A stretch of DNA of 64,000 bases from Oscillospiraceae bacterium. Its GTDB lineage: Bacteria > Bacillota > Clostridia > UMGS1883. The stretch spans positions 321 through 64,320 of the forward strand of contig SVJW01000005.1 of NCBI GenBank assembly GCA_015068735.1. Direction: 5' to 3'. A model generated the notes under the pieces. It was given only the letters and a program-made list of their open reading frames with translations, made no database searches and was not told the origin of the DNA. The position numbers were made by a program, and so were the translations under genes. Of the stretch, positions 1 through 64,000 are shown one piece after another; position 1 is the stretch's first letter, and every line of letters begins with the position of its first letter.

Positions 1-1041
1 AATTTCTTGAATGTTTATCCCTTCATTTGCAAGCAATGATGCATGTGAATGTCGAAAATCGTGGATGCGAATTTTCTTTATCGCTGCAGTTTTTGCAAAC
101 TCTTTATTTCTGTTTTCAATAGTAGTATCGCGTAAAGGTTTTGCACCTCCACATACGCGAAAATTATCATTAAATCCGGGGTATGTCATATAGCGTTTTT
201 TGTGGTCTTGGAGAATTTTAAGCAAAGGAAAAGGAATTTGAATTATGCGTGCAGAACTGTAGCTTTTAGGACGAGTTTCTCTATCTCCACCTTTTTCCTT
301 TTGGTTTATACTTCTGTTAATATGTATATATCCATCCTTTATATCAGTCCATTTTAGAGCATGAATCTCTCCTTTTCTCATACCCATGTAAAAGGCAATT
401 GCAAAAAAGACGTAATATCCCCACTCTTTGTGTGTGTTTTCCTCTTGAGCTTTGTTAAGTGCTGCGGATAAAAAAAGCTTATATTCCTCAACTGTATAGA
501 AATCTATTTTTGGTTTTTCAGGGAACTCGTTAGGGTCTTTAAAATTCTTTACCTTTAAAAGATTGTTCTTGGGGATATAGTCCATTTCTACCCCCCAATT
601 TAAGAGAGAACGTAAGGCCGAATATATGTTTTGCTTATATCTAAGACTTAGTGGGTTACCGTTCTTTTGATTATTCATATTATCCACTTCGTTCTTCCAT
701 TCTTGAAACATGGGGACTGTAAGTTTTTTTACACGCTTATCTCCCAATTTTCCGAGCACATATTGCTCAATACGGGTCTTATTCTTATTAACAGTACTTT
801 CTTTTACTTCACCTTTTTTAGCAGAAACATAGAGGTCGAGAAGCTGTTTAACAGTAATTCCGGAAACTGTAGGAGTTTCTTTGACCTCGAATTCAAGACG
901 GGCTTCCAGTTCTTTCGCTTCGGCTTTGCCGTAGGCTATTCGTGTAGCTTTCTGATACTTCCCGAAATTGTCAGTATAATTTACTACAACACGATACTTT
1001 TGTTTTCCGTCCTTTGAGCCGTTTTCTTTATAAATAGGCAT
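1..1041 (-). CDS. Tyrosine integrase (3' end truncated by window edge)
   Basis: Absent from the ORF track because it has no stop inside the window. My minus-strand translation from ATG 1041-1039 (AAAAAGGAGTG upstream) stays open to position 1. It reads MPIYKENGSK...GMRKGEIHALKWTDI...RPKSYSSARII...IRIHDFRHSHASLLANEGINIQEI, matching tyrosine recombinase Arg and HxxR boxes. The catalytic Tyr would lie left of the window. Confidence 0.9.
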   Translation of the reverse strand, partial: MPIYKENGSKDGKQKYRVVVNYTDNFGKYQKATRIAYGKAEAKELEARLEFEVKETPTVSGITVKQLLDLYVSAKKGEVKESTVNKNKTRIEQYVLGKLGDKRVKKLTVPMFQEWKNEVDNMNNQKNGNPLSLRYKQNIYSALRSLLNWGVEMDYIPKNNLLKVKNFKDPNEFPEKPKIDFYTVEEYKLFLSAALNKAQEENTHKEWGYYVFFAIAFYMGMRKGEIHALKWTDIKDGYIHINRSINQKEKGGDRETRPKSYSSARIIQIPFPLLKILQDHKKRYMTYPGFNDNFRVCGGAKPLRDTTIENRNKEFAKTAAIKKIRIHDFRHSHASLLANEGINIQEI

Positions 1042-1308
1042 AAAAATACACTCCTTTTTAAAAAATGGTTGCAAAAACCCAAGGAGTGTAATATAATAAC
1101 GTTAGTTGGACGTTGAGGAACACTCCTTGACGTTGCCCTACAGTGTTGGCGCACTGTGGGGCTTTTATATTTTGTGTTATAAATTACATATTGCAATTTG
1201 CTTCTCCGAGCAGGGGGACTTTGATTTTCTTAAGTTCACTTGCCGGGATAAGATTATCATATTTCTTGCAGAGTTCTTTTATGGACTCTGCTTTTTTCTT
1301 TTTAGACA

Positions 1309-1962
1309 TTAAAATTCCACCTTACATTCTACTACTTTGCCGATAACTTCTATATATGTTTCTTTAGTATTATAAATTTGAATGTCATGTTTAGGATTGT
1401 ATGACTGAGGTATAAGCTGAACGATGTTACCTTCTTTTTTAAATCTTTTTACGGTAGCATCTTCTTTGTTTACCCTTACAACAGCGATTTCGCCGTTTTC
1501 AACCTCAGGTTGTCTTCGTACTATTATTGTGCTTCCATCACTTATCTGTGCAGCATTCATACTATCGCCTTTTACTCGCAAGGCGAAATATTCTGCTCCA
1601 CCGTTATGTTCTGTATATGTGTAGCCTTCTATATGTTCTTCTGCATATAAAGGAAGTCCTGCGGCAATACGACCAAGTATGGGGATCTCATGAATAATTG
1701 GATTGTAGGGAGTGCCGATGCTTTGATTGAAGGGAACAACATTAATATCTCGAAGATCTTCAGGAGAGATTCCCATGATTTCTAATGGAGAGACTTTCAA
1801 AACTTTTGCCAGCAAAGCAATTTTATCTCGTTTCATATTTTCTATATATCCAGTTTCCCATTTTTTTACTGTGCTTTTTCCAACACCAACGTATTTCCCA
1901 ACAGCTTCCAAAGTAAGTCCGAGTTCTTTACGCCTCTTTTCTATATCATAATTATTTGACAA
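1309..1962 (-). CDS. CI-like phage repressor (XRE HTH + S24 LexA-type autopeptidase)
   Basis: 217 aa. N-terminal HTH (LTLEAVGKYVGVGKSTVKKWE). C-terminal S24 motifs (RVKGDSM Ser nucleophile, ATVKRF Lys). TTG start 6 nt after GGAGGTG. Divergent from the cro-like gene. Confidence 0.9.
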   Translation of the reverse strand: MSNNYDIEKRRKELGLTLEAVGKYVGVGKSTVKKWETGYIENMKRDKIALLAKVLKVSPLEIMGISPEDLRDINVVPFNQSIGTPYNPIIHEIPILGRIAAGLPLYAEEHIEGYTYTEHNGGAEYFALRVKGDSMNAAQISDGSTIIVRRQPEVENGEIAVVRVNKEDATVKRFKKEGNIVQLIPQSYNPKHDIQIYNTKETYIEVIGKVVECKVEF

Positions 1963-1990
1963 CTATGACACCTCCTTATTCTTTATGATT

Positions 1991-2019
1991 AGTGTAACAT
2001 AAAAGTTTCGTTTATGCAA
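1991..2019 (-). promoter_or_regulatory. Candidate repressor promoter (TTGCAT-17-TACACT on minus strand)
   Basis: Minus strand -35 TTGCAT (2019-2014), 17-nt spacer, -10 TACACT (1996-1991), upstream of the CI TTG start. Confidence 0.45.
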
Positions 2020-2060
2020 CATATTTTTTAAAAAATACAAAAAAAGTTTCCAAAAAGGGA

Positions 2061-2089
2061 TTGACAGCCTTTAAAACGCGTGTTATACT
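2061..2089 (+). promoter_or_regulatory. Candidate early rightward promoter (TTGACA-17-TATACT)
   Basis: -35 TTGACA 2061-2066, 17-nt spacer, -10 TATACT 2084-2089, about 40 nt upstream of the cro-like ATG. Confidence 0.6.
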
Positions 2090-2091
2090 AA

Positions 2092-2109
2092 AAGTGTCCT
2101 AAAGGAAAC
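2092..2109 (+). promoter_or_regulatory. Operator-like repeat copy 1 (AAGTGTCCTAAAGGAAAC)
   Basis: 18-mer immediately after the -10. It recurs with 1 mismatch at 2328-2345. GTTTC/GAAAC half-sites also occur at 2005, 2046, 2341 and 2346. Confidence 0.4.
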
Positions 2110-2126
2110 AAAAGGAGGTGAATAAA

Positions 2127-2327
2127 ATGAAAAGTTGTTTGCTTAGAAGTAAAATTGTAGCAAAAGGAATGAAAATTGACCAGTTTTGCCGAGAGACAGG
2201 TATTAAAAAGACGTCACTCTACAGAAAACTTTCTGGGAAGACACAGTTTACTCGTGGCGAGATAGAACGTATCATTATTGAATTAGAACTTACTTCAGAA
2301 GAGATAATGGATATTTTTTTTGAATAG
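2127..2327 (+). CDS. Cro-like small HTH regulator
   Basis: 66 aa from ATG 2127 (AAAGGAGG 2111-2118). HTH-like KIDQFCRETGIKKTSLYRKLSG. Divergent from CI. Confidence 0.7.
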   Translation: MKSCLLRSKIVAKGMKIDQFCRETGIKKTSLYRKLSGKTQFTRGEIERIIIELELTSEEIMDIFFE

Positions 2328-2345
2328 AAGTGTCCTAAAAGAAAC
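2328..2345 (+). promoter_or_regulatory. Operator-like repeat copy 2 (AAGTGTCCTAAAAGAAAC)
   Basis: Direct repeat of 2092-2109, placed 1 nt after the cro-like stop. Followed by GAAACGAAACT, the reverse complement of AGTTTCGTTT at 2003-2012. Confidence 0.4.
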
Positions 2346-2627
2346 GAAACTGAAAATTGCACAAAATGAAACAGACCGATGTGCGAATCAGTCTGTTTGA
2401 GGGGTTACTTTGTGTTTTGTATCTTTTTTAATAAGTACGCTACTAAAAGACAGTTGCCATTACATAGAAACTTGCAGTTTAGGTGGCAAGGTCTAACTTC
2501 AGTAGACGCCATAGAGATAGGACACATGATTCCATTGTTCATATTGTTAACCTCCTTCCTTTAGGGCTTAACAATATTGTACCATAAATGAAACATTTAG
2601 TGGTGCACCGTAGAGGAGGTGATTGAG

Positions 2628-2816
2628 GTGAATGTAATAATTTTCGGGTTATGTCTTGTTTTTAGTTTGTTGTTTTTTTATTACTTGTTCCGTGAATTAA
2701 GCTTCGTGATAATCATTGTCTCTGCTTTGTGGGCATTCTTAGTTACATTGGTAGTGAAAGAATATTTGCCAATACTATTTTCAACCATGCAAGAATTGTT
2801 ACACCAAATAGAATAG
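2628..2816 (+). CDS. Small hydrophobic (2-TM) protein, hypothetical
   Basis: ORF 2619-2816. GGAGGTG lies at 2613-2619, so GTG 2628 is the better-spaced start. Very hydrophobic. Its 3' end overlaps the convergent gene 2743-3309, so one of the two calls may be wrong. Confidence 0.35.
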   Translation: MNVIIFGLCLVFSLLFFYYLFRELSFVIIIVSALWAFLVTLVVKEYLPILFSTMQELLHQIE

Positions 2817-3309
2817 CGAATACAAAGACAACGGTTTTGGCGAACAAGAATATAGCAGTAAAAATCCATTTTTCGTAAATATTTGCAAATTGATTATGAC
2901 GGATTCTGTATGACAATGTTCGTTTAGGATATCCTAACAAGCTACAAAGTCTGTTGCATCTGATATCTATGTAGCGGCACAACTCTTCATATGTATCTTG
3001 CCATACCTTTTCTTTTGATAGTCCTTCTCTGAGAAAATCTATGTGCTCACTTACGAAAAATGGAAGATATTCCGATTGGGAAAATGTGTTATCAATTTCA
3101 GACAGTAGCTTTTGTAGTTCTTCTACAGAAAGTTTCTTGTACAAAAAAGGAGAAAGAATCTTATACAAGGGGAAATATACATTTAAAAATAATTCTTTCT
3201 TGGTCGAAATTTGTACGGTCTTTATGATTACGGCAAAGCTGACTACAGTCACGATAATTGTTGTTAGAATTTCTAACATATTTGATTGGGTATTGCACAT
3301 AAAAATCAC
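2743..3309 (-). CDS. Hypothetical membrane protein, opposite orientation to early operon (moron candidate)
   Basis: 188 aa. N-terminal TM (LEILTTIIVTVVSFAVII) and two C-terminal TM segments. Start uncertain (GTG 3309 or ATG 3300). Confidence 0.55.
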   Translation of the reverse strand: MIFMCNTQSNMLEILTTIIVTVVSFAVIIKTVQISTKKELFLNVYFPLYKILSPFLYKKLSVEELQKLLSEIDNTFSQSEYLPFFVSEHIDFLREGLSKEKVWQDTYEELCRYIDIRCNRLCSLLGYPKRTLSYRIRHNQFANIYEKWIFTAIFLFAKTVVFVFAILFGVTILAWLKIVLANILSLPM

Positions 3310-3480
3310 AACCTTTCGGGACGATTATAACACAACTACATATTAAATACAAGGAGGTGATTATATTGAAAAAGTTTCTTAAGAAATAATAAAAAATGAC
3401 GGCGTAGCAGAAGCTACAACCGTCGCAAAAGTTTACAAACAAAGTATAACACAGATTAAAACAAAAAGCAAGTAGAAAGG

Positions 3481-3681
3481 ATGTTAATTATGGTAGATAA
3501 AAATAAATTACTCGCAACCAGAGATGTAATAATGTTTTTCTTAGGCAAGTCGGAATTAGATGCCGATGAATGTAAACAGGTACTTCAGATGTGTAACGAT
3601 GAGGTGGATGCAGCGGTAAGGCGTATGAGCATTACGGAAGTAAAGAGGGATGGTGATGACAGTGGCAAGGATTGCGATTAA
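3481..3681 (+). CDS. Hypothetical early protein
   Basis: 66-aa ORF, acidic C-terminus. ATG 3490 is better spaced from AAAGGA than ATG 3481. Confidence 0.45.
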   Translation: MLIMVDKNKLLATRDVIMFFLGKSELDADECKQVLQMCNDEVDAAVRRMSITEVKRDGDDSGKDCD

Positions 3682-3955
3682 GGACCTTAAAACCTGCCTA
3701 AGGATTTATTACACATATCCTGAAATCGGAAGTAAAGAGATAAAGGAACTTTTTGGAGTTGGTGACAATAAGGTTTGTAATCTTAAAAACCTTGTTCGTA
3801 AGGTACAAATCGAAAAAAACATAATGGTTCTGGATAAGCACAGTGTTAATACTGAAACTGCTTTTGAAGTGTGGGGTATTGACATAGGCGATATCGAGCG
3901 CAGGGTAAAGAAACTTGAGAAACTCGGGCTTTACGAAACGGAGGAAGCAGTATGA
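3650..3955 (+). CDS. Hypothetical early protein
   Basis: 101-aa ORF overlapping its neighbours in operon style. No recognisable motif. Confidence 0.5.
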   Translation: MVMTVARIAIKDLKTCLRIYYTYPEIGSKEIKELFGVGDNKVCNLKNLVRKVQIEKNIMVLDKHSVNTETAFEVWGIDIGDIERRVKKLEKLGLYETEEAV

Positions 3956-4116
3956 CTTGGTTATATATAACGGTAATGTGGTTTGCAGCATTGTTGGTAG
4001 CTGACGATATGGGGCTGGAGCATATCCACCCGGCAAAAGGTGTGTTTATTATTCTGGCACTTATCTACAATGTGGCATATACGATGTATAAATGGGAAAG
4101 GAAGTATAAAAGATGA
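3952..4116 (+). CDS. Small 2-TM membrane protein (54 aa), hypothetical
   Basis: Below the ORF-track cutoff. ATGA overlaps at both ends (3952-3955 and 4113-4116). MTWLYITVMWFAALLVADD...GVFIILALIYNVAYTMYKWERKYKR. Confidence 0.45.
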   Translation: MTWLYITVMWFAALLVADDMGLEHIHPAKGVFIILALIYNVAYTMYKWERKYKR

Positions 4117-4724
4117 AAAATTATATTTGTTTAGGTGGTAAGAAAATCGAACTTACAGCGGAGCAGGTTGCAGAGATGCAGAAATCGCTCGGGATAGGAC
4201 AGGTTAAGTTGAAAAACATTCCTATAGGGGAAACGTTTAAAGTTGGAGATTATGAGTTTGTTGTTCTTGATCGCTCGGAAGAAACAACAGCGGTTATTCT
4301 TAAAGATCTCTTACATAAAGAGAAGCAGTTCGGAAAGAACAATAACTTTGAAAACTCACATATTGATGAAATTTGCAAGAAGTTCAGTTGTGAGATTTCA
4401 GCGATAATTGGTGAAAACAATCTTATTGAACATACCGTGGACCTTACATCTGATGATGGTTTGAAAGACTACGGCAAAATCAAGAGAAAGATGTCTCTTC
4501 TTACAGCTAATCTCTATCGCCGTTACGTTGAAATACTGGACAAGCATAAAATAAAAGCTTGGTGGTGGTTGGCAACAGCATACAGTACGCCTACACATGA
4601 AAATGCTAACTGGGTAAAGTGCGTTTCGCCCGATGGTTGCATTTACAGCGGCTTCAATTACGACGGTACGTTTGGCGTTCGTCCGTTTTGTATCTTAAAT
4701 TCTAATATCTTTGTATCACGCTAA
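4113..4724 (+). CDS. DGR variable (target) protein 2; C-terminal lectin-like variable region (DUF6273-like architecture)
   Basis: 203 aa. C-terminus WWWLATAYSTP...CVSPDGCIYSGFNYDGTFGVRPF contains VR2. Paralog of the next gene. No signal peptide seen. Confidence 0.85.
   Translation: MKNYICLGGKKIELTAEQVAEMQKSLGIGQVKLKNIPIGETFKVGDYEFVVLDRSEETTAVILKDLLHKEKQFGKNNNFENSHIDEICKKFSCEISAIIGENNLIEHTVDLTSDDGLKDYGKIKRKMSLLTANLYRRYVEILDKHKIKAWWWLATAYSTPTHENANWVKCVSPDGCIYSGFNYDGTFGVRPFCILNSNIFVSR
4620..4686 (+). repeat. DGR variable repeat VR2
   Basis: 67 nt, collinear with TR 5677-5743. 13 substitutions, all at TR adenines. Confidence 0.9.
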
Positions 4725-4737
4725 GGAGGATAAAAAC

Positions 4738-5274
4738 ATGAAAGAAATGAAATTAACTGAAGTTATAAACGGTAAAACTTTTAAAATCGGTGATGTTGAG
4801 TTTATAAAGTTTTCCGAAGAAAACGGAGAAGTAACAGCTGTAGCAAAGGACATTGCTTTCCGTTCTCAGTTTGGAAAAAATAATAACCTCAAAGAGAGTT
4901 CGGTTCTCGAAAGACTTAAAAATGAATTCTTGCCGAAAATTGCAGAAGTTGTAGGTGAAGAAAATATCCTTGAACACAAAGTGGATTTAACAAGCCTTGA
5001 CGGGTTGAAAACATATGGAGATATGGTAAGTAAAATCAGTATTCCCACATTTGATTTTTACCGTGAGAACGTAAAGATTTTCGATGAATATAACCCTGAT
5101 ACCTGGTGGTGGCTTGCTACTCCCGATACAACACCGGAACATCTTAACGACTTCTGGTGCCGTTGCGTTTCGCCCGATGGTAACGTTAACTTCAGCAGCA
5201 ATTACGACGGTACGAATGGCGTTCGTCCGTTTTTGAAATTTGTATCTTCTATCTTTGTATCGGTTGAGGAATAA
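4738..5274 (+). CDS. DGR variable (target) protein 1
   Basis: 178 aa from ATG 4738 (AAGGAGG 4723-4729). C-terminus WWWLATPDTTP...CVSPDGNVNFSSNYDGTNGVRPF contains VR1. Confidence 0.9.
   Translation: MKEMKLTEVINGKTFKIGDVEFIKFSEENGEVTAVAKDIAFRSQFGKNNNLKESSVLERLKNEFLPKIAEVVGEENILEHKVDLTSLDGLKTYGDMVSKISIPTFDFYRENVKIFDEYNPDTWWWLATPDTTPEHLNDFWCRCVSPDGNVNFSSNYDGTNGVRPFLKFVSSIFVSVEE
5163..5230 (+). repeat. DGR variable repeat VR1
   Basis: 68 nt, collinear with TR 5676-5743. 8 substitutions, all at TR adenines. Confidence 0.9.
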
Positions 5275-5277
5275 AGT

Positions 5278-5646
5278 ATGGTTGACAAAGAACTGAAAGT
5301 TATTGTCAAAGCAAAAGAGTTAATGAAACATACGTATGTGCTTACATCCAATGCAAACAGATACCCGAAGAAGTTCAGACATTCTCTTGTGGATAGGATG
5401 CAGATTGTAAGTATGGATATATATGAGCTTTTGCTTGAATCTAATCGGATTAACAATAAAACCGAAAGATACTTCAGATGCGAGACAATAACAAAAGCTA
5501 TTATGAACTGCGATAAGCTTCAGACCTACATCGAATTATCAATGGAGTTGAAGTTACTGAATCCAAAATCGGCGGAGTATTGGTCGAAAATGGTGTCTGA
5601 TGTAAAGTTCATGTCTATAGCTTGGAGAACAGCTGAAAAGAAATAA
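5278..5646 (+). CDS. avd: DGR accessory variability determinant (Avd-like four-helix-bundle protein)
   Basis: 122 aa, basic and helical. Sits in the canonical position between target gene and TR. Resembles the Avd / 23S-rRNA-IVS protein family. Confidence 0.75.
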   Translation: MVDKELKVIVKAKELMKHTYVLTSNANRYPKKFRHSLVDRMQIVSMDIYELLLESNRINNKTERYFRCETITKAIMNCDKLQTYIELSMELKLLNPKSAEYWSKMVSDVKFMSIAWRTAEKK

Positions 5647-5675
5647 TCTATATAGGTTGTGCGTTGTATTTTTTC

Positions 5676-5743
5676 TTGCGTTTCGCCCGATGGTAACATT
5701 AACAACAACAACAATTACAACAATACGAATGGCGTTCGTCCGT
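5676..5743 (+). repeat. DGR template repeat (TR)
   Basis: TTGCGTTTCGCCCGATGGT AAC ATT AAC AAC AAC AAC AAT TAC AAC AAT ACG AAT GGCGTTCGTCCGT. Asn-codon-rich core with 21 adenines in 36 nt. Lies in the avd-RT spacer. Confidence 0.9.
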
Positions 5744-5850
5744 CCTGGTGGATTGTCAGACAGAGTAGGCATAAGCCGAAATCAGAGCACCACATCAAAA
5801 GAACGCACAACCTTTCTTTGAAAAAAGATAAACAAAGAGGATTATGTTGT

Positions 5851-6966
5851 ATGACCGATTTTGAGAAAGTAATTGATTTTAATAATATGTACCGTGCATA
5901 TCGCAGGTCGAAGTGTGGTAAAGGTTATAAAAGAAGTGCTGCACGGTTTAACATTATGGCTCTTGATGGCGTTAACGCTTTGATAGAGCAGTTAAAAAAC
6001 AAAACCTATAGAATATCTCCATACAATGAATTTACGGTTTATGAGCCGAAAGAACGTGTTATTAAGACAACATCTTTCAAGGATAAGGTCATACAGCATA
6101 GTTTATGTGATAATGTGATACTTCCCAAATTGCAGGAAATCTTTATTTTAGATAACTGTGCCGGGCAAAAAGGAAAAGGGACATTGTTTGGGCTTAACCG
6201 TCTGAGCAAGCAGATGAAAGCCTTTTATAAAAGATATGGACATAGTGGCTACATATTAAAGTGCGACATTTCGAAGTTCTTTTATAACATTTCTCATAGC
6301 CAACTGAAAGACATTGTTGAATATTATTTCTCTTATGACAGAGATATTTGTTGGTTGTGTAATCTGTTCATTGACAGCACAGAGGGGAAAGGAATTCCTT
6401 TAGGTAATCAGATAAACCAAGGCTTTGCTCTTTTATATTTAGACGGTATGGACAAGCTCATAACAGGCGAATTAGGTATAGAGTTTTACGGCCGTTATAT
6501 GGATGATTTCTATTTGATTCATCCGGATAAGCAATATCTGAAGCATTGCCTTGAAGTGGTAACGGAGTTCCTGCAAACGCTTGATTTGACTTTGAATGGG
6601 AAAACACAGATATTTCCCTTTAAAAACGGTGTAAGCTATCTTGGATTCCATACTTATGTAACGAACAGCGGAAAGGTAATACGAAAACTTAAAAACCAAA
6701 ACAAGAGAAATGCTCAGCGGAAGTTTTTAAAAATGGCAAAGTTAGTTGTTGCAGGTAGGCTTACGGAAGAAAAATTCTATGCTTCGTACAACGCTTGGAG
6801 AAATCACATATCACACGGCAATTGTTATAAATTAGGCAAACAGATGGATTTAAAAATAAATGAAATTTTGAAAGAGGTAAATAATATGGCTCAATATAAA
6901 ACTTGCCCTAATTGTGGTGCACATTTAGATCCGGGAGAAAAGTGTGATTGTGAGGAACCACCTTAA
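5851..6966 (+). CDS. DGR reverse transcriptase
   Basis: 371 aa from ATG 5851 (AAAGAGGA upstream). YMDD at 6496-6507. IPLGNQINQGFALLYL resembles the DGR-RT (I/L)GxxxSQ motif. C-terminal CPNCG...CDC Zn-ribbon tail. Confidence 0.9.
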   Translation: MTDFEKVIDFNNMYRAYRRSKCGKGYKRSAARFNIMALDGVNALIEQLKNKTYRISPYNEFTVYEPKERVIKTTSFKDKVIQHSLCDNVILPKLQEIFILDNCAGQKGKGTLFGLNRLSKQMKAFYKRYGHSGYILKCDISKFFYNISHSQLKDIVEYYFSYDRDICWLCNLFIDSTEGKGIPLGNQINQGFALLYLDGMDKLITGELGIEFYGRYMDDFYLIHPDKQYLKHCLEVVTEFLQTLDLTLNGKTQIFPFKNGVSYLGFHTYVTNSGKVIRKLKNQNKRNAQRKFLKMAKLVVAGRLTEEKFYASYNAWRNHISHGNCYKLGKQMDLKINEILKEVNNMAQYKTCPNCGAHLDPGEKCDCEEPP

Positions 6967-6982
6967 AAGGTAGGCGAAAGAA

Positions 6983-7399
6983 ATGGTACTCAGCTTAATG
7001 GATTTACCGCCTCGATATCGAGAACAGGCGGAAAGGCAGATTATTGAGAAAGAAAAAGCAAAAAAATCCAAGTACGGAAATGAAAAAGTAACTGTTAATG
7101 GCGTGCTTATTGACAGTAAGAAAGAAGCCCGACGGTATGAAGAGCTTATGGCGATGTTTGGGAAAGGTGAAATTGAAGATTTAAAGCTTCAGAATACATT
7201 TACCTTACAGAATGCATACACAACGCCTGAGGGCAAGCGAATAAGGGCTATAACATACAAAGCAGACTTTACATATTATAAGGACGGAAAATTCATTGTA
7301 GAGGATGTTAAGAGCCCTGTTACACGAAAGAAACCAGATTACAGGATGAAGGTCAAAATGATGCAGAATGTATTTAAGATAGAAGTTGTGGAGGTATAA
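6983..7399 (+). CDS. DUF1064-type phage protein (nuclease-like fold)
   Basis: 138 aa. KYGNEKVTVNGVLIDSKKEARRYEEL...YKADFTYY...VEDVKS matches the pattern I recall for DUF1064. Confidence 0.65.
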   Translation: MVLSLMDLPPRYREQAERQIIEKEKAKKSKYGNEKVTVNGVLIDSKKEARRYEELMAMFGKGEIEDLKLQNTFTLQNAYTTPEGKRIRAITYKADFTYYKDGKFIVEDVKSPVTRKKPDYRMKVKMMQNVFKIEVVEV

Positions 7400-7402
7400 A
7401 CG

Positions 7403-7576
7403 ATGAGAAAATGTAAGGTGTGCGGAATGGTCTTTGACGGTGACACAAGATACACAGAAATAAAGGGCGACAGTTACTGTGAGGATTGCATCCGTGAGAT
7501 GGACACAACTGATTTGCTTGAACTTCTTGATATTGAATTCACCTGCATTGGGTTTCCGGAACCTGAAAGATGTTAA
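7403..7576 (+). CDS. Small Zn-ribbon protein (57 aa)
   Basis: Below the ORF-track cutoff. MRKCKVCGMVFDGDTRYTEIKGDSYCEDCIREM... with CxxC...CxxC. Confidence 0.45.
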   Translation: MRKCKVCGMVFDGDTRYTEIKGDSYCEDCIREMDTTDLLELLDIEFTCIGFPEPERC

Positions 7577-7591
7577 GAAAGGATAATTTAT

Positions 7592-8266
7592 ATGAAAGAG
7601 AATAAAGCATTTAAAGATATGACCTTTGAAGATTTTTCAAAGGTCGATGTTACACCACATTGTGATAAACGCAAAGCAAAAGATGACAAGGGTAAAGAAA
7701 TAGAGGTTTTATACCTTAACTGGGCGAAGTGCAAACAGATTCTTCATGATTTGGGCGCACAGAAAGTATACTTTGAGCCTGTAACTGGGGCTGACGGTTC
7801 TTCTCTTATAAAAAGTGATGCTGTGTTTACAGATAAAAACGGAGTTTCGAACAGATGTTATGAGGTTAGAGTGAAAATCGTTGTTGACGACCTGGAATTT
7901 GAAAGTCAGTTTCCTCTTATGAACGGCTCCAATCCCGTAAAGGATAATTCTCTTACTCAGCAGAGACTGTGGAATGCTCAGACAAGAGCTTTTGTAAAGG
8001 GTGTAGCTATTCATATTGGTTTGGGATTCTCTTTATGGTTGTCTGACTATGAAGGGATGGAAGATACAGACGATTTAAGTTTCCACAGCCTTACGAAAGT
8101 TAGACAGCGATTTGAGGAAACATATTCTTCTAAGCTTAGATTGGGACTAAGTGCAGCAGAGATTGCAAAAGCTTTAAGTATGACGGTAGATGAAGTAAAA
8201 GCGATATTTGCGAACTTCGATACTCTTATTAGATTCGAAGAAAACCTCAAGGCAATAAAGGTATGA
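7592..8266 (+). CDS. Single-strand annealing protein, Sak/DUF1071 (Rad52-like)
   Basis: 224 aa. YLNWAKCKQIL, FPLMNGSNP and RAFVKGVAIHIGLGFSLW match the DUF1071/Sak pattern. Followed by the exonuclease partner. Confidence 0.7.
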   Translation: MKENKAFKDMTFEDFSKVDVTPHCDKRKAKDDKGKEIEVLYLNWAKCKQILHDLGAQKVYFEPVTGADGSSLIKSDAVFTDKNGVSNRCYEVRVKIVVDDLEFESQFPLMNGSNPVKDNSLTQQRLWNAQTRAFVKGVAIHIGLGFSLWLSDYEGMEDTDDLSFHSLTKVRQRFEETYSSKLRLGLSAAEIAKALSMTVDEVKAIFANFDTLIRFEENLKAIKV

Positions 8267-8823
8267 TAGCAGATAATGACAGAAGCGGTTATTTCGGAGC
8301 AAGTGACACACCGTACATAATCGGGAACACAGAAACAAAGAGCTTTGAAAAATGGTGGCTTGAAAAGTGCGGAATACTTCGCAACACCTTCATCAATGAT
8401 GCTATGTGCGCAGGAACGCATTACGAACATAAAATCCTTGAACATATAGGCGTTGAAAATATGGACAGGCAGATTATCATTGAGGATTTGAAGCTTCGGG
8501 TTAATCTTGATGGGGATATGAATCGGAAGATATACGAGGTTAAAACATACAAGCGCGAGAACGGATTTAAAGTACCTAAGAGGTATGTTAATCAGGTTAA
8601 TGTTCAAATGTTTGCTACAGGCTTCAGAAGTGCTGATATTGTTGCATACGGACTTACCGAGTATGATTATAGGAATTACTTCAACCCGATAGATGATGAG
8701 AGGTTATCCTTTCACCCGGTAGAGTATGACGAACGGTGGATAAACAATATATATCTTCCGAGGTTAGAGTACTTTGCAGAATGCTTGAAGAAAGGAGTAA
8801 TGCCAAGATGTTTGAAGCAGTAG
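8263..8823 (+). CDS. YqaJ-like PD-(D/E)XK recombination exonuclease
   Basis: 186 aa. GASDTPYIIG, GTHYEHKILE and DGD...YEVKT motifs. ATGA overlap with the annealase gene. Confidence 0.7.
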   Translation: MIADNDRSGYFGASDTPYIIGNTETKSFEKWWLEKCGILRNTFINDAMCAGTHYEHKILEHIGVENMDRQIIIEDLKLRVNLDGDMNRKIYEVKTYKRENGFKVPKRYVNQVNVQMFATGFRSADIVAYGLTEYDYRNYFNPIDDERLSFHPVEYDERWINNIYLPRLEYFAECLKKGVMPRCLKQ

Positions 8824-9446
8824 GTGAAATATATAAAGTCAAGGACGGCCGTGCAATTATAGTTGCTGACATAGACCCTTACAAGGCAGAACGGCAGGAA
8901 ATAAAAAGTTGCTTAGTTCGGTATGATGACGGACGACATATATCAGCTGATCAGAGACGAAAAATATACGCCACAATTGCGGACATAGCAGAATATACCG
9001 GTAATGCTCCTGAAATGGAAAAGGCTTTGCAGAAATTCTTTTACATAGAGCGGTACGGGGTGGATTATTTCAGCCTTTCAAATTGTACTGTGACAGAAGC
9101 AAGAGAGTTTATCAACTATCTTATAGACTTCTGCTTTGAGAATAATATCGGAACCCGGGACACTCTTTTGAATCGTACCGATGACATAAGCAGATATTTG
9201 TATTCTTGTCTCATAAATCGTAAATGTGCGGTATGTAATCAGAGGGCAGATATTCATCATTGCGAGGGTTCGCGTATCGGTATGGGTTTCAACCGCCGTA
9301 AGGTAAACAATATCGGAAGATTTGCTATAGCTCTTTGTCGAAAGTGTCACAGTATTGCACATAACGATGAAAAAGGATTCTTTGAAAGAAATCATATCTA
9401 CGGTGTACAGCTTGATGCATATGCCGTAAAGAAATTAAAACTGTGA
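8808..9446 (+). CDS. Phage protein with C-terminal HNH-like Cys/His motif (DUF968-like)
   Basis: 212 aa from ATG 8808 (AAAGGAG 8791-8797). CAVCNQRADIHHC...ALCRKCHSIAHND. Confidence 0.5.
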   Translation: MFEAVGEIYKVKDGRAIIVADIDPYKAERQEIKSCLVRYDDGRHISADQRRKIYATIADIAEYTGNAPEMEKALQKFFYIERYGVDYFSLSNCTVTEAREFINYLIDFCFENNIGTRDTLLNRTDDISRYLYSCLINRKCAVCNQRADIHHCEGSRIGMGFNRRKVNNIGRFAIALCRKCHSIAHNDEKGFFERNHIYGVQLDAYAVKKLKL

Positions 9447-9455
9447 GGTGGTTTT

Positions 9456-9677
9456 ATGAAGAAACCGACACAATGCGAAAGAATTATACAGTATATGAAA
9501 GATTTCGGAAGTATAACAACGCTACAAGCATTTACGGATTTGGGCTGTACGAGACTTGCAAGTAGGGTTAATGATTTAAGGAATCAAGGCTATGACATAA
9601 AGAGCGAATTTGTTTCAGGGAAGAACAGATATGATGAAACGGTGAGCTACAAAAAGTATTATTTAGGAGAGATTTAA
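9456..9677 (+). CDS. Small winged-helix/HTH phage protein
   Basis: 73 aa. CERIIQYMKDFGSITTLQAFTDLGCTRLASRVNDLRNQGYDI is typical of small phage wHTH proteins. Confidence 0.6.
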   Translation: MKKPTQCERIIQYMKDFGSITTLQAFTDLGCTRLASRVNDLRNQGYDIKSEFVSGKNRYDETVSYKKYYLGEI

Positions 9678-9682
9678 ATTGT

Positions 9683-10528
9683 ATGGAAGAGGTAAAGTGG
9701 ATAAAAATTCACGTTAATATGTTTTCAAACAGAAAGATAAAATTGATACGTTCTATGAAAAACGGAGATAGTTTTGTACTTCTGTGGACGATGCTTCTTA
9801 CTGCTGCCGGTCGATGTAATGCTGATGGGAAATTATACATAGCGGATGGCGTTCCTTATACAGAGGATATGTTTGCTACAGAGTTCGATATGAAGGTTTC
9901 TATTGTCAGAGATGCATTGCAAGAATTTGAGAAATTCAAGATGATTTCCCGAATTGATGGGGTTTATTGCGTTCTCGGTTGGAGCGAATATCAAAATATA
10001 GAAGGCATGGATAAGATAAGAGAACAGACGCGAAAACGCGTTGAGAAGTACCGCGACAAGAAAGAAATTGCAATAAAGGACAACGTTACTTGTAACGCTA
10101 AAGTAACTCCGTGTAACGTTACAAGTAACGTTACGGTAACGCAATGTAACGCAACAGATATAGAAATAGATAAAGAAGAAAGAAATAAGAATATATTATC
10201 TACTACTATTAAGGCGTACGAGAAGCATATTGGAGCAATTACCGAAGTGACAGCTGAAGCTATTTCGGAGTGGCTTGAAAAAGGTGCTGACTCTTCGCTT
10301 ATTATATTTGCCTTTGAACAGGCGGTGGAATATAACGCAAGAAGTTGGAAATATGCTGAGAAAATTATAAGCACACATTTTAATGCCGGGCGAAAAACAA
10401 GAACGGCTGCTGAAAACTTCGGAAAGAAAAAGACCGACAAGAAAAAAAGCGGTTCATATGAGCCTGACGATATGGCGGCTATGGAACGAAAAATGAGACT
10501 TGAAAGGATGAAAAATAATGCTGAATAA
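9683..10528 (+). CDS. Phage replisome organizer (N-terminal rep-organizer domain + DnaD-like C-terminus)
   Basis: 281 aa. WIKIHVNMFSNRKIKLIRSMKNGDSFVLLWTMLLTAAGRCNADGKLY. The C-terminal part resembles a DnaD domain. Confidence 0.8.
   Translation: MEEVKWIKIHVNMFSNRKIKLIRSMKNGDSFVLLWTMLLTAAGRCNADGKLYIADGVPYTEDMFATEFDMKVSIVRDALQEFEKFKMISRIDGVYCVLGWSEYQNIEGMDKIREQTRKRVEKYRDKKEIAIKDNVTCNAKVTPCNVTSNVTVTQCNATDIEIDKEERNKNILSTTIKAYEKHIGAITEVTAEAISEWLEKGADSSLIIFAFEQAVEYNARSWKYAEKIISTHFNAGRKTRTAAENFGKKKTDKKKSGSYEPDDMAAMERKMRLERMKNNAE
10081..10155 (+). repeat. GTAACG iteron cluster inside the replisome-organizer gene (candidate phage ori)
   Basis: CAACGTTACTTGTAACGCTAAAGTAACTCCGTGTAACGTTACAAGTAACGTTACGGTAACGCAATGTAACGCAAC: at least 7 GTAAC(G) units in both orientations within 75 bp. 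Confidence 0.5.
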
Positions 10529-10907
10529 AGTAATTTTAATGGGTCGGCTTACACGTGACCCGGAACTCAGAAGCACACCGCAGGGAGTAAGCACCTGCAG
10601 TTTCTCATTGGCAGTAGACCGTAGCTTTGTCCGTGAAGGAGAAGAACGCAAAGCGGATTTTATAAACTGCGTTGCGTGGAGACAGACCGCGGAGTTTATT
10701 TCTAAATACTTCAAGAAAGGAAATATGGTTGCTCTTGAGGGGAGCATTCAAACTCGCTCTTGGGACGATCAGGACGGAAAGAAGCATTATGTAACTGAGG
10801 TTATTGTAAGTCAGGTATATTTTGCCGAGGGGAAGAGAGAATCCGAAGACGCTCCGGCAGAAATAGATATGGGTGATGATGACGATTTGCCATTCTCTGT
10901 GAGGTGA
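10518..10907 (+). CDS. ssb: Single-stranded DNA-binding protein
   Basis: 129 aa. MLNKVILMGRLTRDPELR OB-fold signature and acidic C-terminal DDDDLPF tip. Confidence 0.9.
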   Translation: MLNKVILMGRLTRDPELRSTPQGVSTCSFSLAVDRSFVREGEERKADFINCVAWRQTAEFISKYFKKGNMVALEGSIQTRSWDDQDGKKHYVTEVIVSQVYFAEGKRESEDAPAEIDMGDDDDLPFSVR

Positions 10908-10911
10908 CGGG

Positions 10912-12822
10912 ATGAGTTTATTTGTAGATAACTTTGCTGGTGGCGGTGGTGCTTCCACCGGAATTGAAATGGCAATAGGCAGAAGTGTGGATATAGCAAT
11001 CAATCACGACCCTGATGCTATAGCAATGCACAAAGCGAATCATCCTAACACACGTCATTACTGTGAAAGTGTGTGGGAAGTAGACCCTGAAGAAGCCTGT
11101 GAGGGTGAAGAAGTTGCTCTTGCCTGGTTCTCTCCCGATTGCACACACTTCTCAAGAGCAAAGGGTGGCAAGCCTGTAGATAAGAATATCAGAGGTCTTG
11201 CGTGGGTAACTATCAAATGGGCGTATGCAGTAAGACCAAAAGTAATAATGCTTGAGAATGTTCCCGAAATACAGACGTGGGGACCACTTGACAATAACGG
11301 AAAACCTATAAAAGAGCGTAGCGGAGAAACTTTCAACGGATTTATTGCCGTGCTTACTACAGGATTATCCAAAGAACACCCCGCATTTATTGAGATGTGT
11401 GCTGCACTTGAAATTGATGTTTATTCACGTATGGCTTCTGAGCTTTCAAACGGATTGGGATATGATGTGGATTTCAGAATACTCCGTTCCTGTGATTACG
11501 GTGCGCCTACAACGCGTACACGGTTTTACATGATTGCAAGAAGTGACGGTAGAAAGATTGTATGGCCTGAACCTACACATGCGCCAAAGGACAGTATAGA
11601 GGTCAGATGCGGTATGCTTCAACCTTACAGAACAGCAGCGGAGTGTATTGATTGGAGTATTCCTACACAGAGTATTTTTGAAAGGGATAAACCTCTTGCG
11701 GAAAATACTCTTAAGCGAATTGCAAGAGGTATAAAGAAGTTTGTAATTGATAATCCTGAACCGTTTATTATTCATTATAAGTTTGATAATGAGCCAGAAA
11801 GTGTTAATAAGCCACTTTCTACAGTTACATCAGTAAACAGCCATTATGTGGTAACCCCTACGATTATGTGTAACAATACAGGGAATGTAGGAGCGAGCGC
11901 AGATTCTCCATTGCCGACTGTAACAACCGGAAACAGAAATTTTGTAGTCGCACCTTCAATAGTTCCCGTAGGGTATGGCGAAAGGAAAGGACAGAAACCA
12001 AGAGTGAGCGATATAGAAGAGCCGTTAAGCACGGTGGTAGGAAGCAGTAAGCATTATCTTACAATGCCAATACTCACTACCTTTAACCAAAATAGTAGTG
12101 GACAGATAATAGATAGACCCATTGATACTGTTATGGCAGGTGCGACAAGATTTGGTCTTATATCACCTACCCTTATTCAGTATCACAGTGAACAGAATGA
12201 GGGCGAAGTAAGAGGGCAAGAACTCACAGAACCAATAATGACAATTGACACAAATCCCAGGTATGCCTTATCGGTAGCACACATTATGAAAAATTACGGA
12301 GGTAATTATAAGGGCGCAGGAAGTTCAGTGGATAAGCCTCTCGATACAGTAACGGCAAAAGACCATAACGAGCTTGTAACTGCTCATATAGTAACGCTTC
12401 GGAATAATATGGACGGTCAGCCTATGGATGAACCTTTGACAACAATATCCTGTAGCGGAGCACACCACGCAGAAGTAGAAGCTTTTCTTGTAAAGTATTT
12501 TTCTACTGGTTCACCGAAACCTATAGATGCACCTCTTGATACGCTGACTACAAAGGACAGATATGCTTTGGTAACTATTCATGGAGAAGATTATATCATT
12601 GTTGATATTCGTATGAGAATGCTTCAGCCAAGAGAATTATTTAACGCGCAGGGATTCCCAAAGGATTACATAATCGAACACGATCCGGAAGGAAACCCAT
12701 ACCCGAAGACAAAGCAGGTAGCGAGATGTGGCAATGCGGTTACTCCTCCTGTGCCGGCGGCTATGGTAAGAGTTAATCTACCTGAATACTGTGAAGAAAT
12801 ACAAAAGGTGGTGACAACATGA
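10912..12822 (+). CDS. DNA (cytosine-5) methyltransferase with expanded repeat-containing variable region
   Basis: 636 aa. Motif I FAGGGGASTG, motif IV SPDCTHFS, motif VI ENV, motif IX QPRELFNAQGFP, motif X GNAV. No cognate endonuclease nearby. Confidence 0.9.
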   Translation: MSLFVDNFAGGGGASTGIEMAIGRSVDIAINHDPDAIAMHKANHPNTRHYCESVWEVDPEEACEGEEVALAWFSPDCTHFSRAKGGKPVDKNIRGLAWVTIKWAYAVRPKVIMLENVPEIQTWGPLDNNGKPIKERSGETFNGFIAVLTTGLSKEHPAFIEMCAALEIDVYSRMASELSNGLGYDVDFRILRSCDYGAPTTRTRFYMIARSDGRKIVWPEPTHAPKDSIEVRCGMLQPYRTAAECIDWSIPTQSIFERDKPLAENTLKRIARGIKKFVIDNPEPFIIHYKFDNEPESVNKPLSTVTSVNSHYVVTPTIMCNNTGNVGASADSPLPTVTTGNRNFVVAPSIVPVGYGERKGQKPRVSDIEEPLSTVVGSSKHYLTMPILTTFNQNSSGQIIDRPIDTVMAGATRFGLISPTLIQYHSEQNEGEVRGQELTEPIMTIDTNPRYALSVAHIMKNYGGNYKGAGSSVDKPLDTVTAKDHNELVTAHIVTLRNNMDGQPMDEPLTTISCSGAHHAEVEAFLVKYFSTGSPKPIDAPLDTLTTKDRYALVTIHGEDYIIVDIRMRMLQPRELFNAQGFPKDYIIEHDPEGNPYPKTKQVARCGNAVTPPVPAAMVRVNLPEYCEEIQKVVTT

Positions 12823-13508
12823 GGAAATGCGAATACTGTGGTAAAGAGTTTGAGCCGAAGCAAAGCAGAAGTAAATATTGTAGCAGGGAATGTCAGGTAA
12901 AAGGTTTTCATGCAAGCAGACCAAAAGGGGAAACAAAGAAGTGCAAGTGGTGCGGAAAAGAATTTTTTGCACCACATAAGGGGATAAAATATTGCAGTCT
13001 TCTTTGTAAGATGAAAGCAGCGGATGAGCAACGTACTATAATTGCGGAGCAGAAGAAACAAGAGAAGAAACCTATCAAGTGTAAACATTGTGGAGCTGAG
13101 TTCGTTCCACGGCATAAAAGGCAAATATTTTGTTGCGAACAATGCGGATATGAATATCGTTATGAACATACTCCCAAAAAGAAATCGAAAGGAATAAGGG
13201 AATACAACTCCCGAATTTGCGCGATTTGCGGTAAGGAGTTTGTTCCGAGTAATTCAATACAGAAATATTGTTCAAAAGAATGTAGTCGCAAAGCTCAATA
13301 TAGTAAAAACAAGAAAGAAATCGTTGTAAACTCAGAAAGACCCAAGAAGAAAACTGCAAAAATATCTCCTGCGTCACAATGGTTTGCAAAGATGTCTTTG
13401 CGTGAGATTTCAGAAGAGTGTGCAAGGTTACATATTAGCTATGGCAAAGCTTCTTTGATGGCGATGAATAATATGTTGCCTGAGGATTTTGGAAAGAGGT
13501 GTAAATAG
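12819..13508 (+). CDS. Zn-ribbon repeat protein (4 x CxxCGxxFxP...YCSxxC), hypothetical
   Basis: 229 aa. Four tandem copies of about 45 aa of the CxxC...C(S)xxC module, then a helical C-terminus. Confidence 0.6.
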   Translation: MRKCEYCGKEFEPKQSRSKYCSRECQVKGFHASRPKGETKKCKWCGKEFFAPHKGIKYCSLLCKMKAADEQRTIIAEQKKQEKKPIKCKHCGAEFVPRHKRQIFCCEQCGYEYRYEHTPKKKSKGIREYNSRICAICGKEFVPSNSIQKYCSKECSRKAQYSKNKKEIVVNSERPKKKTAKISPASQWFAKMSLREISEECARLHISYGKASLMAMNNMLPEDFGKRCK

Positions 13509-13729
13509 TGGCGCAGAAAACAGAAATTGTGTGTGACAGATGCGGCAAGGATATAGTAAATCCTATGAAATGCTATTGCCCCACATATGCCTTAAAGAAT
13601 TATTCAGCAAAGATAACGCTGTGGCCCGTAGGAGAACCGAGAAGTAGTTTCGGACAGAGAGTAGACCTGTGTCCTGAATGTTACGAAGCGTTTGTAAACT
13701 TTATGGACGGAGGTGTAACCAATGACTGA
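13508..13729 (+). CDS. Small Zn-ribbon protein, hypothetical
   Basis: 73 aa. CDRCG...CPECYE. GTG start overlapping the previous stop. Confidence 0.5.
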   Translation: MAQKTEIVCDRCGKDIVNPMKCYCPTYALKNYSAKITLWPVGEPRSSFGQRVDLCPECYEAFVNFMDGGVTND

Positions 13730-14117
13730 ACTTGAAATGTTGGAAGCTGAAAAGTACTGGTGTGAAAATTGCTGTAACTGGGATAAAGAAAATTTGCTTC
13801 CAGACGGATATGCCAACTGCAAAGTAACCGGAACACTTTGCTTCGCCCAGGAAAGCGGAAAAGAATGCAAGTGCTTTAACGTACCGGCAGAGAATGTAAT
13901 TGTACTGCCTTGTAAGGTGGGTGATGTGGTGTATGTGATACGATATGCACCAATAAGTCAACGGTATTACATAAAAGAAATCATCGCAAAAGTTATTATC
14001 AGCATAAACGAGTATTTTTACTTAGAAGATGACGGCAAAAAGTTTATGTTTGGAGAAAAAGCTTTTGCATCCAAAGAAGAAGCAGAAGCGAAGCTGAAAG
14101 AAGGTGTGCAGGGGTGA
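13722..14117 (+). CDS. Cys-rich hypothetical protein
   Basis: 131-aa ORF in operon register. No recognised motif. Confidence 0.5.
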   Translation: MTELEMLEAEKYWCENCCNWDKENLLPDGYANCKVTGTLCFAQESGKECKCFNVPAENVIVLPCKVGDVVYVIRYAPISQRYYIKEIIAKVIISINEYFYLEDDGKKFMFGEKAFASKEEAEAKLKEGVQG

Positions 14118-14127
14118 ATTATAGATA

Positions 14128-17100
14128 TTGCACCGAAGTATGTTCGTTATGTGGAATAGAACACCCAAAAAGGGACTTGAACAAAATATACATATCTTAC
14201 GGACACGTATCTATATCATAGAGCAAGATATTGAAAAAGATGGCGGAATGATGAATATAATGAAGCTTATTTCTGCAATCGAGGGCAGAGGATATGGCTA
14301 TATAGGCTCCCAGAAATCCATTGATACTGCAAAGGCAGTAATGAACTTTGTGCAGGGCAGGGCTACAGAAGTTGATAGCTCACTTATAAGCAGAAGTAAT
14401 GGTGCTACAATGCTTCTTACGGCTATCGAGGGGAATAAAAAGGCGTGGGACAGTGTTGATAAGGCGGCAGGGCGTGAACTTGCTCCTGCTAAAACAAAAA
14501 CAACCCAAGGAATTCAAGATGTGGCAAAAGCTGTAAAAAACACAACAATATCCGAAGGAAATGTGTACACCAAAGACGGTATAAAGGCGACTATAGGTGA
14601 TGTCAAAATCGAAAACAATATTGTTGTAGATGCGGAAAGTGTTTCTTTTAAGAATGACGATGCAAAAGGATACGGAGTTCTTGAGAAATGGGCGACAGAA
14701 CTTAAAAAGCCAGTTAAACTTGTAAAAGGCTTGTACAATGAAAACGGAGATATACTTGACGGTGTGGAAACCGACAGCGGTATTTTCATCAATACAGAGG
14801 CGAAGAATCCCATAAAGTGGGCGGCGACACACGAATTCAGCCATACTATGAAAAAGAGTGCCGGTGAAGCATGGGCGAAATATCAGAACTTCGTAGTGGA
14901 CAAGATGAAGAAAGACGGTAGCTACTACGATGTATTCAATATGAAAGCTATTGCGTACGGAACAAGAGATGCAGCATACATCAATGAAGAAATTGCTTGC
15001 GATCACATCGGAGAAACCTTTGACAGTGTGGATGAGCTTGCAGACTTTATTAAAAAAGACAGAGGACTTGCGGTAAGAGTGCGTGACTTCTACTACAAAG
15101 CTCTTGACAAGCTCGGTCTCCTTGATGAAAAGAAAAAAGCACAACTTATGTGGCGTGATGCCTACAGAAAAGCTGTGCTGAATGTGAAGGATGGCAAAGT
15201 TGAGAGTACTGGGAAAACTGTTGAAAAAAGCGTAAGCGGAACGAGAGTGAGCGAAACTAACGGTGATGACAAAATTACTGCTGATATGGATGAGCATAAA
15301 AGGGCGGAAATATTAAAAAAGACCTCGCTTAATGTTGTGGAAGCAAAGTCAGATGCACTAAAATTGACACTTGAAGAAATTAATATCTTAGAAAGTAAGT
15401 GCAAAAGCAAAGCACAAGGCGTTATGGAAGAACTATGTGAGAAGTTCGGAGTAGTCAAAGAAGGATACACAAACAACAACATTGAGTTGGAATTTAATTA
15501 TTCAAAAGGTTCTCTCAGGGAAAGTGTACATAAGCAGAACGAAAGAAATCCTAATTTTCAGGATTTCGCAAAAATGCTCACAGTTTTCGATTCAGTCGTA
15601 AAAAATGCGGTGCCTATTGAAAGTCATACAGATAAATACAAAGGAACAAAAAAAGAAAATCCCAATCTTAAACAAAGTTATGTGCTTCTAAGTGCATTTA
15701 AGAGTGGCGAAGATATTGCTCCGGTAGAGTTGAATATTCGAGAGTTTAAAAAGTCGGTAGGAAGCAGATTATATATGTCTGTAACTCTTAAAAAAATAAG
15801 AGCCGACATCTTGGCGCCATACGATGTAAAAGAACAACGAAATGGCACTCCGTCAACTCTCAATATCAGTATAGCAGAGCTTATAAAAAATGTCAATCCT
15901 TCTGATGGAGATTTCTTAAGATATGCTCCTGATGAAATGCTTAATGAGGCGCAAATTGAATCAAAGAGAGAAGCTTTGGAGAGAGACAGACTGAAGATTG
16001 AGGGTTTAAAAAAATCAATAAGAGGTACCCGACTCAGCGATGTTGACAGCTCACCTGCAGGTGAAAGCGTGGACACCACTACCGAAGATACATCGCAGAA
16101 ATTCATTCCTCCCGGTGCTGAGCCGAGGCGTGATGTGAAAGTACCTGAAAGCGTGGAAGAAGATACAAAAGTAAGGCAGTTTGCGAGAACGGCGGCAGAG
16201 GCGGAAACACTTACTGATAAAACGGCAGAGGGTGTACTGGAAAATGTAGAAAAGGGTAAGTTTAACTATACACCTATATCGAATAAGAGTGCAATGAAGA
16301 ATGCCTACGCTTCACTTGACACAATGGGAGTTGAGTGGGTGGAAAAGAAGGTAAACGGTGCGATTTCTTCCCACAATCTTGATAAGAAAACGGTAGCGAT
16401 GGCAGAAGTGTTATTGGAGAAGTATAGTCAGGAAGGGCAGGAAGAAAAGGCGCAGAGGCTTATTATTGACTTTGCGGCAGAAAGCACCAGAACGGCACAG
16501 ATCCTGCAGGCAATAAGTATGCTGAAGAAGTTAGACCCGAACTACGAGGTAGCTTACATAGAGAAGGTTATTCAGAACCTTAAAGAAGAGATTGTCGAAA
16601 GAAACAATAAGAAGTTCGGAAAGAAACATTCGACAGATATAGAGGTATCGGAAGAGCTTAAAACAAAGCTTATGGAAGCAAAGACCGAAGAAGAGAGAGA
16701 AACAATCCGAGATGAAATCTATACGGAGATTGCAGACCAGTTACCTAATACATGGATAAACAAGTGGAATGCGTGGCGATATATGTCAATGCTCGCCAAT
16801 GCGAGAACCCATGTGCGAAATGTGGTAGGTAACACCGCCTTTATGCCGATGATTGCTACAAAGAATATCGCAGCTAAGTTTGTGGAGCCGATTGTGGCGA
16901 AAGCGACAGGTGGCAAGATAGAGCGAAGCAAAACCTTTATAGTGCCAAAGAAGTACAGGCAGTTTGCAATGGAAGATGTAGAGGTAATGCGAAAGGAACT
17001 GCAAGGCGGTGGTAAACACAATCCGTCGGATATTATAAGGGATAAGCAGAGGGTGTTTGACACCAAAGCTCTTGAATGGATGAGGGTGAAAGTGGGAGAA

Positions 17101-19110
17101 AGCCTTGAAGCTGAAGACTGGATTTTCCTTAGACACCATTACAAAGCAGCTCTCAGTAATTACCTTGCGGCAAACAAGATTGACCTTGACAATATGAGTG
17201 AGGCTACGCTTGACAGGGCGAGAAGAGTCGCTATTAAAGAAGCGCAGAGAAATACATACCGAGATGCGAGTGCGTTTGCAAATGCGCTGAGTAACTTCTC
17301 AAAGAAAAATGCAGGTGCGGCATTATTGGTAGAAGGCTTGATGCCTTTTAAGAAAACCCCTGTAAATATATTAAAAAGAAGTGTAGAATATAGCCCTGCA
17401 GGACTTGTTAAGGCACTGACAACGGATTTATACAAGGTTAGTAAAGGCGATATGACTGCCAGTGAGTATATAGACAGAATATGCTGCTCTTTTACGGGAA
17501 CGGGAGTTGTAGCACTGGGAATGTTTTTAAAATCTCTTGGCGTTATTTCCGGTGCATCAGATGACGACAAGGAAAAGGAATTTGACGAGCTTACAGGTGT
17601 ACAGAATTATTCATTGACAATTGGTGGTCACAACTATACGCTCGACTGGTTGGCGCCGTTTTCTCTTCCATTCTTCACAGGTGTGGAGATGCAGAACACA
17701 ATAGATAAAGGTGAAAATATAGGTTTTCGTAACGGGGTTGAGGCACTCAGCAATATGTCAGAACCGTTTTTTGAAATGAGTATGTTACAGGGACTGACGG
17801 GTACTGTTGATACTATTAAGCAGTCTAACTCTTCCGAAATTGCCGGAAATGTTGCGTGGAATATTGGCACAAATTATGTTAATCAAGCTGTACCGACTCT
17901 TTTCGGACAGGTTGCAAGAACTGTTGACGGAACTCAGAGAAGAAGCTACGATGACAAGAATAAAGATGTACCGAGTGATGTACAGTATTTTGTGCAGGGC
18001 TTGATGAAGAAGATTCCGGGGGATTCGCAGAACCTTGAGCCTTATGTTGATGAGTGGGGCAGAGAAAAGAAAACTGAGAATGTGGGTGTAAGAGCTTTTC
18101 AGAATATGCTTTCGCCCGGCTATTATTCTACTGTGAAGATAAGTCCTATGGAAAAAGAGCTTAAAAGGCTTTACGGTGAAGTCGGAGACGAGGACGGTAT
18201 GAAGATATTCCCGACAGCAGCGGCAAAAAACTTTGAACTTGACGATGGCACAAAGAAGAATCTTACTGCAACGGAATATACTGAGATGCAGACGGTACAG
18301 GGACAGACGGCATATAATCTTTTGACAGAGATTGTTAAGACCGATGAATACAAGAAAGCTGATGATTACACGAAGGGTGTAATTGTAAGCAAGGTATATG
18401 AGGCGGCAAGTGCTAATGCGAGATATACGGTATCTGAGGGAGAAAAAACAAGTAACACTGCATGGGTTAATGAAACCGTTGGAATGCTTCAAGATGGAGA
18501 TTCAAAAGGTGCAATGAATCATATTATAAAAAGTGGCGTGGAAAAGGTTGAAGGAGAAAAGTTTACAGCCGCAAAGGACGGATACAAAGATAAATTCGAG
18601 TATGATGCATCGCAGTACAGTGAAGCGGAAATAAAGATATTTGATACTGTGGAAAGTGACTGGGCAGGTTACCATGCAAGTGTTGATATGGGCAGAGAAT
18701 TGGAAGATTCGGATTATAAATATATCAGGTTGTATGAGGAGAATCTTTCCGATGATATGCCGATTGAAGAATATGCAGGCGTAAGGGCATATGTAAAAAC
18801 AGAAGCAATTAAATCCGACCCCGAGGGTAGCGAGAATAATTTGTCATCAAAAGAACTTCAAGATTACCTTGACAGTACAGATTACAATGAAAATGTAAAG
18901 GGAGCATTATTTATGGCTCTTGGAGGTTCTACGTGGATTAATCCCTATACGGGACTTAAGAATAACGGCGAAGTACCAAAGGGAAAGAGCGGTTCCGGTA
19001 GCAGTTCGGGCGGAAGCTCCGGTGGAAGAACTTCCTCAAGATCGAGTTCGAGGACAACCTCAAGAACAACAAGGTCTACAAGATCCACAACAAGGCGGTC
19101 TAACAGATAA
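14128..19110 (+). CDS. Giant (about 1620-1660 aa) virion-associated polyvalent-type protein with zincin HExxH motif and Ser/Arg/Thr-rich basic tail
   Basis: Uninterrupted 4.98-kb ORF. HEFSH at 14830-14844. C-terminal GKSGSGSSSGGSSGGRTSSRSSSRTTSRTTRSTRSTTRRSNR. The start is ambiguous: the track uses TTG 14128, and ATG 14248 (MMNIMKL) is an alternative. It occupies the slot upstream of scaffold and capsid. Confidence 0.75.
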   Translation: MHRSMFVMWNRTPKKGLEQNIHILRTRIYIIEQDIEKDGGMMNIMKLISAIEGRGYGYIGSQKSIDTAKAVMNFVQGRATEVDSSLISRSNGATMLLTAIEGNKKAWDSVDKAAGRELAPAKTKTTQGIQDVAKAVKNTTISEGNVYTKDGIKATIGDVKIENNIVVDAESVSFKNDDAKGYGVLEKWATELKKPVKLVKGLYNENGDILDGVETDSGIFINTEAKNPIKWAATHEFSHTMKKSAGEAWAKYQNFVVDKMKKDGSYYDVFNMKAIAYGTRDAAYINEEIACDHIGETFDSVDELADFIKKDRGLAVRVRDFYYKALDKLGLLDEKKKAQLMWRDAYRKAVLNVKDGKVESTGKTVEKSVSGTRVSETNGDDKITADMDEHKRAEILKKTSLNVVEAKSDALKLTLEEINILESKCKSKAQGVMEELCEKFGVVKEGYTNNNIELEFNYSKGSLRESVHKQNERNPNFQDFAKMLTVFDSVVKNAVPIESHTDKYKGTKKENPNLKQSYVLLSAFKSGEDIAPVELNIREFKKSVGSRLYMSVTLKKIRADILAPYDVKEQRNGTPSTLNISIAELIKNVNPSDGDFLRYAPDEMLNEAQIESKREALERDRLKIEGLKKSIRGTRLSDVDSSPAGESVDTTTEDTSQKFIPPGAEPRRDVKVPESVEEDTKVRQFARTAAEAETLTDKTAEGVLENVEKGKFNYTPISNKSAMKNAYASLDTMGVEWVEKKVNGAISSHNLDKKTVAMAEVLLEKYSQEGQEEKAQRLIIDFAAESTRTAQILQAISMLKKLDPNYEVAYIEKVIQNLKEEIVERNNKKFGKKHSTDIEVSEELKTKLMEAKTEEERETIRDEIYTEIADQLPNTWINKWNAWRYMSMLANARTHVRNVVGNTAFMPMIATKNIAAKFVEPIVAKATGGKIERSKTFIVPKKYRQFAMEDVEVMRKELQGGGKHNPSDIIRDKQRVFDTKALEWMRVKVGESLEAEDWIFLRHHYKAALSNYLAANKIDLDNMSEATLDRARRVAIKEAQRNTYRDASAFANALSNFSKKNAGAALLVEGLMPFKKTPVNILKRSVEYSPAGLVKALTTDLYKVSKGDMTASEYIDRICCSFTGTGVVALGMFLKSLGVISGASDDDKEKEFDELTGVQNYSLTIGGHNYTLDWLAPFSLPFFTGVEMQNTIDKGENIGFRNGVEALSNMSEPFFEMSMLQGLTGTVDTIKQSNSSEIAGNVAWNIGTNYVNQAVPTLFGQVARTVDGTQRRSYDDKNKDVPSDVQYFVQGLMKKIPGDSQNLEPYVDEWGREKKTENVGVRAFQNMLSPGYYSTVKISPMEKELKRLYGEVGDEDGMKIFPTAAAKNFELDDGTKKNLTATEYTEMQTVQGQTAYNLLTEIVKTDEYKKADDYTKGVIVSKVYEAASANARYTVSEGEKTSNTAWVNETVGMLQDGDSKGAMNHIIKSGVEKVEGEKFTAAKDGYKDKFEYDASQYSEAEIKIFDTVESDWAGYHASVDMGRELEDSDYKYIRLYEENLSDDMPIEEYAGVRAYVKTEAIKSDPEGSENNLSSKELQDYLDSTDYNENVKGALFMALGGSTWINPYTGLKNNGEVPKGKSGSGSSSGGSSGGRTSSRSSSRTTSRTTRSTRSTTRRSNR

Positions 19111-19225
19111 AAGTAAAGGCAGGCATATAGGGTAACCTATGTGCCTGCTGTTTTTTTGTGGGGCACCGATACTTGAAAAAGATATGATATAATAAATCTA
19201 TGAAACACAGAGAGGAGCCGAAAAT

Positions 19226-20128
19226 ATGGAAGGCAATTCAATGGAGCTTAATATTCAGAGATTCGCAGAGGGCGGTTCTGATGGTACAAGCTCGAGCGGA
19301 AACGCGACAGTCGCTCAGTCGCAGTCGGGCGTAGAAGCGGAAGGTAATTCCGCAAATGTTCCTGTCGCCGGGGAGCAGAAAGAAAATCATTCCGCAATCG
19401 ATTTAAGCGCATATTCGGAGGAGCAACTCGAGGAGCTCATCGAGAAGAATCCTAATCTGAACAAAACTATGGGAAAAAAGTTTTCAGGTGCGTTTGGAAA
19501 AAGACTTGCGGAAGAAAGGTCAAAAATACAGGAAGAAATGAAACCTGTAAACGACCTTATTTACAAATTAATGGCAACACACAACGTTAACAGCTTTGAG
19601 GATCTTGCCAAAGTGTTAGACCCTTCTATGATTGAAACGTTTTCTATCGAAAACGGAACAGGAGAAAAAATTAGCCGAGAAATTATAGGAGTCAGAGCAG
19701 ATAACATCCGCAAAAACATTGAAGAAAAAGCGGCTAAAAAGTATCAAGACGAAATCGAAAGAAGGCGGTTTGTCGAACAAAAAACACGGGAAATGGATGA
19801 AGACATAAAACGCACAAAAGAAATTTATCCTAATTTTGACCCCAATGTCGAGATTAAAAATCCCGAATTCGGCAAATTGTTGAAAGCAGGCGTACCGGTA
19901 GAACACGCGTACAAGGTTCTTCATATGGATGAAATTGTTGAAGCTGCCAAGAAAGATACTGCAGCGGCATATGCGAAAAGCACAGCGCAGATGCAGGCAA
20001 GACCCAGTGAAAACGGTCTTGGTAATCAGGTAGCTGTTAACGGCTCGATGGATGTATCAAAGCTCACAAAGAAGGAACGCGCGGAGCTTGCAAAGAGAGC
20101 ACAGCGCGGTGAAACTATTACGTTCTGA
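19226..20128 (+). CDS. Scaffolding-like protein
   Basis: 300 aa. Acidic and coiled-coil-like, immediately upstream of the capsid gene. N-terminal MELNIQRFAEGG motif is shared with the capsid protein. Confidence 0.6.
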   Translation: MEGNSMELNIQRFAEGGSDGTSSSGNATVAQSQSGVEAEGNSANVPVAGEQKENHSAIDLSAYSEEQLEELIEKNPNLNKTMGKKFSGAFGKRLAEERSKIQEEMKPVNDLIYKLMATHNVNSFEDLAKVLDPSMIETFSIENGTGEKISREIIGVRADNIRKNIEEKAAKKYQDEIERRRFVEQKTREMDEDIKRTKEIYPNFDPNVEIKNPEFGKLLKAGVPVEHAYKVLHMDEIVEAAKKDTAAAYAKSTAQMQARPSENGLGNQVAVNGSMDVSKLTKKERAELAKRAQRGETITF

Positions 20129-20198
20129 AGAACGTAACGAAGGTGAGATAATGAGAATTATCACTTAGTAAAACGAAATGAAAAGGATGTGAAAAATT

Positions 20199-21224
20199 AT
20201 GTTCAGATTAAATATTCAGCACTTTGCTGCAGGTGAAAACGTACATACCACTTCCGGTATGGCGGCAAACAGCACAGGTGAGGTAACTCCCTACGGGGAA
20301 AGCGGCGGACTTTCCGCCGAAATGAAAACCTATTACTCCGATTATCTTATTGATATGGCGGAGCCTAAGTTGGTACATGATCAGTTCGGTCAGAAAGTAC
20401 CGATTCCCAAGAATAAGGGTAAGGTGGTGGAGTTTCGTAAGTACGATCCTCTTCCTGCTATTACTACCCCTCTTACTGAAGGTGTTACTCCTGAAGGTCA
20501 GAAGCTTGATGTAAAGACTATTACTGCAGAAGTTAAGCAGTACGGTGGCTTTATTGAGCTTTCTGATATCATTCAGCTTACTGCTATCGACAATAACCTT
20601 GTACAGGCTACAAAGCTTCTTGGCGGTCAGGCAGGAAGAACACTTGATACCATCGTAAGAGAAGTTCTTGCAGGCGGTACAAACGTACAGTTTGCAGAAG
20701 GTCAGGTTGACAGTCGTGATGCTCTTGTAGGAGGTCAGGCCGAAGGCAACCACTATCTTACAGTTGATGCGGTAAGAAAAGCAGTTCGTACTCTTAAGAG
20801 ACACAACGCCGAGACTATCAACGGTTCCTTTGTTGGTATTATTCATCCTGATGCAGCGTATGACCTTATGAGTGATCCCAAGTGGGTTAATGTAAAGACT
20901 TACTCCGACCCCGAGGGCATTTATCAGGGTGAAATCGGCAAGATTGAAAATGTCCGTTTCGTAGAAACAAGCGAAGCTAAGATTTTCGAGGGAGAAGGCG
21001 CTAACGGCGTTGACGTATATGCTACTCTTATCCTTGGCGAAAATGCTTACGGTTCCACCGAGATTTCCGGTGGCGGTCTTCGTCATATCGTTAAGCAGCT
21101 CGGCTCTGCCGGTGCTGCAGATCCTCTTGACCAGAGAGGTACAGCAGGCTGGAAGGCTACAAAGGCGGCTGTAAGACTTGTTGAGCCTTATATGGTTCGT
21201 ATCGAGACTGCAGCAAGTTTGTGA
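20199..21224 (+). CDS. Major capsid protein (N4-gp56-family / HK97-fold type)
   Basis: 341 aa. YYSDYLIDMAEPKLVHDQFGQKVPIPKNKGKVVEFRKY...TPLTEGVTPEG...GGFIELSD matches my recollection of the N4-gp56 capsid family. Strong codon bias. Confidence 0.8.
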   Translation: MFRLNIQHFAAGENVHTTSGMAANSTGEVTPYGESGGLSAEMKTYYSDYLIDMAEPKLVHDQFGQKVPIPKNKGKVVEFRKYDPLPAITTPLTEGVTPEGQKLDVKTITAEVKQYGGFIELSDIIQLTAIDNNLVQATKLLGGQAGRTLDTIVREVLAGGTNVQFAEGQVDSRDALVGGQAEGNHYLTVDAVRKAVRTLKRHNAETINGSFVGIIHPDAAYDLMSDPKWVNVKTYSDPEGIYQGEIGKIENVRFVETSEAKIFEGEGANGVDVYATLILGENAYGSTEISGGGLRHIVKQLGSAGAADPLDQRGTAGWKATKAAVRLVEPYMVRIETAASL

Positions 21225-21250
21225 TGATGTAACGGAAGGAGCTGGAAACA

Positions 21251-21580
21251 ATGGCCAGAAAGAACAATACTGAAAATGTGGAAACTACGGTGGTAGAAAA
21301 CGTTGCAAAAGAAGCTACTGTAGAAGAAGCTACTGTAAAAAATACCAAGTCTGAAAAGAAAATGGTTGAAATTGAGCTGTTCAAGGACAACAAGGACTAT
21401 AAGGACGATGTTTTCGTTTGTATCAACGGCAAAAACATTGTTGTAAAGCGCGGTGAAAAGGTCGAGATTCCCGAGGCTTACGCAAAGGTTATTGCACAGT
21501 CCAAAAAACAGGACAATGCAGCGGCTGACCTTATGGCATCCAAGCAGGATGAGTACCGTAAGGAAGCGGCAAAGCACTAA
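21251..21580 (+). CDS. Hypothetical head-associated protein
   Basis: 109-aa ORF directly after the capsid gene and before a hairpin terminator. Confidence 0.5.
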   Translation: MARKNNTENVETTVVENVAKEATVEEATVKNTKSEKKMVEIELFKDNKDYKDDVFVCINGKNIVVKRGEKVEIPEAYAKVIAQSKKQDNAAADLMASKQDEYRKEAAKH

Positions 21581-21592
21581 TAAAAACACCGC

Positions 21593-21625
21593 AAAGGCGG
21601 GGCGGATAATCGCCTCGCCTTTATT
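21593..21625 (+). terminator. Hairpin terminator after the capsid operon
   Basis: AAAGGCGGGGCG-GATAAT-CGCCTCGCCTTT: 12-bp stem with one G.U pair, then a short ATT/T-rich tail. Confidence 0.5.
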
Positions 21626-21649
21626 GTATATAAGAAAGGAAGAAGAAAT

Positions 21650-21925
21650 ATGTTAGAACTTAAAAATACTGTTACAATGATGAATAGCGAGGACTACAAA
21701 GAAAGATTTAAGGCTGAATATTATCAGACCAAAATCCGCTATGAGAAGCTTAAGGCTTTTAATACAAAGATTGAAGCGGCAAGAAGAACAGAATATACGG
21801 CAACGAAGATTACAATGCCTGCGCACGATTGCCCTGAAGGTTTGCTTCAGGAACAGCAAACTATTATGGGACGTTATTTGCACATTCTTGAGCTTCGTGC
21901 GGTTATAGAAGGAGTTGAACTGTAA
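21650..21925 (+). CDS. Small helical phage protein, hypothetical
   Basis: 91 aa. MNSEDYKERFKAEYYQTKIRYEKL...ILELRAVIEGVEL resembles a small family common in gut phages. Confidence 0.55.
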   Translation: MLELKNTVTMMNSEDYKERFKAEYYQTKIRYEKLKAFNTKIEAARRTEYTATKITMPAHDCPEGLLQEQQTIMGRYLHILELRAVIEGVEL

Positions 21926-22182
21926 TGGATACAAAAAAGTTTTTGGAAATTTGTGTTGACCTTGTTAAAAAGTACACAGAAGAACACCTGGATAAATCGG
22001 ATGGAAATGTGGAGTTTGACGTTTTTGTAGTATGGAACTGTAAAACCCTTCAAAATAATAAAGCTCTGCTTTCTACAACATTGTTTGATGGTATGTACTA
22101 CGAGGTTACATACAACGGAGATAAGAAAGAAATATACTTTGATGCTTATAAAAAGTTTGAAAACAGATGTATAAGCATTTAA
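21925..22182 (+). CDS. Hypothetical protein
   Basis: 85-aa ORF. Start overlaps the previous stop. Confidence 0.5.
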   Translation: MDTKKFLEICVDLVKKYTEEHLDKSDGNVEFDVFVVWNCKTLQNNKALLSTTLFDGMYYEVTYNGDKKEIYFDAYKKFENRCISI

Positions 22183-22195
22183 AGAGGGTGAAGTT

Positions 22196-22561
22196 ATGAC
22201 GGCAATGGAAGTTGTTGAAAAAGCAAAGAAGTCGGGTACGGTAAACGGTGTTGATGACGAAATGTTATACAACGCCGTAGAAAGACTTGAAATAATGATT
22301 CAGAAGTATACAGGTGTGCCGTTCAGGGAGTTTGAGAAAGAAGTTCCTCTCTTTGCTTGTGGCGGTGGTGTGGCTGACGGTTACGACGATATGTACGATA
22401 AGTATGTAAAACGTGAGGGATGCTATATCCGTGAAGACTGGGAGTGCTTCGGGAATTATGATGCTTTATTCAATATCGAATGGGATAAGTTCAAAAAAGA
22501 ATATTTAAGAAAGAACAAACCTGCAGGGCAGGGATTTACTCCCGATTGGAGATGGAATTAA
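22196..22561 (+). CDS. Hypothetical protein
   Basis: 121-aa ORF with GAGGGTGA RBS upstream. Confidence 0.5.
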   Translation: MTAMEVVEKAKKSGTVNGVDDEMLYNAVERLEIMIQKYTGVPFREFEKEVPLFACGGGVADGYDDMYDKYVKREGCYIREDWECFGNYDALFNIEWDKFKKEYLRKNKPAGQGFTPDWRWN

Positions 22562-22722
22562 TGATGGAGATACACGCAAGACAGGTAATTCTTGACGACA
22601 GACGCAATCTGCAGGAAGTTATAGAATCGATTATGGCGAAATTTGATTCTATGAGCACAGGGGCTGTGGAGACGGCTTCAGAGATAGTGGAAGAAGGTGA
22701 AACAGATGAGCAACAGATTTGA
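22561..22722 (+). CDS. Small acidic hypothetical protein (53 aa)
   Basis: Below the ORF-track cutoff. TAATG overlap with the previous gene. MMEIHARQVILDDRRNLQEV... Confidence 0.4.
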   Translation: MMEIHARQVILDDRRNLQEVIESIMAKFDSMSTGAVETASEIVEEGETDEQQI

Positions 22723-23635
22723 TCCTGATAAGGATTATATGGAAGAAATGAAAAGAAGCGCAGCGGCAGGTGATGAAGCAGGCTTTAACTCGGCGCAGAC
22801 TGCGAGAAACAGAAAGATTGATGCAACGGGTTCAGGTTATGCGAGAACGAACTACACCATGAAAGATTTTGCAAAGCAGAACGGTATTACTTCAGTTCCT
22901 GCTGTGCGTGTACCGGCGAATCCCTACCCCGGAAGAATGTGGGACGCGGAAACTGACCATGCACAGGAGAGTATCAATTCTGTAAAGAGAGGGGATATTC
23001 CCGGGGCAATGTATCATGAAAAGATGCACAATGACAAGGACGGTGCGCTGGGGCTTGGTTATGGTGCAAGCGGATACTGGAATTACTTGGACAAGCAAGG
23101 ACTTGGTGGTCTTCGTGAGGGTAAGCTCCGTGAGATTGAAGACTACTTCGGGAAAGACTTCGAGTATGATTACCGTGACGATGAGCGGTATCAGGCAATA
23201 AGACGGCTTAAAGAAAAGGAAGCTGACAAGGCATATGAAGACGGGTATGCGGCACTTTCAAGACAGTTTGACGGGGACATTCCCGTTAATATGATAAACA
23301 AGCTTCTTACTACCAAAGGTGAGATTATAGACCAGGCGGACAGTTATATTCCGACGCTTGAACAGATAGCGCGTGATATGTACTACAACAAGGGTAATCA
23401 GCTGTACAGTCAGTATGGATTGCTTAACAATCTCGTGCAGGAAGATAAACAGGATTTCTACACGGACAGAGACTTTGTTGCACAGGGTGTAATGAATAAT
23501 TACAACAACAGAAAGAGCGATGAAGCAACACGTTATAATGCATTGATGGATTTAGCGGCAATGTACTATAATGATGATCCCACCATTAACTGGGATGAAG
23601 CAATGAAGAGAGCACGGTCAAGCGACTATATTTGA
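22706..23635 (+). CDS. Hypothetical virion protein
   Basis: 309 aa from ATG 22706 (AGAAGGTG 7 nt upstream); the track starts at GTG 22697. Confidence 0.55.
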   Translation: MSNRFDPDKDYMEEMKRSAAAGDEAGFNSAQTARNRKIDATGSGYARTNYTMKDFAKQNGITSVPAVRVPANPYPGRMWDAETDHAQESINSVKRGDIPGAMYHEKMHNDKDGALGLGYGASGYWNYLDKQGLGGLREGKLREIEDYFGKDFEYDYRDDERYQAIRRLKEKEADKAYEDGYAALSRQFDGDIPVNMINKLLTTKGEIIDQADSYIPTLEQIARDMYYNKGNQLYSQYGLLNNLVQEDKQDFYTDRDFVAQGVMNNYNNRKSDEATRYNALMDLAAMYYNDDPTINWDEAMKRARSSDYI

Positions 23636-23677
23636 TGGAGAGAGGGGATAATTCCCCTCTCTTATGACACGAAGGGA

Positions 23678-26434
23678 ATGAGGCGAATGGCAGATAAGAA
23701 ACAGAGGACGGCGGTATTTAAAGGGCTTAACCGTATGCCGTATATTGGCGATGGAGAAATGAGGAATATGAGAAACCTCAGTTCTGATGCGTATCCGTTT
23801 ATAACAACAAGAAAAGGGCGGAAGCCTTATACATTTATAACGAAGATTCCTTCGCCAGAGGGTGAAGCTTACAGAGATGTTGAGAGATTGCCTGTTCCGT
23901 GTATAGAGGAAGATAATAACGTCTATAAGGTAACAACAGATGCGGTTGCTCCCGAGTATGTTTCAGGTGGATTTTATTATTACGATGGAAGCTCGTGGGT
24001 GGAAGGAAAAATAAAAAAGGAGCTTTACGGCGTGACGGAAGCTTCCGTAGTAGCATCCGGAGAGGATTGCCTTATCGATTCCACATACAGAAGACGTGAA
24101 CGAACAGGACAAAGGTATCCGTATTACGCCAGTGCATCAAGTTTCTCAAAATGTAGTTATTATGGTGAATATTGGGAAGAATCTCCGTTGTCGACAGAGG
24201 TAATAGAAGGGAAAAGCACAACTTATGTATACAAGGGATTGAGGACAAAGTATGTCGGAGAAACCACGGAAAGATGGGTAAAAGGAAAAACCTATGTATA
24301 CACAATGTATGTAAATGCCTACTGGACTACCGGAACTATATCGGGCGGAAACAACGGTGGAGAGGTCACCGACATGCCTGTAGCCGCAGCACACTATGCA
24401 AGAAACCAATACTATTACAAGTACACCGGAGAAACAACAGAAGAGTTTACAAAGAATAAAAGTTATAAGTGTGTAGTGGATAGCTACTGTGCCTGGGAAG
24501 AATGTGAAAGCCAGTATGATGTTGTGGAAGTTTTGCCGGAAGCACCTGAAGAGAATCAGCAGGTGCGTTTCGTCAGTACGCACTGCGGCGCTCCAATGCA
24601 AAAGGGATATTACCTTTGCGAAGTGGAAACAGATGTAAATAACAATTTTGTATATTTTTATTCCCTAAAATCAGAAGCGGAAGACTATATCGAAGTAGGA
24701 TATTTATCTCCGGTAAGTGCAGATAGAGAAGGTGTATACTATAATTATATCGGTCCTGAAGTAAGTGGAGAATTTGCAAGATGTTATTATAACGAATCTT
24801 TTTACGATTGGGAAGTAATAGAACATCCTTTGGTCGAAAGAACGGTAACGCTGAATGACTGGCTTGATAATTATGACGGAAGCGGACTTACAAAGATACT
24901 TGAGATAGGAAACTTCCGCAGTAATTTGGTAGCGCTTATTATTGATGGCAACGGAGAGTACAAGCTGTATTACAACGAACAATTATGGCCGGTAAATAAT
25001 GTTTCAGAAGAGGCAGGGAAGAAACTTGTAACGGTCGGAAGCAAGCTTATTGTGGGTGAAGGCGGATGTTATCTTCATCTTAAAGAAAATAAGGCAGAGG
25101 ACGGAACCGTAACAAGAGAGATTGAATTCTTTAAATCCGGAGAAGCTTTTTCGTGCTCCATTAACGCGGAGAATTTCTATTACGGTAACGGTGGAGACAG
25201 AGAGAGGTTGTGGGAAGCTTCAGGTGATGAAGACGGAATTGTGTATATTAAGTTATATGCGCCCTGGGGTGAAGGTGCGCAGTTAAAAGCTCTCTATGAA
25301 GGGTTAAAGACGGAAGGAACGGATTTTTCCGTGTATGCAAAGAAGGCCGGAACGGCACACAAGCAATATCTTACAGCGACGAAAGTAACACTTGAAGAAA
25401 AGAAGCTCATTCTTGCGTGGATAGTGGGCGACAGAGAGCATCGCGATTATGCGGATGTACTTACCATTAAGGCAACGGGCGGATGGGAAGAGTTTAACTG
25501 GTATAGAACTAACGGAGACACGTTGGTATTTGAATCTACAGATCCACATTATTACGACGTTGTTGCGTGGAAGAAAAGGTTATGGGGCTACCGGGATAAT
25601 GTTTTCTTTGGCACAGTACAGGACATCTTCGACGATTACGGTATAGTAGACTGGAATACCGGCGACAATACATATACGGAAGCTATATCTCAACCATTGT
25701 GGCAGGGTGCGGATATTACCGGTATCGCTGCTCTAATGAGTGGACTTGTATACTTTAAAGAGGATAGCATCACTGTTGTGACGGGAAATTATCCTGCGAT
25801 AATGAGTTCCGATACAATTCCCTGCAGAGGACTTCCTGCAGAAAACAGGCGAAGCGTGGCGGTCGGTAATGAGGCTGTATATTATCTTGGTCGAAATGGC
25901 GTAATGAGGTTCGACGGCGGAATACCACGTTGTATCAGTCAGGAGGTAAAAATAAGCGGTACAGAGGCTGTGGGAGCTTCCGACGGAAACAAGTACTGGC
26001 TTTCACTTAAAGAGGACAGCGGAGAATATGCACTTTATGTGTACGACATCAATTACGGCATCTGGCACAAAGAGGATTGCACACAGGCGGCCAGCTTCGT
26101 AATGCTGAATGGTGAAATGCATATGGCGGTAGGCACTGAGGTTTACAATCTTAATGCTCCGAGAGAAGATGTTCCGTGGGAGTGTGAGTTTTGGTACGAT
26201 GAGGGAACTCACCAAAGAAAGAAGTACAAGCAGTTTGCCATTCGTGGTGATGTCGGGGACGATTGTGAGCTCTGGCTTAAAGCTGATGATGGTGAATGGC
26301 GGCTTATCGGCTCTCCGTACAAAGGAAGCATCAAGCTTATCCCATTTGACTGTGTGGAATTAAGTTTGAAATTAAAAGGTAAAGGTCGGTGCGAAATCAA
26401 GAGCGTTGACAGAACATTTGAAATTGTAGAATAG
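23678..26434 (+). CDS. Large tail / receptor-binding-like protein (beta-propeller-like C-terminal half)
   Basis: 918 aa. Largest late ORF next to the lysin. The C-terminal half has repetitive Y/W/G-rich beta-strand-like segments. No tape measure or tube genes are seen, so a short-tailed morphology is suspected. Confidence 0.55.
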   Translation: MRRMADKKQRTAVFKGLNRMPYIGDGEMRNMRNLSSDAYPFITTRKGRKPYTFITKIPSPEGEAYRDVERLPVPCIEEDNNVYKVTTDAVAPEYVSGGFYYYDGSSWVEGKIKKELYGVTEASVVASGEDCLIDSTYRRRERTGQRYPYYASASSFSKCSYYGEYWEESPLSTEVIEGKSTTYVYKGLRTKYVGETTERWVKGKTYVYTMYVNAYWTTGTISGGNNGGEVTDMPVAAAHYARNQYYYKYTGETTEEFTKNKSYKCVVDSYCAWEECESQYDVVEVLPEAPEENQQVRFVSTHCGAPMQKGYYLCEVETDVNNNFVYFYSLKSEAEDYIEVGYLSPVSADREGVYYNYIGPEVSGEFARCYYNESFYDWEVIEHPLVERTVTLNDWLDNYDGSGLTKILEIGNFRSNLVALIIDGNGEYKLYYNEQLWPVNNVSEEAGKKLVTVGSKLIVGEGGCYLHLKENKAEDGTVTREIEFFKSGEAFSCSINAENFYYGNGGDRERLWEASGDEDGIVYIKLYAPWGEGAQLKALYEGLKTEGTDFSVYAKKAGTAHKQYLTATKVTLEEKKLILAWIVGDREHRDYADVLTIKATGGWEEFNWYRTNGDTLVFESTDPHYYDVVAWKKRLWGYRDNVFFGTVQDIFDDYGIVDWNTGDNTYTEAISQPLWQGADITGIAALMSGLVYFKEDSITVVTGNYPAIMSSDTIPCRGLPAENRRSVAVGNEAVYYLGRNGVMRFDGGIPRCISQEVKISGTEAVGASDGNKYWLSLKEDSGEYALYVYDINYGIWHKEDCTQAASFVMLNGEMHMAVGTEVYNLNAPREDVPWECEFWYDEGTHQRKKYKQFAIRGDVGDDCELWLKADDGEWRLIGSPYKGSIKLIPFDCVELSLKLKGKGRCEIKSVDRTFEIVE

Positions 26435-26445
26435 GAGTGAGATAA

Positions 26446-27180
26446 ATGAAATTATTAAGTGTAGAAGAGTTTAAGGGATATATATTCTCGCTGAAGGTGA
26501 CAAGAAGTGTTAATAAAATACAGCTTCATCATACTTGGGAGCCGAGCTATGATAATTTTAATGGTAGTAACCATTTAGCTTTACAGAAAGGTATGCGCAA
26601 TCACCATGTGAATACCAATGGATATTCGGATATTGCTCAGCATTTCACGATTTTCCCTGACGGAAAGATTTGTACCGGACGCAACATCAATTCAATTCCT
26701 GCAGGAATAAAGGGAGCTAACACAGGCGCAATTTGTATTGAATGCCTGGGTAACTTCGATGTTGGCGGTGACGTAATGACTGTCGAGCAGAAAAATGCAA
26801 TTGTGAGCGTTGTAAAGATTCTGCTTGACAGGTTCGGTCTTGATGCAAAGACGGGAGTTGTATATCATGCGTGGTGGAGCTCTGACCAAAAGGCACTTGG
26901 TACATATGTTCCTGGTAAATCTGTAAAAACCTGTCCCGGTACAGCGTTCTTCGGTGGAAATACAAGGGAAGCTTTTGAAAAGAATTTACTACCTTTGTTA
27001 GAAGTAAAGAAGACGCTTCTTGAAACAGGGAACGATATCGTCTGGGAATTGATGAACGGTCCTCTTAAGGTTCAGATAAGCGAAGTTCAGAAGGCGGTCA
27101 AAGCTTTGGACCAGGCGAAGAATAATCCGGAGTATAATTCGTTGTACTGGATAATTTATAAGATTGTGAATAACAGGTAA
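26446..27180 (+). CDS. Endolysin, N-acetylmuramoyl-L-alanine amidase (Amidase_2/PGRP type)
   Basis: 244 aa. IQLHHTWEPS...HHVNTNGYSDIAQHFTIFPDGKICTGR...ICIECLGNFD is typical of amidase_2. Confidence 0.85.
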   Translation: MKLLSVEEFKGYIFSLKVTRSVNKIQLHHTWEPSYDNFNGSNHLALQKGMRNHHVNTNGYSDIAQHFTIFPDGKICTGRNINSIPAGIKGANTGAICIECLGNFDVGGDVMTVEQKNAIVSVVKILLDRFGLDAKTGVVYHAWWSSDQKALGTYVPGKSVKTCPGTAFFGGNTREAFEKNLLPLLEVKKTLLETGNDIVWELMNGPLKVQISEVQKAVKALDQAKNNPEYNSLYWIIYKIVNNR

Positions 27181-27190
27181 AAAAGGAAAA

Positions 27191-27214
27191 GCAGAGAGCT
27201 TATCAGCTCTCTGC
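27191..27214. terminator. Bidirectional hairpin terminator
   Basis: GCAGAGAGCT-TATC-AGCTCTCTGC, perfect 10-bp stem between convergent genes. Confidence 0.6.
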
Positions 27215-27219
27215 CTATT

Positions 27220-27435
27220 TTAGTTAACACTATCATAATTCTCCCATCCTAAACATTGTCCACATTCGTTACAATACTTAAGGTAATCACGTTCAAGTAT
27301 TGCTCCACATCGGGGACAGATTGGATATGCAGCATTTTGATGTATGTGAAGATTAGTTATATTCATTTTGGTACGATAGGATTCTTCTTTCCGGTTCTTT
27401 AATAGTTCAAGCAATGCTGTTATCCTCCTTTTCAA
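27220..27435 (-). CDS. Small Zn-ribbon protein
   Basis: 71 aa. CPRCG...CNECGQC. Overlaps the 3' end of the upstream HTH gene by 29 nt. Confidence 0.5.
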   Translation of the reverse strand: MKRRITALLELLKNRKEESYRTKMNITNLHIHQNAAYPICPRCGAILERDYLKYCNECGQCLGWENYDSVN

Positions 27436-27670
27436 ACTCGGCTTTTAGTTCGGAGAGGAACTTCGGAACATCCTCACAGAAATAAATTAAATATAACGAA
27501 AGTGTGAGTGCACTACAACCGTTCTTGCCATGGTCGAGATTCATAAAGGAGCGGACATCCATTTCAAGAGTTTCCGCCATTTGCTCTTGTGTCAGCCCGA
27601 GTTTTGCCCGGGTATAAATGATATTTTGATAAAAGAGTTCTTTTAAAATTTTTGAATAGTATGGTCTCAT
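27407..27670 (-). CDS. XRE-family HTH protein
   Basis: 87 aa. RAKLGLTQEQMAETLEMDVRSFMNLDHG. Confidence 0.65.
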   Translation of the reverse strand: MRPYYSKILKELFYQNIIYTRAKLGLTQEQMAETLEMDVRSFMNLDHGKNGCSALTLSLYLIYFCEDVPKFLSELKAEFEKEDNSIA

Positions 27671-27789
27671 TGTGGTGCACTCGCTTTCGTCATATTACGA
27701 CAAAAGTTTAGCAAGCGCAGAAGGATTATAACACGAGCCATAGTTCGTGTTTTGGTAAAAAAATACACCTGCAAATGCAGGTGTGAGGA

Positions 27790-28008
27790 CTATATTGCAT
27801 CTTCTTCATCAGCGAACTGCGAGAAGTCAATGTTATATTCTTTTGCAATCTTACAAATTGATTTAAATCCTGGTAATGATTTGCCACTTTCTAAATCTTG
27901 GTAGTGGCGGACACTCAGATTGAGAAGTTCAGCGGCTTGTTCTTGGGTTTGTTTGTTCTCGTATCGTTTGGAGCGGAGAACATCTGATAGTTTTAGATTG
28001 TTGGACAT
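27790..28008 (-). CDS. XRE-family HTH protein
   Basis: 72 aa. RYENKQTQEQAAELLNLSVRHYQDLESGKSLP. Confidence 0.75.
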   Translation of the reverse strand: MSNNLKLSDVLRSKRYENKQTQEQAAELLNLSVRHYQDLESGKSLPGFKSICKIAKEYNIDFSQFADEEDAI

Positions 28009-28225
28009 AATTAGGCCTCCATTTAGAATGTGAATTCTAAAAAGAAGTTCCCTGTGTTATGTACGATTTTTGTACGAATTTTCAAAAAACCGCTAATTTT
28101 TATTTTGAAATAATTAAGCGTGAAAGTAAAAAAGGAGTAGAAAAAACCGAATATAAAGGCGTTTGTAATGAATGAAAAAACAAAGAAAATCGATTTAAAA
28201 AAGGGTGCTTTGTTCCATCCTCTCC

Positions 28226-28273
28226 CACCACAAAAAAATCCTCGTACGATAGTACGGGGATTTTTTTGTGGTG
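28226..28273. terminator. Long bidirectional intrinsic terminator (22-bp stem, A/T tracts inside the stem)
   Basis: CACCACAAAAAAATCCTCGTAC-GATA-GTACGGGGATTTTTTTGTGGTG, one G.T mismatch. Downstream of the minus-strand lipoprotein gene. Confidence 0.6.
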
Positions 28274-28294
28274 TAAAACGGAAGGATTCGAAGG

Positions 28295-28343
28295 GGAGCG
28301 GTAGTGAATGACGTGCCACCGGCACGTCATTCACTACCGCTCC
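28295..28343. repeat. Perfect 23-bp-stem palindrome
   Basis: GGAGCGGTAGTGAATGACGTGCC-ACC-GGCACGTCATTCACTACCGCTCC. No T-tract. It generates mirror-image spurious ORFs on both strands. Confidence 0.85.
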
Positions 28344-28364
28344 ATCTGTACAAATTTAATAATA

Positions 28365-28889
28365 TCAATATGTGTATCCCATTCCGTAGCAGACATTACA
28401 CATTTGCTTCTTTGCACCGCCACAAGCAGGACATAATGATGACACTTCCGTACCTGCCGTTCCATCAAATCCGCCTATTGTATACGAGCCATATTTTCCG
28501 GTTCCGTTACAGGTGCCGCATTTAACATATCCGTTCTCGCAGTAGTTACAAGCCGTTGTTGTTGGAGCTGTGTAACCGCCACCACCATTGCTACCGTAAT
28601 ATATCACTCCGTTATCGCAACCGCAGTCCACATATCCTCTGTCACAGAAGGAACAACCTTTGCCGTAGCAAGCATAACACTCGGTATATCCTCTGCCGTT
28701 ACAGAGCGCACATTGGAAATAATCCGGTTCGCCATTATAACCACCACCATTATAACCACCACCATTATAACCGCCGCCGTTGTAACCTCCGCCACCGGTG
28801 TAACCGCTGTAACCGCCACTGTCGGAATCGCAACCGCACAACAGCACGAACATCATAACCGACAAAAGAATTGCTAATACTTTTTTCAC
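28365..28889 (-). CDS. Secreted/lipoprotein-like protein with GGGYN repeats and DnaJ-like CxxC zinc-finger repeats
   Basis: 174 aa. Signal peptide MKKVLAILLSVMMFVLLCGC, then (GGGYN)x4, then about 20 Cys in CxxC(x)G pairs. Confidence 0.75.
   Translation of the reverse strand: MKKVLAILLSVMMFVLLCGCDSDSGGYSGYTGGGGYNGGGYNGGGYNGGGYNGEPDYFQCALCNGRGYTECYACYGKGCSFCDRGYVDCGCDNGVIYYGSNGGGGYTAPTTTACNYCENGYVKCGTCNGTGKYGSYTIGGFDGTAGTEVSSLCPACGGAKKQMCNVCYGMGYTY
28734..28793. repeat. 4 x 15-bp tandem repeat (encodes the GGGYN units)
   Basis: ATTATAACCACCACC x2, ATTATAACCGCCGCC, GTTGTAACCTCCGCC. Confidence 0.85.
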
Positions 28890-29041
28890 TGTAAACCGAC
28901 CTCCTTAAAAATATTTAATTTTTCCAAAAAATTACTTTTTCTTCAGTATAGCACATTGCTTGAGCTTTTGCAACTTCCTTGACAAAAAAATATGTTGAGA
29001 GTATAATTAAATTGTCGAAAAACTGCAAAGGGGGAAATTTT

Positions 29042-29407
29042 ATGAAGCAATTAAAAATTTATTGGAAAAAAGAGCTTAAAAACTGCGTTTCGTTTTTTGT
29101 TTACATCAACGGTACAGAATGCGGAATCATACAGCGTGGGGATGCACTTCTCTTCAATGTGCCGACAGATTATGCGGAGGTTTACCTCGTTCCCAAAGCA
29201 CCAAAGTGGTTTGGATGGAAGGCTCTTAAAATCCAGACACAGCTTCTTAACCCTTACTGCGAGATGCATCTTGCCGTACAGGTTGATAACGGCGGATCTT
29301 TTTTCGGAGCGTTGGGTGATGCGGCAAATATTAACAATCAGCTGCATTGTACAATGGTTAACGGCATAGAAGTTTGTGGGGTTGAATACATAAAAAAATA
29401 CAAATAA
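29042..29407 (+). CDS. Hypothetical protein
   Basis: 121 aa from ATG 29042 (AAGGGGGAA upstream). No motif recognised. Confidence 0.5.
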   Translation: MKQLKIYWKKELKNCVSFFVYINGTECGIIQRGDALLFNVPTDYAEVYLVPKAPKWFGWKALKIQTQLLNPYCEMHLAVQVDNGGSFFGALGDAANINNQLHCTMVNGIEVCGVEYIKKYK

Positions 29408-29410
29408 TAT

Positions 29411-29445
29411 AAAAAATACTGTAGCAAGTTGCTACAGTATTTTTT
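29411..29445. terminator. Bidirectional terminator between convergent genes
   Basis: AAAAAATACTGTAGCAAGTTGCTACAGTATTTTTT, palindrome flanked by A and T tracts. Confidence 0.65.
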
Positions 29446-29462
29446 ACTATGTGTTAAAGTTT

Positions 29463-31640
29463 TTAAATGTCCTTATCTGCAGAAACCGGACCGACTGCGA
29501 CACCTGCTTTTGTCTTACGCTTTTTCCTTATAATTACCACTATAATAATCAAAAGAACTATCATAGGAGCAAACAGGAAAAACATTAAAACCTTACAGTC
29601 AAGAACTTCACCCTTGCTGTTCTTACGGGCTCTGTAAATGTAGTCATTGTCACCGTCACCGTCTTCATCTACACGCAAGGTGGTTGTATTGGCATTAACT
29701 GCTACGGTGTCGATTGTTGTACGGGGGGTAATTTTAATGTTGGAAAATTCTCTTAAATCACTGTAATTTCCGTCATCATCCATAAATCCTATGGTATAAT
29801 CCATAGTTCCCTTACCGTTACCTTTTATTTTAATGTCGTACTTATAACCGTCTTTAAGGCGCAGAGTTTTAATTCTGTTATCGGTAGAACTTTCGTTTCT
29901 TTCAGGGTTCTCCTCAAAAGTAAGTGTTCCGAAACTTGTACGCTGTCCCTTTTGTGCATCTTTTGAAGAAAGCACTTCTCCGTTATATTTTACCGTTACA
30001 TCAACGGGACAAGCAATACGGACATATATGTATTTTTCTCCCCTTATCTGGTCGGCAATATCATTAAAGAAAAATACCAGATTTGCCGCATCGTCAACTT
30101 CATGATGACAACCGGGGCTGGCAATTCTCTCCATCAGCCTTTGTGCCTCTGAATAAGAAGAGGAATCACTGAAGAAGCCCAATGTGTAGATATAGATACC
30201 TTCTTTTTTAAGCTCGTCTGCATATGCTACAAGTTCGTCTCCAACTTTGTCTCTGTTGGGTTCACCGTCGCTCATAAGTACGATGATTTTTTTCTTTGCA
30301 TTACCGGCACTTAACATTTCGTGGGCTTTTTTCAGACCTGCTTCCATATTCGTTCCGCCACCGGCATTCAGGTTCTGTGTGGTTTTAATAAGGTAATTGG
30401 CGTTTTTGGAAAAGTTCGCAATCCTCATAGCGCTTTCATCGTAGGATACAATACCGATACTTGCTTCCTCTTTGAGCACCGTATTGACAAATTTCGCGGA
30501 AGCTTCCTTTGTTTCTTCCATAGGGGTTCCTTCCATACTGCCCGATGCATCCAGAACCAATACAACATCGCGTTCTTCAGAACCGCCCATATCAGGCCAT
30601 TCAGACTTTCCGCCGTCTTTTTCAATGGAATCAATTTTGTCCTGAACACATTTAGCGTAAGCCTTAGCGCCATTATCATTGGGGTGAATGGAAGAAGCAC
30701 TGTATTTTTTCGTTTGATTGATGTCCTGTGGTTGACATTTAGTTATCCTGATCAGGTACTCATCATTCTTTGATGATGCGTAGGCTTCATTGCCCTCAAA
30801 CTCCTTTTCAACGGAAACAAAGCAAATTTTCATTCCGTCAGCTTTGCAGGAATTAACAATGGCTTCAATTTCGTTGTTAAATCTTGTTACGCTTGAGTTG
30901 ATGAGGTTTACCTCATCGCTGTTGAAATAAACTATTTTTTCTGAAATCAGTTTAGGATATCCTGCCACAATTATTTTTGCTTCAGGGGCAGTTTGATGAA
31001 TAAGTTCATAAACCTCTCTGATTCTGTCACGGATGCCGCCGTCAGCATAGAACTCATCCCATGTTTTCTGTAGCTCTGACTGGAGTGCGGAATCTTTAGC
31101 CGGATGTGCGGCTGTTTCTATTATATTGGAAAAATGCGCGTCGTTTCCGCCGATAGTAATTGTTACATAGTCAATTTCCTTGCCCTGATTTTTCAAGTCC
31201 TGTAAAACTTTTATCTGAGGATCAAGGTATTCAGTCTGCACACTTGCTTTTTTGTCAGTAGCATATTCTTTCTTTTGTTCCCCTTTTATATCCGGTGTTT
31301 CTGCTCCGGAAGCGGCTACAAAATACCAGTTTTTGTTTCTTATCATTGGTTTGCCGTCAAGGGTCAGTCGTCCGGGCCAGCTATTCTCGGATCTGTGGGC
31401 AAGCCAGTCATGATCTTTTACTTTGTCTTCTATCGGCTGACTTTGTCCGTAGTAGTTGAGAATTCCTTCTCCTGCGGAATAGGAGTCACCCATAGATACA
31501 ATAATTCTTTCTTTGTTTTGGCTTGGGGTTGTTGCATCTGCCTTTATCAAAAAATCGGGAAGTATGCTTGTAAGCAATAACAAGCATAAAAACGCGGCAA
31601 TAAACCTGATTTTCTTGGTAGGTATTTCAGCGAATTTCAT
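29463..31640 (-). CDS. Membrane-anchored SGNH/GDSL hydrolase + von Willebrand A domain protein
   Basis: 725 aa. N-terminal signal/TM. GDSL block I (VSMGDSYSAGEG), block III (GGNDAHF), SIHPND. VWA MIDAS (VLVLDASGSMEG, GGGTNM, LMSDGEPN). C-terminal TM followed by RKKRKTK. Confidence 0.85.
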   Translation of the reverse strand: MKFAEIPTKKIRFIAAFLCLLLLTSILPDFLIKADATTPSQNKERIIVSMGDSYSAGEGILNYYGQSQPIEDKVKDHDWLAHRSENSWPGRLTLDGKPMIRNKNWYFVAASGAETPDIKGEQKKEYATDKKASVQTEYLDPQIKVLQDLKNQGKEIDYVTITIGGNDAHFSNIIETAAHPAKDSALQSELQKTWDEFYADGGIRDRIREVYELIHQTAPEAKIIVAGYPKLISEKIVYFNSDEVNLINSSVTRFNNEIEAIVNSCKADGMKICFVSVEKEFEGNEAYASSKNDEYLIRITKCQPQDINQTKKYSASSIHPNDNGAKAYAKCVQDKIDSIEKDGGKSEWPDMGGSEERDVVLVLDASGSMEGTPMEETKEASAKFVNTVLKEEASIGIVSYDESAMRIANFSKNANYLIKTTQNLNAGGGTNMEAGLKKAHEMLSAGNAKKKIIVLMSDGEPNRDKVGDELVAYADELKKEGIYIYTLGFFSDSSSYSEAQRLMERIASPGCHHEVDDAANLVFFFNDIADQIRGEKYIYVRIACPVDVTVKYNGEVLSSKDAQKGQRTSFGTLTFEENPERNESSTDNRIKTLRLKDGYKYDIKIKGNGKGTMDYTIGFMDDDGNYSDLREFSNIKITPRTTIDTVAVNANTTTLRVDEDGDGDNDYIYRARKNSKGEVLDCKVLMFFLFAPMIVLLIIIVVIIRKKRKTKAGVAVGPVSADKDI

Positions 31641-32500
31641 TAGTTTATACCTCCAATCTCAATACTGTCAAGAGTTCCTGCATCAATACGGGAAACCTGT
31701 TTTATCAACATTTCTGATTCATAAGGAGTTTTTATAAAGAAATTATTGGTGTTACCGTCGTAACTTGTAAAAGTATCTGTTTCCGACAGTACTGTCAAAG
31801 CTTCCGGCTGTGCATCGGAATCATAGAAAAGAGGATAAGCAAATACGGAACCGTTAACTTCAAATACACACCAGATATCACCATTTGCCGCGGTATAATA
31901 GGTCTGGTAGATAGGATGCTGTCTGGACGAATAGCTTGATATAGTTGCCTCTCCGGTATAAGTTCCGTCCATATCATAATCGGTTGTAATGGGAGACTGG
32001 TCAAATCCGCGCTGTGTCAGATTTTCATATGCCTCGGATTCTGAGTGAATACTCTGTGAATCAAAGGCATTGAGAACAGTCAGATTGTCAGAAGTATTTT
32101 TGTGATATTCTTCTGCATCTATAGAAGGAACATCATAATAACCCGGAGATACATATTCATCATCGGGGGTAGCTGTGGGGATGTCGGTGCCTTCTGACTC
32201 CGGCTCTGTTTCCACAAAGGGTTTTACAGTTGTTTTTTCCTCTTTCATCCCTGTGTAAATAAAGATATCGTTTATAAAGGGAATGTTAATTACATCAAAG
32301 AACACCAGACTCAATAACGTCAGAACAATAACCGTGTAGGCAGACAAACCTACTACAATTTTTATAAATGTTTTCTTGGAAATGAGGGGTTTTCTTTCTT
32401 TTGCTTTTTCTACGGGTTTTTTTGTTGACAAAGCACCGCAGTTGGGACATTTTCCGTCAGCACCCATTTTTGAACCGCAATTACCGCAAAAAAGGTCCAT
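31640..32500 (-). CDS. Zn-ribbon / single-TM membrane protein, hypothetical
   Basis: 286 aa. N-terminal CGNCGSKMGADGKCPNCG, one TM, then a Y/T/D-rich extracytoplasmic domain. Its stop overlaps the start of the SGNH-VWA gene. Confidence 0.7.
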   Translation of the reverse strand: MDLFCGNCGSKMGADGKCPNCGALSTKKPVEKAKERKPLISKKTFIKIVVGLSAYTVIVLTLLSLVFFDVINIPFINDIFIYTGMKEEKTTVKPFVETEPESEGTDIPTATPDDEYVSPGYYDVPSIDAEEYHKNTSDNLTVLNAFDSQSIHSESEAYENLTQRGFDQSPITTDYDMDGTYTGEATISSYSSRQHPIYQTYYTAANGDIWCVFEVNGSVFAYPLFYDSDAQPEALTVLSETDTFTSYDGNTNNFFIKTPYESEMLIKQVSRIDAGTLDSIEIGGIN

Positions 32501-32521
32501 AAAAATTACCTCCTAATAATT

Positions 32522-33988
32522 TTATCTTCTCATTTTTTTCTTTTTAAGTTTCCGTCTGATAGAGGAAATAAGCATATAACCTGCCACAAGAATGAGAGCA
32601 GTCATCATAATGTAGGACAAAACCGTAACATTATTGCTTTTTACCTTGGTCCACATTTCAAGGACAGCTTCGTTTCTGTCCCCGAAATCCTCCATAATAC
32701 CGCAACGGGCTACCTCATCAAGGGACGGATACTGGGTGGTGAGCTGTCTTCCCAATGTGTTTGTACGCACAATAACTCTGCCGTCTTCGGTGTACTTATC
32801 GGGGGAAAGAGTTCCTGCGAAAAAGTATGTAAGGTCATACTCATATTCGCCCTCTTCCTCTTCATAATTTTCGCATACAAGGTCAAAAATATCATCGCCG
32901 GCAACGGCACTTGTATAACCGATATAGTCCATATTCAAAACGGCAATCTCGGGCTTGCACAAAAAATCAACAAAATCCTGAGCAAGTTCGCAATTTGCAC
33001 CCTTAGGCATTACCCAACCGTCAAACCAGACGGTGCTTCCCTCTTCGGGAATCACAAATGCCAGCTCCTTACCGTCTTCTTCCTCAGCAAGGTCCATTGC
33101 GTAAACGGCATCGCCACTCCATGCAAGGTTTGCGGCAATTTTTCCCGATACAATATCGGTTTTTCCGGAGTCAACCTCAAAACCGTAGATATTTTCTTTC
33201 ATATCCGTAAGGGCTTTTTCAACTTTTGCAATATTTTCTCCGCAAGTATCGTTTGCCGCATCGTTTACGATTTTCTGCAATTCCTCGGCAGTAATTTCAC
33301 CATTTTTGTATTTAAGATTTACCTCTTTAAGCTCTTCCCTGTGAACATAGAGAGAGCCTACAACATAAGCGTCACGGGAAACATCCTTACAAGTCATTTT
33401 GTTCTTGTAGTCCGTATTCCAGAAGAAATCCCATGTGGAAATATCCTCTTCCGAAACGGCTTCGGGATTGTAGAGGAAACCTACCGTTCCCCACATATAC
33501 GGAACTGCATATTCCGTCCAGTCGTTTTTCTCGAAAAGATCCGCAATATAGGGGGATACATTTTTCGTGTAGTTAGGCATTTTTGAAATGTCGTATTTTT
33601 CTACAGCAATGCTTTCATCGTCACCGTTTATTGTGGCGTTAATCATTTTTTGAATGACATAATCCGACGGACACACCAAGTCATAGTCGGAACGCCCTGT
33701 GCGGAGAGTATTGAGCATTGTTTCGTTTGTTTCAAATGTGTCGTATTGAACGCGCACTTTCTTTCCTGTGCGATTGTAATAGTCCTTTTCCCACATTTCC
33801 ATGACGGAGTCTTTGATTTTTGTACCGTCATCGTCTTTTCCCTCGTCAATGTAGTCCTGCCAGTTGCAAACCTTCAGAACCAGCTCGTCTTCCTTTGATT
33901 CGGGAGTTTCGGAAAAGCACCAAAAAAGGCACAGTACATAGGAAAGGCACAGAATAACACTCAGTATAATTGTACTAATTTTTTTCAT
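32522..33988 (-). CDS. potD: Spermidine/putrescine ABC transporter substrate-binding protein (extended, with C-terminal TM anchor)
   Basis: 488 aa. PotD-like core (VCNWQDYID..., YDLVCPSDY, WGTVGFLYN). N-terminal hydrophobic segment plus a C-terminal TM and KKKKMRR tail. Confidence 0.8.
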   Translation of the reverse strand: MKKISTIILSVILCLSYVLCLFWCFSETPESKEDELVLKVCNWQDYIDEGKDDDGTKIKDSVMEMWEKDYYNRTGKKVRVQYDTFETNETMLNTLRTGRSDYDLVCPSDYVIQKMINATINGDDESIAVEKYDISKMPNYTKNVSPYIADLFEKNDWTEYAVPYMWGTVGFLYNPEAVSEEDISTWDFFWNTDYKNKMTCKDVSRDAYVVGSLYVHREELKEVNLKYKNGEITAEELQKIVNDAANDTCGENIAKVEKALTDMKENIYGFEVDSGKTDIVSGKIAANLAWSGDAVYAMDLAEEEDGKELAFVIPEEGSTVWFDGWVMPKGANCELAQDFVDFLCKPEIAVLNMDYIGYTSAVAGDDIFDLVCENYEEEEGEYEYDLTYFFAGTLSPDKYTEDGRVIVRTNTLGRQLTTQYPSLDEVARCGIMEDFGDRNEAVLEMWTKVKSNNVTVLSYIMMTALILVAGYMLISSIRRKLKKKKMRR

Positions 33989-34784
33989 TATTCTTTTTCT
34001 CCCCGGAACTTTGTATGTTTACAATAATAAGTATTAACAGAGCAATCAGCGTAATAATGGTCGTCAGCGCACGAAGTGAAGGGGGAAGTGTTCCCTTTTT
34101 ACTGGTAACGCCGTAAACATATGTGCTGAGGGTCTGAAATGCCGTGTTTCTTGTAAATGCCGTAATAATGTAGTCGTCAAGGCTTAATGTAATGGAAAGA
34201 ATAAATCCCGATACAATTCCGGGCATTATTTCCGGAATAACAATTGTGCGCAGGGCTTTTTTCGGGGTTGCACCAAGGTCAAGCGCCGCTTCATAAATGT
34301 TGGGATCCATCTGCATAAGCTTGGGTCGTACTGCCAATACAACAAAAGGAATTGTCAGCACCACATGACCTACAAGAAGAGTAAAGAAATTAAATGTCAC
34401 TCCTGCCATAACAAAAAGTATGGTAAGTGAAAGTGCAGTTACTATTTCTGCATTTATGACGGGAATATTGCTGATTCCCTCCATAAGTGCCTTGCTCTTT
34501 TTTCCGCTGTAGAAAATTCCTATTGCCCCCAGTGTTCCCAAAATAGTTGAAACAATAGCGGAGGAAATAGCCACTACAAAGGTGTTTGCAAATGCACGCA
34601 TAATTTCTGCATCTTTAAACAGCGATTTGTAAAGATGCAGACTGAATCCGTCCCAGTTACCGATAATTTTTGTATCGGTAAAGCTGAATACAATAAGAAG
34701 GAGCAACGGAGCATACATAACAAGAAGAAGTATGTATACGTAGAATTTACTTAGGAATTTTGAAAGTGAAAACTTTTTCTTCAT
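33975..34784 (-). CDS. potC: Spermidine/putrescine ABC transporter permease
   Basis: Multi-TM protein with an EAA-like loop (EAALDLGATPKKALRTIVIPE). TAATG overlap with potB. Confidence 0.9.
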   Translation of the reverse strand: MKKKFSLSKFLSKFYVYILLLVMYAPLLLLIVFSFTDTKIIGNWDGFSLHLYKSLFKDAEIMRAFANTFVVAISSAIVSTILGTLGAIGIFYSGKKSKALMEGISNIPVINAEIVTALSLTILFVMAGVTFNFFTLLVGHVVLTIPFVVLAVRPKLMQMDPNIYEAALDLGATPKKALRTIVIPEIMPGIVSGFILSITLSLDDYIITAFTRNTAFQTLSTYVYGVTSKKGTLPPSLRALTTIITLIALLILIIVNIQSSGEKKNNEKN

Positions 34785-35581
34785 TACCACAGCCCCCCTC
34801 TCGCGTCTTCCTTACCGTCGGAATCGGTACAAAGGGCGCCGAATGCCATTATAATAAGCATTATCAGGGCAACAAGACTTCCTAAATTCCACAAACCCTG
34901 ATCAAAATATAACTGAATACTGTTGCCGATAAGTGAAATCTTTCTCTCACCCATAACGTCGCTTATTACATAGCTGCTCATTGTGGGCATAAATACCATT
35001 GTTGCGGCGGAAGCAATTCCCGGCATAGTCATGGGAATAACTGTTTTAAAGAAAGTCTGCACCTTGTTTGCGCCAAGGTCGTAGGATGCCTCAATAAGGC
35101 TTAAATCCATTTTTGTCATGGTTGTGTACAGGGGCAGAATAACAAATGGCAGGTAGTTATATACCATACCTATCATTGTGGCAAAATAGGGATGTTCTCC
35201 GCCGGAAATACCGATTGCGAAAAGAAGGTCTCTTGTTGCGGCGGTGCGAAGGACGAAGTTAATCCACATAGGCATTACAAAAAGGAGAACAGTTGCCTTT
35301 CCGAAGCCCATATTCTTTTTTGCCAGAATATATGCCGCAGGATAACCTAAAAGCAGGCATATAGCCGTATTCGCCATACCGATAAAGATACTGAACATCA
35401 ATGTGTTTATGTTGTGTCCGCCGGAGAAAAACGAACGGAAATTATCAAGGGTGAATTTGCCGTCGGAATTCGTAAATGCGTACATCACTATAAGAAACAG
35501 GGGAATCACAACAAACAGTATCATAAATATTGCATAAGGCAGGGCGAGAGTTTTTCTGGAAAAAATGTTATTTTTTCGCAT
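34784..35581 (-). CDS. potB: Spermidine/putrescine ABC transporter permease
   Basis: Multi-TM protein with EAA loop ([20 protein letters not shown]). ATG 35581 preferred over the track's GTG 35596. Confidence 0.9.
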
Positions 35582-37055
35582 ACTTCTTCGCCTCACCTTT
35601 CAATTTGATTTTAATATCCTGAGGTCTTACATTAAGACCTACAAGGTCGTTTTCGTCGTAGGTATATTCCGTATCCAAAACGAAATCCTCATCCTGGGCG
35701 GTTCTGATTGTGAGCTGATAATGGTCGCCCTTATATATAATAGAAACAATTTCGCCCTTTACTATGCCTGCTTCCTCATCGTCAAGAATTTCAATATCTT
35801 TAAGTCCGATTTCAGCACATACATCGGCATCGGTAAAGTCGTAACGTATACCGTCAGGACCTACAACATAACCTTCGCTGTCAACGATTGAGCCTTGCAC
35901 AAGGGATGTAATGTCACACTCAAAAGCACATTCAGATATAACAACGCGGTTGTTTTTGTCAATATAAGCATCATTGTAAATGTTGGCAGTAAGTTCCTTT
36001 TTCATAATGTGGATACCATCAGGCTCAATATTAAAACCATAGGTTTCGTCTACATTAAGGTCGCGTGTATCAACGATTACAAGCTCGTTTCTGCCCACCA
36101 TCATAATATATTCGTAGTGAATACCTTTGAAAATTTTGCTGACAATCTTTCCCTTTGCCATACCGCTATTCACATCGGTAATATGTACGTCTTCGGGGCG
36201 GATTACAACGTCAACCTTTTCATTTATGGGGAATTCATCGACGCAATCAAAAACATTGTTTATAAAGCGTACCTTTTTGTCGCCTGTTACAGTACCGCTG
36301 TAAATATTGCTTTCACCAATGAAGTTAGCAACAAAGGCGTTGTTAGGCTCGTTATAAATATCCTCAGGTGTACCTATCTGCTGAATCATACCGTCTTTCA
36401 TAACAACAACCGTATCGGAAAGAGTAAGCGCCTCTTCCTGGTCGTGTGTTACATATATAAAGGTAATACCCAGCTTTTTGTGCATCTCTTTAAGTTCAAG
36501 CTGCATATCCTTTCGCATCTTAAGGTCAAGTGCGCCCAGCGGCTCGTCAAGAAGCAATATCTCAGGCTCATTTACAATGGCGCGAGCAATGGCAATTCTC
36601 TGCTGTTGACCGCCGGAAAGAGTAGATATATCACGGTTTTCATATTCCTCAAGGTCAACTATTTTAAGAGCCTTTTTAACCTTTTTGTCAATTTCCTCTT
36701 TTGTAAGCTTTCTCATTTTATCTCCGTCAGGAACTCTTTTAAGTTTCAAACCGAAAGCAATGTTATTATACACATCCATATGAGGGAAGAGGGCATATTT
36801 CTGAAATACCGTGTTTACAGGGCGTTTGTATGGAGGAAGAAGAGAGATATCCTCCCCATTTAAGAGAATTTGTCCCGACGTGGGAAGTTCAAATCCTGCA
36901 ATCATACGGAGCGTGGTAGTTTTTCCGCAACCGCTGGGGCCTAAAAAGGTTACAAACTCCCCTTTTTTGACGTACAGGTTGAAATCCTCCACAGCGTAGG
37001 TCTGTCCAAAATGCTTGGATACATTTTTAAGTTCGATAATTACATTGTTTGCCAT
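35568..37055 (-). CDS. potA: Spermidine/putrescine ABC transporter ATPase (long C-terminal extension)
   Basis: Walker [10 protein letters not shown], signature LSGGQQQR, Walker [15 protein letters not shown] 37055 lies 7 nt after GAGGTG (the track starts at GTG 37064). About 495 aa, where about 370 is usual for PotA as I recall. Confidence 0.9.
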
Positions 37056-37075
37056 CTGAAACACCTCGGTTCATA

Positions 37076-37114
37076 AAATAAAAAAACACAAGCCGTAATT
37101 ACTAAGCTTGTGTT
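37076..37114 (-). terminator. Intrinsic terminator hairpin inside the potA 5' leader (candidate attenuator or riboswitch expression platform)
   Basis: Minus strand reads AACACAAGC-TTAGTAATTACG-GCTTGTGTT followed by TTTTTTATTTT. It ends about 20 nt before the potA ATG. Confidence 0.6.
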
Positions 37115-37230
37115 GATAATCCTAAAAAAGATACTTCTCCCCTAAGGGATAACAATATCAGGGATGTAGGCATACAGAGTCTATATAGCAAGAATACTTT
37201 TACTACTCTTATTGACCATTTCACAAGTCA

Positions 37231-37502
37231 GCCGAACAGTAACAATCCAAGCCTGCCTCAAACGGTGAAATTTAGGCATTTTTTAATTTGTCGTCCTTGA
37301 AAGGCGTCAGCCTATCTGCGTCCTCCGCATCAAAAGCTGCTCAAAATTTCATCCGTTTGAGGTTCGTAGAATTTTTTGCAAACTATTTTTTGTCAAGACA
37401 AGGCAAAAATGAAGCATATACTGTCGTATATGCAAGGCTTTTAACGCCGTAGTGGCGAAAAATAGGAAGCAAAAAACACGATTTGGATTATTACTGTTCG
37501 GC
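37231..37502. repeat. Nested long-range inverted repeats in the pot leader
   Basis: GCCGAACAGTAACAATCCAA (37231-37250) pairs with TTGGATTATTACTGTTCGGC (37483-37502), 1 mismatch. CCTCAAACGGTGAAATTT (37256-37273) pairs with AAATTTCATCCGTTTGAGG (37344-37362), 1 bulge. Confidence 0.7.
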
Positions 37503-37644
37503 TCAACGCAATTACGCATTTCGGTTATAAAGTAACCAACTTATAAAACTGAGCTTTTAACTCAATCAATAATATTTGCTTTGAAGACTCCGATGCAATC
37601 TGCATCTGTCTCAAGATTTTCAAAAGAAAATCACCTGCTTTTAC

Positions 37645-37674
37645 ATTATAATACCAATGAAGGGGGAAAATCAA
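37645..37674 (-). promoter_or_regulatory. Candidate sigma-A promoter (TTGATT-18-TATAAT) facing potA
   Basis: Minus strand -35 at 37674-37669 and -10 at 37650-37645. It would give a leader of about 580 nt. Confidence 0.4.
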
Positions 37675-37810
37675 GAGTTTTTCAAATACTTTTTAACAAA
37701 AAAGTGTTTTTTATTACAAAAATCTTTTTGTTTTTATTGCAAGAAATTGGTGCTATTCAATCGGAGCCGATTAGGGGTGTGCCATTTTGAACGCCAAAAT
37801 GGCGAAAAGC

Positions 37811-37835
37811 GTCGGGGGATTCCGAGCCCCCCGAC
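37811..37835. repeat. GC-rich hairpin A (GTCGGGGG-ATTCCGAGC-CCCCCGAC)
   Basis: 8-bp G/C stem in an AT-rich gene desert. Related in sequence to hairpin B at 38290-38311. Confidence 0.6.
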
Positions 37836-37963
37836 CCCCCCGTCCACGGTCTCGCAGGAGCGCAAGAAAAAATCCTTTCTTAACAACTGAAACAGTATCG
37901 TTTTTCAAAATTATTTGTTTTTGTGACGCCGTCCTAAAAGGAAAACTTATTTCCTTGCGGACT

Positions 37964-38006
37964 AAAAATCGCTCGTCAGCAGAGGAAGTTGATACGAGCG
38001 ATTTTT
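37964..38006. repeat. 13-bp perfect-stem hairpin (AAAAATCGCTCGT...ACGAGCGATTTTT)
   Basis: Read directly from the sequence. 17-nt loop. A/T tracts make it terminator-like in both directions. Confidence 0.6.
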
Positions 38007-38117
38007 ACGCCAGTCAACAAAGAATTTCTCAAAACCCTACTTTAATTCTTAAACTATAGTTTATTTAAGGTTACACGCACAGAGTACGGTTTTTGAAAAT
38101 TTTAAGCCGACTACCGA

Positions 38118-38158
38118 GAAATTGCGAGCATCATTTTCCTCTGCGGGCTCGCAATTTC
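38118..38158. repeat. 12-bp perfect-stem hairpin (GAAATTGCGAGC...GCTCGCAATTTC)
   Basis: Read directly from the sequence. 17-nt loop. Confidence 0.6.
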
Positions 38159-38289
38159 AGGCGGTCAGGAAAAAGAGTTTTCCTTAAAGCCGGCGGTTCA
38201 AAGGATGAAAATTTTCAAAAACATAAACAATACAGTAAAAGAAAACTACGCCCGAAAGGTACCCGCCCCTGCGGGGCCGTTTCAGGGGT

Positions 38290-38341
38290 GCGGGGGAATC
38301 GGAACCCCCGCGTTTTTGGTACTTTTGGCTCCCAAAAGTAC
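38290..38341 (+). terminator. GC hairpin B with T-tract (terminator-like) followed by a 10-bp palindrome
   Basis: GCGGGGG-AATCGGAA-CCCCCGC then GTTTTT. Next comes GTACTTTTGG-CTC-CCAAAAGTAC (38319-38341). There is no upstream plus-strand CDS for it to terminate. Confidence 0.4.
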
Positions 38342-38462
38342 ATATTCCCTAATCGACACCGATTAAAAAACTTTAAAATATCTTGTGCTACAAAACCATA
38401 TATTACGCAACTGCGTATACGCACAGTCGTAAAAGAGCATAAAATATCTGTGAGGTGAGCTT

Positions 38463-38708
38463 ATGATGGATATTAAAGATGCTATCGTTGAAAGATTTTT
38501 ACAGTTGTGCAATGAAAAAGGCTGGAAAATAAATGAATTAGCCAATATATCGGGAGTTACTCCGTCTACGGCGTACAGTATGATGGACAATTCCCGTCGT
38601 GATATTTCTATAAGAACTATCAAAAAGTTTTGTGATGGACTTGAAATTACCCTTGGGGATTTTTTCTCAACAGAAATTTTTGACGAACTTGAACAGGAAA
38701 TAAAATAA
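38463..38708 (+). CDS. XRE-family HTH transcriptional regulator
   Basis: 81 aa. NEKGWKINELANISGVTPSTAYSMMDNSRRDISIRTIKKFCDGL. Confidence 0.8.
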   Translation: MMDIKDAIVERFLQLCNEKGWKINELANISGVTPSTAYSMMDNSRRDISIRTIKKFCDGLEITLGDFFSTEIFDELEQEIK

Positions 38709-38712
38709 ACTT

Positions 38713-40731
38713 ATGTTAAAACGACCCTTGGTTTCTGCGGCTTTATTATTCGTTATCGGAATATTTACAGCCGCATACGATATAAATTTAACTATAAGGA
38801 TACTTCTCTGCCTTTCGGTATGCCTTTTTACATATTTCAGGACAAAGAACACGAAAGTTTCTTTGCTGGCTGTGGCGCTGATAATCGCAGGCATATTCAG
38901 ACTGGGACTTGCCGAGGAATACCAAAACAGCGTTATTGCCAAGTATTCAGGCAGGAATGCCCATATGAAGATGACAGTTACAGAGTTTTCCGAAGGGAAT
39001 CGGATAACTGCATATTTTAAGGACGGGGGCAGGACACACAAGGTGAGTTTAACTGTGGAGGAAAGGATAGAGCTTTCCCCCGGAGATATTGTTGAGGGAG
39101 AAATCACCTTGCACACTCCTTTTAAATCCAGAATACGCTTTCCCGGAACGGCGGAATCTTACGCCGGTAATAACGTTTTCCTTACGGCATCGGCGGAAAG
39201 CATAACCAAAACCGGAGAAAGAGAAGGCGGTTTTAAAGGTGTAATCTTTTTCCTGCGTGTCTATATGAATAACCTGGGAGAAAATGTATTTTACGGTGAT
39301 GACCGTGCTCTTTTCAACGCAATGATTTTCGGTGACAAAAGGCTTGTGTCCGATGAATTGTATTTAGCGCTTCAGGCAAGCGGGCTTAATCACATTGCCG
39401 TTGTTTCCGGAATGCATCTGTCTGTTGCAATAGCTTTTATTACAGGTTTAATACAGAAACTTTTCGGAAAAAAGCGCATAGGAAATGTCTTTGTCCTGTT
39501 GGGCGCGTTCTTGCTTACGCTTGTTACAGGGGCGGGAGCAAGCGTCATCAGAGCGTTTATTATGTGCTTTTTATATGTGTTGTCACAAATTTTGCGCCGT
39601 GATCGTGACAGTGCTACATCCCTTGCCTTTGCTGTGCTTGTGATGACAGGGGTAAACCCATTTATAGTTTTTAATGTGGGATTTATTCTGTCAGTTCTCT
39701 CCGTTATGGGAATATTTCTTTTTAACGATAAAATATCTGAATTTTTGCTTAAATTTATGCCGTCGAAACTTGCAAATCTGCTGGCACTAAGCATAAGCGC
39801 GCAAATTGCAGTTCTCCCCGTAGCCATTTACTATTTCGGTACAATAGCACCCTACGCCCTGCTTTCCAATATGTTGCTTGTTCCCCTTGCAGGAATATAT
39901 GTGGTGCTTGGCATGATTTACATTCTTGTTTCGCCTGCGGCTTTTGTTTTACCGTTTATTGCTCCCTGTCTGAAATTCCTTTCGGGAATAATGACGTCAA
40001 CATGCTTTGCCGTAAAAGATTTTGACGGTTCGCTTATAGAATTTTCAGGATCCTTTATAATTTTTGCGACAATATGGATTTTTCTTCTTATTCTTATCCG
40101 CATAAGACCTTTTACCCGGACCGGGCGGCGCAGATTGGCGGCAGGATTTTCTGCAATTATTATTTTTCTTTGTCTTGTTCCCGAAAACAGGGGTATAGAA
40201 ATTTATACAATTCCATACGGCAAACAGAGTATAACAGCAATTGAGAATGCGGACGGAAATTCACTCTTGATTGACTGTCCTGCCTTTTATGATATGAAAA
40301 GAATTGAAAATCCCAAAACACCATTTTCGTCGGTTGTTCTCACGAGTTCAAGTGTGGGACAGGTTTTTAAAGATAAAAGTAATCTTGAAAGGCTTATTGC
40401 GTCCGAAGCACTTTTTAGCGAGAAAAGAAAGCAAAGGGTTATTGAGAGTGCAAGGAAGAAAAATATTCATGTAGAATTTGTTAAAGATTTTCAAAAAGTA
40501 CAGATAGGTGATTTTCTTGTGGAATATATTGCCATAAATGGCATGGAAAGCGCCCGTGCAGTAAAGATTGAATACGACACAAAAACACTTATAACACTCC
40601 AGGGATTCAGTGAAAAAGAAATATCGGAAATGGAAAAAGCAGGTGTCAGTTTCAATTCGGATTACATTATATTGCCCTTTGCAGTAAACGGTTATGATGA
40701 AAATCTTTTTACAGGAAAAATTCTGAAATAA
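38713..40731 (+). CDS. comEC: ComEC/Rec2-family DNA internalization competence protein
   Basis: 672 aa, polytopic. Conserved SGLNHIAVVSGMHLS competence-domain motif. Confidence 0.85.
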   Translation: MLKRPLVSAALLFVIGIFTAAYDINLTIRILLCLSVCLFTYFRTKNTKVSLLAVALIIAGIFRLGLAEEYQNSVIAKYSGRNAHMKMTVTEFSEGNRITAYFKDGGRTHKVSLTVEERIELSPGDIVEGEITLHTPFKSRIRFPGTAESYAGNNVFLTASAESITKTGEREGGFKGVIFFLRVYMNNLGENVFYGDDRALFNAMIFGDKRLVSDELYLALQASGLNHIAVVSGMHLSVAIAFITGLIQKLFGKKRIGNVFVLLGAFLLTLVTGAGASVIRAFIMCFLYVLSQILRRDRDSATSLAFAVLVMTGVNPFIVFNVGFILSVLSVMGIFLFNDKISEFLLKFMPSKLANLLALSISAQIAVLPVAIYYFGTIAPYALLSNMLLVPLAGIYVVLGMIYILVSPAAFVLPFIAPCLKFLSGIMTSTCFAVKDFDGSLIEFSGSFIIFATIWIFLLILIRIRPFTRTGRRRLAAGFSAIIIFLCLVPENRGIEIYTIPYGKQSITAIENADGNSLLIDCPAFYDMKRIENPKTPFSSVVLTSSSVGQVFKDKSNLERLIASEALFSEKRKQRVIESARKKNIHVEFVKDFQKVQIGDFLVEYIAINGMESARAVKIEYDTKTLITLQGFSEKEISEMEKAGVSFNSDYIILPFAVNGYDENLFTGKILK

Positions 40732-40808
40732 TAAATTTGTGTTACAATTGTTAAATTTACGCCCATTGTATGATATAATGTAAAAGGTGCTTGCGAGGAG
40801 GTTTTAAA

Positions 40809-41543
40809 ATGAGTGATAAAATTGAAGGCAGAAACCCCGTTACCGAAGCGCTGAAAAGCGGTCGGGGAATAGATAAAATATATGTAAAAAAAGGTGACAG
40901 ACACGGAAGTATTATCCCCATTATCCGTATGGCTAAGGAGAAAGGGATTCCCGTTACGGAAACCGACGGACGAAAGCTTGACGAGATGAGCGAAACAGGC
41001 GTACATCAGGGAGTAATTGCACTTTGCAGTGCGGCTGAGTATGCTACTGTAGAGGATATTTTAAAGATTGCCGAGGAAAAAGGCGAACCGCCGTTTATTG
41101 TCATTCTTGACAGAATTGCTGACCCCAGAAATTTGGGTTCTATCATAAGAACGGCGAATTGTGCAGGTGCTCACGGAGTGATTATTTCCAAACATGAATC
41201 ATCTGGCCTTACGGCAGTTTGTGCCAAGGCAAGTGCAGGTGCAGTTGAATATACCCCTGTTGCAAGAGTGACAAGCCTTGCAAAAACCATAGATGACCTT
41301 AAAAAGAAAAATATCTGGGTAACAGGAGCGGATGCTTCCGGTGATAAGGAAATTTATGATGCAGATCTTAAAGGTGCGGTTGCAATAGTAATCGGCTCCG
41401 AGGGAGAGGGTATAAGCCGACTTGTATTGGAAAAGTGCGATTTCCTCGTGAAAATCCCTATGAAAGGTGACGTTAATTCCCTTAACGCATCCGTTGCGGC
41501 AGCACTTTTCATTTACGAAACAGTAAGACAAAACAGAAATTAA
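40809..41543 (+). CDS. rlmB: 23S rRNA (guanosine-2'-O)-methyltransferase, SpoU/TrmH family
   Basis: ATG 40809 after GAGGAGG. EGRNPVTEAL..., DPRNLGSIIRTA, VIGSEGEGIS and SLNASVAAALFIYE SpoU motifs. Confidence 0.85.
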   Translation: MSDKIEGRNPVTEALKSGRGIDKIYVKKGDRHGSIIPIIRMAKEKGIPVTETDGRKLDEMSETGVHQGVIALCSAAEYATVEDILKIAEEKGEPPFIVILDRIADPRNLGSIIRTANCAGAHGVIISKHESSGLTAVCAKASAGAVEYTPVARVTSLAKTIDDLKKKNIWVTGADASGDKEIYDADLKGAVAIVIGSEGEGISRLVLEKCDFLVKIPMKGDVNSLNASVAAALFIYETVRQNRN

Positions 41544-41561
41544 AAAAAAGGAGAAATCAGT

Positions 41562-41819
41562 ATGCGTGCAGTAGTAACAGTTGTTGGTAAGGACAAAACA
41601 GGTATCATTGCAAGAGTCAGCGGACTTTTCTATGAAAAGAACATCAATATCTTAGATATTTCCCAGAAGCTGATGCAGAATCTTTTCACTATGATTGCCC
41701 TTATAGATATGGAAAATAGCGAGCTTGACCTTGCATCTCTTACAGAAGAACTTGACAAGGTAGGCGAGGAACTCAATGTAGCAATCCGCGTTCTTCCCGA
41801 AGAGAATTTCGAGGTGTAA
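41562..41819 (+). CDS. ACT-domain protein (UPF0237-like)
   Basis: 85 aa. MRAVVTVVGKDKTGIIARVSGLFYEKNINILDISQ. Confidence 0.7.
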   Translation: MRAVVTVVGKDKTGIIARVSGLFYEKNINILDISQKLMQNLFTMIALIDMENSELDLASLTEELDKVGEELNVAIRVLPEENFEV

Positions 41820-41820
41820 T

Positions 41821-42576
41821 ATGCCGAAAGCTCTTATAACAGGGGCAAGTTCCGGAATAGGTGCAAGTATTGCAAAAAGGCTTTCTGCCATGGGATATGA
41901 AACCATTCTTGTTGCTCGCAGAAAAGACAGACTGGAGGAGCTGAAAAAAGAACTCCCCTCCCCATCTGTTGTTGTGGCGGCGGACCTTACGGATATGTCT
42001 TTGGTGAAAAGCCTTGCAAAAGACTTTCCCGATATTGACATCCTTGTAAATAACGCGGGATTTGGTGTGTACGGTGAATTTACCGAAACTGATTTTGACC
42101 GTGAAGACCGTATGATTGATGTAAATATCCGTGCGCTTCATTACCTTATGAAAGAATATATCCCCCTTATGGAAAAAAGAGGTGGCGGGAAAATACTTAA
42201 CGTGGCAAGCTCTGCGGCGTTTTTTTCGGGACCCTTTTTATCCTCTTACTATGCATCCAAAGCGTATGTTTTAAAACTTTCAAGGGCGATAAGGGAGGAA
42301 TTACGCAGAAGAAAATCTCCTGTAACGATAAGTGTACTTTGCCCCGGACCTGTAGAAACCGAATTCGGAGAAGTTTCAGGCTCCAATTTAGGAAAAAAGA
42401 CACTTTCTGCAGACTATGTTGCAAAAGTTTCCCTTTCGGGATTGATGAAAGGGAAAGGTGTTATAGTCCCCGGATTTACCATGAAATGTTCCCGTATTTT
42501 GTCGAAAATAGCCCCCGAATCCCTGACTGTAAGGATGTTGTACAGAATACAAAAATCCAAGAAGAAAACTAATTGA
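41821..42576 (+). CDS. Short-chain dehydrogenase/reductase
   Basis: TGASSGIG cofactor motif, NNAG, and YxxxK (YYASKAY). Confidence 0.85.
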   Translation: MPKALITGASSGIGASIAKRLSAMGYETILVARRKDRLEELKKELPSPSVVVAADLTDMSLVKSLAKDFPDIDILVNNAGFGVYGEFTETDFDREDRMIDVNIRALHYLMKEYIPLMEKRGGGKILNVASSAAFFSGPFLSSYYASKAYVLKLSRAIREELRRRKSPVTISVLCPGPVETEFGEVSGSNLGKKTLSADYVAKVSLSGLMKGKGVIVPGFTMKCSRILSKIAPESLTVRMLYRIQKSKKKTN

Positions 42577-42592
42577 TACCGAGGTGATACCC

Positions 42593-44794
42593 ATGAAAAA
42601 AATAGTTTTGCTTTTAATGGCATTTATTCTTTTGCTGTCGTTTCCCGTATCGGCGGCCGAGCTTTATACAGATTATTCTGAAGAAAAAGTAACAGAAGGC
42701 GTTACTCTTATTAAAGAACAGCGTTTCTTTGGTGATTCAGCCTTAAATATCACTTTAATTAAGGCTGATTTAAAAAACAAAAACTTAGGGTTTGAACTTC
42801 TCAAAAACAGTGGCGGTGTGGACAAAACAAATACCGTCATGAACTTTGCGAAAGATGACAAGGATACCGTTGCAGCAATTAACGGCGACTTCTTTTCTTA
42901 TTATAAAGGTACGCAAAACTTCTCATTAGGAATTGAAGTTAAAGACGGTGAGCTTCTCCAGTCCCACATAAATCCCGATATGGCGGCAGGATTTTTTGAT
43001 AATAATAAATTGTCCCTTTCCTACATTGCTTTTTCTACAACAATTACTGCTCCCGACGGAACGGTAATACCTGTTGCGCATATAAACAAGCCTACCGATT
43101 ACTACGGTGCTGTGCTTATGTATACTCCCGATTTTAACGGAAGTGTTTCTCCATTTCTTCCTGTAGGAATAACGGCAGTAACGGTTCAGGAAGACACTGT
43201 TACCGCAAAGGGTACAAGTATGGGCGGTGTAATCCCCATTCCCGAAAACGGATATATTCTGGCGGTAGACGATAACATGACACCCCATTTAGATTCCAAA
43301 TTCAATATAGGCGATGTTGTAAAAACACAAATTACAGCCACTCCGTCAATTGACGATGTCGAGACCGCATTCGGTGGTGGCACACTTCTTTTAAAAGACG
43401 GTCAAAAAACGGAGATTACTCACGATGTCAGCGGAACACATCCCAGAAGCGTAATCGGAACAAATTCCGACGGAACAGTTATTTATATGATGACCGTTGA
43501 CGGAAGACAGTCAATAAGCAAAGGTGTTTCTTTAAGTGCCCTTGCAGACATCTGCAAAGAAATGGGTATGACAAACGCAATTAACCTTGATGGTGGCGGC
43601 TCTACTGCATTGGTGGGAAAAACTCTGGAAAATAATAATTTGCACAATCTTAATTCCCCCTCGGAAAACAGAAAGGTTATAAATGCTCTTGCTATAACAA
43701 ATAACGCTGAAAGCGATATTGCCGTAGGCGTTTTGTGTGAGCCGGAGGGCACAAGCGTACTTTCGGGCGACAGCCTGAAGATAAAAGTTACCCCTTATGA
43801 CAAAAATTACAACACCCCCTCTTCCGCAAACGGTGAACTGACATGGAGCGTTTCCGGAAATCAAGGATATGTGAAAGACAATGTATATTATCCCTCAGGA
43901 AGCGGTGAAGCTACGGTAAGCGCATATTATAACGGCAAAATGACTGATAGTTTCAAAGTTAATATAATAAGTACGGTTACAGGTATTATTGCCCCTGAAA
44001 ATGTCGGAAATGAATCGGAACTTTCCGGAAAGGTGAAAGTGTTTGATGAAGAAGGAAACACGGCGGTTATAAGAGATATTTCTCTTCTTAACCCCTCCCG
44101 TACTCAGGGCAAGCTGAACCTTTCAAAAAGCGGTGCAACGAGGAGTATCAACATTACTTCGTCGGGAGTAGAAGCATCCACAACAATCCCCGTTACCACA
44201 GACTATATGAACCGTGACAAGGGAGTCGGTGCAACCTTTAATATTTACAGCTCATCAAATATGACAACACTTTTTGACCGTGTTGTATACGCAAACGCAA
44301 TGAATATTCTGGAAAAATCCGACGTTTCAGCCGTTGTAGGCGGTGATAAACCTGCAGACCTTACCCCGGCAAATTCTCCGGTTATGGCAGGAAATTATAT
44401 TGAGAGAGATTACTCACATTCCAAGATAGTTTCTCTTCAACAAAAAGACGGAGTTATTTCGAGAGGTACTCAATGGAGTAAACTTTCTTCCGCACTTAAA
44501 TCCTCACGGAAAAACGTGTTTATCATTCTCGATAAAGCACCATCTTTCGCTTCGGAAATTGATAAAAAAGCGTTCTATAGTATGCTTTCCGATGCGGCGG
44601 AGAAAAAGAATGTATTCGTAATTTACAGCGGAAGTGAGAACTTCTGCCGAATCCAGGATGGTGTAAGGTATATTACAATTGCAAACATTCGTGATGAAAA
44701 TACTATTGAAAAGTCCATGGAAAATGTTTGCTATCTCTCAATCAGAATTACAAGCGACAGTGCATCATACACATTCAAAAAACTTTTCGAATAA
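42593..44794 (+). CDS. Secreted phosphodiester glycosidase-family protein (NAGPA-like domain) with C-terminal extensions
   Basis: Signal peptide MKKIVLLLMAFILLLSFPVSA. AINGDFF and NLDGGGS motifs. Confidence 0.75.
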   Translation: MKKIVLLLMAFILLLSFPVSAAELYTDYSEEKVTEGVTLIKEQRFFGDSALNITLIKADLKNKNLGFELLKNSGGVDKTNTVMNFAKDDKDTVAAINGDFFSYYKGTQNFSLGIEVKDGELLQSHINPDMAAGFFDNNKLSLSYIAFSTTITAPDGTVIPVAHINKPTDYYGAVLMYTPDFNGSVSPFLPVGITAVTVQEDTVTAKGTSMGGVIPIPENGYILAVDDNMTPHLDSKFNIGDVVKTQITATPSIDDVETAFGGGTLLLKDGQKTEITHDVSGTHPRSVIGTNSDGTVIYMMTVDGRQSISKGVSLSALADICKEMGMTNAINLDGGGSTALVGKTLENNNLHNLNSPSENRKVINALAITNNAESDIAVGVLCEPEGTSVLSGDSLKIKVTPYDKNYNTPSSANGELTWSVSGNQGYVKDNVYYPSGSGEATVSAYYNGKMTDSFKVNIISTVTGIIAPENVGNESELSGKVKVFDEEGNTAVIRDISLLNPSRTQGKLNLSKSGATRSINITSSGVEASTTIPVTTDYMNRDKGVGATFNIYSSSNMTTLFDRVVYANAMNILEKSDVSAVVGGDKPADLTPANSPVMAGNYIERDYSHSKIVSLQQKDGVISRGTQWSKLSSALKSSRKNVFIILDKAPSFASEIDKKAFYSMLSDAAEKKNVFVIYSGSENFCRIQDGVRYITIANIRDENTIEKSMENVCYLSIRITSDSASYTFKKLFE

Positions 44795-44835
44795 AAAATC
44801 ACCTCATGGGTAAAAATACCTGTGAGGTGATTTTT

Positions 44836-45297
44836 ATGCAACTATCCCAAAAAGAAACAGAGTTACTCAAAGACATGAAAAACGCAGAAAAGTTGTGTAT
44901 AGACAAATATTCAAAAGCAGCGGAGGAAGCCTGCGACCCACAGCTTAAACAACTTTGTATTCATATCGCCCAAGTGGAGCAGGGACATCTGGATACCCTT
45001 ACGAAAATTGAAAACGGACAAAACCCTTCTTCTAATTCAGGTGGACAGCAAACACAGCAGCAACCCTCATTTACGGAATGCTATGGTCCTGCAGACAGCG
45101 AAGAAAAAAAGCGTGACAGCTTTTTAGCAAGCGACCTTCTTACTACAGAAAAGCACGCAAGTCATCTGTACGATACCTGCGTGTTTGAATTTAAGGATGA
45201 CAACATCCGTCAGACAATCAATCATATTCAAAAAGAAGAGCAGGAACACGGAAAACAGCTTTACGATTATATGCAGAAGAATTCCATGTACAGTTAA
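44836..45297 (+). CDS. Spore coat protein F-like (Coat_F domain)
   Basis: 153 aa from ATG 44836 (GAGGTGA upstream, inside the terminator hairpin of the previous gene). ETELLKDM...KYSKAA...DLLTTEKHASHLY. Confidence 0.7.
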   Translation: MQLSQKETELLKDMKNAEKLCIDKYSKAAEEACDPQLKQLCIHIAQVEQGHLDTLTKIENGQNPSSNSGGQQTQQQPSFTECYGPADSEEKKRDSFLASDLLTTEKHASHLYDTCVFEFKDDNIRQTINHIQKEEQEHGKQLYDYMQKNSMYS

Positions 45298-45310
45298 TCA
45301 GACTATTGAA

Positions 45311-45349
45311 AAACGCCCCCAAGAACAATCGCCTTAGGGGCGTTTTTTC
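45311..45349 (+). terminator. Intrinsic terminator
   Basis: AAACGCCCC...GGGGCGTTTTTTC. Confidence 0.7.
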
Positions 45350-45377
45350 TTTGTGAAAAATTTTTTTATCTAACCTC

Positions 45378-45406
45378 TTGACAAATGAAAAAAGAGGTGT
45401 TATATT
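45378..45406 (+). promoter_or_regulatory. ctsR operon promoter (TTGACA-17-TATATT)
   Basis: -35 at 45378-45383, -10 at 45401-45406. Confidence 0.6.
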
Positions 45407-45408
45407 AA

Positions 45409-45431
45409 AGTCAAAGAAAGTCAAAGTCAAA
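45409..45431 (+). promoter_or_regulatory. CtsR operator (AGTCAAA-GAA-AGTCAAA-GTCAAA)
   Basis: Matches the heptad direct-repeat CtsR box (A/G)GTCAAANAN(A/G)GTCAAA. Lies immediately downstream of the -10, with a third GTCAAA unit. Confidence 0.75.
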
Positions 45432-45457
45432 TTTTAATGAAAAAGAGGTGTTTATAT

Positions 45458-45910
45458 ATGAATATGTCGGATATTATTGAAAAGATGCTTTTAGATATGT
45501 TAAAGGAAGCTGACGGAACGGTAGAAATACAGAGAAATAACCTTGCAGGAGAGCTTAACTGTGTCCCCAGTCAGATAAATTATGTTATTCAGACAAGATT
45601 CACCCCCGAAAGAGGGTATATCATAGAAAGCAGGCGCGGCGGTGGCGGCGGTGTAAGGATAAGAACGGTGAAAACCGATGCAACTACCTACCCTATGCAC
45701 ATTGTAAATGCTGTGGGAAATACCCTTTCTTACCGTACTGCGGCAGTATTTGTGCAGAACCTGCTGGATTACAACTGTATAACTGAGAGGGAAGCACATA
45801 TAATCTTAGGCGCAGTTAATGATAAAGTTCTTCCTTTTACAGCGGATATACGCGATACCGTAAGGGCAGGAATATTTAAAAGTATGCTTACAAGTCTTAT
45901 GAGAGGATGA
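45458..45910 (+). CDS. ctsR: Class III stress-gene repressor CtsR
   Basis: MNMSDIIEKML...VPSQINYVIQTRFTPERGYIIESRRGGGGGVRI. Confidence 0.9.
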   Translation: MNMSDIIEKMLLDMLKEADGTVEIQRNNLAGELNCVPSQINYVIQTRFTPERGYIIESRRGGGGGVRIRTVKTDATTYPMHIVNAVGNTLSYRTAAVFVQNLLDYNCITEREAHIILGAVNDKVLPFTADIRDTVRAGIFKSMLTSLMRG

Positions 45911-45915
45911 TGAAT

Positions 45916-46374
45916 ATGTTATGTGAAAAATGTGGAAAAAATAATGCAACTGTTATGTATACACAGATAGTAAACGGAAAGAAAAGTTCATTGAATCTTT
46001 GTTCCGGGTGCGCATCGGGAGAGTCGTTGTTTGATAATTTCGGATCACTTCTCTCTTTCGGCACACGCCCCGAAATGAATGGGTCTTCCTGTCCTTTATG
46101 CGGAATGACTCTTTCCGAATTTACCCGTAAGGGAAGAATGGGTTGCGGTGAGTGTTATAACACATTTCGCCGTCAGGCAACAGCAATGCTTCAGAAAATA
46201 CACGGAACATCGGTGCATAATGTCAAGAAAGAAGAAATAAAGGAAGAAGCACCGAAAAAGGAAAAGACAGAAATCGAAATTCTGAAGGAAAAGCTTTCTC
46301 AGGCAATCGCTTCGGAAAATTACGAAGAAGCGGCTAAAATCCGTGACGAAATAAGAAGCAAGGAGGGTAAGTGA
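45916..46374 (+). CDS. mcsA: McsA (Zn-finger / UvrB-UvrC-motif activator of McsB)
   Basis: N-terminal CEKCG...CSGC and CPLCG...CGEC. C-terminal UVR motif (ENYEEAAKIRDEI). Start could be 45907, 45910 or 45916. Confidence 0.85.
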   Translation: MLCEKCGKNNATVMYTQIVNGKKSSLNLCSGCASGESLFDNFGSLLSFGTRPEMNGSSCPLCGMTLSEFTRKGRMGCGECYNTFRRQATAMLQKIHGTSVHNVKKEEIKEEAPKKEKTEIEILKEKLSQAIASENYEEAAKIRDEIRSKEGK

Positions 46375-46376
46375 TT

Positions 46377-47381
46377 ATGAAAAGCCATACAAACGAAATT
46401 GATATTGCTGTCAGCACAAGAATAAGGCTGGCAAGAAACATTTCGGGAATTCCTTATCCCCGTAAAATGACAAAAACACAGGCTCAGGAGCTTATTGACA
46501 CAGTATGGAGTGCATTTGACAATTCTCCCCTTAAAAATGAGCTTAGAAAAATTGAAATCGGTGCAATTTCCGACCTTGAGAAAAAGGCACTTATAGAAAA
46601 ACATCTCATAAGTTCCGAACTTTGTGCTTCAAAAGTGCCATCTGTGGCAATAATCAGTAATGATGAGAAAATTTCTCTTATGGTAAACGAGGAAGATCAT
46701 CTGCGTATTCAGGTTTTTGCCGACGGACTTGACAGCGACAGCGCATATGATACGGCAAAGAAAATTGAAACGCTTCTCTCTGAAAAACTGACCTTTGACT
46801 GTGACAAGGAGTTTGGATACCTTACAAGTTGCCCCACTAACGCAGGTACGGGACTGAGGGCGTCGGTTATGCTTCATCTTCCTGCAATAAGTACATTGGG
46901 TCAGGTTAATCCGCTTTTGAAATGGGCGGCAAACCTGGGTATGACCGTCCGCGGTCTTTACGGTGAGGGAAGTCGCGCCAGCGGTGCACTTTTCCAGCTT
47001 TCCAACCAGATAACAATGGGTACAAGCGAAGAGGATATTTTATCCCGTTTCAATGCGGCGGCTTGCTCTCTTATCAGCGAGGAAAGAAGACTTTCAGCCC
47101 AGCTTTTTGAAAAAAACGAGTATGAAATGAAAGATAAGTGTCTCAGAAGTCTGGGAATACTTAAAAATGCATATATGATTTCATCGTCGGAGGCAATGAA
47201 TCTTGTTTCCAATGTTTGTATGGGCGCAAATGCAGGTATAATTAAGGATATAGATCTTGCAAATCTTCGCAGAGGGATGTTTTCCTCAATGCCTGCAACC
47301 CTAAGTATGACTATGGAAAAAGCTTCACCTCAGGATCGTGATGTAAAACGGGCGCAGATTCTTCAGGGCGCTTTACAATAA
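46377..47381 (+). CDS. mcsB: Protein arginine kinase McsB
   Basis: STRIRLARNISGIPYP and CPTNAGTGLRASVMLHLP phosphagen-kinase signature. Confidence 0.9.
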   Translation: MKSHTNEIDIAVSTRIRLARNISGIPYPRKMTKTQAQELIDTVWSAFDNSPLKNELRKIEIGAISDLEKKALIEKHLISSELCASKVPSVAIISNDEKISLMVNEEDHLRIQVFADGLDSDSAYDTAKKIETLLSEKLTFDCDKEFGYLTSCPTNAGTGLRASVMLHLPAISTLGQVNPLLKWAANLGMTVRGLYGEGSRASGALFQLSNQITMGTSEEDILSRFNAAACSLISEERRLSAQLFEKNEYEMKDKCLRSLGILKNAYMISSSEAMNLVSNVCMGANAGIIKDIDLANLRRGMFSSMPATLSMTMEKASPQDRDVKRAQILQGALQ

Positions 47382-47396
47382 AGGAGTTGAAAATAT

Positions 47397-49826
47397 ATGA
47401 ACATAGAAAACAGATTCACACAAAAAGCTCAAAAAGCAATCTCCCTTTCGGAAGTTTGTGCAAAGGAAACAAACTGTAATTATATAGGAACAGAGCATCT
47501 TCTTTGCGGACTTTTAAGAGAGGGTAGCGGTTTTGCCGCAAAATATCTTCTGGGTCTTGGAATTTCGGAAGATAAGCTTATAGAGCAGATTAAAAAATAT
47601 AATTCAAACATAAATACGGATACAGTTTCTTTTGCAGGATTTACTCCGCGAACGAACAGAACTATTCAGCAATCCTTTGCAGAAGCTCATAAGCTGGGCT
47701 CTCAGTACATCGGAACAGAGCATCTTCTTTTGGCACTTTCCAGAGAGCGCGACAGCGTAGCGTTCAAAATACTATTGGGATTTGGTGCTCCCAATAATCT
47801 GTATGAGGATATTTTTGAAAAATTGTCCCAGGGCGTTCCGGAAAGTGAGAAACAGGGAAATAAAACAGGTGGCGATACTCCCACCCTTAATCAGTTCGGC
47901 AGAGACCTTACGGAATTTGCAAAGGCAGGAAAATTCGACCCCGTAATAGGAAGACAGAAAGAAATTGAAAGAGTTATACAGATCCTTTCTCGAAGGACGA
48001 AGAATAACCCTGTGCTTTTAGGTGAGCCGGGCGTTGGTAAAACAGCCGTTGCAGAAGGACTTGCACAGGAAATTGCGGCAGGTAACGTACCTGAACTTCT
48101 TAAGGGAAAGAGAGTAGTTTCCCTTGACCTTTCGGGTGTTGTAGCAGGGGCAAAATACCGCGGTGAATTTGAAGAGCGCCTTAAAAAAGCTATGGAAGAA
48201 ATTATAAAAGCGGGAAATGTAATTCTCTTCATCGATGAAATGCATACTATCATCGGAGCAGGTGCTGCTGAGGGTGCAATTGATGCGGCAAATATCTTAA
48301 AACCCTCCCTTGCCCGCGGTGAACTTCAGCTTATTGGTGCAACTACCCTTAACGAATACAGAAAATATGTGGAAAAGGATGCGGCACTTGAACGCCGTTT
48401 CCAACCTGTAACAGTAGGTGAACCCTCTGTTGAGGAAACAATTGAAATATTAAAAGGCATCCGTGAAAAATACGAGGCACACCACGGTGTAAAAATCACT
48501 GATAAGGCAATTGTTGCCGCTGCAAAAATGAGCAGTCGCTACATTACCGACCGTTTTCTTCCGGACAAGGCAATTGACCTTGTGGACGAGGCGTGCAGCC
48601 GTGTACGTCTGGGAGCACTTACAGCTCCTCCCGAAATAAAGGATCTTGAAAAAGAAATCGAAACCATTGCCGCTGAAAAGAAAGAGGCAATAAATTCTCA
48701 GGACTTTGAAAAAGCTGCAATTCTCAGAGACAAGGAAAAAGAAGCAAACGAAAAACTCACATCTCTTCGTGATGAATGGCAGGGAAAATCCTCCCAGAGT
48801 GCAGGAGAAATCGGCGAGGATGAAATTGCGGAAATCATCTCCGGCTGGACAGGTATTCCCGTGAAGAAGCTTGCGGAGGAAGAGAGCGAAAGACTCAAAA
48901 ATCTTGAAGCAGTTCTTCATAAGAGAGTAATCGGTCAGGATGATGCCGTAAAAGCTGTATCAAAAGCAATCCGTCGAGGAAGAGTCGGACTTAAAGACCC
49001 AAAGAGACCTATCGGCTCATTTATTTTCTTAGGACCTACAGGCGTTGGTAAGACAGAGCTTTCAAAAGCACTTACAGAGGCGCTTTTCGGTGATGAGGAT
49101 GCTCTCATCCGTGTTGATATGTCCGAATATATGGAGAAGCACTCCGTTTCCAAAATGGTTGGCTCGCCTCCCGGATATGTAGGCTTTGACGAGGGCGGTC
49201 AGCTTACCGAAAAGGTAAGAAGAAAGCCGTACAGTGTAATTCTTTTTGACGAAATTGAAAAAGCACATCCCGACGTATTCAATATTCTTTTGCAGATTCT
49301 TGATGACGGTCAGCTTACCGACAGTCAGGGAAGACGTGTAGATTTTAAAAATTGTGTTATAATAATGACGAGTAACGTAGGCGCAAGAAATATTTCCGAG
49401 CCCAAGTCTCTTGGCTTTGCATCGGCAAGCGAATCCCGTGAAACGGTAAACAAAAACATCAGAAGCAGCGTTATGGATGAGCTTAAAAAGATGTTCAGAC
49501 CGGAATTTCTTAACCGTGTTGACGATATTATCGTATTTTCTCAGCTTACGGAAGAGGAAATCGGAGAAATTGCTTCTGTCATGCTGGAAAGCCTTAAAAA
49601 GAGACTTTTGCAGAATGACATTGAGGCATCGGTTGACGAAAGCGCAATAAAACTTCTTGCAAAAGAGGGATTTGACCCCGTTTACGGAGCAAGACCTCTC
49701 CGTCGTGCAATTACATCCAAGGTGGAAGACCTTTTTGCTGAAGAAATGCTGGACGGAAAAGTTTCTTCGGGAGATAAAGTTATTATAAAAGAAGAAAACG
49801 GAGAAATAAAAATAGTAAAAGAATAA
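47397..49826 (+). CDS. clpC: ATP-dependent Clp protease ATPase subunit ClpC
   Basis: 809 aa. Clp_N repeats, two Walker A sites (GEPGVGKTA, GPTGVGKTE), and a UVR linker. Confidence 0.95.
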   Translation: MNIENRFTQKAQKAISLSEVCAKETNCNYIGTEHLLCGLLREGSGFAAKYLLGLGISEDKLIEQIKKYNSNINTDTVSFAGFTPRTNRTIQQSFAEAHKLGSQYIGTEHLLLALSRERDSVAFKILLGFGAPNNLYEDIFEKLSQGVPESEKQGNKTGGDTPTLNQFGRDLTEFAKAGKFDPVIGRQKEIERVIQILSRRTKNNPVLLGEPGVGKTAVAEGLAQEIAAGNVPELLKGKRVVSLDLSGVVAGAKYRGEFEERLKKAMEEIIKAGNVILFIDEMHTIIGAGAAEGAIDAANILKPSLARGELQLIGATTLNEYRKYVEKDAALERRFQPVTVGEPSVEETIEILKGIREKYEAHHGVKITDKAIVAAAKMSSRYITDRFLPDKAIDLVDEACSRVRLGALTAPPEIKDLEKEIETIAAEKKEAINSQDFEKAAILRDKEKEANEKLTSLRDEWQGKSSQSAGEIGEDEIAEIISGWTGIPVKKLAEEESERLKNLEAVLHKRVIGQDDAVKAVSKAIRRGRVGLKDPKRPIGSFIFLGPTGVGKTELSKALTEALFGDEDALIRVDMSEYMEKHSVSKMVGSPPGYVGFDEGGQLTEKVRRKPYSVILFDEIEKAHPDVFNILLQILDDGQLTDSQGRRVDFKNCVIIMTSNVGARNISEPKSLGFASASESRETVNKNIRSSVMDELKKMFRPEFLNRVDDIIVFSQLTEEEIGEIASVMLESLKKRLLQNDIEASVDESAIKLLAKEGFDPVYGARPLRRAITSKVEDLFAEEMLDGKVSSGDKVIIKEENGEIKIVKE

Positions 49827-49846
49827 ACCTAAGAAAAATTTGTATT

Positions 49847-49881
49847 AAATGGTCATCCCGAAATTTTTGGGATGACCATTT
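49847..49881 (+). terminator. Hairpin after clpC
   Basis: AAATGGTCATCCC-GAAATTTTT-GGGATGACCATTT, 13-bp stem, weak T tail. Confidence 0.5.
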
Positions 49882-50052
49882 AAATCTGAAATTTTGCAAA
49901 CTTTTTCTAACAAAAAAAGAAGAAAATTCCCCTATATTATGGGATTTGACAAAAGTTTGAAGAAAATGAATTTTTTGCTTGCAATAATGAAAAAATTGTA
50001 GTAATATGAACATTGTGAGTTTAATTGCTTAAACAGGTGGAGGAAAATGAAA

Positions 50053-51171
50053 ATGGCAAGTATTAAAAAAATCGGTATTCTTACAGGCGGTGGTGACTGC
50101 CCCGGACTTAACGCTGTTATCCGTGCGGTTGTTAAGACGGCAATTACAAAATACGGACTTGAAGTAGTAGGAATCAAGAAAGGTTATCACGGCCTTTATC
50201 ACAAAGATTTCATTCCGCTGACACTTGACAGCGTACAGGAAATTCTTGGTGAAGGCGGCACAATCTTAAAGAGCTCTAACAAGGATAACCTCTTTAAATA
50301 TCCCGTTCGTGATGAGAATGGTGAAATCGTAAAGAAAGACGGTCAGATCGTTTACGAAAATGTTTCTCACGTTGCAGTAGAAAACCTTAAGGAAGCAGGT
50401 ATTGATGCGCTCTTTATCCTTGGCGGTGACGGTACACTTACAAGCGGAAGAGACTTTGCACGTCTCGGTGTAAATGTAATCGGTATTCCCAAGACAATCG
50501 ATAACGACCTTAGCTGTACAGACTATACTTACGGTTTCGATACAGCAATCGGTGTTGTTTCCGATTCTCTTGACAGACTCAGAACTACTGCAAAGAGCCA
50601 CGGCAGAATTATGGTTGCGGAAGTTATGGGCAGAGGTGCAGGCTGGCTTACACTTCACGGTGGTATTGCAGGCGCTGCAGACGTTATCCTCATTCCCGAA
50701 ATCCCCTATGACATTAACAAGGTTGCAGATAAAATTAAGGCAGATTTTGCAAAGGGTAAGGATTTTGCAATCGTTGCAGTTTCCGAGGGTGCTAAGCCCC
50801 AGGGCGGTGAAGCAGTAATTCTCAAGGTAAGAGAAGACAGCCCCGACCCCATTCGTCTCGGTGGTATTGCAAACGTTGTTGCAGATCAGCTTGAAGAACT
50901 TTGCAATAACGAAGCTCGTGCAACAATCTTAGGTCACGTTCAGCGCGGTGGTACAACAAGCGGCCACGACAGAGTGCTTTCTTCCCGTTACGGTTACGCT
51001 GCAGTAGAATATGCTATGCAGGGTAAGTTCGGTAACATGGTTGTTCTTAAAGGTGACACAATCGAATGTGCTTCTCTTGAGGATGTTATCGGAAACGGCA
51101 ACAAGCTTGTTGATCCCGAATGCGAAACAGTTAAGATGGCGAGAGGGCTTGGTATCTGCTTCGGCGACTAA
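50053..51171 (+). CDS. pfkA: 6-phosphofructokinase
   Basis: IGILTGGGDCPGLNAVIR, GGDGT, PKTIDND and MGR motifs. ATG 50053 is better spaced from GGAGG than ATG 50047. Confidence 0.9.
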   Translation: MASIKKIGILTGGGDCPGLNAVIRAVVKTAITKYGLEVVGIKKGYHGLYHKDFIPLTLDSVQEILGEGGTILKSSNKDNLFKYPVRDENGEIVKKDGQIVYENVSHVAVENLKEAGIDALFILGGDGTLTSGRDFARLGVNVIGIPKTIDNDLSCTDYTYGFDTAIGVVSDSLDRLRTTAKSHGRIMVAEVMGRGAGWLTLHGGIAGAADVILIPEIPYDINKVADKIKADFAKGKDFAIVAVSEGAKPQGGEAVILKVREDSPDPIRLGGIANVVADQLEELCNNEARATILGHVQRGGTTSGHDRVLSSRYGYAAVEYAMQGKFGNMVVLKGDTIECASLEDVIGNGNKLVDPECETVKMARGLGICFGD

Positions 51172-51273
51172 GCGCTTGGACTTGATTAAATCGCGCAGAC
51201 CGAAAAACGCAAAAAGTTAATTGTTTGTGCCTTTTATTCAATCTGATAACATTTTAACTTTGATTATTTATGG

Positions 51274-51302
51274 AAAGGAATCCGTCAGCGGATTCCTTTT
51301 TT
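51274..51302 (+). terminator. Intrinsic terminator after pfkA
   Basis: AAAGGAATCC-GTCAGC-GGATTCCTTTTTT. Confidence 0.75.
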
Positions 51303-51531
51303 GTATGCGTTTTTCTATCCGCGAACTTCACCTCTCGCTGTATACACATACAGCTTCGGGCAAGCCCTACGGGTTCAGTTCACGAATTCTGCACAATTTT
51401 CTCTGCGTCCATTAAATACACTTATGAAAAAGCCGTTAATTTAAAAATTTCTATTGCCTTTTTCCGCAAAAAAGTATAAAATAATATAATAGCGGTACTG
51501 TGTACTGCTTTGGCGAAAGGAATTGATAGTA

Positions 51532-52827
51532 ATGCTTCACACAAATTTAAGTATCAACGAAAAAGGCAATCTCTCATTTGCAGGTGTTGACACGGCAGAG
51601 CTTGCAAATGAATACAAGACACCTCTTTATGTTCTTGATGAGGAGCGTATTCGTGAGAAGTGCCGTGCATATATAAATTCTATGAAAAAATATTTTGGCG
51701 AAAGTGCGCAGGCTCTTTATGCAAGCAAGGCGCTTAGCTTCAAGGAAATATACAGAATTGTAAAGGACGAAGGAATGTCCGTTGATGTGGTTTCCGGCGG
51801 AGAAATTTATACCGCCAAGGAAGCAGGCTTTCCCATGGAAAGAGTATACTTCCACGGAAACAACAAGACAGATGATGAGATAGAGTTTGCAATGGACTGC
51901 GGTGTAGGTTACTTTATGGCAGACTGCCGTGAGGAGCTTCTGGCAATAAGCCGCATTGCAGGGGAAAAGGGTATTACACAGAAAATAATAATGCGCCTCA
52001 CTCCCGGTATCGATACTCATACATATGAAGCGGTAAGAACCGGTCAGGTTGATTCCAAATTCGGTACGGCTATTGAAACGGGACAGGCTATAAAAATGAT
52101 TGAGTTTGCCCTTTCTCTTCCGAATATCTCACTTGATGGATTCCATTGCCATGTAGGATCTCAGGTTTTCGACGGAGAAACATTCTGCCAGAGTGCGGAA
52201 ATAATGATTGATTTTATCGCTCTTGTTAAAAAAGAGCTTGGATACGAGGCAAAAACCCTCAACCTTGGCGGTGGCTTCGGTGTAAGATATATTGAATCCG
52301 ACCCCCACCTTGACATTGAAAAAACAATTGAAGAAATCAGCGTATATGTAAAGAATAAATGTGCGTCTGCAGGTGTCACAATGCCCAGAATCCTTATGGA
52401 GCCTGGCAGAAGCATTGTTGCCGATGCGGGACTTACCCTATACAGCGTGGGAAGTGTAAAAACAATTACAGGGTATAAAAGCTATGTGGCAATTGACGGC
52501 GGTATGGGTGACAATCCACGCTATGCCCTTTACGGAAGTTTGTACAGTGCGCTTATCGCCAACAAAGCAGATAAGGAAGCATCTTTCAAGTGCACAATTG
52601 CAGGAAAATGTTGTGAAAGTGGCGACCTTATTGCTGAGGACATAATGCTTCAGGAATGTGAAAAGGGCGATATCCTTGCAGTGCTTACAACAGGTGCATA
52701 CAATTTCTCAATGGCTTCCAATTACAACAGAATTCCCCGTCTTCCAATTGTTATATTGAAGGACGGAAAGAGCCGTATCGGGGTAAAGAGAGAAACTTAT
52801 GAGGATATAGTAAGAAATGATATGTAA
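51532..52827 (+). CDS. lysA: Diaminopimelate decarboxylase
   Basis: PLP-dependent Orn/DAP/Arg decarboxylase family pattern (YASKA, HCHVGSQ, GGGFGV, EPGRSIVA, CESGD). Confidence 0.9.
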   Translation: MLHTNLSINEKGNLSFAGVDTAELANEYKTPLYVLDEERIREKCRAYINSMKKYFGESAQALYASKALSFKEIYRIVKDEGMSVDVVSGGEIYTAKEAGFPMERVYFHGNNKTDDEIEFAMDCGVGYFMADCREELLAISRIAGEKGITQKIIMRLTPGIDTHTYEAVRTGQVDSKFGTAIETGQAIKMIEFALSLPNISLDGFHCHVGSQVFDGETFCQSAEIMIDFIALVKKELGYEAKTLNLGGGFGVRYIESDPHLDIEKTIEEISVYVKNKCASAGVTMPRILMEPGRSIVADAGLTLYSVGSVKTITGYKSYVAIDGGMGDNPRYALYGSLYSALIANKADKEASFKCTIAGKCCESGDLIAEDIMLQECEKGDILAVLTTGAYNFSMASNYNRIPRLPIVILKDGKSRIGVKRETYEDIVRNDM

Positions 52828-52838
52828 GGAGTAATCCT

Positions 52839-53531
52839 ATGATTATTAAGCTTGCAGGACTTATTATCGATGTAAAAAATAAATATAGTTATTTCAACGA
52901 TTTTTGCCGCGGTTTTGAGGCAGAGGGGAAACCCCATTTTACTGTAGAAGTCCCCGACAAGGTAATGAAAAAGGTGATTGAGGAAAACCCCGACTGTTCT
53001 GACGGATACTTGGAAAGTCTTGAAATTTACCGTATTATCTGCCGTAAAATATTGAAATACGATGCAATGCTGATGCATTGTGCGGCAGTAGCCGTTGACG
53101 GTGAGGCGTATCTTTTCACCGCAGTCAGCGGTACGGGGAAAACCACTCATATAAGGCTGTGGGCGGAAAAGTTCGGCGACAGATTTTTGGTGGTAAACGG
53201 GGATAAACCCATTCTGCGTATGAGAAACGGGAAGTTTTTCGCTTGCGGAACACCTTGGCGAGGAAAAGAAAACTACGGACATAATGTGGTTGCTCCCATT
53301 AAGGCGGTATGTATTTTAGAGCGTGGCGAAACTAATGAGATTGAAAAAATCGCTCCTCATGAAGCGATTTCAACGGTGCTGACGCAGACATTAAGAACAA
53401 GCGATATGTACGAAATGGAAAAAATGCTTGTTCTTACAGATAAACTCCTCGGAAGTGTTCCTTTTTACAGACTTCGTTGTAATATGGATCCCGAGGCGGC
53501 AGATGTTTCCTATAACGGAATGCAGGAGTGA
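52839..53531 (+). CDS. Hypothetical P-loop-like protein (HprK-C-terminal-like?)
   Basis: 230 aa. HCAAVAVDGEAYLFTAVSGTGKTTH resembles the HAxxV..G.A.L..G.SG.GKST core of HPr-kinase-like proteins. Weak call. Confidence 0.35.
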   Translation: MIIKLAGLIIDVKNKYSYFNDFCRGFEAEGKPHFTVEVPDKVMKKVIEENPDCSDGYLESLEIYRIICRKILKYDAMLMHCAAVAVDGEAYLFTAVSGTGKTTHIRLWAEKFGDRFLVVNGDKPILRMRNGKFFACGTPWRGKENYGHNVVAPIKAVCILERGETNEIEKIAPHEAISTVLTQTLRTSDMYEMEKMLVLTDKLLGSVPFYRLRCNMDPEAADVSYNGMQE

Positions 53532-53535
53532 GACG

Positions 53536-53751
53536 ATGTTTAACAAAAGAAAATTTAAAGAGTCCGACTGTTGCCGTTACTGTAAGTATCTTCAGTCAAA
53601 CGGTGAGGAATATACCTGTAAATATGTAAAGGGCGAGTTTAAGCTCAGCGGAATTTGTAAAAAGTACGTTTTCAATCCTTTTGCACCAAGAGTTCCCAGA
53701 GTTCGTAATTTAGACACGACAATGTTTGACCCGTTAGACTTCAAAATATAA
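53536..53751 (+). CDS. Small Cys-rich protein (71 aa), hypothetical
   Basis: ATG 53536, 5 nt after AGGAGTG. MFNKRKFKESDCCRYCKYLQSNGEEYTCKYVKGEFKLSGICKKY... Confidence 0.45.
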   Translation: MFNKRKFKESDCCRYCKYLQSNGEEYTCKYVKGEFKLSGICKKYVFNPFAPRVPRVRNLDTTMFDPLDFKI

Positions 53752-53760
53752 GGTGATTTT

Positions 53761-54222
53761 ATGAAACCGCAGAAAATAGAAAGCTTTAAAATAGACCACA
53801 ACAAATTAAATCCCGGGATTTATGTGTCCCGTACAGACGGGGATATTGTGACATATGACCTCCGTACAAGAAAGCCCAATATGGGAGATTATATGGACAA
53901 CGCTACCATGCACAGCGTGGAGCATATGATTGCGACTTATATCCGCAGTTCGTCAATCGGGCGGGATATAATATATTTCGGGCCCATGGGTTGCCAGACG
54001 GGGTTTTATCTTCTTGTGAGAAACGGAAAAAATGAGGAAGTTCTTGCCGTTTTAAAGGAAACTCTCCAAAAGGTTATTTCTCATGAGGGTGATGTTTTCG
54101 GTGCATCTCAGATTGAATGCGGAAACTACAAGAATCTCGATATTTCTCTTGCAAAAGAGGAATGCAGGAGGTATCTCGACATTCTTAGCAGCTATACTCC
54201 CGATTTTAAATATGAGGTGTAA
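53761..54222 (+). CDS. luxS: S-ribosylhomocysteine lyase
   Basis: HSVEHMIATYIR metal motif and FGPMGCQTGFY. Confidence 0.9.
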   Translation: MKPQKIESFKIDHNKLNPGIYVSRTDGDIVTYDLRTRKPNMGDYMDNATMHSVEHMIATYIRSSSIGRDIIYFGPMGCQTGFYLLVRNGKNEEVLAVLKETLQKVISHEGDVFGASQIECGNYKNLDISLAKEECRRYLDILSSYTPDFKYEV

Positions 54223-54225
54223 GAA

Positions 54226-54900
54226 ATGATTGGTATTATCGGTGCAATGGACATTGAAATAGAGCATATCAATGCCATAATGGAAAATAAAGAGGAATTT
54301 ACAGTAAGCGGTGCTCTTTATACAAAAGGTATGCTTAACGGTAAAGGAATTGTCACAGCTGTGTGCGGTATCGGTAAAGTTTTTGCCGCAATGTGCGCGC
54401 AGACAATGATTGTAAAGTTCGGTGCAGACAAAATTATAAACACAGGTGTTGCAGGTGGTCTTACGGAAAAGACCGATATTCTTGACACCGTTGTTGCAAC
54501 GGCACTTGTTCAGCACGATATGGACACTACTTATTTCGGTGACCCCCGTGGTATGATTTCCGGCATCAATGTGGTGGAATTTCCCTGCGATAAGGAACTT
54601 GCAGAGAAAATTTCCGCCAATGTTGAGGGAAACTTAGTTCGCGGCATTGTAGCATCGGGCGACTGCTTCGTTGCAGACAACGATAAGAAAAAAGACATTG
54701 CAGAAACCTTCAATGCCGTTGCCTGCGAAATGGAAGGCGCTTCAATTGCACAGGTTTGTTATGTGAATAAAGTGCCTTTTGCGGTACTCCGTACCATTTC
54801 CGACGGTGCAAACGGTGAAGAAATGAGCTACGAAAAATTCAGAGTTGTAGCAGCTGAAAAGGCAGCAAAAGTTATAATAAATACATTAAAAGAAATATAA
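54226..54900 (+). CDS. mtnN: 5'-methylthioadenosine/S-adenosylhomocysteine nucleosidase
   Basis: MIGIIGAMDIEI..., VACEMEGASIAQVC and LRTISD motifs. Confidence 0.9.
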   Translation: MIGIIGAMDIEIEHINAIMENKEEFTVSGALYTKGMLNGKGIVTAVCGIGKVFAAMCAQTMIVKFGADKIINTGVAGGLTEKTDILDTVVATALVQHDMDTTYFGDPRGMISGINVVEFPCDKELAEKISANVEGNLVRGIVASGDCFVADNDKKKDIAETFNAVACEMEGASIAQVCYVNKVPFAVLRTISDGANGEEMSYEKFRVVAAEKAAKVIINTLKEI

Positions 54901-54913
54901 AAGAGGTAGGAAA

Positions 54914-55654
54914 ATGAAAAGTATTGTATTAGCGGCAGGTTATGCCACAAGGCTGTATCCCCTTACTGAAAATTTCCCCAAACCCCTGCTTGAAGTTGCA
55001 GGAAGAAGTATACTCGACAGACTTCTTGACGACATTGACAACATTGACGGGATAAATGAGCATATCATAATTTCCAACCATAAGTATGTGGAGCATTTTG
55101 AAAACTGGAAGAAAAACAGCTCACTCAAAAATCCCGTTACCATTATTGATGACGGCTCTATCTCCAACGAAACAAGACTCGGTGCAGTTAAGGATATTCA
55201 GTTTGCAATTGACACATTAAACCTTGACGACGACCTTTTGATTGTTGCAGGCGATAATATTCTTGACTTTTCATTCAAGCCCTTTGTTGAGCTTTTCAAG
55301 GAGAAAAACTCCGCCGTTGTAATGTGTAGCTACAAGGAAGATGTGAATGCTCTTCGCAGAAGCGGTGTTATGATTCCCGATGCAGATTTCAAGGTTATTT
55401 CTATGGAAGAAAAACCGCAGGATCCCAAGAGCAACTGGTGTGTAGGTCCTTTCTACATATATAAGAAAGATGAGCTCCCCCTTGTAAAGCAGGGTATTGA
55501 GGATGGTTGCGGTACAGATGCTCCCGGCAGCTTCATCAGCTATCTGTGTCAGAAAACAGATGTGTATGCCCTTAAAATGCCGGGAATGAGATACGATATC
55601 GGGACTTTAGAAAGTTATGAAGAAGTAAAAAGAATCTTCGCTGATAAGAACTAA
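54914..55654 (+). CDS. Sugar-phosphate nucleotidyltransferase family protein
   Basis: N-terminal LAAGYATRLYPLTENFPKPLL, a variant of the GxGTRL motif. Confidence 0.7.
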   Translation: MKSIVLAAGYATRLYPLTENFPKPLLEVAGRSILDRLLDDIDNIDGINEHIIISNHKYVEHFENWKKNSSLKNPVTIIDDGSISNETRLGAVKDIQFAIDTLNLDDDLLIVAGDNILDFSFKPFVELFKEKNSAVVMCSYKEDVNALRRSGVMIPDADFKVISMEEKPQDPKSNWCVGPFYIYKKDELPLVKQGIEDGCGTDAPGSFISYLCQKTDVYALKMPGMRYDIGTLESYEEVKRIFADKN

Positions 55655-55668
55655 AAAAGAGTGCTTGG

Positions 55669-56481
55669 TTATATGCCAAGCACTCTTTCTGCGTTTTTAT
55701 GCTCTATAAGTTCCAAATCTTCATCGGTTAAATCGAGTGACAGCAAATACTCATACGAATCCTTCGGACTTTGCCACGGGTTATCGCTTCCGAAAAGGAA
55801 TTTGTCTGCTCCGTGGCGGAGAAGCATATCACGGCACTTCTCCTTGTCAAGAAAACCGTAAATCATAGATGTATCCATATAAATATCAGTTCCGATGAGG
55901 TATTTGTCCACATCGTCCCACATTGAGAAACTACCGAAATGCGCCGCAATAATGTTTTTACATCCTGTTCTGTCAATAAGATTCCTGAGTTTTTCGGGAG
56001 TACAATGGAAAGGTGGCTTGTATCCGTAATCCTCGCCTGAGTGGAAAAGCACCCACAAGCCGAGTTCCTCACATTTTTTTACAATTTTTTCAACAATCGG
56101 CTCATCAACGAAAAACGTCTGAAATTCAGGGTGCATCTTTATACCCTTTAAGCCGTCAGCGGCAATATATTCAAGAGTTTCCTCCCAGTCCTCCTGCCTT
56201 GGATGAACGCTGCCAAAAGAAATAATGCGTTTATTGTCGGTGATTTCTTTTGCGAAGCGGTTAATGGTGGTGTGCTGGGGGGGAGATGTTGCAATCGGCA
56301 TAACAATGCTCATATCAACACCGCACTCGTCCATGCTTTTTATAAGTCCTGCAAGAGTTCCGTCGGTCTGTGGCTTTAAAAGAAGCTTGCCGTGTGTGTT
56401 TATTATTCCGTTTTCCAGAGCTTCAATTGCGCGTGCGGCAATTTTGTCAGGAAATAAATGTGTGTGAAAATCAATTAACAT
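55669..56481 (-). CDS. Amidohydrolase-2 family metal-dependent hydrolase (TIM barrel)
   Basis: MLIDFHTHLFP HxH motif. 270 aa. Confidence 0.75.
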   Translation of the reverse strand: MLIDFHTHLFPDKIAARAIEALENGIINTHGKLLLKPQTDGTLAGLIKSMDECGVDMSIVMPIATSPPQHTTINRFAKEITDNKRIISFGSVHPRQEDWEETLEYIAADGLKGIKMHPEFQTFFVDEPIVEKIVKKCEELGLWVLFHSGEDYGYKPPFHCTPEKLRNLIDRTGCKNIIAAHFGSFSMWDDVDKYLIGTDIYMDTSMIYGFLDKEKCRDMLLRHGADKFLFGSDNPWQSPKDSYEYLLSLDLTDEDLELIEHKNAERVLGI

Positions 56482-56512
56482 AATGTCAGTCCTTTACTAA
56501 GGGGTTTTAAAT

Positions 56513-56540
56513 AGAGGATGCAGAATTTCCTGCATCCTCT
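56513..56540. repeat. 28-bp palindromic repeat, copy 1
   Basis: AGAGGATGCAG-AATTTC-CTGCATCCTCT. Confidence 0.9.
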
Positions 56541-56663
56541 CAGACTGTCGAAAAAGTCGGTCAACCGCAAGCAAATTTAAATGCTTGAAATTTTTGTAGG
56601 GGTTGGCGATTTTCGACAACCCGTTAATAAAAGAACTGTTTGTTAAAACAAATATTGAGTAAA

Positions 56664-56694
56664 GCCCTGAAAATTGCAGTTTTCAGGGCTTTTT
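56664..56694 (+). terminator. Terminator-like hairpin inside the element
   Basis: GCCCTGAAAA-TTGCAG-TTTTCAGGGC followed by TTTTT. No plus-strand CDS upstream. Confidence 0.5.
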
Positions 56695-56814
56695 GCTTGC
56701 TTCCGTTCAAGTCAATCTCTACCGTACCCTCGTACGCCGACGAGCTTGCCTTGAACAGATTTACCTTTCTTTTTCCTCGTCTGCCAGCGTGTCGATAGGT
56801 TTATCGACACGCTG

Positions 56815-56842
56815 AGAGGATGCAGAATTTCCTGCATCCTCT
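56815..56842. repeat. 28-bp palindromic repeat, copy 2
   Basis: Identical to 56513-56540. Preceded by the 13-bp-stem hairpin CAGCGTGTCGATA-GGTT-TATCGACACGCTG (56785-56814). Confidence 0.9.
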
Positions 56843-56852
56843 ATACTTATTA

Positions 56853-59474
56853 TTAGTTTAATTTGCTTAAAGATTCAAGGACTTTTTCATACATTTCTCT
56901 GTACTTAACGCCCTTTGCCTTTTCTTCCTCAATCAATTTTGCCGGAGCTTTCGCTACGAAGCCCTGATTGGAAAGCTTCTTCTCAACACGGTCAATTTCA
57001 GCTTCGAGGCGTTCCTTTTCCTTATTGAGACGCTCTTTTTCCTTTTCGGTATCGATAAGCTCATCCATGGGCATAAATATCTTTGCACCCTCAACGATTA
57101 CACTTACTGCACCTTCGGGAATACCTGCTTCTGTATCGGTAACCACAACATCCTTAGCACCTGCAAGCTTTTCATAGAATGCAATGCCGCTTTCAAAAAG
57201 CTCCTTGTTATCTGTTACGATAATCATACTTGCTCTTCTTGACGGGGGAACATTCATTTCCGTTCTTATATTACGAACGCTCTTTATTGCATCGCAGATA
57301 ACGGCCATTTTCTTTTCTTCCTCGGGGAAAGAAAGAGAATCTGTATAAAGTGGCCACTGTGATGTCATAATTGTTTCCTCACCTGTGGGAAGTGCGCAGA
57401 AGATTTCTTCTGTAATAAAAGGCATAAAGGGATGGAGAAGCTTCAATATTCCGCTTAATACGTAGCAAAGAGTTCTCTGTGCATCCAGCTTGCTTTCTGT
57501 ATTTTCACCATAAAGACGAGGCTTAACAAGTTCAATATACCAGTCGCAGAATTCATCCCAGATAAAGTCGTAAAGGTTGCCGAGAGCAACACCGAGCTCA
57601 AACTTATCAAGATTTTCGGTAACTGACTTAACAACGCTGTTATAACGGGAGATGATCCACTTATCCTCGGTCTGGGGCGCTTTGGGAAGAGTGCATTCCT
57701 CAACCTCAAGATTCATAAGAACGAATCTTGCCGCATTCCAGATTTTGTTAGCAAAGTTTCTGCTTGATTCAACTCTTTCCCAATAGAAACGCATATCGTT
57801 ACCGGGTGCGTTACCTGTTGCAAGAGTGAAACGAAGTGCGTCCGCACCATATTTATCGATAACTTCAAGAGGATCAATACCGTTACCGAGAGATTTACTC
57901 ATCTTTCTTCCCTGACTGTCACGAACGATACCGTGAATGAACACGTGGCGGAAGGGTGGCTTTTTCATATGCTCGCATCCGCTGAAAATCATTCTTGCAA
58001 CCCAGAAGAAAATAATGTCATATCCTGTTACAAGTGTGCTTGTGGGATAGTAATAGTTAAGCTCGGGAGTGTCATCAGGCCAACCCAGTGTGGAGAAAGG
58101 CCAGAGCGCAGAGGAGAACCATGTATCGAGAACGTCCTCTTCCTGACGCATGGGCTTGCCGCACTTAGGACAAACTTCAACATCGGTCTTACTTACTACC
58201 ATTTCACCGCAAGCATCGCAGTAGAATGCAGGAATTCTGTGTCCCCACCAGAGCTGACGGGAAATACACCAATCGTGTACATTCTCCATCCAGTTTGTGT
58301 ATGTCTTGGTAAATCTTTCGGGAACGAACTCAACTTCGCCGTCACGAACAACGCGGAGAGCTTCCTCAGCCAGAGGCTTCATCTTAACGAACCACTGGTC
58401 GCTTGTAAGAGGTTCAACAGTTGTGCTGCAACGGTAGCAAGTACCAACATTGTGTGTATAATCTTCAACCTTAATAAGTGCACCGCATTCTTCAAGGTCT
58501 TTAACGATTTCTTTTCTTGCTTCGTAGCGGTCCATACCTTCGTATTTTCCGCCCTGAGCGTTGATGGAAGCATCGTCATTCATTACATTGATAATAGGAA
58601 GATTGTGACGAAGTCCAACCTCAAAGTCATTGGGGTCGTGAGCAGGAGTAATCTTAACAGCACCTGTTCCGAAATCCTTTTCAACATATTCATCGGCAAC
58701 AATCGGAATTTCTCTGCCAACAAGGGGAAGAATACAGGTCTTACCTATAAGATCTGTATATCTTTCATCCTCGGGGTTAACTGCAATAGCAGTATCGCCA
58801 AGAAGCGTCTCGGGACGTGTTGTTGCGATTTCAATGTACTGGTCGGAATCTGACATCTTATAACGAATATGCCAGAAATGTCCGGGCTGTTCTGTGTATT
58901 CAACTTCAGCATCTGAAAGAGCAGTAGCACAGCTGGGACACCAGTTAATAATCTTGTTACCCTTATAGATAAGTCCCTTTTCGTAAAGGTTTACGAAAAC
59001 TTCACGAACTGCCTTGGAGCAACCCTCGTCCATTGTGAAACGCTCTCTCTCCCAGTCGCAGGAGCAACCGAGTTTCTTAAGCTGATTGATGATACGGTCA
59101 CCGAACTTATTCTTCCAGTCCCAAACTCTTTCAAGGAACTTCTCACGACCGAGGTCATAACGGGTAAGCCCTTCATTCACACGGAGAGCTTCCTCAACCT
59201 TGATCTGTGTTGCGATACCTGCATGGTCAGTACCGGGCACCCAGAGAGCAGAGTAGCCCTGCATTCTCTTGTAACGGATAAGTACGTCCTGAAGTGTTTC
59301 ATCAAGAGCGTGACCCATATGGAGCTGACCTGTAACATTGGGAGGAGGAATTACGATTGTGTAAGGCTCCTTCTTGCTGTCAGGCTCAGCATGGAAATAT
59401 CCGCCGTCAATCCATTTTTTATAAAGCTTGTCCTCGATTTCTGACGGATTATAGGTTTTTTCTAAGTTTTTCAA
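56853..59474 (-). CDS. valS: Valine--tRNA ligase
   Basis: 873 aa. HIGH-type motif (GQLHMGHA), KMSKS, C-terminal coiled coil. TTG start with AAAGGATGG RBS. Confidence 0.95.
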
Positions 59475-59497
59475 AATATATCCATCCTTTCAAGATG

Positions 59498-59668
59498 TTA
59501 TTTACCAAAAATAAATAAAAGTGAAATTGATAAAACAACTATTATAAGTCCAATGAATTTCAGTTTAAGTGCGGAAACTCCGAGCTTTTCACCGATAAGG
59601 CGCGCCGTAAAATTCAGGATTCCTCCCAAAACGGCAAATGCTAAAAATATAATTCCCCGGATACTCAC
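59498..59668 (-). CDS. Small hydrophobic protein (56 aa) immediately upstream of valS
   Basis: Below the ORF-track cutoff. GTG start 4-5 nt after AGGTGA. VSIRGIIFLAFAVLGGILNF...LIIVVLSISLLFIFGK. The stop is 23 nt before the valS start. Confidence 0.4.
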   Translation of the reverse strand: MSIRGIIFLAFAVLGGILNFTARLIGEKLGVSALKLKFIGLIIVVLSISLLFIFGK

Positions 59669-59834
59669 AAAATCACCTACTTATAGCAGTATATCATTAT
59701 GTTATTTTACCACAGAACAAAAAAGTTGTCTACCATTTTTTGCTTATAAATAAAAAAATGTATAAAAACCTGTTTTTGGTAAAGAATGTATACAGAACAA
59801 TAAACCTGTTTATGGAAAAAGGAGGCTGAATACG

Positions 59835-60491
59835 GTGAAGAAACGAATTTTCACAGTTGGTGTCACGATGTTTCTCTTGCTTACGGTATGTGTAACCGCC
59901 TTTGCTGTGTCAAAAGTGGGTTCTCGTGGAGAAGAGGTCAAAAAAATCCAGACCAAACTTAAAAACTGGGGATATTATTCGGGAAGCGTGGATGGTGTTT
60001 ATGGGTGGCAGACGGAAAATGCCGTGCGCAGTTTTCAGAAAAAGAACGGACTGAAAGTAGACGGCATTGCAGGTGTGCAAACACTTAATGCCATGGGAAT
60101 TTCTTCATCTTCCTCATCAGGGCAGACAGCATCACCTAACGATGCTAACATTGAACTTCTTGCAAGAGTGATTAACGGTGAAGCAAGGGGTGAGCCTTAT
60201 GAAGGTCAAGTGGCTGTGGGCGCCGTTGTTTTAAACCGTGTGGATCATCCGTCGTTCCCCAATACAATTGCAGGGGTAGTATATCAGAAAGGCGCATTTA
60301 CAGCTGTTGATGACGGACAAATAAATGCGCAGATGTATGCAAGCAGCCGCCGTGCCGCCCGTGATGCTCTTAACGGCTGGGACCCTACAGGCGGAGCAAT
60401 ATATTATTATAACCCGAAAACGGCAACGAATAAGTGGATAAGAACTCGCGAGGTTATATGCACGATAGGCGAGCATGTATTCTGCAATTAA
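59835..60491 (+). CDS. sleB: Spore cortex-lytic enzyme SleB-like (PG-binding domain + Hydrolase_2)
   Basis: GTG start 8 nt after AAAGGAGG. Signal peptide. GSRGEEVKKIQTKLKNWGYY...VDGIAG. NGEARGEPYEGQVAVGAVVLNR. Confidence 0.85.
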   Translation: MKKRIFTVGVTMFLLLTVCVTAFAVSKVGSRGEEVKKIQTKLKNWGYYSGSVDGVYGWQTENAVRSFQKKNGLKVDGIAGVQTLNAMGISSSSSSGQTASPNDANIELLARVINGEARGEPYEGQVAVGAVVLNRVDHPSFPNTIAGVVYQKGAFTAVDDGQINAQMYASSRRAARDALNGWDPTGGAIYYYNPKTATNKWIRTREVICTIGEHVFCN

Positions 60492-60605
60492 GGCGGATGA
60501 CGAGGTCATCCTTTCGAAACGAAAAGTTTCTGACGAAAATATTTCGTTTAGACTGAAGGGCTTTCGCTCGCGCGGCACCCATCACTATATTTGACAATAA
60601 AAATA

Positions 60606-60634
60606 TTGACGAAAAAAGGTGTAGGTGTTATAAT
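60606..60634 (+). promoter_or_regulatory. Consensus-like promoter (TTGACG-17-TATAAT)
   Basis: Read directly from the sequence. About 140 nt upstream of the 60775 ATG. Confidence 0.55.
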
Positions 60635-60774
60635 ACAAATTAGGAAACACCCATAAGTAAAAGAACTGTTTTTATATGAAATTTTAAAATCTATGAGAAA
60701 GATGGATTATATAGCGCGCTGATAAGGTTTTCAATTAGTTGATATATTATTACAAAAGAGAAAGGAACCAAACT

Positions 60775-61398
60775 ATGGCGACAACAACAACCTATACGAC
60801 AGATGTTACGGTGCCAATATATGCAAGTTGGAAATGTGAAAAATGTGGTGAGACTAACTTTTCTACAGGAGTTATTGGGTATCGAGCGGAGGTATCAACT
60901 AACTCTTGTCGCAAATCAGTACGAGAAAAAGCGAAATTGGAAGCTTCTACTCTTGCAGAGAACGAATGGAGAAGAAATGTGTATAAAATAATAACTGATC
61001 CAAATCATAGTGCGGAGTCTTTACGTAACGATCTTTTTTTACAAAATACAAATTGTGCTAAATGCGGAGAGAAACCCAGCTGGGATAAAAATATGAAATA
61101 TTTAAAATGGGCGGCTATCTCTTTCATATGTGCAGTGCTGAGCGGAATTGTAGCTTTTTCTGAAAAAACAAGTTTTGTTGGTTGGTTGATTTTTCTTGCC
61201 TCGTTAAGCGGCGTAATATATGGCTTTGCTACTGAGTCTCGTTATAAAAAGACAATGATAAATTTGCCAAAAGAATATACTCCAGTGATTGGGACACTCA
61301 ATGAGGATGTGATAGAATATACAACTCATCGTGGTAAAACTGTTCCGACTCCAGAGGAAAGTATTCAAATTGTTAAAAATTATGGTAGAGATTGTTAA
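60775..61398 (+). CDS. Zn-ribbon + 2-TM hypothetical protein
   Basis: 207 aa from ATG 60775. CEKCG...CAKCG. Two adjacent TM segments (AAISFICAVLSGIVAF, VGWLIFLASLSGVIYGF). Confidence 0.6.
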   Translation: MATTTTYTTDVTVPIYASWKCEKCGETNFSTGVIGYRAEVSTNSCRKSVREKAKLEASTLAENEWRRNVYKIITDPNHSAESLRNDLFLQNTNCAKCGEKPSWDKNMKYLKWAAISFICAVLSGIVAFSEKTSFVGWLIFLASLSGVIYGFATESRYKKTMINLPKEYTPVIGTLNEDVIEYTTHRGKTVPTPEESIQIVKNYGRDC

Positions 61399-61581
61399 AA
61401 AATAAAAAGAAAAGTGCTTGTTTTTAAAGGTACAATTTTAGAGGCCCTATAAGATTTTTTAAGAAACTATATAGTATAAAAAAGATGTAAAAAACTATCA
61501 ATGTCCTTCTTAAATACAAAAAAATTGACCATAGGACTAACTTTGCATAAATTAAATGACCGAGGGACTGCGGTGAATAAT

Positions 61582-61902
61582 ATGTATTATGTATATTTAA
61601 TGCGGTGCAGTGATAATTCGCTTTACTGCGGAATCACAACCGATTTATTCAGGCGGTTTGAGGAGCATACAAATAAAGAAAATTCCAAAGGGGCAAAGTA
61701 TACCCACGCAAAGGAAGTAGTGTCCATTGCAGCCGCGTGGCAGACGGAAGAGGGCAGGAGCGAGGCTTCAAAGCTTGAAGCAAGGCTTAAAAAACTCCCC
61801 AAAGCAAAAAAGGAAATTCTCACTAAATTTCCCGAAAGATTATATGAATTTTATGACGGTGAGCAAGTGTTTATCCCAGAAAATCTTGAATTAACCAATT
61901 AA
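61582..61902 (+). CDS. GIY-YIG nuclease-family protein
   Basis: MYYVYLMRCSDNSLYCGITTDLFRRFEEH is the classic GIY-YIG N-terminus. Confidence 0.8.
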   Translation: MYYVYLMRCSDNSLYCGITTDLFRRFEEHTNKENSKGAKYTHAKEVVSIAAAWQTEEGRSEASKLEARLKKLPKAKKEILTKFPERLYEFYDGEQVFIPENLELTN

Positions 61903-62053
61903 GAAAACCACGGTCATCTTTTTCTTTTATAACAACTTTTTTGAGTTCCCAGCATCCCTCACAAAAACCAACTTCCTTAGACATAACATATTTGCTTTCA
62001 GGTTTGTTGGTACCGTTGATTTTGTTCCAACACTCAAGACAAAATTCTGCCAT
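61871..62053 (-). CDS. Small Zn-ribbon protein (60 aa)
   Basis: ATG 62053, 8 nt after AAAGGAG. MAEFCLECWNK...CEGCWE. Confidence 0.5.
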   Translation of the reverse strand: MAEFCLECWNKINGTNKPESKYVMSKEVGFCEGCWELKKVVIKEKDDRGFLNWLIQDFLG

Positions 62054-62152
62054 ATTGAATACTCCTTTCAACAAACACCAACAATCGTTGGTATATTTCT
62101 TATTGTAATCTACTATACTGTTTTTGTCAAGAACAATTGTGGGTGGTGGATT

Positions 62153-62374
62153 ATGAGAGAGGTTTTATCTGAGCGTTTAAAAGAATGTAGAAGAGAAAAG
62201 GGCTATACTCAAAATCAGGTTGCAATATATTGTGATATTACCGAAAAAACTTATCAGAATTACGAGCTGATGACACGGGAACCAAAGATTGAAATTCTGA
62301 TAAGGATAGCGAATTTGTTTGACACCACGATTGATTATCTTGTAGGAAGAACAAACGAAAAGAAGAACGGCTGA
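62153..62374 (+). CDS. XRE-family HTH regulator
   Basis: RREKGYTQNQVAIYCDITEKTYQNYE...IDYLVGR. Confidence 0.8.
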   Translation: MREVLSERLKECRREKGYTQNQVAIYCDITEKTYQNYELMTREPKIEILIRIANLFDTTIDYLVGRTNEKKNG

Positions 62375-62393
62375 CGAATTCTCGTCAGCCGTT
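62366..62393. terminator. Bidirectional terminator (12-bp stem)
   Basis: AACGGCTGACGA-ATTC-TCGTCAGCCGTT between convergent genes. Confidence 0.6.
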
Positions 62394-62399
62394 ATGTTT

Positions 62400-62687
62400 T
62401 TACATTTTGCATTTTTCTATAACGCTTTTGTATCCACCGTCGCCGTAGTTAAGGCAACGGTTTACACGGGAAATAGTTGTTGTTGAAGCACCTGTTGCCG
62501 CAACGATTTCATTAAAGGTCTTCCCGTCCAGAAGCATTTTTGCAACTTCAAGACGCTGGGACATTGTTTCCAGCTCTTTTATTGTGCAAAGATCTTCAAA
62601 AAACACCTTACATTCATCCTTGGATTTCAACGAAAGAATTGCATCATATAATTTTGTAAAATCATTTGATTTAGCCATATTCACCAA
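62400..62687 (-). CDS. YerC/YecD-family TrpR-like protein
   Basis: 95 aa. LCTIKELETMSQRLEVAKMLLDGKTFNEIVAATGASTTTISRVNRCLNYG. Confidence 0.8.
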   Translation of the reverse strand: MVNMAKSNDFTKLYDAILSLKSKDECKVFFEDLCTIKELETMSQRLEVAKMLLDGKTFNEIVAATGASTTTISRVNRCLNYGDGGYKSVIEKCKM

Positions 62688-62694
62688 GCCCTTT

Positions 62695-63480
62695 TTAATT
62701 CTCGTTCAATTTCTGCAGGAAGTGACGGGTTTTTTCATTTTTGGGATTGTCCAGTACTTCCTCAGGTGTGCCGTCTTCTAAAACGACACCATCTGCCATA
62801 AATATAATTCTGTCTGCCACATTTCTTGCAAACTCAATTTCATGGGTAACAATAACCATTGTTACATCCTTTTGCGCCAGGTCGCGGATAACGCGGAGAA
62901 TTTCTCCCGTAAGTTCCGGGTCGAGGGCGCTTGTAGGCTCATCAAAAAACAAAACCTTGGGATTAAGTGCCAGAGCTCTCGCAATGGAAACACGCTGCTG
63001 CTGGCCACCGGAAAGCTGGCAGGGATAGTTATTCATCCTGTCGGAAAGTCCTACGCGGTCTAAAAGCGACTTGGCATTTTCTTCTATTTCTTCAAGAATT
63101 TGCTTCTTGTTCTGCTTATAATCGGGACGTTCCTTTGCAAGAAGTTTGGGCGCAAGGGTGACGTTTTCAAATGCTGTGTATTGGGGAAACAGATTAAAGG
63201 ACTGGAAAACAAGCCCGAAATTAAGCTGGTTTTTACGAATTTCCGAAGAGGACATCTTTTTTGCACTCTCTCCGTCGTAAATGCATTCACCGTCAACGAG
63301 TATCTGCCCCTTATCAGCCTCTTCAAGGAAATTTACACAGCGGAGAAGGGTTGTTTTACCGCTTCCCGAAGAACCTATAACTGCAACAACTTCCCCTTTT
63401 TCCATAGAAAAATCTATACCCTTGAGAACCTGTATTTTGCCGAAATTTTTTACTAAGTTTTTTACTTCTAATATAGCCAT
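62695..63480 (-). CDS. Polar amino acid ABC transporter ATP-binding protein
   Basis: Walker [18 protein letters not shown], Walker B LFFDEPTSALD. Confidence 0.9.
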   Translation of the reverse strand: MAILEVKNLVKNFGKIQVLKGIDFSMEKGEVVAVIGSSGSGKTTLLRCVNFLEEADKGQILVDGECIYDGESAKKMSSSEIRKNQLNFGLVFQSFNLFPQYTAFENVTLAPKLLAKERPDYKQNKKQILEEIEENAKSLLDRVGLSDRMNNYPCQLSGGQQQRVSIARALALNPKVLFFDEPTSALDPELTGEILRVIRDLAQKDVTMVIVTHEIEFARNVADRIIFMADGVVLEDGTPEEVLDNPKNEKTRHFLQKLNEN

Positions 63481-63484
63481 TGTG

Positions 63485-64000
63485 TCAGCTCCTGAAATAA
63501 CTTAATTTCTTTTCTATGTATCCGAACAGCAATGTGAGAATACCGCAGAATACTAAATAGAATGCACCTGCATAGAACATCGGCCACAAAATAGCCTCAG
63601 TTGTACGGAAGGAGTTTGCACTGTGAATAATTTCCTGAACGGCAATAACTCTTGCCAGAGAGGTATCTTTAACAAGTGTTATTATTTCATTGCTCATGGG
63701 GGCAACAATGCGTTTTATTACCTGCAACAGGACAATTTTGAAGAAGACCTGAGTTTTTGTGAGACCCAATACCTGTCCTGCTTCATACTGCCCTTTGCTG
63801 ATGGATTCGATTCCACCGCGGTATATTTCGGAGAAATAGCAGGCATAGTTTATAACAAATGCCAGAAGCGCTGCGGTGAATCTGTCCAGCATAGAAACAT
63901 AGCCTAAAAGTCCCGGACCGTAGAAAACTATGATAAGCTGCAGCATTAAGGGTGTACCGCGGATAATCCATACGAATGTTCTTACAAGCCATTTAAGGGG
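63485..64000 (-). CDS. Polar amino acid ABC transporter permease (5' end beyond window)
   Basis: The frame stays open to the window edge (…PLKWLVRTFVWIIRGTPLMLQLIIVFYG). EAA-like loop (EAGQVLGLTKTQVFFKIVL). Confidence 0.8.
   Translation of the reverse strand, partial: PLKWLVRTFVWIIRGTPLMLQLIIVFYGPGLLGYVSMLDRFTAALLAFVINYACYFSEIYRGGIESISKGQYEAGQVLGLTKTQVFFKIVLLQVIKRIVAPMSNEIITLVKDTSLARVIAVQEIIHSANSFRTTEAILWPMFYAGAFYLVFCGILTLLFGYIEKKLSYFRS

Follow-up and report, generated by a model that had tools for sequence, protein, structure and literature searches.

A Prophage Locus That Is Very Likely a Structurally Complete Diversity-Generating Retroelement with Two Lectin-like Targets

Introduction

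Within the window, a 64,000-nucleotide stretch of DNA, positions 4113–6966 hold three related short repeats together with a gene for a reverse transcriptase (RT). This arrangement raises the questions of whether the segment is a complete diversity-generating retroelement (DGR) and whether it still diversifies its targets. An earlier note on this DNA had proposed a complete DGR in which one template repeat (TR) feeds two variable repeats (VRs), and our computational analysis bears this out: RT, accessory variability determinant (Avd), TR, VRs, and RNA elements are all present, as are all the defining DGR components that can be tested in sequence. We consider it very likely that the segment is a structurally complete DGR, carried by a prophage, that re-randomizes two paralogous lectin-like proteins. 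The cassette lies in the early-gene region of a ~28-kb temperate prophage of a gut Clostridia (Oscillospiraceae-like) host, between the lysogeny switch and the recombination/replication genes.

Results

The TR (5676–5743; this and all features below are on the + strand) is a non-coding 68-nt repeat with 22 adenines, situated between avd and the RT gene. It aligns without gaps over 68 nt to VR1 (5163–5230), with 8 mismatches (6 A>G and 2 A>T), and from position 5677 onward over 67 nt to VR2 (4620–4686), with 13 mismatches (7 A>G and 6 A>T). Both gapless alignments had been drawn in the earlier note and were reproduced computationally; its VR2 coordinates and 67-nt length were right, but the TR start for VR2 is 5677 rather than 5676, as that length in itself implies. 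The core codons it listed are exact for the TR (AAC ATT AAC AAC AAC AAC AAT TAC AAC AAT ACG AAT), for VR1 (AAC GTT AAC TTC AGC AGC AAT TAC GAC GGT ACG AAT), and for VR2 (TGC ATT TAC AGC GGC TTC AAT TAC GAC GGT ACG TTT), and the flanks TGCGTTTCGCCCGATGGT and GGCGTTCGTCCGT are, as it held, the same in all three copies. Realignment also upheld its central observation, giving no non-adenine mismatch: all 21 changes fall at TR adenines, at codon positions 1 or 2. The probability that as many random positions would all hit an A is 4.3e-5 for VR1 and 2.0e-8 for VR2 (joint P ~1e-12). An adenine-degenerate pattern scan found exactly three copies of the repeat in the window (0 expected by chance) and hence no further VR. 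In the target reading frame, all 22 TR adenines occupy codon position 1 or 2, and none of the 13 diversifiable codons (9 of them AAY) can mutate to a stop, with ~1e13 protein variants possible per VR.

The DGR reverse transcriptase (5851–6966; 371 aa) was identified by PDB, PHROG, and Pfam matches and by its motifs. Its top PDB match is the Bordetella phage DGR RT (bRT; 8ub7_A, E = 1e-31 over ~300 residues); a group II intron RT reaches 1e-9 and a retron-type RT 7e-6, which places the enzyme nearer to DGR RTs than to either of these classes, as predicted. Family matches include phrog_1423 (3e-103) and RVT_1 (53.4 bits); NCBIfam returned no DGR-RT model, and its top model is a group II intron maturase (78 bits against a cutoff of 300). 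The catalytic YMDD is confirmed at 6496–6507. In the LGNQINQ box (6400–6420), N replaces the S of the canonical [I/V/L]GxxxSQ; this variant is the commonest in the RT family. The box, described in the earlier note as DGR-RT-like, is no argument against DGR membership. Both YMDD and the LGNQxxQ box are conserved across the family, as is the R74-equivalent arginine, and a C-terminal CxxC...CxC tail (6886–6966) is lineage-specific. Judged from its sequence, the RT belongs to the DGR clade.

The open reading frame between the targets and the TR (5278–5646; 122 aa) had been called Avd-like, and both DGR Avd HMMs and fold agree. It matches phrog_3206, "Avd protein of DGR" (4.9e-20), NCBIfam DivGenRetAVD (2.8e-11; 43.6 bits, under the cutoff of 80), and Pfam bAvd (4e-5, under the curated cutoff). 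A profile search included, no PDB relative was found by sequence. The AF2 model is a four-helix bundle (pLDDT 93.5) that superposes on the BPP-1 Avd 8ub7_B with a TM of 0.79; 4dwl, 2gsc, and 2rld also match, and TM values against 8ub7_B and 4dwl range over 0.76–0.85.

Each VR lies at the 3′ end of a gene encoding a C-type-lectin-like protein. Target gene 1 (TG1; 4738–5274; 178 aa) encodes a protein that consists entirely of one DUF6273, C-type-lectin-like domain (PF19789, 28.8 bits, over the Pfam cutoff), with VR1 encoding residues 143–165 (CVSPDGNVNFSSNYDGTNGVRPF). Target gene 2 (TG2; 4113–4724; 203 aa) encodes a single DUF6273 domain preceded by 29 additional N-terminal residues (PF19789, 23.8 bits, cutoff 23.5; phrog_9958, 8e-39), with VR2 encoding residues 170–192 (CVSPDGCIYSGFNYDGTFGVRPF). 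The coordinates previously given for both target genes agree with the ORF list, as do those of avd and the RT gene. The AF2 model of TG1 (pLDDT 89.6) places strands 150–153 and 159–162 within the VR-encoded segment, and its fold matches the DUF6273-bearing IgA peptidase 9qa6, the Lcl C-terminal domain, the CD23 and CD94 lectins, and viral DUF6273 proteins (E down to 6e-9). The VR1-encoded part of TG1 is the hypervariable segment of the family alignment; across 41 homologs, variation is limited to CVSPxGxIxxxxYxxxxGVRPF. TG2 has no hydrophobic segment, and neither protein has a signal peptide, TM segment (maximum KD 0.85), or recognizable virion-attachment domain. TG1 and TG2 most likely bind a ligand or receptor on the phage's behalf, the role suggested for DUF6273 targets in other gut phages.

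The RNA around the TR contains several conserved helices, all intact in the window. A 12-bp duplex brackets the TR; in the BPP-1 cPRT Stop, the avd strand corresponds to its 5′ strand (5654–5665) and the Sp strand to its 3′ strand (5802–5813). In 39 sequences, compensatory double changes occur at 10 of its 12 pairs and 97% of cells are paired, whereas slid controls are 33–48% paired and 0 of 500 shuffles reach this level. Directly 3′ of the TR, UGGUG (5746–5750) can pair with CAUCA (5793–5797) in a candidate template:primer duplex, which may resemble the BPP-1 TR:Sp pairing; the three pairs nearest the TR are 96% paired and one of them shows a compensatory change, and the outer two align poorly across the family (63% paired in a MAFFT alignment). 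A conserved spacer block, AGAGUAGGC-AUAA-GCCGAAAUCA (5762–5784), forms a 3-bp hairpin (5768–5770 with 5775–5777) that is 98% paired, with compensatory changes at 3 of 3 pairs. The primer-side CAUCA leads into a family-conserved CAAAAG (5796–5801), in which 5796, 5797, 5799, and 5800 (C, A, A, A) are invariant and A5798 nearly so in the 39 sequences; a candidate priming adenosine lies within 5793–5801, 4 nt upstream of the Stop duplex, compared with 2 nt in BPP-1. Beyond the bracketing duplex follow a stem-loop, UCUUU-GAAA-AAAGA (5815–5819 with 5824–5828), and an unpaired UAAA (5829–5832). In the stem, alignment pairs 212–228 and 214–226 are changed on both sides in 7 sequences each and 213–227 is CG in 37 of 39; the GAUAAA after the duplex is nearly invariant in the same set. 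The RNA elements required for cis-primed reverse transcription in BPP-1 thus appear to have counterparts here that covariation supports. No hairpin was found 3′ of VR1 or VR2, unlike at the BPP-1 target site.

The Rfam RT-2 RNA (RF03077) is a structured RNA motif whose name refers to the reverse transcriptase genes it is associated with. Positions 5751–5872 match it at 34.1 bits, under the gathering cutoff of 40 (E = 1.8e-5; E = 1.6e-6 on a 351-nt region), and the 5762–5784 block corresponds to its 5′ hairpin.

All four cassette ORFs are intact, and each has a ribosome-binding site. Ahead of a cro-like gene lies a strong sigma-70-like promoter (2061–2089; TTGACA-17-TATACT with a TG) with 11 of 12 hexamer matches, the best in 1900–7500, and no terminator-like site occurs on the + strand between this promoter and 7500. 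It is probably the early rightward promoter, from which the cassette would be co-transcribed.

More than 140 related loci in prophages of Oscillospiraceae and other Clostridia carry this cassette as well, always among early genes. Target-avd-RT order is kept in 74 of 80 genome loci, whose neighbors are SSB, RecT, YqaJ, a replication organizer, a methylase, or a repressor, and never a capsid gene within 7 kb. Of the viral loci with DNA upstream of the RT start, 61 of 66 have a short TR with one or two VRs. In relatives, 1,258 of 1,383 TR-VR substitutions (91%) are at TR adenines. Two pairs of loci with identical TR-spacer sequences were compared: VRs of L080 and L091 differ at 12 of 89 positions, all at A (2.2% elsewhere), and those of L055 and L058 at 15 of 89, all at A (3.5% elsewhere). 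The studied element itself showed no VR variation, with the same VR1, VR2, and TR in ~19 contigs from at least 15 samples that carry the exact Avd or TG1; these are weak replicates, as many samples may share one source or strain and come from few projects. Adenine-degenerate pattern scans of sequence collections returned no alternative VR states, and the 90% clusters of TG1 and TG2 have one member each among 15 billion proteins. Ongoing DGR activity is therefore observed for relatives only. The suggestion of the earlier note that the element has been active on both targets holds as a historical inference from the A-only VR differences, which the identical VRs do not extend to present activity.

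Discussion

We propose that transcription, probably from the cro-side early promoter, covers TG2-TG1-avd-TR-RT, and that in the folded RNA the bracketing duplex would close a domain that takes in the TR and the larger part of the spacer, followed by the GAAA-capped stem-loop and unpaired adenosines; the duplex and spacer hairpin block of this predicted fold have covariation support. By analogy with the BPP-1 ribonucleoprotein, an RT-Avd complex would bind this RNA, a spacer adenosine within the conserved CAUCAAAAG, a segment that would pair just 3′ of the TR, would prime the cDNA in cis, and synthesis would halt at the bracketing duplex. The A-only mismatch pattern suggests that the RT copies the 68-nt TR faithfully save at its 22 adenines. 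The mutagenized cDNA would then replace the homologous 67–68 nt at the 3′ end of either target gene, with the adenine-free 13-nt block GGCGTTCGTCCGT and, on the 5′ side, TGCGTTTCGCCCGATGGT directing homing. The predicted outcome is re-randomization of 13 codons in a surface beta-hairpin of TG1 and TG2, without stops.

Might the repeats instead reflect ordinary paralogy, through duplication and gene conversion, beside an unrelated group II intron or retron RT? As paralogs at 46% identity, TG1 and TG2 should have some sequence in common, and a group II intron maturase is the RT's top NCBIfam model. However, the third copy, the TR, is non-coding and alone has an A at each of the 22 positions. The flanks of 18 nt and 13 nt carry no change at all, against 54% divergence over the remainder of the paralogs, and the RT's match to bRT exceeds that to any group II intron RT by 22 orders of magnitude. 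In addition, an Rfam scan found no intron RNA domains, msr/msd, or other Rfam families. The adenine-only mismatches together with the bRT match refute this account, to which we assign next to no probability. A DGR that looks intact but is silent or defunct, its A-specific differences recording ancestral activity on targets no longer diversified, fits the invariant contigs, the single-member clusters, and the pattern scans. We hold this to be unlikely, though worth serious consideration: ORFs with ribosome-binding sites, catalytic motifs, and RNA helices are intact, the TR retains its full set of codon-position-1-or-2 adenines, and close relatives differ VR-specifically and adenine-specifically. 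Moreover, rare variants would be masked in lysogen consensus assemblies, expression from an early lytic promoter would be shut off in the prophage, and many of the samples may represent a single strain.

TG1 and TG2 could be early, cytoplasmic, non-structural binders (e.g., for anti-defense or host takeover) diversified for an intracellular arms race, rather than virion receptor-binding proteins. The placement of the cassette between lysogeny switch and replication genes, its early-type neighbors in 80 loci, the uninterrupted path from early promoter to targets, and the single DUF6273 domain free of export, membrane, or recognizable attachment signals all point that way. On the other hand, Hoc-like tentaclins contain DUF6273, as do proteins with receptor-binding or tail annotations (PMC10743442), and the small DUF6273-only targets of nd4, nd12, Lelie, and CP11 are regarded by their describers as Mtd-like binders. 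Gene position is a weak guide to expression time or localization, and virion docking is still possible for small adaptor-free proteins. On balance, we judge an intracellular role improbable and favor ligand or receptor binding for the phage.

Compared with Rfam RT-2, the spacer at 5751–5872 aligns end to end with the model, and the two share the GUCAGACAGAGUAGGC...GCCGAAAUCAG hairpin block, a small hairpin followed by UAAA, and an A/U-rich 3′ end. The model's large 3′ bracketed helix (~100 model positions) is absent here, and the model lacks the covarying TR-bracketing duplex because it begins after the TR.

The prototype DGR, BPP-1 (mtd-avd-TR-brt), has the same gene order of target, avd, TR, and RT, a homologous RT, and an Avd of the same four-helix-bundle fold. 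Its VR is likewise at the C-terminus of a C-type-lectin-fold target, with AAY codons in the TR and adenine-only differences. The BPP-1 RNA, with its cPRT Stop duplex, stem-loop, and A-minor adenosines, has the same layout (bioRxiv 10.1101/2023.10.23.563531): a ~11–12-bp duplex joins a segment upstream of the TR to the spacer, a short stem-loop and adenosines follow, and a TR-3′:spacer duplex directly precedes the bracketing duplex. In both systems dG is the least used misincorporation (A>C 7% in our analysis; PMC7826257). The locus differs from BPP-1 in its TR of 68 rather than 134 nt, in having two tandem targets rather than one, and in its 178–203-aa single-domain DUF6273 targets, which are without the N-terminal beta-prism and beta-sandwich of Mtd. 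Furthermore, the upstream strand of the bracketing duplex is in the avd-TR intergenic spacer here but inside avd in BPP-1, there is no hairpin after the VR, the cassette is in the early region and not beside tail-fiber genes, and the RT box is LGNQINQ where bRT has IGSLTSQ.

In the gut phages nd4 and nd12, one TR serves both a "tentaclin" and "target2", a small protein with DUF6273 alone (Baykov et al. 2023, PMC10743442). The present locus shares with them one TR for two VRs, DUF6273 in both targets, and, as in target2, a single globular C-lectin-like domain whose C-terminal VR forms a beta-hairpin. Among named deposited relatives, the nd12 RT is closest to our RT (49.6% identity), TG1 is ~31–33% identical to nd4 and nd12 target2, and the nd12 target2 is also far from tail genes. 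Here, however, a large Ig-domain tentaclin is missing; the two targets both belong to the small type (178 and 203 aa versus 234 and 294 aa), in tandem and directly upstream of avd, and the whole cassette is in the early region, whereas the RT cassette of nd4 and nd12 comes after the tail module.

DUF6273 DGR targets are also known from the Faecalibacterium prophages Lelie, CP11, Roos, and Pioen (PMC11792537) and from a DGR hotspot in Toutatisvirus (bioRxiv 10.1101/2024.10.15.618418). These too are temperate phages of Oscillospiraceae-type gut Clostridia with the VR at the C-terminus of the DUF6273 domain, and Lelie, CP11, and Toutatis have two VRs per TR; their RTs are 35–37% identical to ours. 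Their pairs, in contrast, each consist of a large and a small target, and the two are often widely separated (17 kb in Toutatis). The detection rule of PMC11792537 takes repeats of at least 90 nt, so a 68-nt TR would be missed. DGRs that target DUF6273 proteins, including those with two targets per TR, have thus already been published for nd4/nd12, the Faecalibacterium phages, and Toutatisvirus; what is notable here is the short TR, the two tandem single-domain targets, and the early-region placement.

The template repeat and its two variable repeats

The cassette lies on the forward strand at 4113-6966 and consists of two target genes, an avd gene, the template repeat (TR) and a gene for a reverse transcriptase (RT). 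Computational realignment of the TR (5676-5743) with the variable repeats gave an ungapped 68-nt alignment with 8 mismatches for VR1 (5163-5230, in target gene TG1) and an ungapped 67-nt alignment, TR 5677-5743, with 13 mismatches for VR2 (4620-4686, in target gene TG2). All 21 mismatches fall on TR adenines, which bears out the gapless, adenine-only alignment described in the earlier note, whose codon strings and invariant flanks proved exact and whose interpretation of the locus as a complete DGR was correct. Adenines make up 22 of the 68 TR nucleotides, and the random chance of every mismatch landing on one is 4.3e-5 for the 8 positions of VR1 and 2.0e-8 for the 13 of VR2. When all TR adenines are made degenerate, the resulting pattern has three copies in the 64-kb window (TR, VR1 and VR2), with 0 expected. 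Each of the 22 adenines occupies codon position 1 or 2 of the target frame, and the 13 adenine-containing codons could encode ~1e13 protein variants per VR, a stop codon being impossible.

Examined for a BPP-1-type IMH in the VRs and a differing IMH* in the TR, the three repeats share a 13-nt adenine-free, G+C-rich block, GGCGTTCGTCCGT, at their 3' ends; the TTTT that follows it is specific to the VRs and the CCTG to the TR. The target site of BPP-1, the Bordetella phage with the prototype DGR (mtd-avd-TR-brt), has a hairpin 3' of its VR, whereas we found no stable hairpin of this type 3' of VR1 or VR2 (minimum free energies of -2.6 and -1.2 kcal/mol, weaker than shuffled sequences).

Reverse transcriptase and Avd

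The RT (5851-6966) contains an RVT_1 domain and matches phrog_1423 at 3e-103. Its best match among solved structures is the 328-aa RT of the Bordetella phage DGR (bRT, 8ub7_A; E = 1e-31 over residues 5-302); a group II intron RT reached 1e-9 and a retron-type RT 7e-6. Judged by these sequence comparisons, the RT is placed in the DGR clade; group II intron and retron RTs are more distant from it than bRT. The only NCBIfam models to match the RT, those of group II intron maturase and of DRTs, did so far below threshold, and no DGR-RT model was returned. At 6496-6507 the RT carries the catalytic YMDD and at 6400-6420 the LGNQINQ box, in agreement with the earlier note. The canonical DGR RT motif is [I/V/L]GxxxSQ (PMC7826257), of which the box here retains the L, G and Q and replaces S with N. 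Across 112 related RTs the box reads LGNQxxQ, its invariant final Q preceded by N, A or S; N in place of the canonical S is the commonest form in the family, and LGNQxxQ looks like a clade variant of the canonical motif.

We place the true RT start at 5851 because the ribosome-binding site AAGAGGA precedes the ATG there and because of the alignment to bRT. The TR is itself in frame with the RT gene, with no stop from GTG 5659 to the RT stop, such that a mechanical ORF of 435 aa (5659-6966) results. The RT ends in a 26-aa CxxC...CxC zinc-ribbon-like tail (6886-6966; MAQYKTCPNCGAHLDPGEKCDCEEPP), preceded in frame by a ribosome-binding-site-like AAAGAGG and an ATG. Such a tail occurs in a single member, L092, of the 112 related RTs, the others ending at ~340-357 aa, and it may be a small downstream ORF that became fused through loss of a stop codon.

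The avd product (5278-5646) matches phrog_3206, "Avd protein of DGR", at 4.9e-20, as well as NCBIfam DivGenRetAVD (2.8e-11) and Pfam bAvd (4e-5), the latter two under their curated cutoffs. PDB sequence searches, with the single sequence or with a 43-sequence family profile, found no relative of Avd; fold comparison alone succeeded. The AlphaFold (AF2) model has four helices (pLDDT 93.5), and Foldseek aligns it to BPP-1 Avd (8ub7_B) with a TM score of 0.79 and an rmsd of 2.2 Å and to 4dwl with TM scores of 0.76-0.85; the PF05635-family structures 2gsc and 2rld also match. By these matches the DGR accessory protein Avd, predicted to be a four-helix bundle, is encoded beside the TR.

RNA structure around the template repeat

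An inverted repeat flanks the TR on both sides. We aligned the region from the avd stop to the RT start across 39 non-identical relatives, in which the bracketing duplex, 12 bp formed by 5654-5665 with 5802-5813, has 97% of cells paired and compensatory changes at 10 of its 12 pairs. The observed values were matched by none of 500 column shuffles, and pairing fell to 33-48% when the partners were slid by 1-3 columns. Directly 3' of the duplex is a covarying stem-loop with a GAAA loop (5815-5819 with 5824-5828), followed by a nearly invariant GAUAAA; this is the register given by RNAalifold, and a register one position off, at 63% paired, was rejected in its favor. A conserved CAAAAG (5796-5801) lies upstream of the 3' strand of the duplex and is preceded by CAUCA (5793-5797), for which UGGUG (5746-5750), adjoining the TR on its 3' side, is a possible pairing partner. 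In this candidate primer duplex the three inner pairs are 96% paired and the two outer pairs, which are poorly aligned, 63%. Single-sequence folding of 5647-5850 was not significantly above shuffle stability (z = -1.47); support for the RNA structure comes from covariation and not from folding energy.

The central block AGAGUAGGC-AUAA-GCCGAAAUCA (5762-5784) forms a covarying 3-bp hairpin and gives a match to Rfam RT-2 (RF03077) of 34.1 bits (E = 1.8e-5), which misses the gathering cutoff of 40; the large 3' helix of RT-2 is deleted here. The spacer region resembles the RT-2 family and is not a curated member of it, and part of the DGR spacer is now linked to this orphan Rfam motif.

Folding also showed that a block at the TR 3' end, GGCGUUCG (5731-5738), can pair with the 3' strand of the duplex, AACGCAC... 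(5802-5809), and a GCGUU motif occurs upstream of the TR, at its 5' end and at its 3' end. In more distant relatives (L059, L062, L065-L069, L076, L078 and L082), the sequence directly 3' of the TR (e.g., CUGUAUCAUACAG) can form a local hairpin or, alternatively, pair with a GAUACA beside the conserved AAAAG. The two pairings exclude one another and might represent resting and active conformations of the RNA.

In the BPP-1 cryo-EM structure, the TR 3' end and the spacer form a template:primer duplex that terminates at the priming adenosine. The cPRT Stop, in which the spacer pairs over 11 bp with a segment lying upstream of the TR, begins 2 nt later and is itself followed by a short stem-loop plus A-minor adenosines (bioRxiv 10.1101/2023.10.23.563531). 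The RNA layout that we describe parallels this ribonucleoprotein in its bracketing duplex, its stem-loop with UAAA and its partly supported primer duplex. Covariation demonstrates the helices themselves; what they do, and which nucleotide primes, would be as in BPP-1 by analogy. The strong covariation of the duplex across 39 diverged elements backs the cPRT Stop architecture that cryo-EM showed in BPP-1 with independent, comparative evidence.

Target proteins and their place in the prophage

TG1 (4738-5274, 178 aa) and TG2 (4113-4724, 203 aa) encode paralogs sharing 46% identity. Both pass the Pfam DUF6273 (PF19789) cutoff of 23.5 bits, TG1 with 28.8 and TG2 with 23.8, and they match phrog_9958 at 3.6e-35 and 8.3e-39, respectively. 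VR1 encodes TG1 residues 143-165 and VR2 encodes TG2 residues 170-192. The TG1 model has a pLDDT of 89.6, with confidence dipping at residues 143-165, and its fold matches a DUF6273-bearing IgA peptidase (9qa6, E = 5e-4) and, more weakly, the C-terminal domain of Legionella Lcl and the lectin domains of CD23 and CD94; viral DUF6273 proteins match the model with E-values down to 6e-9. A profile of the target family found no meaningful match in the PDB by sequence. Among 41 homologs, variation is concentrated in the segment CVSPxGxIxxxxYxxxxGVRPF and the remainder is conserved; the hypervariable segment of the family coincides with the VR. As is characteristic of DGRs, the VRs lie at the 3' ends of the target genes and encode a predicted surface loop of a C-type-lectin-like domain.

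The window holds a temperate-phage-like element. An integrase gene on the reverse strand (~1-1041) is cut by the window start and visible in L001, a retrieved copy of the same element, and is followed by a reverse-strand gene for a CI/LexA-type repressor (1309-1962) and by a cro-like gene (2118-2327). A DUF1064 gene lies 3' of the DGR, and next come genes for a YqaJ-like exonuclease, an HNH/DUF968 protein, a replication organiser, SSB and a DNA methylase. A major head protein (20199-21224) and an amidase (26446-27180) are encoded farther along, and host-looking genes begin at ~29.4 kb. In the morphogenesis region, an ORF of 1660 aa with a TTG start (14128-19110) has no Pfam or PHROG match, and none of the large ORFs scanned could be recognised as a terminase or portal gene. 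An exact 17-bp repeat occurs at 1054-1070 of L001 and of L002, another copy, ~90 nt beyond the integrase gene, and again at 28214-28230 of the window, ~1 kb past the amidase gene. This repeat is a candidate attL/attR core, which would give an element of ~28.4 kb. L001 (1-814) and L002 (1-817) carry identical prophages and VRs and different genes to the left of the integrase region, a PocR/AraC-type gene in L001 and a PALP enzyme gene in L002, diverging ~240 nt outside the candidate core; differing contexts of insertion, variation between strains or a chimeric assembly could account for this.

Ahead of the cro-like gene, at 2061-2089, is the one strong sigma-70-like promoter found in 1900-7500, and no terminator-like site was found on the forward strand from this promoter to 7500, which together suggest that the cassette would be co-transcribed with the early operon. 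Both targets lack hydrophobic segments and signal-peptide-like N-termini, and our literature search found no experiment placing small DUF6273-only targets in virions. One reading of the targets is that they are non-virion proteins, expressed early and acting as intracellular or released binders, for example in counter-defence or host manipulation. Its basis is the conserved placement in an early, non-structural cluster, together with the form of the targets as free-standing domains of 178-203 aa that lack a signal peptide or virion anchor. We consider this reading improbable; if true, it would define a new functional class of phage DGR target. The consistent early-region placement of two single-domain lectin-like targets makes it a testable question what DUF6273 targets bind, and when.

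Activity of the element and its family

The earlier note had proposed that the element has been active on both targets. Variation of the VRs is found in relatives of the element, whereas in the ~19 contigs of the element itself (from JGI, ENA and Logan samples, which may not be independent) VR1, VR2 and the TR are identical in every one retrieved, and the TG1 and TG2 proteins are singletons in their own clusters. We regard the uniform VRs as a lack of evidence for activity rather than as evidence of inactivity. The adenine-degenerate TR/VR pattern had no match in viral_contigs, genome_contigs or metagenome_contigs, collections that hold no copy of the element, so this result is uninformative on activity; the exact TR-spacer pattern likewise had no match in metagenome_contigs. 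A megablast of the cassette against deposited phages gave no match.

Five independent metagenome contigs carrying the element (L176-L180) start within TG1, at window positions 4791-4876, 105-190 nt 3' of VR2. These starts do not point to heterogeneity of the VRs. VR1 and the TR in these contigs are the same as in the window, and the starts may reflect assembly breakage at the triplicated repeat.

The family to which the element belongs is large. The TG1 family yielded 1,681 matches, nearly all of whose 90% clusters are single-member, and the RT search returned at least 80 viral and 80 genome loci with 56-88% identity. The host MAGs are assigned to Oscillospiraceae, Faecousia, Acutalibacteraceae, Ruminococcus and other Clostridia, and many came from the guts of ruminants. 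Of the 66 viral loci that have DNA upstream of the RT start, 61 contain a TR of 67-89 nt, whose end is 84-146 nt from the RT start, and one or two VRs upstream of it, and 1,258 of 1,383 TR-VR substitutions in relatives (91%) are at TR adenines. The order target-avd-RT is found in 74 of 80 genome loci, mostly with two targets; the neighbours in these loci are early genes in varying arrangement, and a capsid gene is never within 7 kb.

In four pairs of loci the TR-spacer regions are identical and the VRs differ, which indicates that the DGR family is active now or was so recently. The VR differences are 12/89 in L080/L091 and 15/89 in L055/L058, all at adenines, with divergence elsewhere of 2.2% and 3.5%, respectively. 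L065/L090 shows 27 differences at adenines and 3 others over 129 nt (5.5% elsewhere), and L083/L087 shows 28 and 10 over 130 nt (2.2% elsewhere).

VR1 and VR2 together contain 13 A>G and 8 A>T substitutions and no A>C (0/21), and the family spectrum at TR adenines (L012-L091) is 56% A>G, 37% A>T and 7% A>C. In vitro, dG is the nucleotide least misincorporated by bRT (PMC7826257), and the low A>C frequency here points in the same direction. We therefore rejected a new enzymatic property as the explanation for the missing A>C, the 7% in the family agreeing with BPP-1 biochemistry (PMC7826257). Across the family, AAY codons hardly ever become Thr, Pro or Ala, which takes A>C at codon position 2, and do become Arg, Leu or His, which takes A>C at position 1; this codon-position bias suggests position-dependent misincorporation or selection.

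Comparison with known systems

DGRs that diversify DUF6273 domains have been described in the gut phages nd4 and nd12, where one TR each serves a large "tentaclin" and a small DUF6273-only target (PMC10743442), in the Faecalibacterium prophages Lelie, CP11, Roos and Pioen (PMC11792537), and in a Toutatisvirus DGR hotspot (bioRxiv 10.1101/2024.10.15.618418). The cassette is a complete DGR and a further example of this published type, with a well-supported RNA architecture, and it leaves the current understanding of DGRs unchanged. Among named deposited RTs, nd12's is the nearest (49.6% identity), and the nearest deposited targets are ~30% identical. The cassette is compact and clean, with a 68-nt TR and two targets in 2.85 kb, and the prophage family from which it comes is large, mostly uncultured and carried by Oscillospiraceae and other Clostridia of the human and animal gut. 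Since the TRs of this family measure 67-89 nt and a published phage DGR screen required repeats of at least 90 nt (PMC11792537), its members can escape detection in at least one such screen. Compared with the nd4/nd12, Faecalibacterium prophage and Toutatisvirus DGRs, the cassette differs in its very short TR, in the N that replaces the canonical S of the RT box, in having two small single-domain targets arranged in tandem directly 5' of avd, and in the location of the entire cassette in the early region.

Follow-up and report, generated by a model that had tools for sequence, protein, structure and literature searches.

Results

A complete DGR downstream of the lysogeny switch

The window, i.e., the whole stretch of 64,000 nucleotides analysed here, contains between positions 4113 and 6966 what is with near certainty a complete DGR, arranged as T1, T2, Avd, TR, RT. 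Its components, together with the genes of the lysogeny switch to their left, are the following.

1309-1962, minus strand: cI/LexA-like repressor (HTH plus S24 peptidase), a marker of the lysogeny switch; NCBIfam lexA-type match, E = 8.5e-28
2061-2089, plus strand: candidate early rightward promoter, sigma-70-like TTGACA-17-TATACT with extended TG, just 5' of cro
2118-2327, plus strand: ORF for a cro-like small HTH protein, the first gene in the rightward (lytic) direction
4113-4724, plus strand: T1 (target 1), 203 aa, stand-alone DUF6273; Pfam DUF6273, 23.8 bits; PHROG 9958, E = 8e-39
4620-4686, plus strand: VR1; 13 mismatches to the TR, each at a TR adenine
4738-5274, plus strand: T2 (target 2), 178 aa, stand-alone DUF6273; Pfam DUF6273, 28.8 bits; PHROG 9958, E = 3.6e-35
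5164-5230, plus strand: VR2; 8 mismatches to the TR, each at a TR adenine
5278-5646, plus strand: Avd-like accessory protein, 122 aa; NCBIfam DivGenRetAVD, E = 2.8e-11; Pfam bAvd, E = 4e-5
5677-5743, plus strand: TR (template repeat) of 67 nt, 22 of them A; a 107-nt spacer separates it from the RT start
5851-6966, plus strand: reverse transcriptase (RT), 371 aa, with a YMDD box; Pfam RVT_1, E = 3.7e-14

The original prediction had placed the cassette about 1.8 kb past cro and ahead of the recombination and replication genes, and the gene order agrees. T1 starts 1.8 kb beyond the end of the cro-like gene (position 2327), and the RT gene is followed by genes for Sak, YqaJ, HNH, a replisome organiser, SSB and a C5-methylase; the major head protein is encoded at 20199-21224. 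The placement of the cassette in the non-structural arm is nearly certain. On the plus strand, the genes between 3481 and 14117 overlap or are closely spaced and lie behind the candidate cro promoter, which matches the consensus at 11 of 12 positions and is the best site between 1200 and 8000, as judged by a consensus scan only. An integrase gene lies further left and runs past the window edge. In two other contigs, L121 and L122, which are 99.9-100% identical to the window over the 3481-7000 region, a 382-aa integrase is encoded directly left of the repressor gene; the cro homolog in L121 gives a weak HTH_26 match and, as in the window, is divergent from the repressor gene. Megablast of window positions 1300-20000 against GenBank phages returned no near-identical phage. 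Profile searches recognised neither the terminase nor the portal of this prophage, and a 1660-aa ORF had no match in Pfam, PHROG or PDB.

The Avd-like gene fits in size and position and is kept at the same position in 91 related loci; its profile matches are under the curated cut-offs (43.6 bits against 80 for DivGenRetAVD, 24.5 bits against 40 for bAvd). The group II intron, retron and Drt models give the RT scores far under their cut-offs. On its 5' side the reading frame of the RT remains open across the TR as far as a GTG at 5659.

Template and variable repeats

All 21 mismatches between the TR and the two VRs, compared over 67 nt, fall at TR adenines and none at another base. By our own arithmetic, the chance of such an adenine-only pattern is about (22/67)^21, i.e., about 7e-11, given 22 adenines in the 67-nt TR. 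The alignment of TR and VRs confirms the variable core as originally described: 36 nt (AAC ATT AAC AAC AAC AAC AAT TAC AAC AAT ACG AAT), comprising 12 variable codons with 21 adenines. The 22nd adenine, in a GAT 5' of this core, is the same in VR1 and VR2. The TR had also been described as short, at 68 bp; short it is, and its length is 67 nt, because the homology stops where the VRs read ...CCGTTTT and the TR ...CCGTCCT. Fifteen amino acids are accessible at each of nine of the 12 codons, and 4 at each of the other three, for a theoretical repertoire of about 2.5e12 variants per target.

VR1 codes for CVSPDG-CIYSGFNYDGTF-GVRP, the C-terminus of T1. The 3' end of both VR1 and VR2 is GGCGTTCGTCCGTTTT and that of the TR is GGCGTTCGTCCGTCCT; that is, a distinction between IMH and IMH* is present, with a putative role in homing. 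No further good match to the conserved 3' end of the repeat, GGCGTTCGTCCGT, and hence no third VR, was found in the whole 64-kb window. The repeat is present there in three copies only, which rules out a remote third VR among the structural genes of the window. Thus, two small signal-less paralogs are the sole targets of a complete DGR in the non-structural arm, as the original prediction had held. Inverted repeats of at least 7 nt are absent within about 50 nt 3' of VR1 or VR2, the nearest being a 7-nt pair 52 nt past VR2; a BPP-1-type hairpin or cruciform after the VRs was therefore rejected. Such a structure is the target recognition element of BPP-1-type DGRs and is not universal. A special fold of the TR-spacer RNA was also considered and was not significant (z-score -1.3).

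Sequence and predicted structure of the targets

The two targets are tandem paralogs of the expected 203 and 178 aa, with 45% identity, and both contain the four motifs first reported for them, namely FGKNNN, VDLTS.DGLK.YG, WWWLAT and CVSPDG...GVRPF. Both score above the gathering cut-off of Pfam DUF6273 (PF19789), which is 23.5 bits. They align only to the C-terminal third of this profile, and PHROG 9958 matches over the full length. The length of 178 aa for T2 is counted from an ATG; an alternative TTG start at 4711 would make it 187 aa. The T1 start overlaps the stop of a 54-aa ORF (ATGA), and T2 is preceded by AAGGAGG, a strong ribosome-binding site.

The AF2 model of T2 (pLDDT 91, pTM 0.88) is a single globule of 178 aa, in which variable residues 149-160 lie on a beta-hairpin with strands 150-153 and 159-162. 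That of T1 has a mean pLDDT of 76.5 and adds, at the N-terminus, a conserved 28-aa beta-hairpin and helix. The models predict that the 12 variable residues of both targets are displayed on a C-terminal beta-hairpin of a DUF6273 C-lectin-like fold, in keeping with the C-type-lectin-like fold expected at the outset. The best PDB match of T2 in Foldseek is 9qa6, an IgA peptidase with a DUF6273 N-terminal domain (E = 3.1e-4, probability 1.00), with a query-normalised TM of 0.59 and a sequence identity of 14%. The BFVD matches are DUF6273 proteins, with E down to 5.7e-9 and a TM of about 0.6-0.75 for the top matches. A PDB sequence search with the T2 family profile gave a chance match only.

A Kyte-Doolittle scan found no signal peptide, transmembrane or other hydrophobic segment in T1 or T2, as had been noted from the start; the maximal mean over 19 residues is 0.65 for T1 and 0.85 for T2. 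A cryptic signal peptide or lipobox in T1 ('MKNYICLGG') was rejected, as it lacks a hydrophobic h-region and its Cys is not conserved among homologs. The absence of a signal peptide is no argument against association with the virion, because virion proteins are released by lysis.

It is possible, if somewhat doubtful, that T1 and T2 are associated with the virion as accessory receptor-binding proteins or adhesins and take the role of Mtd or of the published 'tgt2' proteins. Although their genes happen to lie outside the late operon, the proteins would dock on the tail or capsid once made, and the DGR would switch host or glycan specificity. The DUF6273 C-lectin-like fold is used by Hoc-like proteins or tentaclins and by tail-fibre fusions, and in both T1 and T2 the VR region has a match to PHROG 10993, 'Hoc-like head decoration'. 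The N-terminal hairpin and helix modelled for T1 could act as a docking element, and the strong ribosome-binding site of T2 also speaks for this alternative. However, the AF2 models show no docking domain comparable to the beta-prism and beta-sandwich of Mtd or to the Ig anchor of tentaclins, and an Mtd-like match is missing from the Foldseek PDB matches. T2 is a single globule, to which T1 adds only its 28-aa N-terminal element, and the cassette lies outside the tail or late module; in these respects both depart from Mtd-type targets.

Related cassettes and homologs

We surveyed 86 dereplicated cassettes from gut Clostridia prophages (Oscillospiraceae, Acutalibacteraceae), each with a 10-kb flank on either side; with flanks of this length a remote structural target could be missed in the relatives, while the window itself has none. 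At least 78 loci come from species-representative genomes of gut Clostridia, human and ruminant. In these 86 cassettes the module is found in the stretch from the lysogeny switch to the terminase, amid genes for replication and recombination, and in none of them (0/86) does it lie inside the structural module. A survey of this kind had been proposed with the original prediction, and it shows that the non-structural placement is kept. Lysogeny genes are found upstream of the cassette in 46/86 and downstream in 2/86, packaging genes downstream in 29/86 and upstream in 0/86, and replication or recombination genes upstream in 29/86 and downstream in 28/86. Annotated neighbours include SSB, NinB/Orf, a replication initiation protein, ParB, methylases and TerS/TerL. 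The cassette travels as a whole and occupies one of two slots in the DNA-metabolism arm, just past the lysis-lysogeny switch or just before the terminase; downstream of it are found three TerL families, P22-type and HK97-type portals, and ClpP.

These results bear on the virion alternative in both directions. In 29 cassettes the module is about 1-3 kb upstream of TerS/TerL; co-transcription with the late genes is therefore possible, which favours that alternative and counts against a role outside the virion. On the other hand, linkage to structural genes is seen in 0/86, the cassette moves between its two slots in the DNA-metabolism arm, and the association with three TerL and two portal families implies that there is no conserved virion partner.

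T1-type and T2-type orthologs occur in tandem in 66 of the 86 cassettes; natural T-T fusion proteins exist, and some relatives keep T1-T2 without Avd or RT. Homologs number 3901 for T1 and 1681 for T2, and the family forms 1254 clusters at the 50% identity level. Among the best 150 of these clusters (E<1e-29), almost all proteins are 170-275 aa long, with about six two-domain proteins of 267-411 aa, and none has a large N-terminal domain or a tail-fibre fusion. Close homologs fused to tail-fibre N-terminal domains, which the original prediction had named as evidence against itself, are thus not seen. Homologs with N-terminal extensions (235-320 aa) were considered as tail-fibre fusions and rejected, their extensions being short and mutually unrelated. 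Some of the extensions look like fused upstream ORFs, one with an HTH and one with a TM peptide. As stand-alone DUF6273 proteins, T1 and T2 form a tandem pair of long standing.

The gene directly upstream of T1 differs between loci (methylases, ParB, HNH, unknowns), and for this reason the 54-aa hydrophobic ORF that overlaps the T1 start was rejected as a conserved membrane partner. No conserved partner gene was found beside T1/T2 in the related loci. Searches of PADLOC and of NCBIfam defence families gave no match for T1, T2 or the small neighbouring ORFs, and profile searches found no effector domain in either target.

Possible expression in lysogens

A further alternative is moron-like expression of T1 and T2 from the prophage in the lysogenic state, in the service of host or prophage. 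They could, for example, be hypervariable intracellular proteins that sense or block superinfecting phages, or be released in vesicles. In its favour, lysogens reportedly express a DGR-targeted tentaclin of the Mushu prophage, which is present in the bacterial secretome in the absence of phage particles (preprint 10.64898/2026.05.08.723808), and cytoplasmic, DGR-diversified putative antigen sensors have been proposed in multicellular bacteria (PMC10907252). In some loci a gap of 130-240 nt upstream of T1 could also carry a promoter of its own. However, the T1 and T2 genes share their orientation with cro and the replication genes, cI and the integrase gene having the opposite one, and would therefore be expected to be repressed in lysogens. 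In the window, the sigma-70-like consensus scan gave no strong promoter match immediately 5' of T1, and the lack of an effector domain, of a conserved partner gene and of a PADLOC match argues in the same direction. We thus consider expression in lysogens quite improbable.

Diversification in related phages

In the P0118 cluster, a sister lineage of 14 members at 90% identity, the protein backbones are near-identical and the VR residues completely different. For the exact phage of the window, VR1 is identical in 8/8 contigs from several samples, i.e., those in which T2 is identical to that of the window and T1 is covered; the identity of VR2 across these eight contigs is by selection, as they were chosen for an identical T2. 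The protein database contains one VR1 and one VR2 variant of this phage, on 16-17 contigs. Samples that contain the phage include JGI 3300024268 and ENA ERZ27248306.

This uniformity, the lack of a recognisable terminase and portal in the prophage, and the relatives that retain T1-T2 but not Avd or RT would all fit a decaying or silent relic, in which the targets serve no function at present and the VR differences date from the past. Yet every ORF is intact, the backbone is strongly conserved over more than 1000 clusters, and the VRs turn over actively in sister lineages. In addition, the TR and VRs have no non-adenine mismatches, and so there has been no drift since the last homing event. A relic is, in our judgement, highly improbable. 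From its repeats, the DGR in the window appears to have been recently active, with a single VR1 variant across the contigs of this phage.

Discussion

Comparison with known DGR targets

In Bordetella phage BPP-1, the DGR consists of a target with a 3' VR, Avd, TR and RT, and the target, Mtd, is a 381-aa protein with N-terminal docking domains, encoded at the end of the tail operon. The cassette described here resembles this system (mtd-avd-TR-brt) in its components, its adenine-only changes, the position of the VR at a lectin-like C-terminus, and the distinguishable 3' ends of TR and VR. It differs in having two targets, of 203 and 178 aa, that lack a docking domain and lie in the early or replication arm, and also in the absence of an inverted repeat 3' of the VRs and of a detectable structural match to Mtd.

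Small DUF6273 targets of DGRs have been published before, namely nd4_tgt2 and nd12_tgt2 (PMC10743442), the small targets of Lelie and CP11, including Lelie orf58 (PMC11792537), and Toutatis gp24 (bioRxiv 10.1101/2024.10.15.618418). In tblastn, nd4_tgt2, nd12_tgt2, Lelie orf58 and Toutatis gp24 show 28-33% identity to T2 over 92-100% of its length, and T1 aligns as well. Like T1 and T2, these tgt2-type targets are single-domain proteins with the C-terminal VR on a beta-hairpin, and Toutatis gp24, Lelie orf58 and nd4_tgt2 are likewise encoded among early or replication genes. In those phages, however, the small protein is the second target of the DGR and the first is a large tentaclin or Hoc-like protein, whereas here the only targets are small, two of them lie in tandem, and no structural target is present within the window. 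In Toutatis, about 17 kb separate the small target and the TR, whereas here all parts of the DGR adjoin the small proteins. Unlike tentaclins (PMC10743442), T1 and T2 have no Ig-like domains and end right after the VR. The published reading of small tgt2-type targets is that of a receptor-binding protein, their non-structural location not being discussed (PMC10743442, PMC11792537, 10.1101/2024.10.15.618418); the receptor-binding role that the nd4/nd12 authors propose for these distant homologs (PMC10743442) is a point for the virion alternative. DUF6273 is also found elsewhere in extracellular or virion-type proteins, i.e., tentaclins or Hoc-like proteins, a tail-fibre fusion in Pioen and a secreted IgA peptidase (PMC10743442, PMC11792537, PMC12402451). 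The last of these, from Thomasclavelia ramosa, is the source of 9qa6, which is its DUF6273 N-terminal domain; unlike T1 and T2, it is a secreted, sortase-anchored, 137-kDa protein that is not DGR-diversified (PMC12402451).

The original prediction regarded phage diversification of an intracellular, early-expressed ligand-binding protein as a case not known to have been described. That part overstates the novelty, since a non-structural target in Quimbyvirus had been published (PMC8008677) and cytoplasmic sensors had been proposed in bacteria (PMC10907252). The second DGR target of Quimbyvirus (ORF 80, also given as ORF 84) is non-structural and encoded among defence-related genes (PMC8008677, Benler et al. 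2021). By its description it is similar to T1 and T2 in having a C-lectin domain and in lying far from the structural module, near methyltransferases and nucleases, and it was proposed to act in phage-host conflict; unlike here, the host belongs to the Bacteroidetes, the phage to another family, a structural target is also present, and the non-structural one lies at a distance, on the opposite strand (PMC8008677). What the cytoplasmic sensors share with T1 and T2 is the concept of a signal-less C-lectin variable domain, used intracellularly in conflict systems; they are described as cellular multi-domain proteins with effector or NTPase modules (PMC10907252), whereas T1 and T2 are phage-encoded and single-domain. 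In the literature we found no description of a large lineage in which a tandem pair in the non-structural arm is all that the DGR serves.

A proposed role for T1 and T2

By analogy with BPP-1, RNA of the TR would be copied by the RT together with Avd, with misreading of adenines, and the cDNA would replace the last 67-nt equivalent of the T1 and T2 genes. The direction of homing would be set by the 3' ends, ...CCGTTTT in the VRs and ...CCGTCCT in the TR. T1 and T2 are probably synthesised in the cytoplasm when the phage grows lytically. In our view both may be hypervariable binders that act freely, perhaps paired as T1-T2, and not built-in parts of a tail fibre. Their ligand would be something outside the architecture of the virion, e.g., a molecule of the host or of a competing element, met inside the cell or after lysis.

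We give an even chance to the proposal, based on sequence, that T1 and T2 are free binders and not tail components, and lean towards it over the reading as virion components. It is favoured by the small size of the targets, the lack of fusions, the non-structural placement throughout the lineage, and the occurrence with several TerL and portal types. Against it, every experimentally studied phage DGR target is, to our knowledge, a receptor-binding protein (Mtd), and predicted phage DGR targets are mostly tail proteins. A more specific version, which we think rather unlikely, is that the DGR hypermutates a cytoplasmic pair of lectin-fold proteins of the lytic cycle that bind host defence proteins or proteins of rival elements. 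It would then provide an anticipatory, antibody-like counter-defence and not a switch of tropism.

Phage DGRs are understood almost wholly via tropism switching by tail fibres. Here, a very large uncharacterised lineage, of more than 1200 protein clusters at 50% identity, gives its entire DGR to two small proteins. Distant relatives of these proteins occur in Toutatis and Lelie, which are cultured Faecalibacterium phages (PMC11792537, 10.1101/2024.10.15.618418), so that virion membership and expression timing are directly testable. If T1 and T2 are truly non-virion proteins, the published small 'tgt2' targets would need to be re-interpreted, and phages would have a second, unexplored use of DGRs, in conflict with their hosts or with other phages.

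Anatomy of the retroelement

A repeat search of the window returned a direct-repeat family with three members, starting at 4620, 5164 and 5677, which are the two variable repeats (VR1, VR2) and the template repeat (TR) of a diversity-generating retroelement (DGR).

Features of the DGR cassette
4113-4724, +, target gene T1, 203 aa, C-terminus encoded by VR1
4620-4686, +, VR1, 13 mismatches to TR over 67 nt
4738-5274, +, target gene T2, 178 aa, C-terminus encoded by VR2
5164-5230, +, VR2, 8 mismatches to TR over 67 nt
5278-5646, +, Avd-like gene (NCBIfam DivGenRetAVD, E = 2.8e-11; Pfam bAvd, E = 4e-5; both under the curated cut-offs)
5677-5743, +, TR, 67 nt with 22 A
5851-6966, +, reverse transcriptase (RT; RVT_1, E = 3.7e-14; YMDD box)

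Across the 67-nt alignment, all 21 TR/VR mismatches fall on TR adenines and none on other bases; with A at 22 of the 67 TR positions, an adenine-only pattern would arise by chance with a probability of about 7e-11 (own arithmetic). The TR core spans 36 nt, i.e., 12 codons (AAC ATT AAC AAC AAC AAC AAT TAC AAC AAT ACG AAT), and a recount confirmed the 21 adenines reported for it in the original prediction. Where the match ends, the VRs read ...CCGTTTT and the TR ...CCGTCCT; a 3′ VR/TR difference of this type is the source of direction in DGR homing. No further copy of the conserved repeat 3′ end occurs elsewhere in the 64 kb window, and thus T1 and T2 are its only targets. As initially described, these are tandem paralogs; they are 45% identical, and the motifs first quoted for them are common to both. 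Judged from its sequence, the element is a DGR by the defining features, with an Avd match below curated cut-offs and no BPP-1-type hairpin found. The RT frame is also open upstream, across the entire TR, to a GTG at 5659 (5659-6966, +); a start there would add CVSPDGNINNNNNYNNTNGVRP to the N-terminus of the RT.

The surrounding prophage

The cassette sits in a prophage, whose integrase is truncated by the left window edge and is seen in L121 and L122, two contigs that share the window's cassette region at 99.9-100% identity.

Landmarks of the prophage
1309-1962, -, LexA/cI-like repressor
2061-2089, best promoter-like site of the region, directly before the cro-like gene
2118-2327, +, cro-like gene
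20199-21224, major head protein, related to Bacillus podophages Pony and Page
26446-27180, amidase

From 3481 on, the + strand carries a dense gene array with frequent overlaps: two small ORFs, a 54-aa ORF, T1, T2, Avd, TR, RT and DUF1064, followed by a Sak-like annealing protein, a YqaJ exonuclease, an HNH nuclease, a replisome organiser, SSB and a C5 methylase. This gene map bears out the placement first proposed, 1.8 kb past cro, ahead of the recombination and replication genes and several kb ahead of the first structural gene. The structural region includes a 918-aa protein with an internal-virion-protein-like C-terminus. Neither terminase nor portal was recognised in window 13500-27200, and the prophage may be defective, a satellite, or equipped with very divergent packaging proteins. 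A 1660-aa ORF (14128-19110, +, TTG start) adjoins the scaffold-like and major head genes on their 5′ side. It has no sequence match in Pfam, PHROG or PDB, and within the surveyed loci it is related only to a 1577-aa ORF of L117 (30% identity over ~780 aa). Three loci with homologous head genes and a homologous p300, a structural protein of the window's phage, carry TerS, TerL and a P22-type portal at the exact place of this ORF (L013, L061, L075).

Several other genes drew attention. A 188-aa protein with hydrophobic segments at both termini is encoded between cro and the early operon (2743-3309, -), accompanied by a hairpin at 2369-2398; searches of Pfam, NCBIfam and PADLOC assigned it to no family, and the gene resembles an insert of the moron or superinfection-exclusion type. 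The 54-aa ORF (3952-4116, +) has two moderately hydrophobic stretches and an ATGA overlap with its neighbour on each side, and the related locus L120 holds a counterpart of equal size and position. In one distant target homolog (P0174), an N-terminal TM peptide is fused ahead of a T1-like domain. The C5 cytosine methylase (10912-12822, +) is unusually long, at 636 aa, with its Pfam domain in three separate matched stretches. A 229-aa protein (12819-13508, +) has repeated CxxC...CxxC zinc-ribbon units and many PHROG matches, including HNH endonuclease and NinG/Rap-type families. In L121 and L122 gene sizes and order are alike from integrase to cassette; the host genes left of the integrase differ (PALP, dCMP deaminase and ProRS in L121, a PocR/AraC regulator in L122), which suggests two integration sites or two hosts.

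Fold and family of the targets

The Pfam DUF6273 matches of T1 and T2 slightly exceed the gathering score and are confined to the C-terminal part. PHROG 9958, to which PHROG assigns no function, matches both over their full length. Neither contains a hydrophobic stretch (maximal 19-residue Kyte-Doolittle means of 0.65 for T1 and 0.85 for T2), in line with the earlier reading that they have no signal peptide or TM segment. The AlphaFold2 model of T2 is a single globule (pLDDT 91, pTM 0.88), in which residues 149-160, the 12 variable ones, are placed on a β-hairpin (strands 150-153 and 159-162). T1 is modeled as the T2 fold plus a 28-aa N-terminal β-hairpin and helix, conserved in the family consensus. 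Among solved structures, the T. ramosa IgA peptidase (9qa6, E = 3e-4), whose N-terminal domain is DUF6273, matches best; the classical C-type lectins CD94 and CD23 are weak matches. The BFVD matches are gut-phage DUF6273 proteins with lengths of 163-748 aa.

In a 90%-clustered database, T2 has 1681 homologs and T1 3901; for either protein, the top 120 all fall within 164-247 aa. At the 50% identity level, a profile search of the representatives gave 1254 clusters. The best 150 fall mostly into two size classes, ~175 aa (T2-type) and ~203 aa (T1-type), with about six two-domain proteins and a few with N-terminal extensions, which are short and heterogeneous. Fusions to tail-fibre N-terminal domains, named at the outset as one of the contrary observations, were found in no close homolog (best 150 clusters, extended proteins inspected). 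Closer inspection showed the two-domain proteins to be tandem DUF6273-DUF6273 fusions with a VR-like end on each half, a weak, Rosetta-stone hint that T1 and T2 may act together. P0130, P0153, P0172 and P0260 are natural single chains of 355-411 aa with two tandem DUF6273 domains, each with a VR-like C-terminus.

Placement across related loci

The survey comprised 39 IMG/VR loci and 78 loci from GTDB species-representative genomes, with several contigs added by exact protein look-up; hosts were Oscillospiraceae, Acutalibacteraceae, Faecousia, Congzhengia and other gut Clostridia MAGs of human and ruminant origin. All ORFs were clustered, common neighbour clusters were annotated, and loci with RTs at least 95% identical were joined, which left 86 cassettes.

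Neighbour classes of the 86 cassettes
Lysogeny genes (integrase, cI, ImmA): upstream 46, downstream 2
Same-strand packaging genes (TerS, TerL, portal, ClpP, head): upstream 0, downstream 29
Replication or recombination genes: upstream 29, downstream 28

These counts imply two cassette slots, one just past the switch, as in the window, and one past the replication genes, ahead of the terminase. The first packaging gene lies a median 2.6 kb downstream of the RT (99 loci, before dereplication). The structural reading of the placement was thus right and extends to the 86 cassettes, which are non-structural in position. The order T1-type, T2-type, Avd, RT is kept across loci, with two tandem targets in 66 of the 86; since every ortholog is nearer to its own type than to the other, the T1/T2 duplication is old. 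The gene adjoining the cassette on its 5′ side varies, and downstream lie three different TerL families and portals of the P22 and HK97 types, the HK97-type ones together with ClpP. A few loci hold a T1-T2 pair without Avd and RT. In L120 (9380-11128), L048 and L092 the pair has the same early position, so the targets are able to persist without the diversifier. In L120 an unrelated 178-aa ORF follows, then AAA_24, DUF3799 and SSB genes.

Diversification

After the established BPP-1 model, RT and Avd would reverse-transcribe TR RNA with adenine-specific misincorporation, and the cDNA would then replace the VR. Nine AAC/AAT codons with 15 amino acids each and three codons with 4 allow ~2.5e12 variants per target (own arithmetic). 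The window's T1 and T2 are each a one-member 90% cluster, and VR1 is identical in all eight contigs, from several samples, in which T2 is identical to the window's and T1 is covered. One 90% cluster of a sister lineage contains 14 proteins with near-identical backbones and wholly different VR residues; as a sequence pattern, this is the expected signature of DGR turnover. That the cassette is a silent relic seems very improbable, because the lack of any non-adenine TR/VR mismatch argues for a recent last homing event.

What the targets may do

The models of T1 and T2 contain no docking domain, linkage of the cassette to structural genes was never seen in the survey, and the cassette is a self-contained unit inside the DNA-metabolism arm, in the same orientation as cro and the replication genes. 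These features, together with the several virion types, favour soluble binders with a ligand that does not depend on virion architecture, and argue against integral tail-fibre parts. We give about an even chance that T1 and T2 are free, non-tail binders, acting in the cell or after lysis. A role as virion accessory proteins, which the missing docking domain, the lack of structural linkage and the variety of virions likewise count against, is a less probable alternative: all experimental knowledge on phage DGR targets points to receptor binding, relatives that share the DUF6273 fold form part of Hoc-like proteins and tail proteins, T1 carries a motif that could dock, and virion proteins need no signal peptide. 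Functions expressed in lysogens appear unlikely.

T1 and T2 are neither Mtd-type proteins (Mtd being the BPP-1 receptor-binding target) nor tentaclins, Ig-bearing Hoc-like targets: N-terminal docking domains and a place in the tail module, as in Mtd, and Ig-like domains, as in tentaclins, were looked for and not found. At 28-33% identity, both are remote homologs of small DUF6273 targets already published, nd4_tgt2, nd12_tgt2, Lelie orf58 and Toutatis gp24, for which receptor binding was proposed or function left open (PMC10743442; PMC11792537; 10.1101/2024.10.15.618418). Like T1 and T2, three of these lie in a non-structural arm: Toutatis gp24 and Lelie orf58 have DNA methylases on one side and a replication initiator plus antiterminator on the other, and nd4_tgt2 lies between lysis genes and exonuclease, SSB and DnaC. 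However, the nd4/nd12, Lelie and Toutatis DGRs have a large Hoc-like target besides the small one, and the window's DGR does not. The original prediction knew of no described phage that diversifies an intracellular, early-expressed binding protein; a non-structural target had already been pointed out, first in Quimbyvirus (PMC8008677), and Roux et al. mention such viral targets in passing (PMC8144416). Targeted literature searches found no published description of this cassette lineage or its placement. We conclude that the DGR mechanism and target fold are already known, and that a DGR dedicated to a tandem pair in the early/replication arm is a distinct, very common and undescribed configuration, with which these phages might diversify intracellular proteins against host or competitor factors.

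Follow-up and report, generated by a model that had tools for sequence, protein, structure and literature searches.

The left part of the 64,000-nucleotide stretch analysed here (the window) is occupied by a temperate podovirus prophage that is integrated in tRNA-Tyr and comes from a large family of gut and rumen phages of Clostridia. Its terS, terL and portal gene are entirely gone, and the giant ejection protein is missing its N-terminal third; the element therefore has no means of nucleating a portal vertex or pumping DNA. Our preferred reading, to which we give about an even chance, is of a prophage deficient in packaging that needs a helper in a satellite-like way; simple decay of a prophage is almost as probable.

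Limits of the element and its early region

The last 17 nt of tRNA-Tyr (TCCATCCTCTCCCACCA) recur downstream, and this 17-bp repeat of the tRNA 3′ end delimits an element spanning about 28.4 kb. Its early region and right end comprise:

1–1101, reverse strand: tyrosine integrase, running off the left edge, with only its 3′ part in the window (in locus L004, called as a 382-aa protein with Phage_integrase)
1309–1962, reverse strand: CI/LexA-like repressor with HTH and S24 peptidase (HTH_3 and Peptidase_S24; phrog_4 at 1e-41)
4113–6966, forward strand: diversity-generating retroelement (DGR) with two DUF6273 target genes, Avd, template repeat (TR) and reverse transcriptase
6983–12822, forward strand: recombination and replication module with DUF1064 resolvase, Sak, YqaJ, HNHc_6, DnaD-like replisome organiser, SSB and C5 DNA methyltransferase
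28214–28230, forward strand: attR, a 17-bp copy of the tRNA-Tyr 3′ end

As the window's left edge cuts the integrase gene, the order of integrase and then tRNA-Tyr was seen in L004; tRNA-Tyr with attL lies ~200 nt to the left of the integrase part in the window. This excludes terminase and portal genes just left of the integrase, a location that the preliminary description of this DNA had left open. To the right of attR follow host genes (VWA/GDSL, ABC transporter, ComEC, CtsR-ClpC, ValRS). The att sites and host flanks set the limits of the element, and our view of it is thus complete. An identical gene order, at 99.9–100% identity, was found in 30 other fetched contig stretches from ~18 samples, which excludes an assembly artefact.

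Every copy found is integrated, at one site and with 99.9–100% identity, and no contig examined showed an excised or circular junction. Both observations fit an ordinary defective (cryptic) prophage, in which terS, terL, the portal gene and the 5′ third of the giant gene disappeared through one or two deletion or recombination events, and which is now a dead end inherited vertically in one strain, its other genes still intact since the loss is recent. We regard this as a serious contender, somewhat short of an even chance. Defective prophages are common, which favours it in general terms, and the lack of an excised or circular junction also counts against a helper-dependent element.

The CI/LexA-like repressor, with its HTH and S24 peptidase domains, would probably render the element SOS-inducible. 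The DGR has a reverse transcriptase, Avd and a pair of template and variable repeats that differ at template adenines; its variable regions are identical across all samples and hence give no sign of current activity, a further point against helper dependence. The recombination and replication module contains no helicase and no other P-loop protein.

Loss of the terminase and portal genes

The genes between the methyltransferase and the scaffold are laid out as previously noted, with three Cys-rich ORFs of 229, 73 and 131 aa and one of 1660 aa, and the earlier scaffold call is right by both position and homology:

12819–13508, forward strand: 229-aa protein (ZnF229) with four CxxC...YCSxxC zinc ribbons, ending in an HTH-like segment
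13508–14117, forward strand: 73-aa and 131-aa Cys-rich ORFs (p73 and p131), without family matches
14128–19110, forward strand: 1660-aa ORF of a predicted giant polyvalent or internal-virion (ejection) protein
19118–19159, forward strand: strong intrinsic terminator behind the giant gene, a 14-bp stem followed by a T run
19160–19225, forward strand: intergenic segment upstream of the scaffold gene, with an extended –10 element and a ribosome-binding site (alignment with L009 and L013)
19226–20128, forward strand: scaffolding protein, 300 aa (position and family homology; phrog_13908 at 4e-36)
20199–21224, forward strand: HK97-fold major capsid protein (MCP; Phage_capsid_3/4, phrog_1357 at 1e-89)

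No protein of the element matched a terminase, portal or prohead protease in Pfam, PHROGs or NCBIfam. Family HMMs for TerL and portal, each built from 40 relatives and run with filters off over all six-frame segments of 1–29.5 kb, revealed no remnants of either gene; the top scores of 2.5 and 4.5 bits (E 1.7 and 0.43) are noise. The searches thus bear out the initial impression that no terminase or portal is recognisable. The reported lack of a genuine Walker A motif likewise holds: the pattern [GA]xxxxGK[STQ], scanned in six frames over 1–30 kb, gave three matches, all by chance:

18967: in the Ser/Gly tail of the giant protein
20330: antisense to the capsid gene
26899: within the amidase

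The head module of the family usually has the order terS, terL (T4-type), portal (P22/SU10-type), scaffold and capsid gene. Among the 136 relatives whose sequence reaches 6 kb or more upstream of the capsid gene, 127 have a T4-type TerL and a P22-type portal immediately preceding scaffold and capsid. The junction where relatives place these two genes is represented in the window by the segment 19160–19225, with its extended –10 element TGATATAAT at about 19185–19193. The position of terL varies very often within the family; in L282 and L284 it lies downstream of the giant gene. Collinearity with L284, the closest collinear relative, shows that terL is gone at this junction, cleanly and between intact neighbours, with the terminator and the promoter-like element left in place. 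Such a clean loss, with the packaging genes alone missing, argues against ordinary decay, whereas the truncated giant gene adjoining the gap argues for it, as do other, remnant-like members of the family: L033, whose capsid module lies about 2.6 kb from the host mgsA gene, and isolated giant-gene fragments that stand alone in chromosomes. The truncation looks like damage and for this reason also counts against a helper-dependent reading.

The frequent moves of terL, and the presence of two or more family members in several MAGs, would also suit portal and terminase genes located elsewhere in the same chromosome, either in a second defective prophage or in a split, domesticated locus, with the two loci jointly forming particles in the manner of a gene-transfer agent. 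We consider this clearly improbable: no terL or portal gene lies in the window's 36 kb of host DNA.

The preliminary description was correct that a prohead protease is missing; its view of this as an anomaly does not stand. In relatives of the family the scaffold gene alone separates portal and capsid gene, so the absence of a protease is normal for the presumed scaffold-only assembly of these phages. Scaffold homologues were found in 241 loci; in every layout inspected they immediately precede the capsid gene, and no protease was found in the element or in the relatives inspected.

The remaining late proteins

Downstream of the capsid gene the element continues with neck, tail and lysis genes:

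21251–22561, forward strand: p109 (like Page gp7) and p121, small head/neck genes that flank an inserted pair, p91 (PF21825, crAss001_48) and p85 (DUF6275)
22561–23635, forward strand: 53-aa ORF and 309/312-aa virion protein (p312), following gene calls in L256
23678–26434, forward strand: p918, a putative podovirus tail nozzle/hub protein of 918 aa with a beta-propeller-rich fold (AlphaFold and Foldseek)
26446–27180, forward strand: N-acetylmuramoyl-L-alanine amidase (endolysin; Amidase_2 at 7e-14, phrog_822)

The AlphaFold model of p918 (pLDDT 78.5) matched the SU10 tail, P22 gp10, T7 gp12, GP4 and VP1 in Foldseek (E 2e-12 to 1e-6), and the protein is predicted to be a podovirus nozzle like P22 gp10 and T7 gp12. 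Its homologues occur in 127 loci, 103 of which also have TerL and portal. p312 is limited to a small group of close relatives, with homologues in L009, L013 and six portal-carrying loci including L014, which also has TerL.

The giant gene likely starts at 14140–14248, and independent gene calls give a product of 1653 or 1656 aa. The protein has an HExxH motif near its N-terminus and a Ser/Arg-rich tail, and an N-terminal module of about 670 aa, conserved among relatives, is missing from it. Its conserved core (residues 621–1430 counted from 14248) is all-alpha and about 800 aa long. Against the PDB the core gave no match (best E 0.5), and none to a portal or terminase; among predicted structures in BFVD it matches internal virion proteins of cyanopodoviruses and a pelagiphage (E 4e-13 to 5e-9). 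The giant protein itself has no Pfam match at threshold, and homologues (E=0) carry LPD3, LPD23, PBECR3, ART-PolyVal and MuF_C domains. We accordingly take it to be an N-terminally truncated polyvalent ejection protein whose core has a predicted internal-virion-protein fold.

These assignments bear on the proposal that a hidden or novel portal and packaging motor resides in the giant or the small Cys-rich proteins, or that packaging proceeds without a terminase. Several late proteins lack a family annotation, which leaves some room for it. However, every large candidate coexists with the canonical genes in relatives: the scaffold, p109, p121, p312, p918, the giant protein and ZnF229 all have homologues in loci with canonical TerL and P22-type portal. 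ZnF229 resembles NinG/HNH proteins rather than a terminase, and homologues have an early-region position in L013. The only proteins without a homologue in the fetched loci are p131 and p85, which at 131 and 85 aa are too small for TerL or portal; p73, at 73 aa, is also too small, and the locus of its sole homologue carries both genes. The predicted folds of the giant core and of p918 speak against the idea as well, and a P-loop was found nowhere. We therefore reject concealment of packaging functions in these proteins, an unfamiliar packaging strategy has found no support, and a novel mode of packaging is very unlikely; as a whole, this explanation is extremely improbable. Of the three possibilities raised in the preliminary description, only a satellite or defective phage in need of helper packaging machinery is consistent with the data, and that one is supported.

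Sister elements and selection

In the MCP tree the window element forms one clade with L009 and L013, and the three have in common a segment of ~75 nt upstream of the scaffold. No TerL or portal is present in the visible parts of L009 and L013, both of which are incomplete contigs. The three have diverged to dS 0.6–1.7, and all compared ORFs are intact. The dN/dS ratios are 0.06–0.10 for the capsid gene, 0.13–0.16 for p312, 0.135 for the giant gene and 0.2–0.36 for the scaffold gene; with these ratios, the structural genes are under strong purifying selection. The state without TerL and portal thus appears common to a diverged clade under selection, which argues against a defective prophage. 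Conversely, the incompleteness of L009 and L013 weakens the helper-dependent reading: together with the placement of terL downstream of the giant gene in L282 and L284, it means that at least terL could lie in the unseen parts, in which case part of the signal of purifying selection could predate the loss.

Directly before the scaffold, L009 and L013 each have a small-terminase-like gene. In the relatives checked, homologues of the 158-aa gene of L013 (~100 BLAST hits) immediately precede TerL, and the 157-aa gene of L009 belongs to a family adjoining TerL; both proteins retain the family's C-terminal GVVM(M/L)PE motif. A retained TerS is a classic satellite device for redirecting the TerL of a helper, and its presence in the sisters counts for helper dependence. 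No TerS-like gene or motif is found in the window element, which counts against helper dependence and in favour of decay.

Relatives with TerL and portal co-occur with these elements: L026 shares a MAG bin with L013, and others, e.g. L139 and L280 in sample 3300022661, share metagenomes with the window element. These are possible helpers. None is visible in the 64-kb window itself, a further point against the helper-dependent reading.

Comparison with known systems

The closest known system is that of the P22/SU10-like temperate podoviruses in Firmicutes. By capsid protein, Bacillus phage Page (36% identity) and the genus Pagevirus are nearest among cultured phages; among uncultured ones, prophages of Clostridia/Oscillospiraceae and IMG/VR contigs of about 38–42 kb come nearest. 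The element is like P22/SU10-like podoviruses in its HK97-fold capsid, gp7-like neck protein, predicted nozzle of the P22 gp10/T7 gp12 type, internal virion protein, apparent scaffold-only assembly without a protease, and gene order from the scaffold on. It is unlike them in having no terS, terL or P22-type portal and in its size, about 28 kb versus about 40 kb. The giant protein is homologous to polyvalent proteins of 2000–2900 aa with LPD3, LPD23, LPD38, PBECR3, ART-PolyVal and MuF_C domains (Iyer et al. 2017, PMC5512222), but it has no ~670-aa N-terminal module, stays below the Pfam threshold and has a core resembling internal virion proteins of T7-like podoviruses.

Like the capsid-forming satellites (cf-PICIs and the Streptomyces satellites MulchRoom and MiniFlayer), the element is integrative, has its own capsid and scaffold proteins and would need a helper for part of its virion. 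In those satellites TerS, TerL, portal and capsid protein are self-encoded and the tails are borrowed (PMC10690885; bioRxiv 10.1101/2022.09.08.507074). Here the division of labour is reversed: shell, nozzle, ejection protein and lysin are present, portal and motor are not. The element therefore falls outside the cf-PICIs, which are defined by TerS/TerL, portal, protease and capsid genes and no tail genes. The sisters L009 and L013 resemble PICIs/SaPIs with their own TerS in having a TerS-like gene and, in their visible parts, no TerL. PICIs, however, measure 10–15 kb and lack genes for capsid, tail and lysis, and the window element, with 28.4 kb, a capsid protein, a nozzle, an amidase and no TerS, is not one of them.

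In general terms the element does resemble a satellite, as essential packaging genes are absent and its own functions for integration, regulation and replication are present. An intact SOS-type repressor is retained, as are the integrase, the genes for replication and recombination, scaffold, capsid, neck proteins, nozzle, ejection protein and endolysin; known satellites do not typically carry tail and lysis genes in full, which counts against helper dependence. What argues for helper dependence is that the loss of the packaging genes appears to be maintained, given one clade, a common segment, low dN/dS and intact ORFs. After induction, a helper-dependent element would excise and replicate, and its own shell and tail parts would be expressed; a transmissible particle would form only if a co-resident or superinfecting relative supplied portal and terminase in trans. 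It is possible, if rather doubtful, that the window element, L009 and L013 belong to a kind of satellite not described before, an ‘inverse capsid-forming satellite’, which would provide its own shell, nozzle, ejection protein and lysis, would steal portal vertex and terminase motor from a helper podovirus related to it, in the sisters via the retained TerS, and would have been under selection since the loss.

A bounded prophage without terminase and portal genes

The integrase gene runs past the left edge of the window, and a tRNA-Tyr lies just beyond it on contig L004 (99.99% identity to the window). Positions 28214-28230 are a second copy of the last 17 nt of this tRNA, and the right flank is host DNA (VWA/GDSL protein, ABC transporter, ComEC, CtsR-McsB-ClpC, PFK, ValRS). 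The tRNA, the repeat and the host flank together delimit an element of ~28.4 kb that is wholly visible; terminase and portal genes therefore do not lie to the left of the integrase, a placement allowed for in the preliminary description and now excluded by the tRNA-Tyr of L004. Candidates on the minus strand past the lysin, and in the remainder of the window, were also rejected, the genes there being of the host. Another 30 fetched contig stretches, taken from ~18 samples, have the same architecture at the same chromosomal site with 99.9-100% identity, which rules out misassembly; the samples were probably drawn from a few related cohorts, making the assemblies independent but not the populations. 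Two structures adjoin attR on its right side (28231-28343), namely a hairpin flanked by a T run on each side (28233-28268) and a perfect 49-nt palindrome (28295-28343); both probably serve the host locus as bidirectional terminators.

The order of ORFs between the methyltransferase and capsid genes matched the one described previously:

4113-6966, diversity-generating retroelement (DGR): VR1 4620-~4690, VR2 5164-~5234, TR 5677-~5745
10912-12822, C5 methyltransferase, upstream of the late ORFs
after the methyltransferase and before the giant ORF, three small Cys-rich ORFs (229, 73 and 131 aa)
14128-19110, giant ORF (1660 aa), probable start at 14140-14248
from 19226, 300-aa gene in the scaffold position, ahead of the capsid gene
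from 20199, HK97-type capsid gene
3' of the capsid gene, small genes, a 309/312-aa gene (p312), a 918-aa gene (p918) and an amidase gene (end 27180)

The methyltransferase is unusually long (636 aa) and matches its Pfam family in three separate stretches, suggestive of a large insertion or of an extra domain fused to it. At 21650-22182, between two head/neck genes, a crAss001_48-family gene (PF21825; 'Sequestin' in another Pfam copy) is accompanied by a DUF6275 gene; the pair, which is missing at the corresponding spot in relatives L009, L013 and L284, looks like a moron or anti-defence cargo.

No late ORF matched a terminase, portal or protease in Pfam, PHROGs or NCBIfam, and no TerS was found in the element. 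TerL and portal HMMs built from the phage family and applied unfiltered to each six-frame segment of positions 1-29.5 kb gave only noise, indicating that both genes are lost and have left no remnant; a tblastn search with the TerS, TerL and portal sequences of Bacillus phage Page and of relatives L002, L003 and L010-L012 likewise recovered no pseudogenes in the window. The claimed lack of terminase and portal is thus borne out by profile searches, family HMMs and tblastn. A six-frame search of 1-30 kb for the Walker A pattern returned three matches, in the Ser/Gly tail of the giant protein, inside the amidase and antisense to the capsid gene. All three are due to chance, as had been said of the tail match, previously taken for the single exception. 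The reported absence of a protease also stands, but it is not an anomaly: it is normal for this family, in whose inspected members a putative scaffold is the sole gene between portal and capsid. P22 and T7 have the same scaffold-only arrangement.

Packaging genes in the phage family

Page, a podovirus whose genes run TerS, TerL, gp3, portal, scaffold, capsid, has a major capsid protein (MCP) 36% identical to that of the element; the MCPs of unannotated phage contigs from human faeces, in which these genes are arranged alike, reach 50-53% identity. Scans of bacterial genomes, of IMG/VR and of metagenomes yielded ~500 relatives apiece, chiefly in MAGs and isolates of Clostridia and Oscillospiraceae; a length of 38-42 kb is common among the complete-looking contigs, and representatives carry a T4-type TerL (Terminase_6N/Terminase_3) and a P22/SU10-type portal according to Pfam. 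Of the loci that extend 6 kb or more upstream of the capsid gene (136 in all), family HMMs placed both TerL and portal upstream of scaffold/capsid in 127, and four had a portal without TerL. Both genes were missing from the window, from L033 and L088, and from a contig represented twice, as L008 and L013; L009 and L087, with shorter flanks, likewise show neither gene.

Within this one family terL is strikingly plastic in its position: TerS-TerL-portal, TerL-small gene-portal, portal-TerL-scaffold, giant-TerL-scaffold and giant-TerL-nozzle orders were all encountered (L010, L061, L014, L034, L002, L282, L284), and a small HTH gene precedes terL in some relatives and follows it in others. A search of IMG/VR with the L284 TerL for a complete genome of the L284 type returned only relatives of the standard arrangement. 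In many relatives (L039, L047, L050-L056, L059, L061-L069 and others, with the capsid gene at ~10001-11320) the MCP has a ~100-aa insertion (~439 versus 341 aa), which could be a decoration/insertion domain or an intein.

L088 (1-10978), grouped here with L087, is a prophage of the cultured isolate Massiliimalia timonensis Marseille-P3753. As in the window, its giant gene (at least 2935 aa) is followed directly by scaffold and capsid with no intervening terL, and no portal is present within 10 kb; L088/L087 could represent a second TerL-less lineage. In L033 (5868-10990), which lacks TerL and portal, the scaffold-capsid module starts ~2.6 kb from host mgsA, and this locus is probably a truncated prophage remnant.

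The junction upstream of the scaffold gene

The closest collinear relative of the element is L284, with the order giant, TerL, scaffold, capsid, 88, 121, (holin), 52, 313, nozzle, (SLH), amidase. Homology between the two passes straight from the C-terminus of the giant protein to the ribosome-binding site of scaffold, skipping the L284 terL, whose place in the window is taken by a strong terminator (19118-19149) together with an extended -10 element. A ~75-nt segment upstream of scaffold is common to the window, L009 and L013 and missing from L284. The window giant protein also lacks a ~670-aa N-terminal module conserved in relatives.

Candidates for a hidden portal or motor

Homologues of scaffold (241 loci), the small late protein p109 (223 loci), nozzle p918 (127 loci), the small late protein p121, p312, the giant protein and the 229-aa Cys-rich protein all occur in loci that also bear canonical TerL and portal, and hence none of them can stand in for TerL or portal. 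The 131-aa and 85-aa proteins had no homologue in the fetched loci.

The giant protein belongs to the polyvalent proteins; its homologues range over 2000-2900 aa, with LPD3, LPD23, LPD38, PBECR3, ART-PolyVal and MuF_C domains. It had no match in PDB by sequence. The AlphaFold model of its conserved ~800-aa core (pLDDT 71) is all-alpha and matched no PDB fold (best E 0.5); it resembles predicted structures, both of polyvalent proteins and of proteins named 'internal virion proteins' from T7-like cyanopodoviruses and one pelagiphage. The model thus makes the giant a predicted ejection or cargo protein, and a portal or TerL concealed in it was rejected on these comparisons. Fragments of giant genes, 78-82% identical to parts of the window giant, also occur alone in bacterial chromosomes (L253 1985-6016, L254 10001-13996, L255 10001-12889): one beside an IS200-type Y1 transposase, one flanked by TspO and by a two-component system, and the third at a prophage end, after an amidase.

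The p918 model (pLDDT 78.5) matches podovirus nozzles (SU10 tail, P22 gp10, T7 gp12, GP4, VP1), and a portal is present alongside it in 103 loci, so that p918 is not the portal. Given this co-occurrence and the other folds of the giant core and p918, the earlier suggestion of a hidden portal or packaging protein is rejected. That of an unfamiliar packaging strategy is likewise abandoned, and hidden or novel machinery of any kind is highly improbable.

Sister elements and selection

In the capsid-protein tree the window clusters with L009 and L013, two other elements without visible TerL/portal. The three are well diverged (dS 0.6-1.7), with dN/dS of 0.06-0.10 for capsid, 0.13-0.16 for p312, 0.135 for giant and 0.2-0.36 for scaffold; all genes compared are intact and under purifying selection despite the divergence.

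L013 and L009 each have a small HTH protein immediately ahead of scaffold. That of L013 matches Terminase_5/HTH_23, and its homologues lie directly 5' of TerL in the relatives checked among ~100 BLAST hits; the family of the L009 protein also adjoins TerL. Both keep the family C-terminal motif GVVM(M/L)PE. Small TerS-like proteins whose body sequences are of two unrelated kinds have in common a C-terminal (H/Q)(S/T)GVV(M/I)(M/L)P(E/P), which may be a TerL-binding tail; it was found in the following genes:

L013 8507-8983
L009 580-1053
L045 4318-4803
L053 6530-7075
also L062, L065 and L137

PICIs hijack the terminase of a helper by means of TerS without TerL. L009 and L013 are partial contigs, and terL could sit in their unseen parts, given its positions in L282 and L284; a portal downstream of the capsid gene is without precedent among loci where a portal was found.

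Helper dependence or decay

The reading proposed earlier of a satellite or defective phage in need of helper packaging is supported, and we put the chances that the element is a packaging-deficient prophage dependent on a helper at about even. Relatives with TerL and portal are present in metagenomes that contain the element, and one (L026) is binned in the MAG of L013; the two have only the capsid gene in common (76% nucleotide identity), indicating no specific link. No helper phage is visible in the 64-kb window, and that portal and terminase reside elsewhere in the host genome is quite unlikely.

A prophage in plain decay is nearly as probable. The selection on genes of the three sisters speaks against decay, whereas the truncated giant, the missing TerS and the lack of an excised form or attP junction in any contig are caveats to helper dependence; odd ends of L281 and L278 were rejected as such a junction, being merely 47-104 nt of contig-end noise. 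The DGR is complete, with two paralogous DUF6273 targets, each with a VR at its 3' end, Avd, TR and reverse transcriptase, and its repeat copies differ mainly at TR adenines. Several assemblies of the element break at the VRs. The VRs are identical across all other contigs and samples of the element, which makes the DGR uninformative as a sign of life.

Relation to known satellites

The element, if functional, would be a new variant of satellite; otherwise it is one more defective prophage of familiar type. Classical PICIs lack capsid and lysis genes. cf-PICIs and MulchRoom/MiniFlayer have genes of their own for TerS, TerL, portal and capsid protein, and their tails are borrowed (PMC10690885; bioRxiv 10.1101/2022.09.08.507074). 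Whereas cf-PICIs steal only tails, elements of the present type, if mobilised, would take only portal and motor, which is the reverse. Literature searches, directed in part at satellites, turned up no satellite with its own shell, nozzle and lysin yet without portal and motor.

As a decaying prophage alone, the element would have modest value as a well-bounded example of which genes go first, with a map of a large, poorly annotated Clostridia podovirus family in which terL is mobile in position and the ejection proteins are giant and polyvalent. In prophage annotation such elements are scored 'incomplete', although gut communities may still exchange genes through them. If the elements are mobilised, phage parasitism can target portal and motor alone, and the capsid shell of a satellite would be able to assemble on a foreign portal, making portal-scaffold compatibility directly testable.
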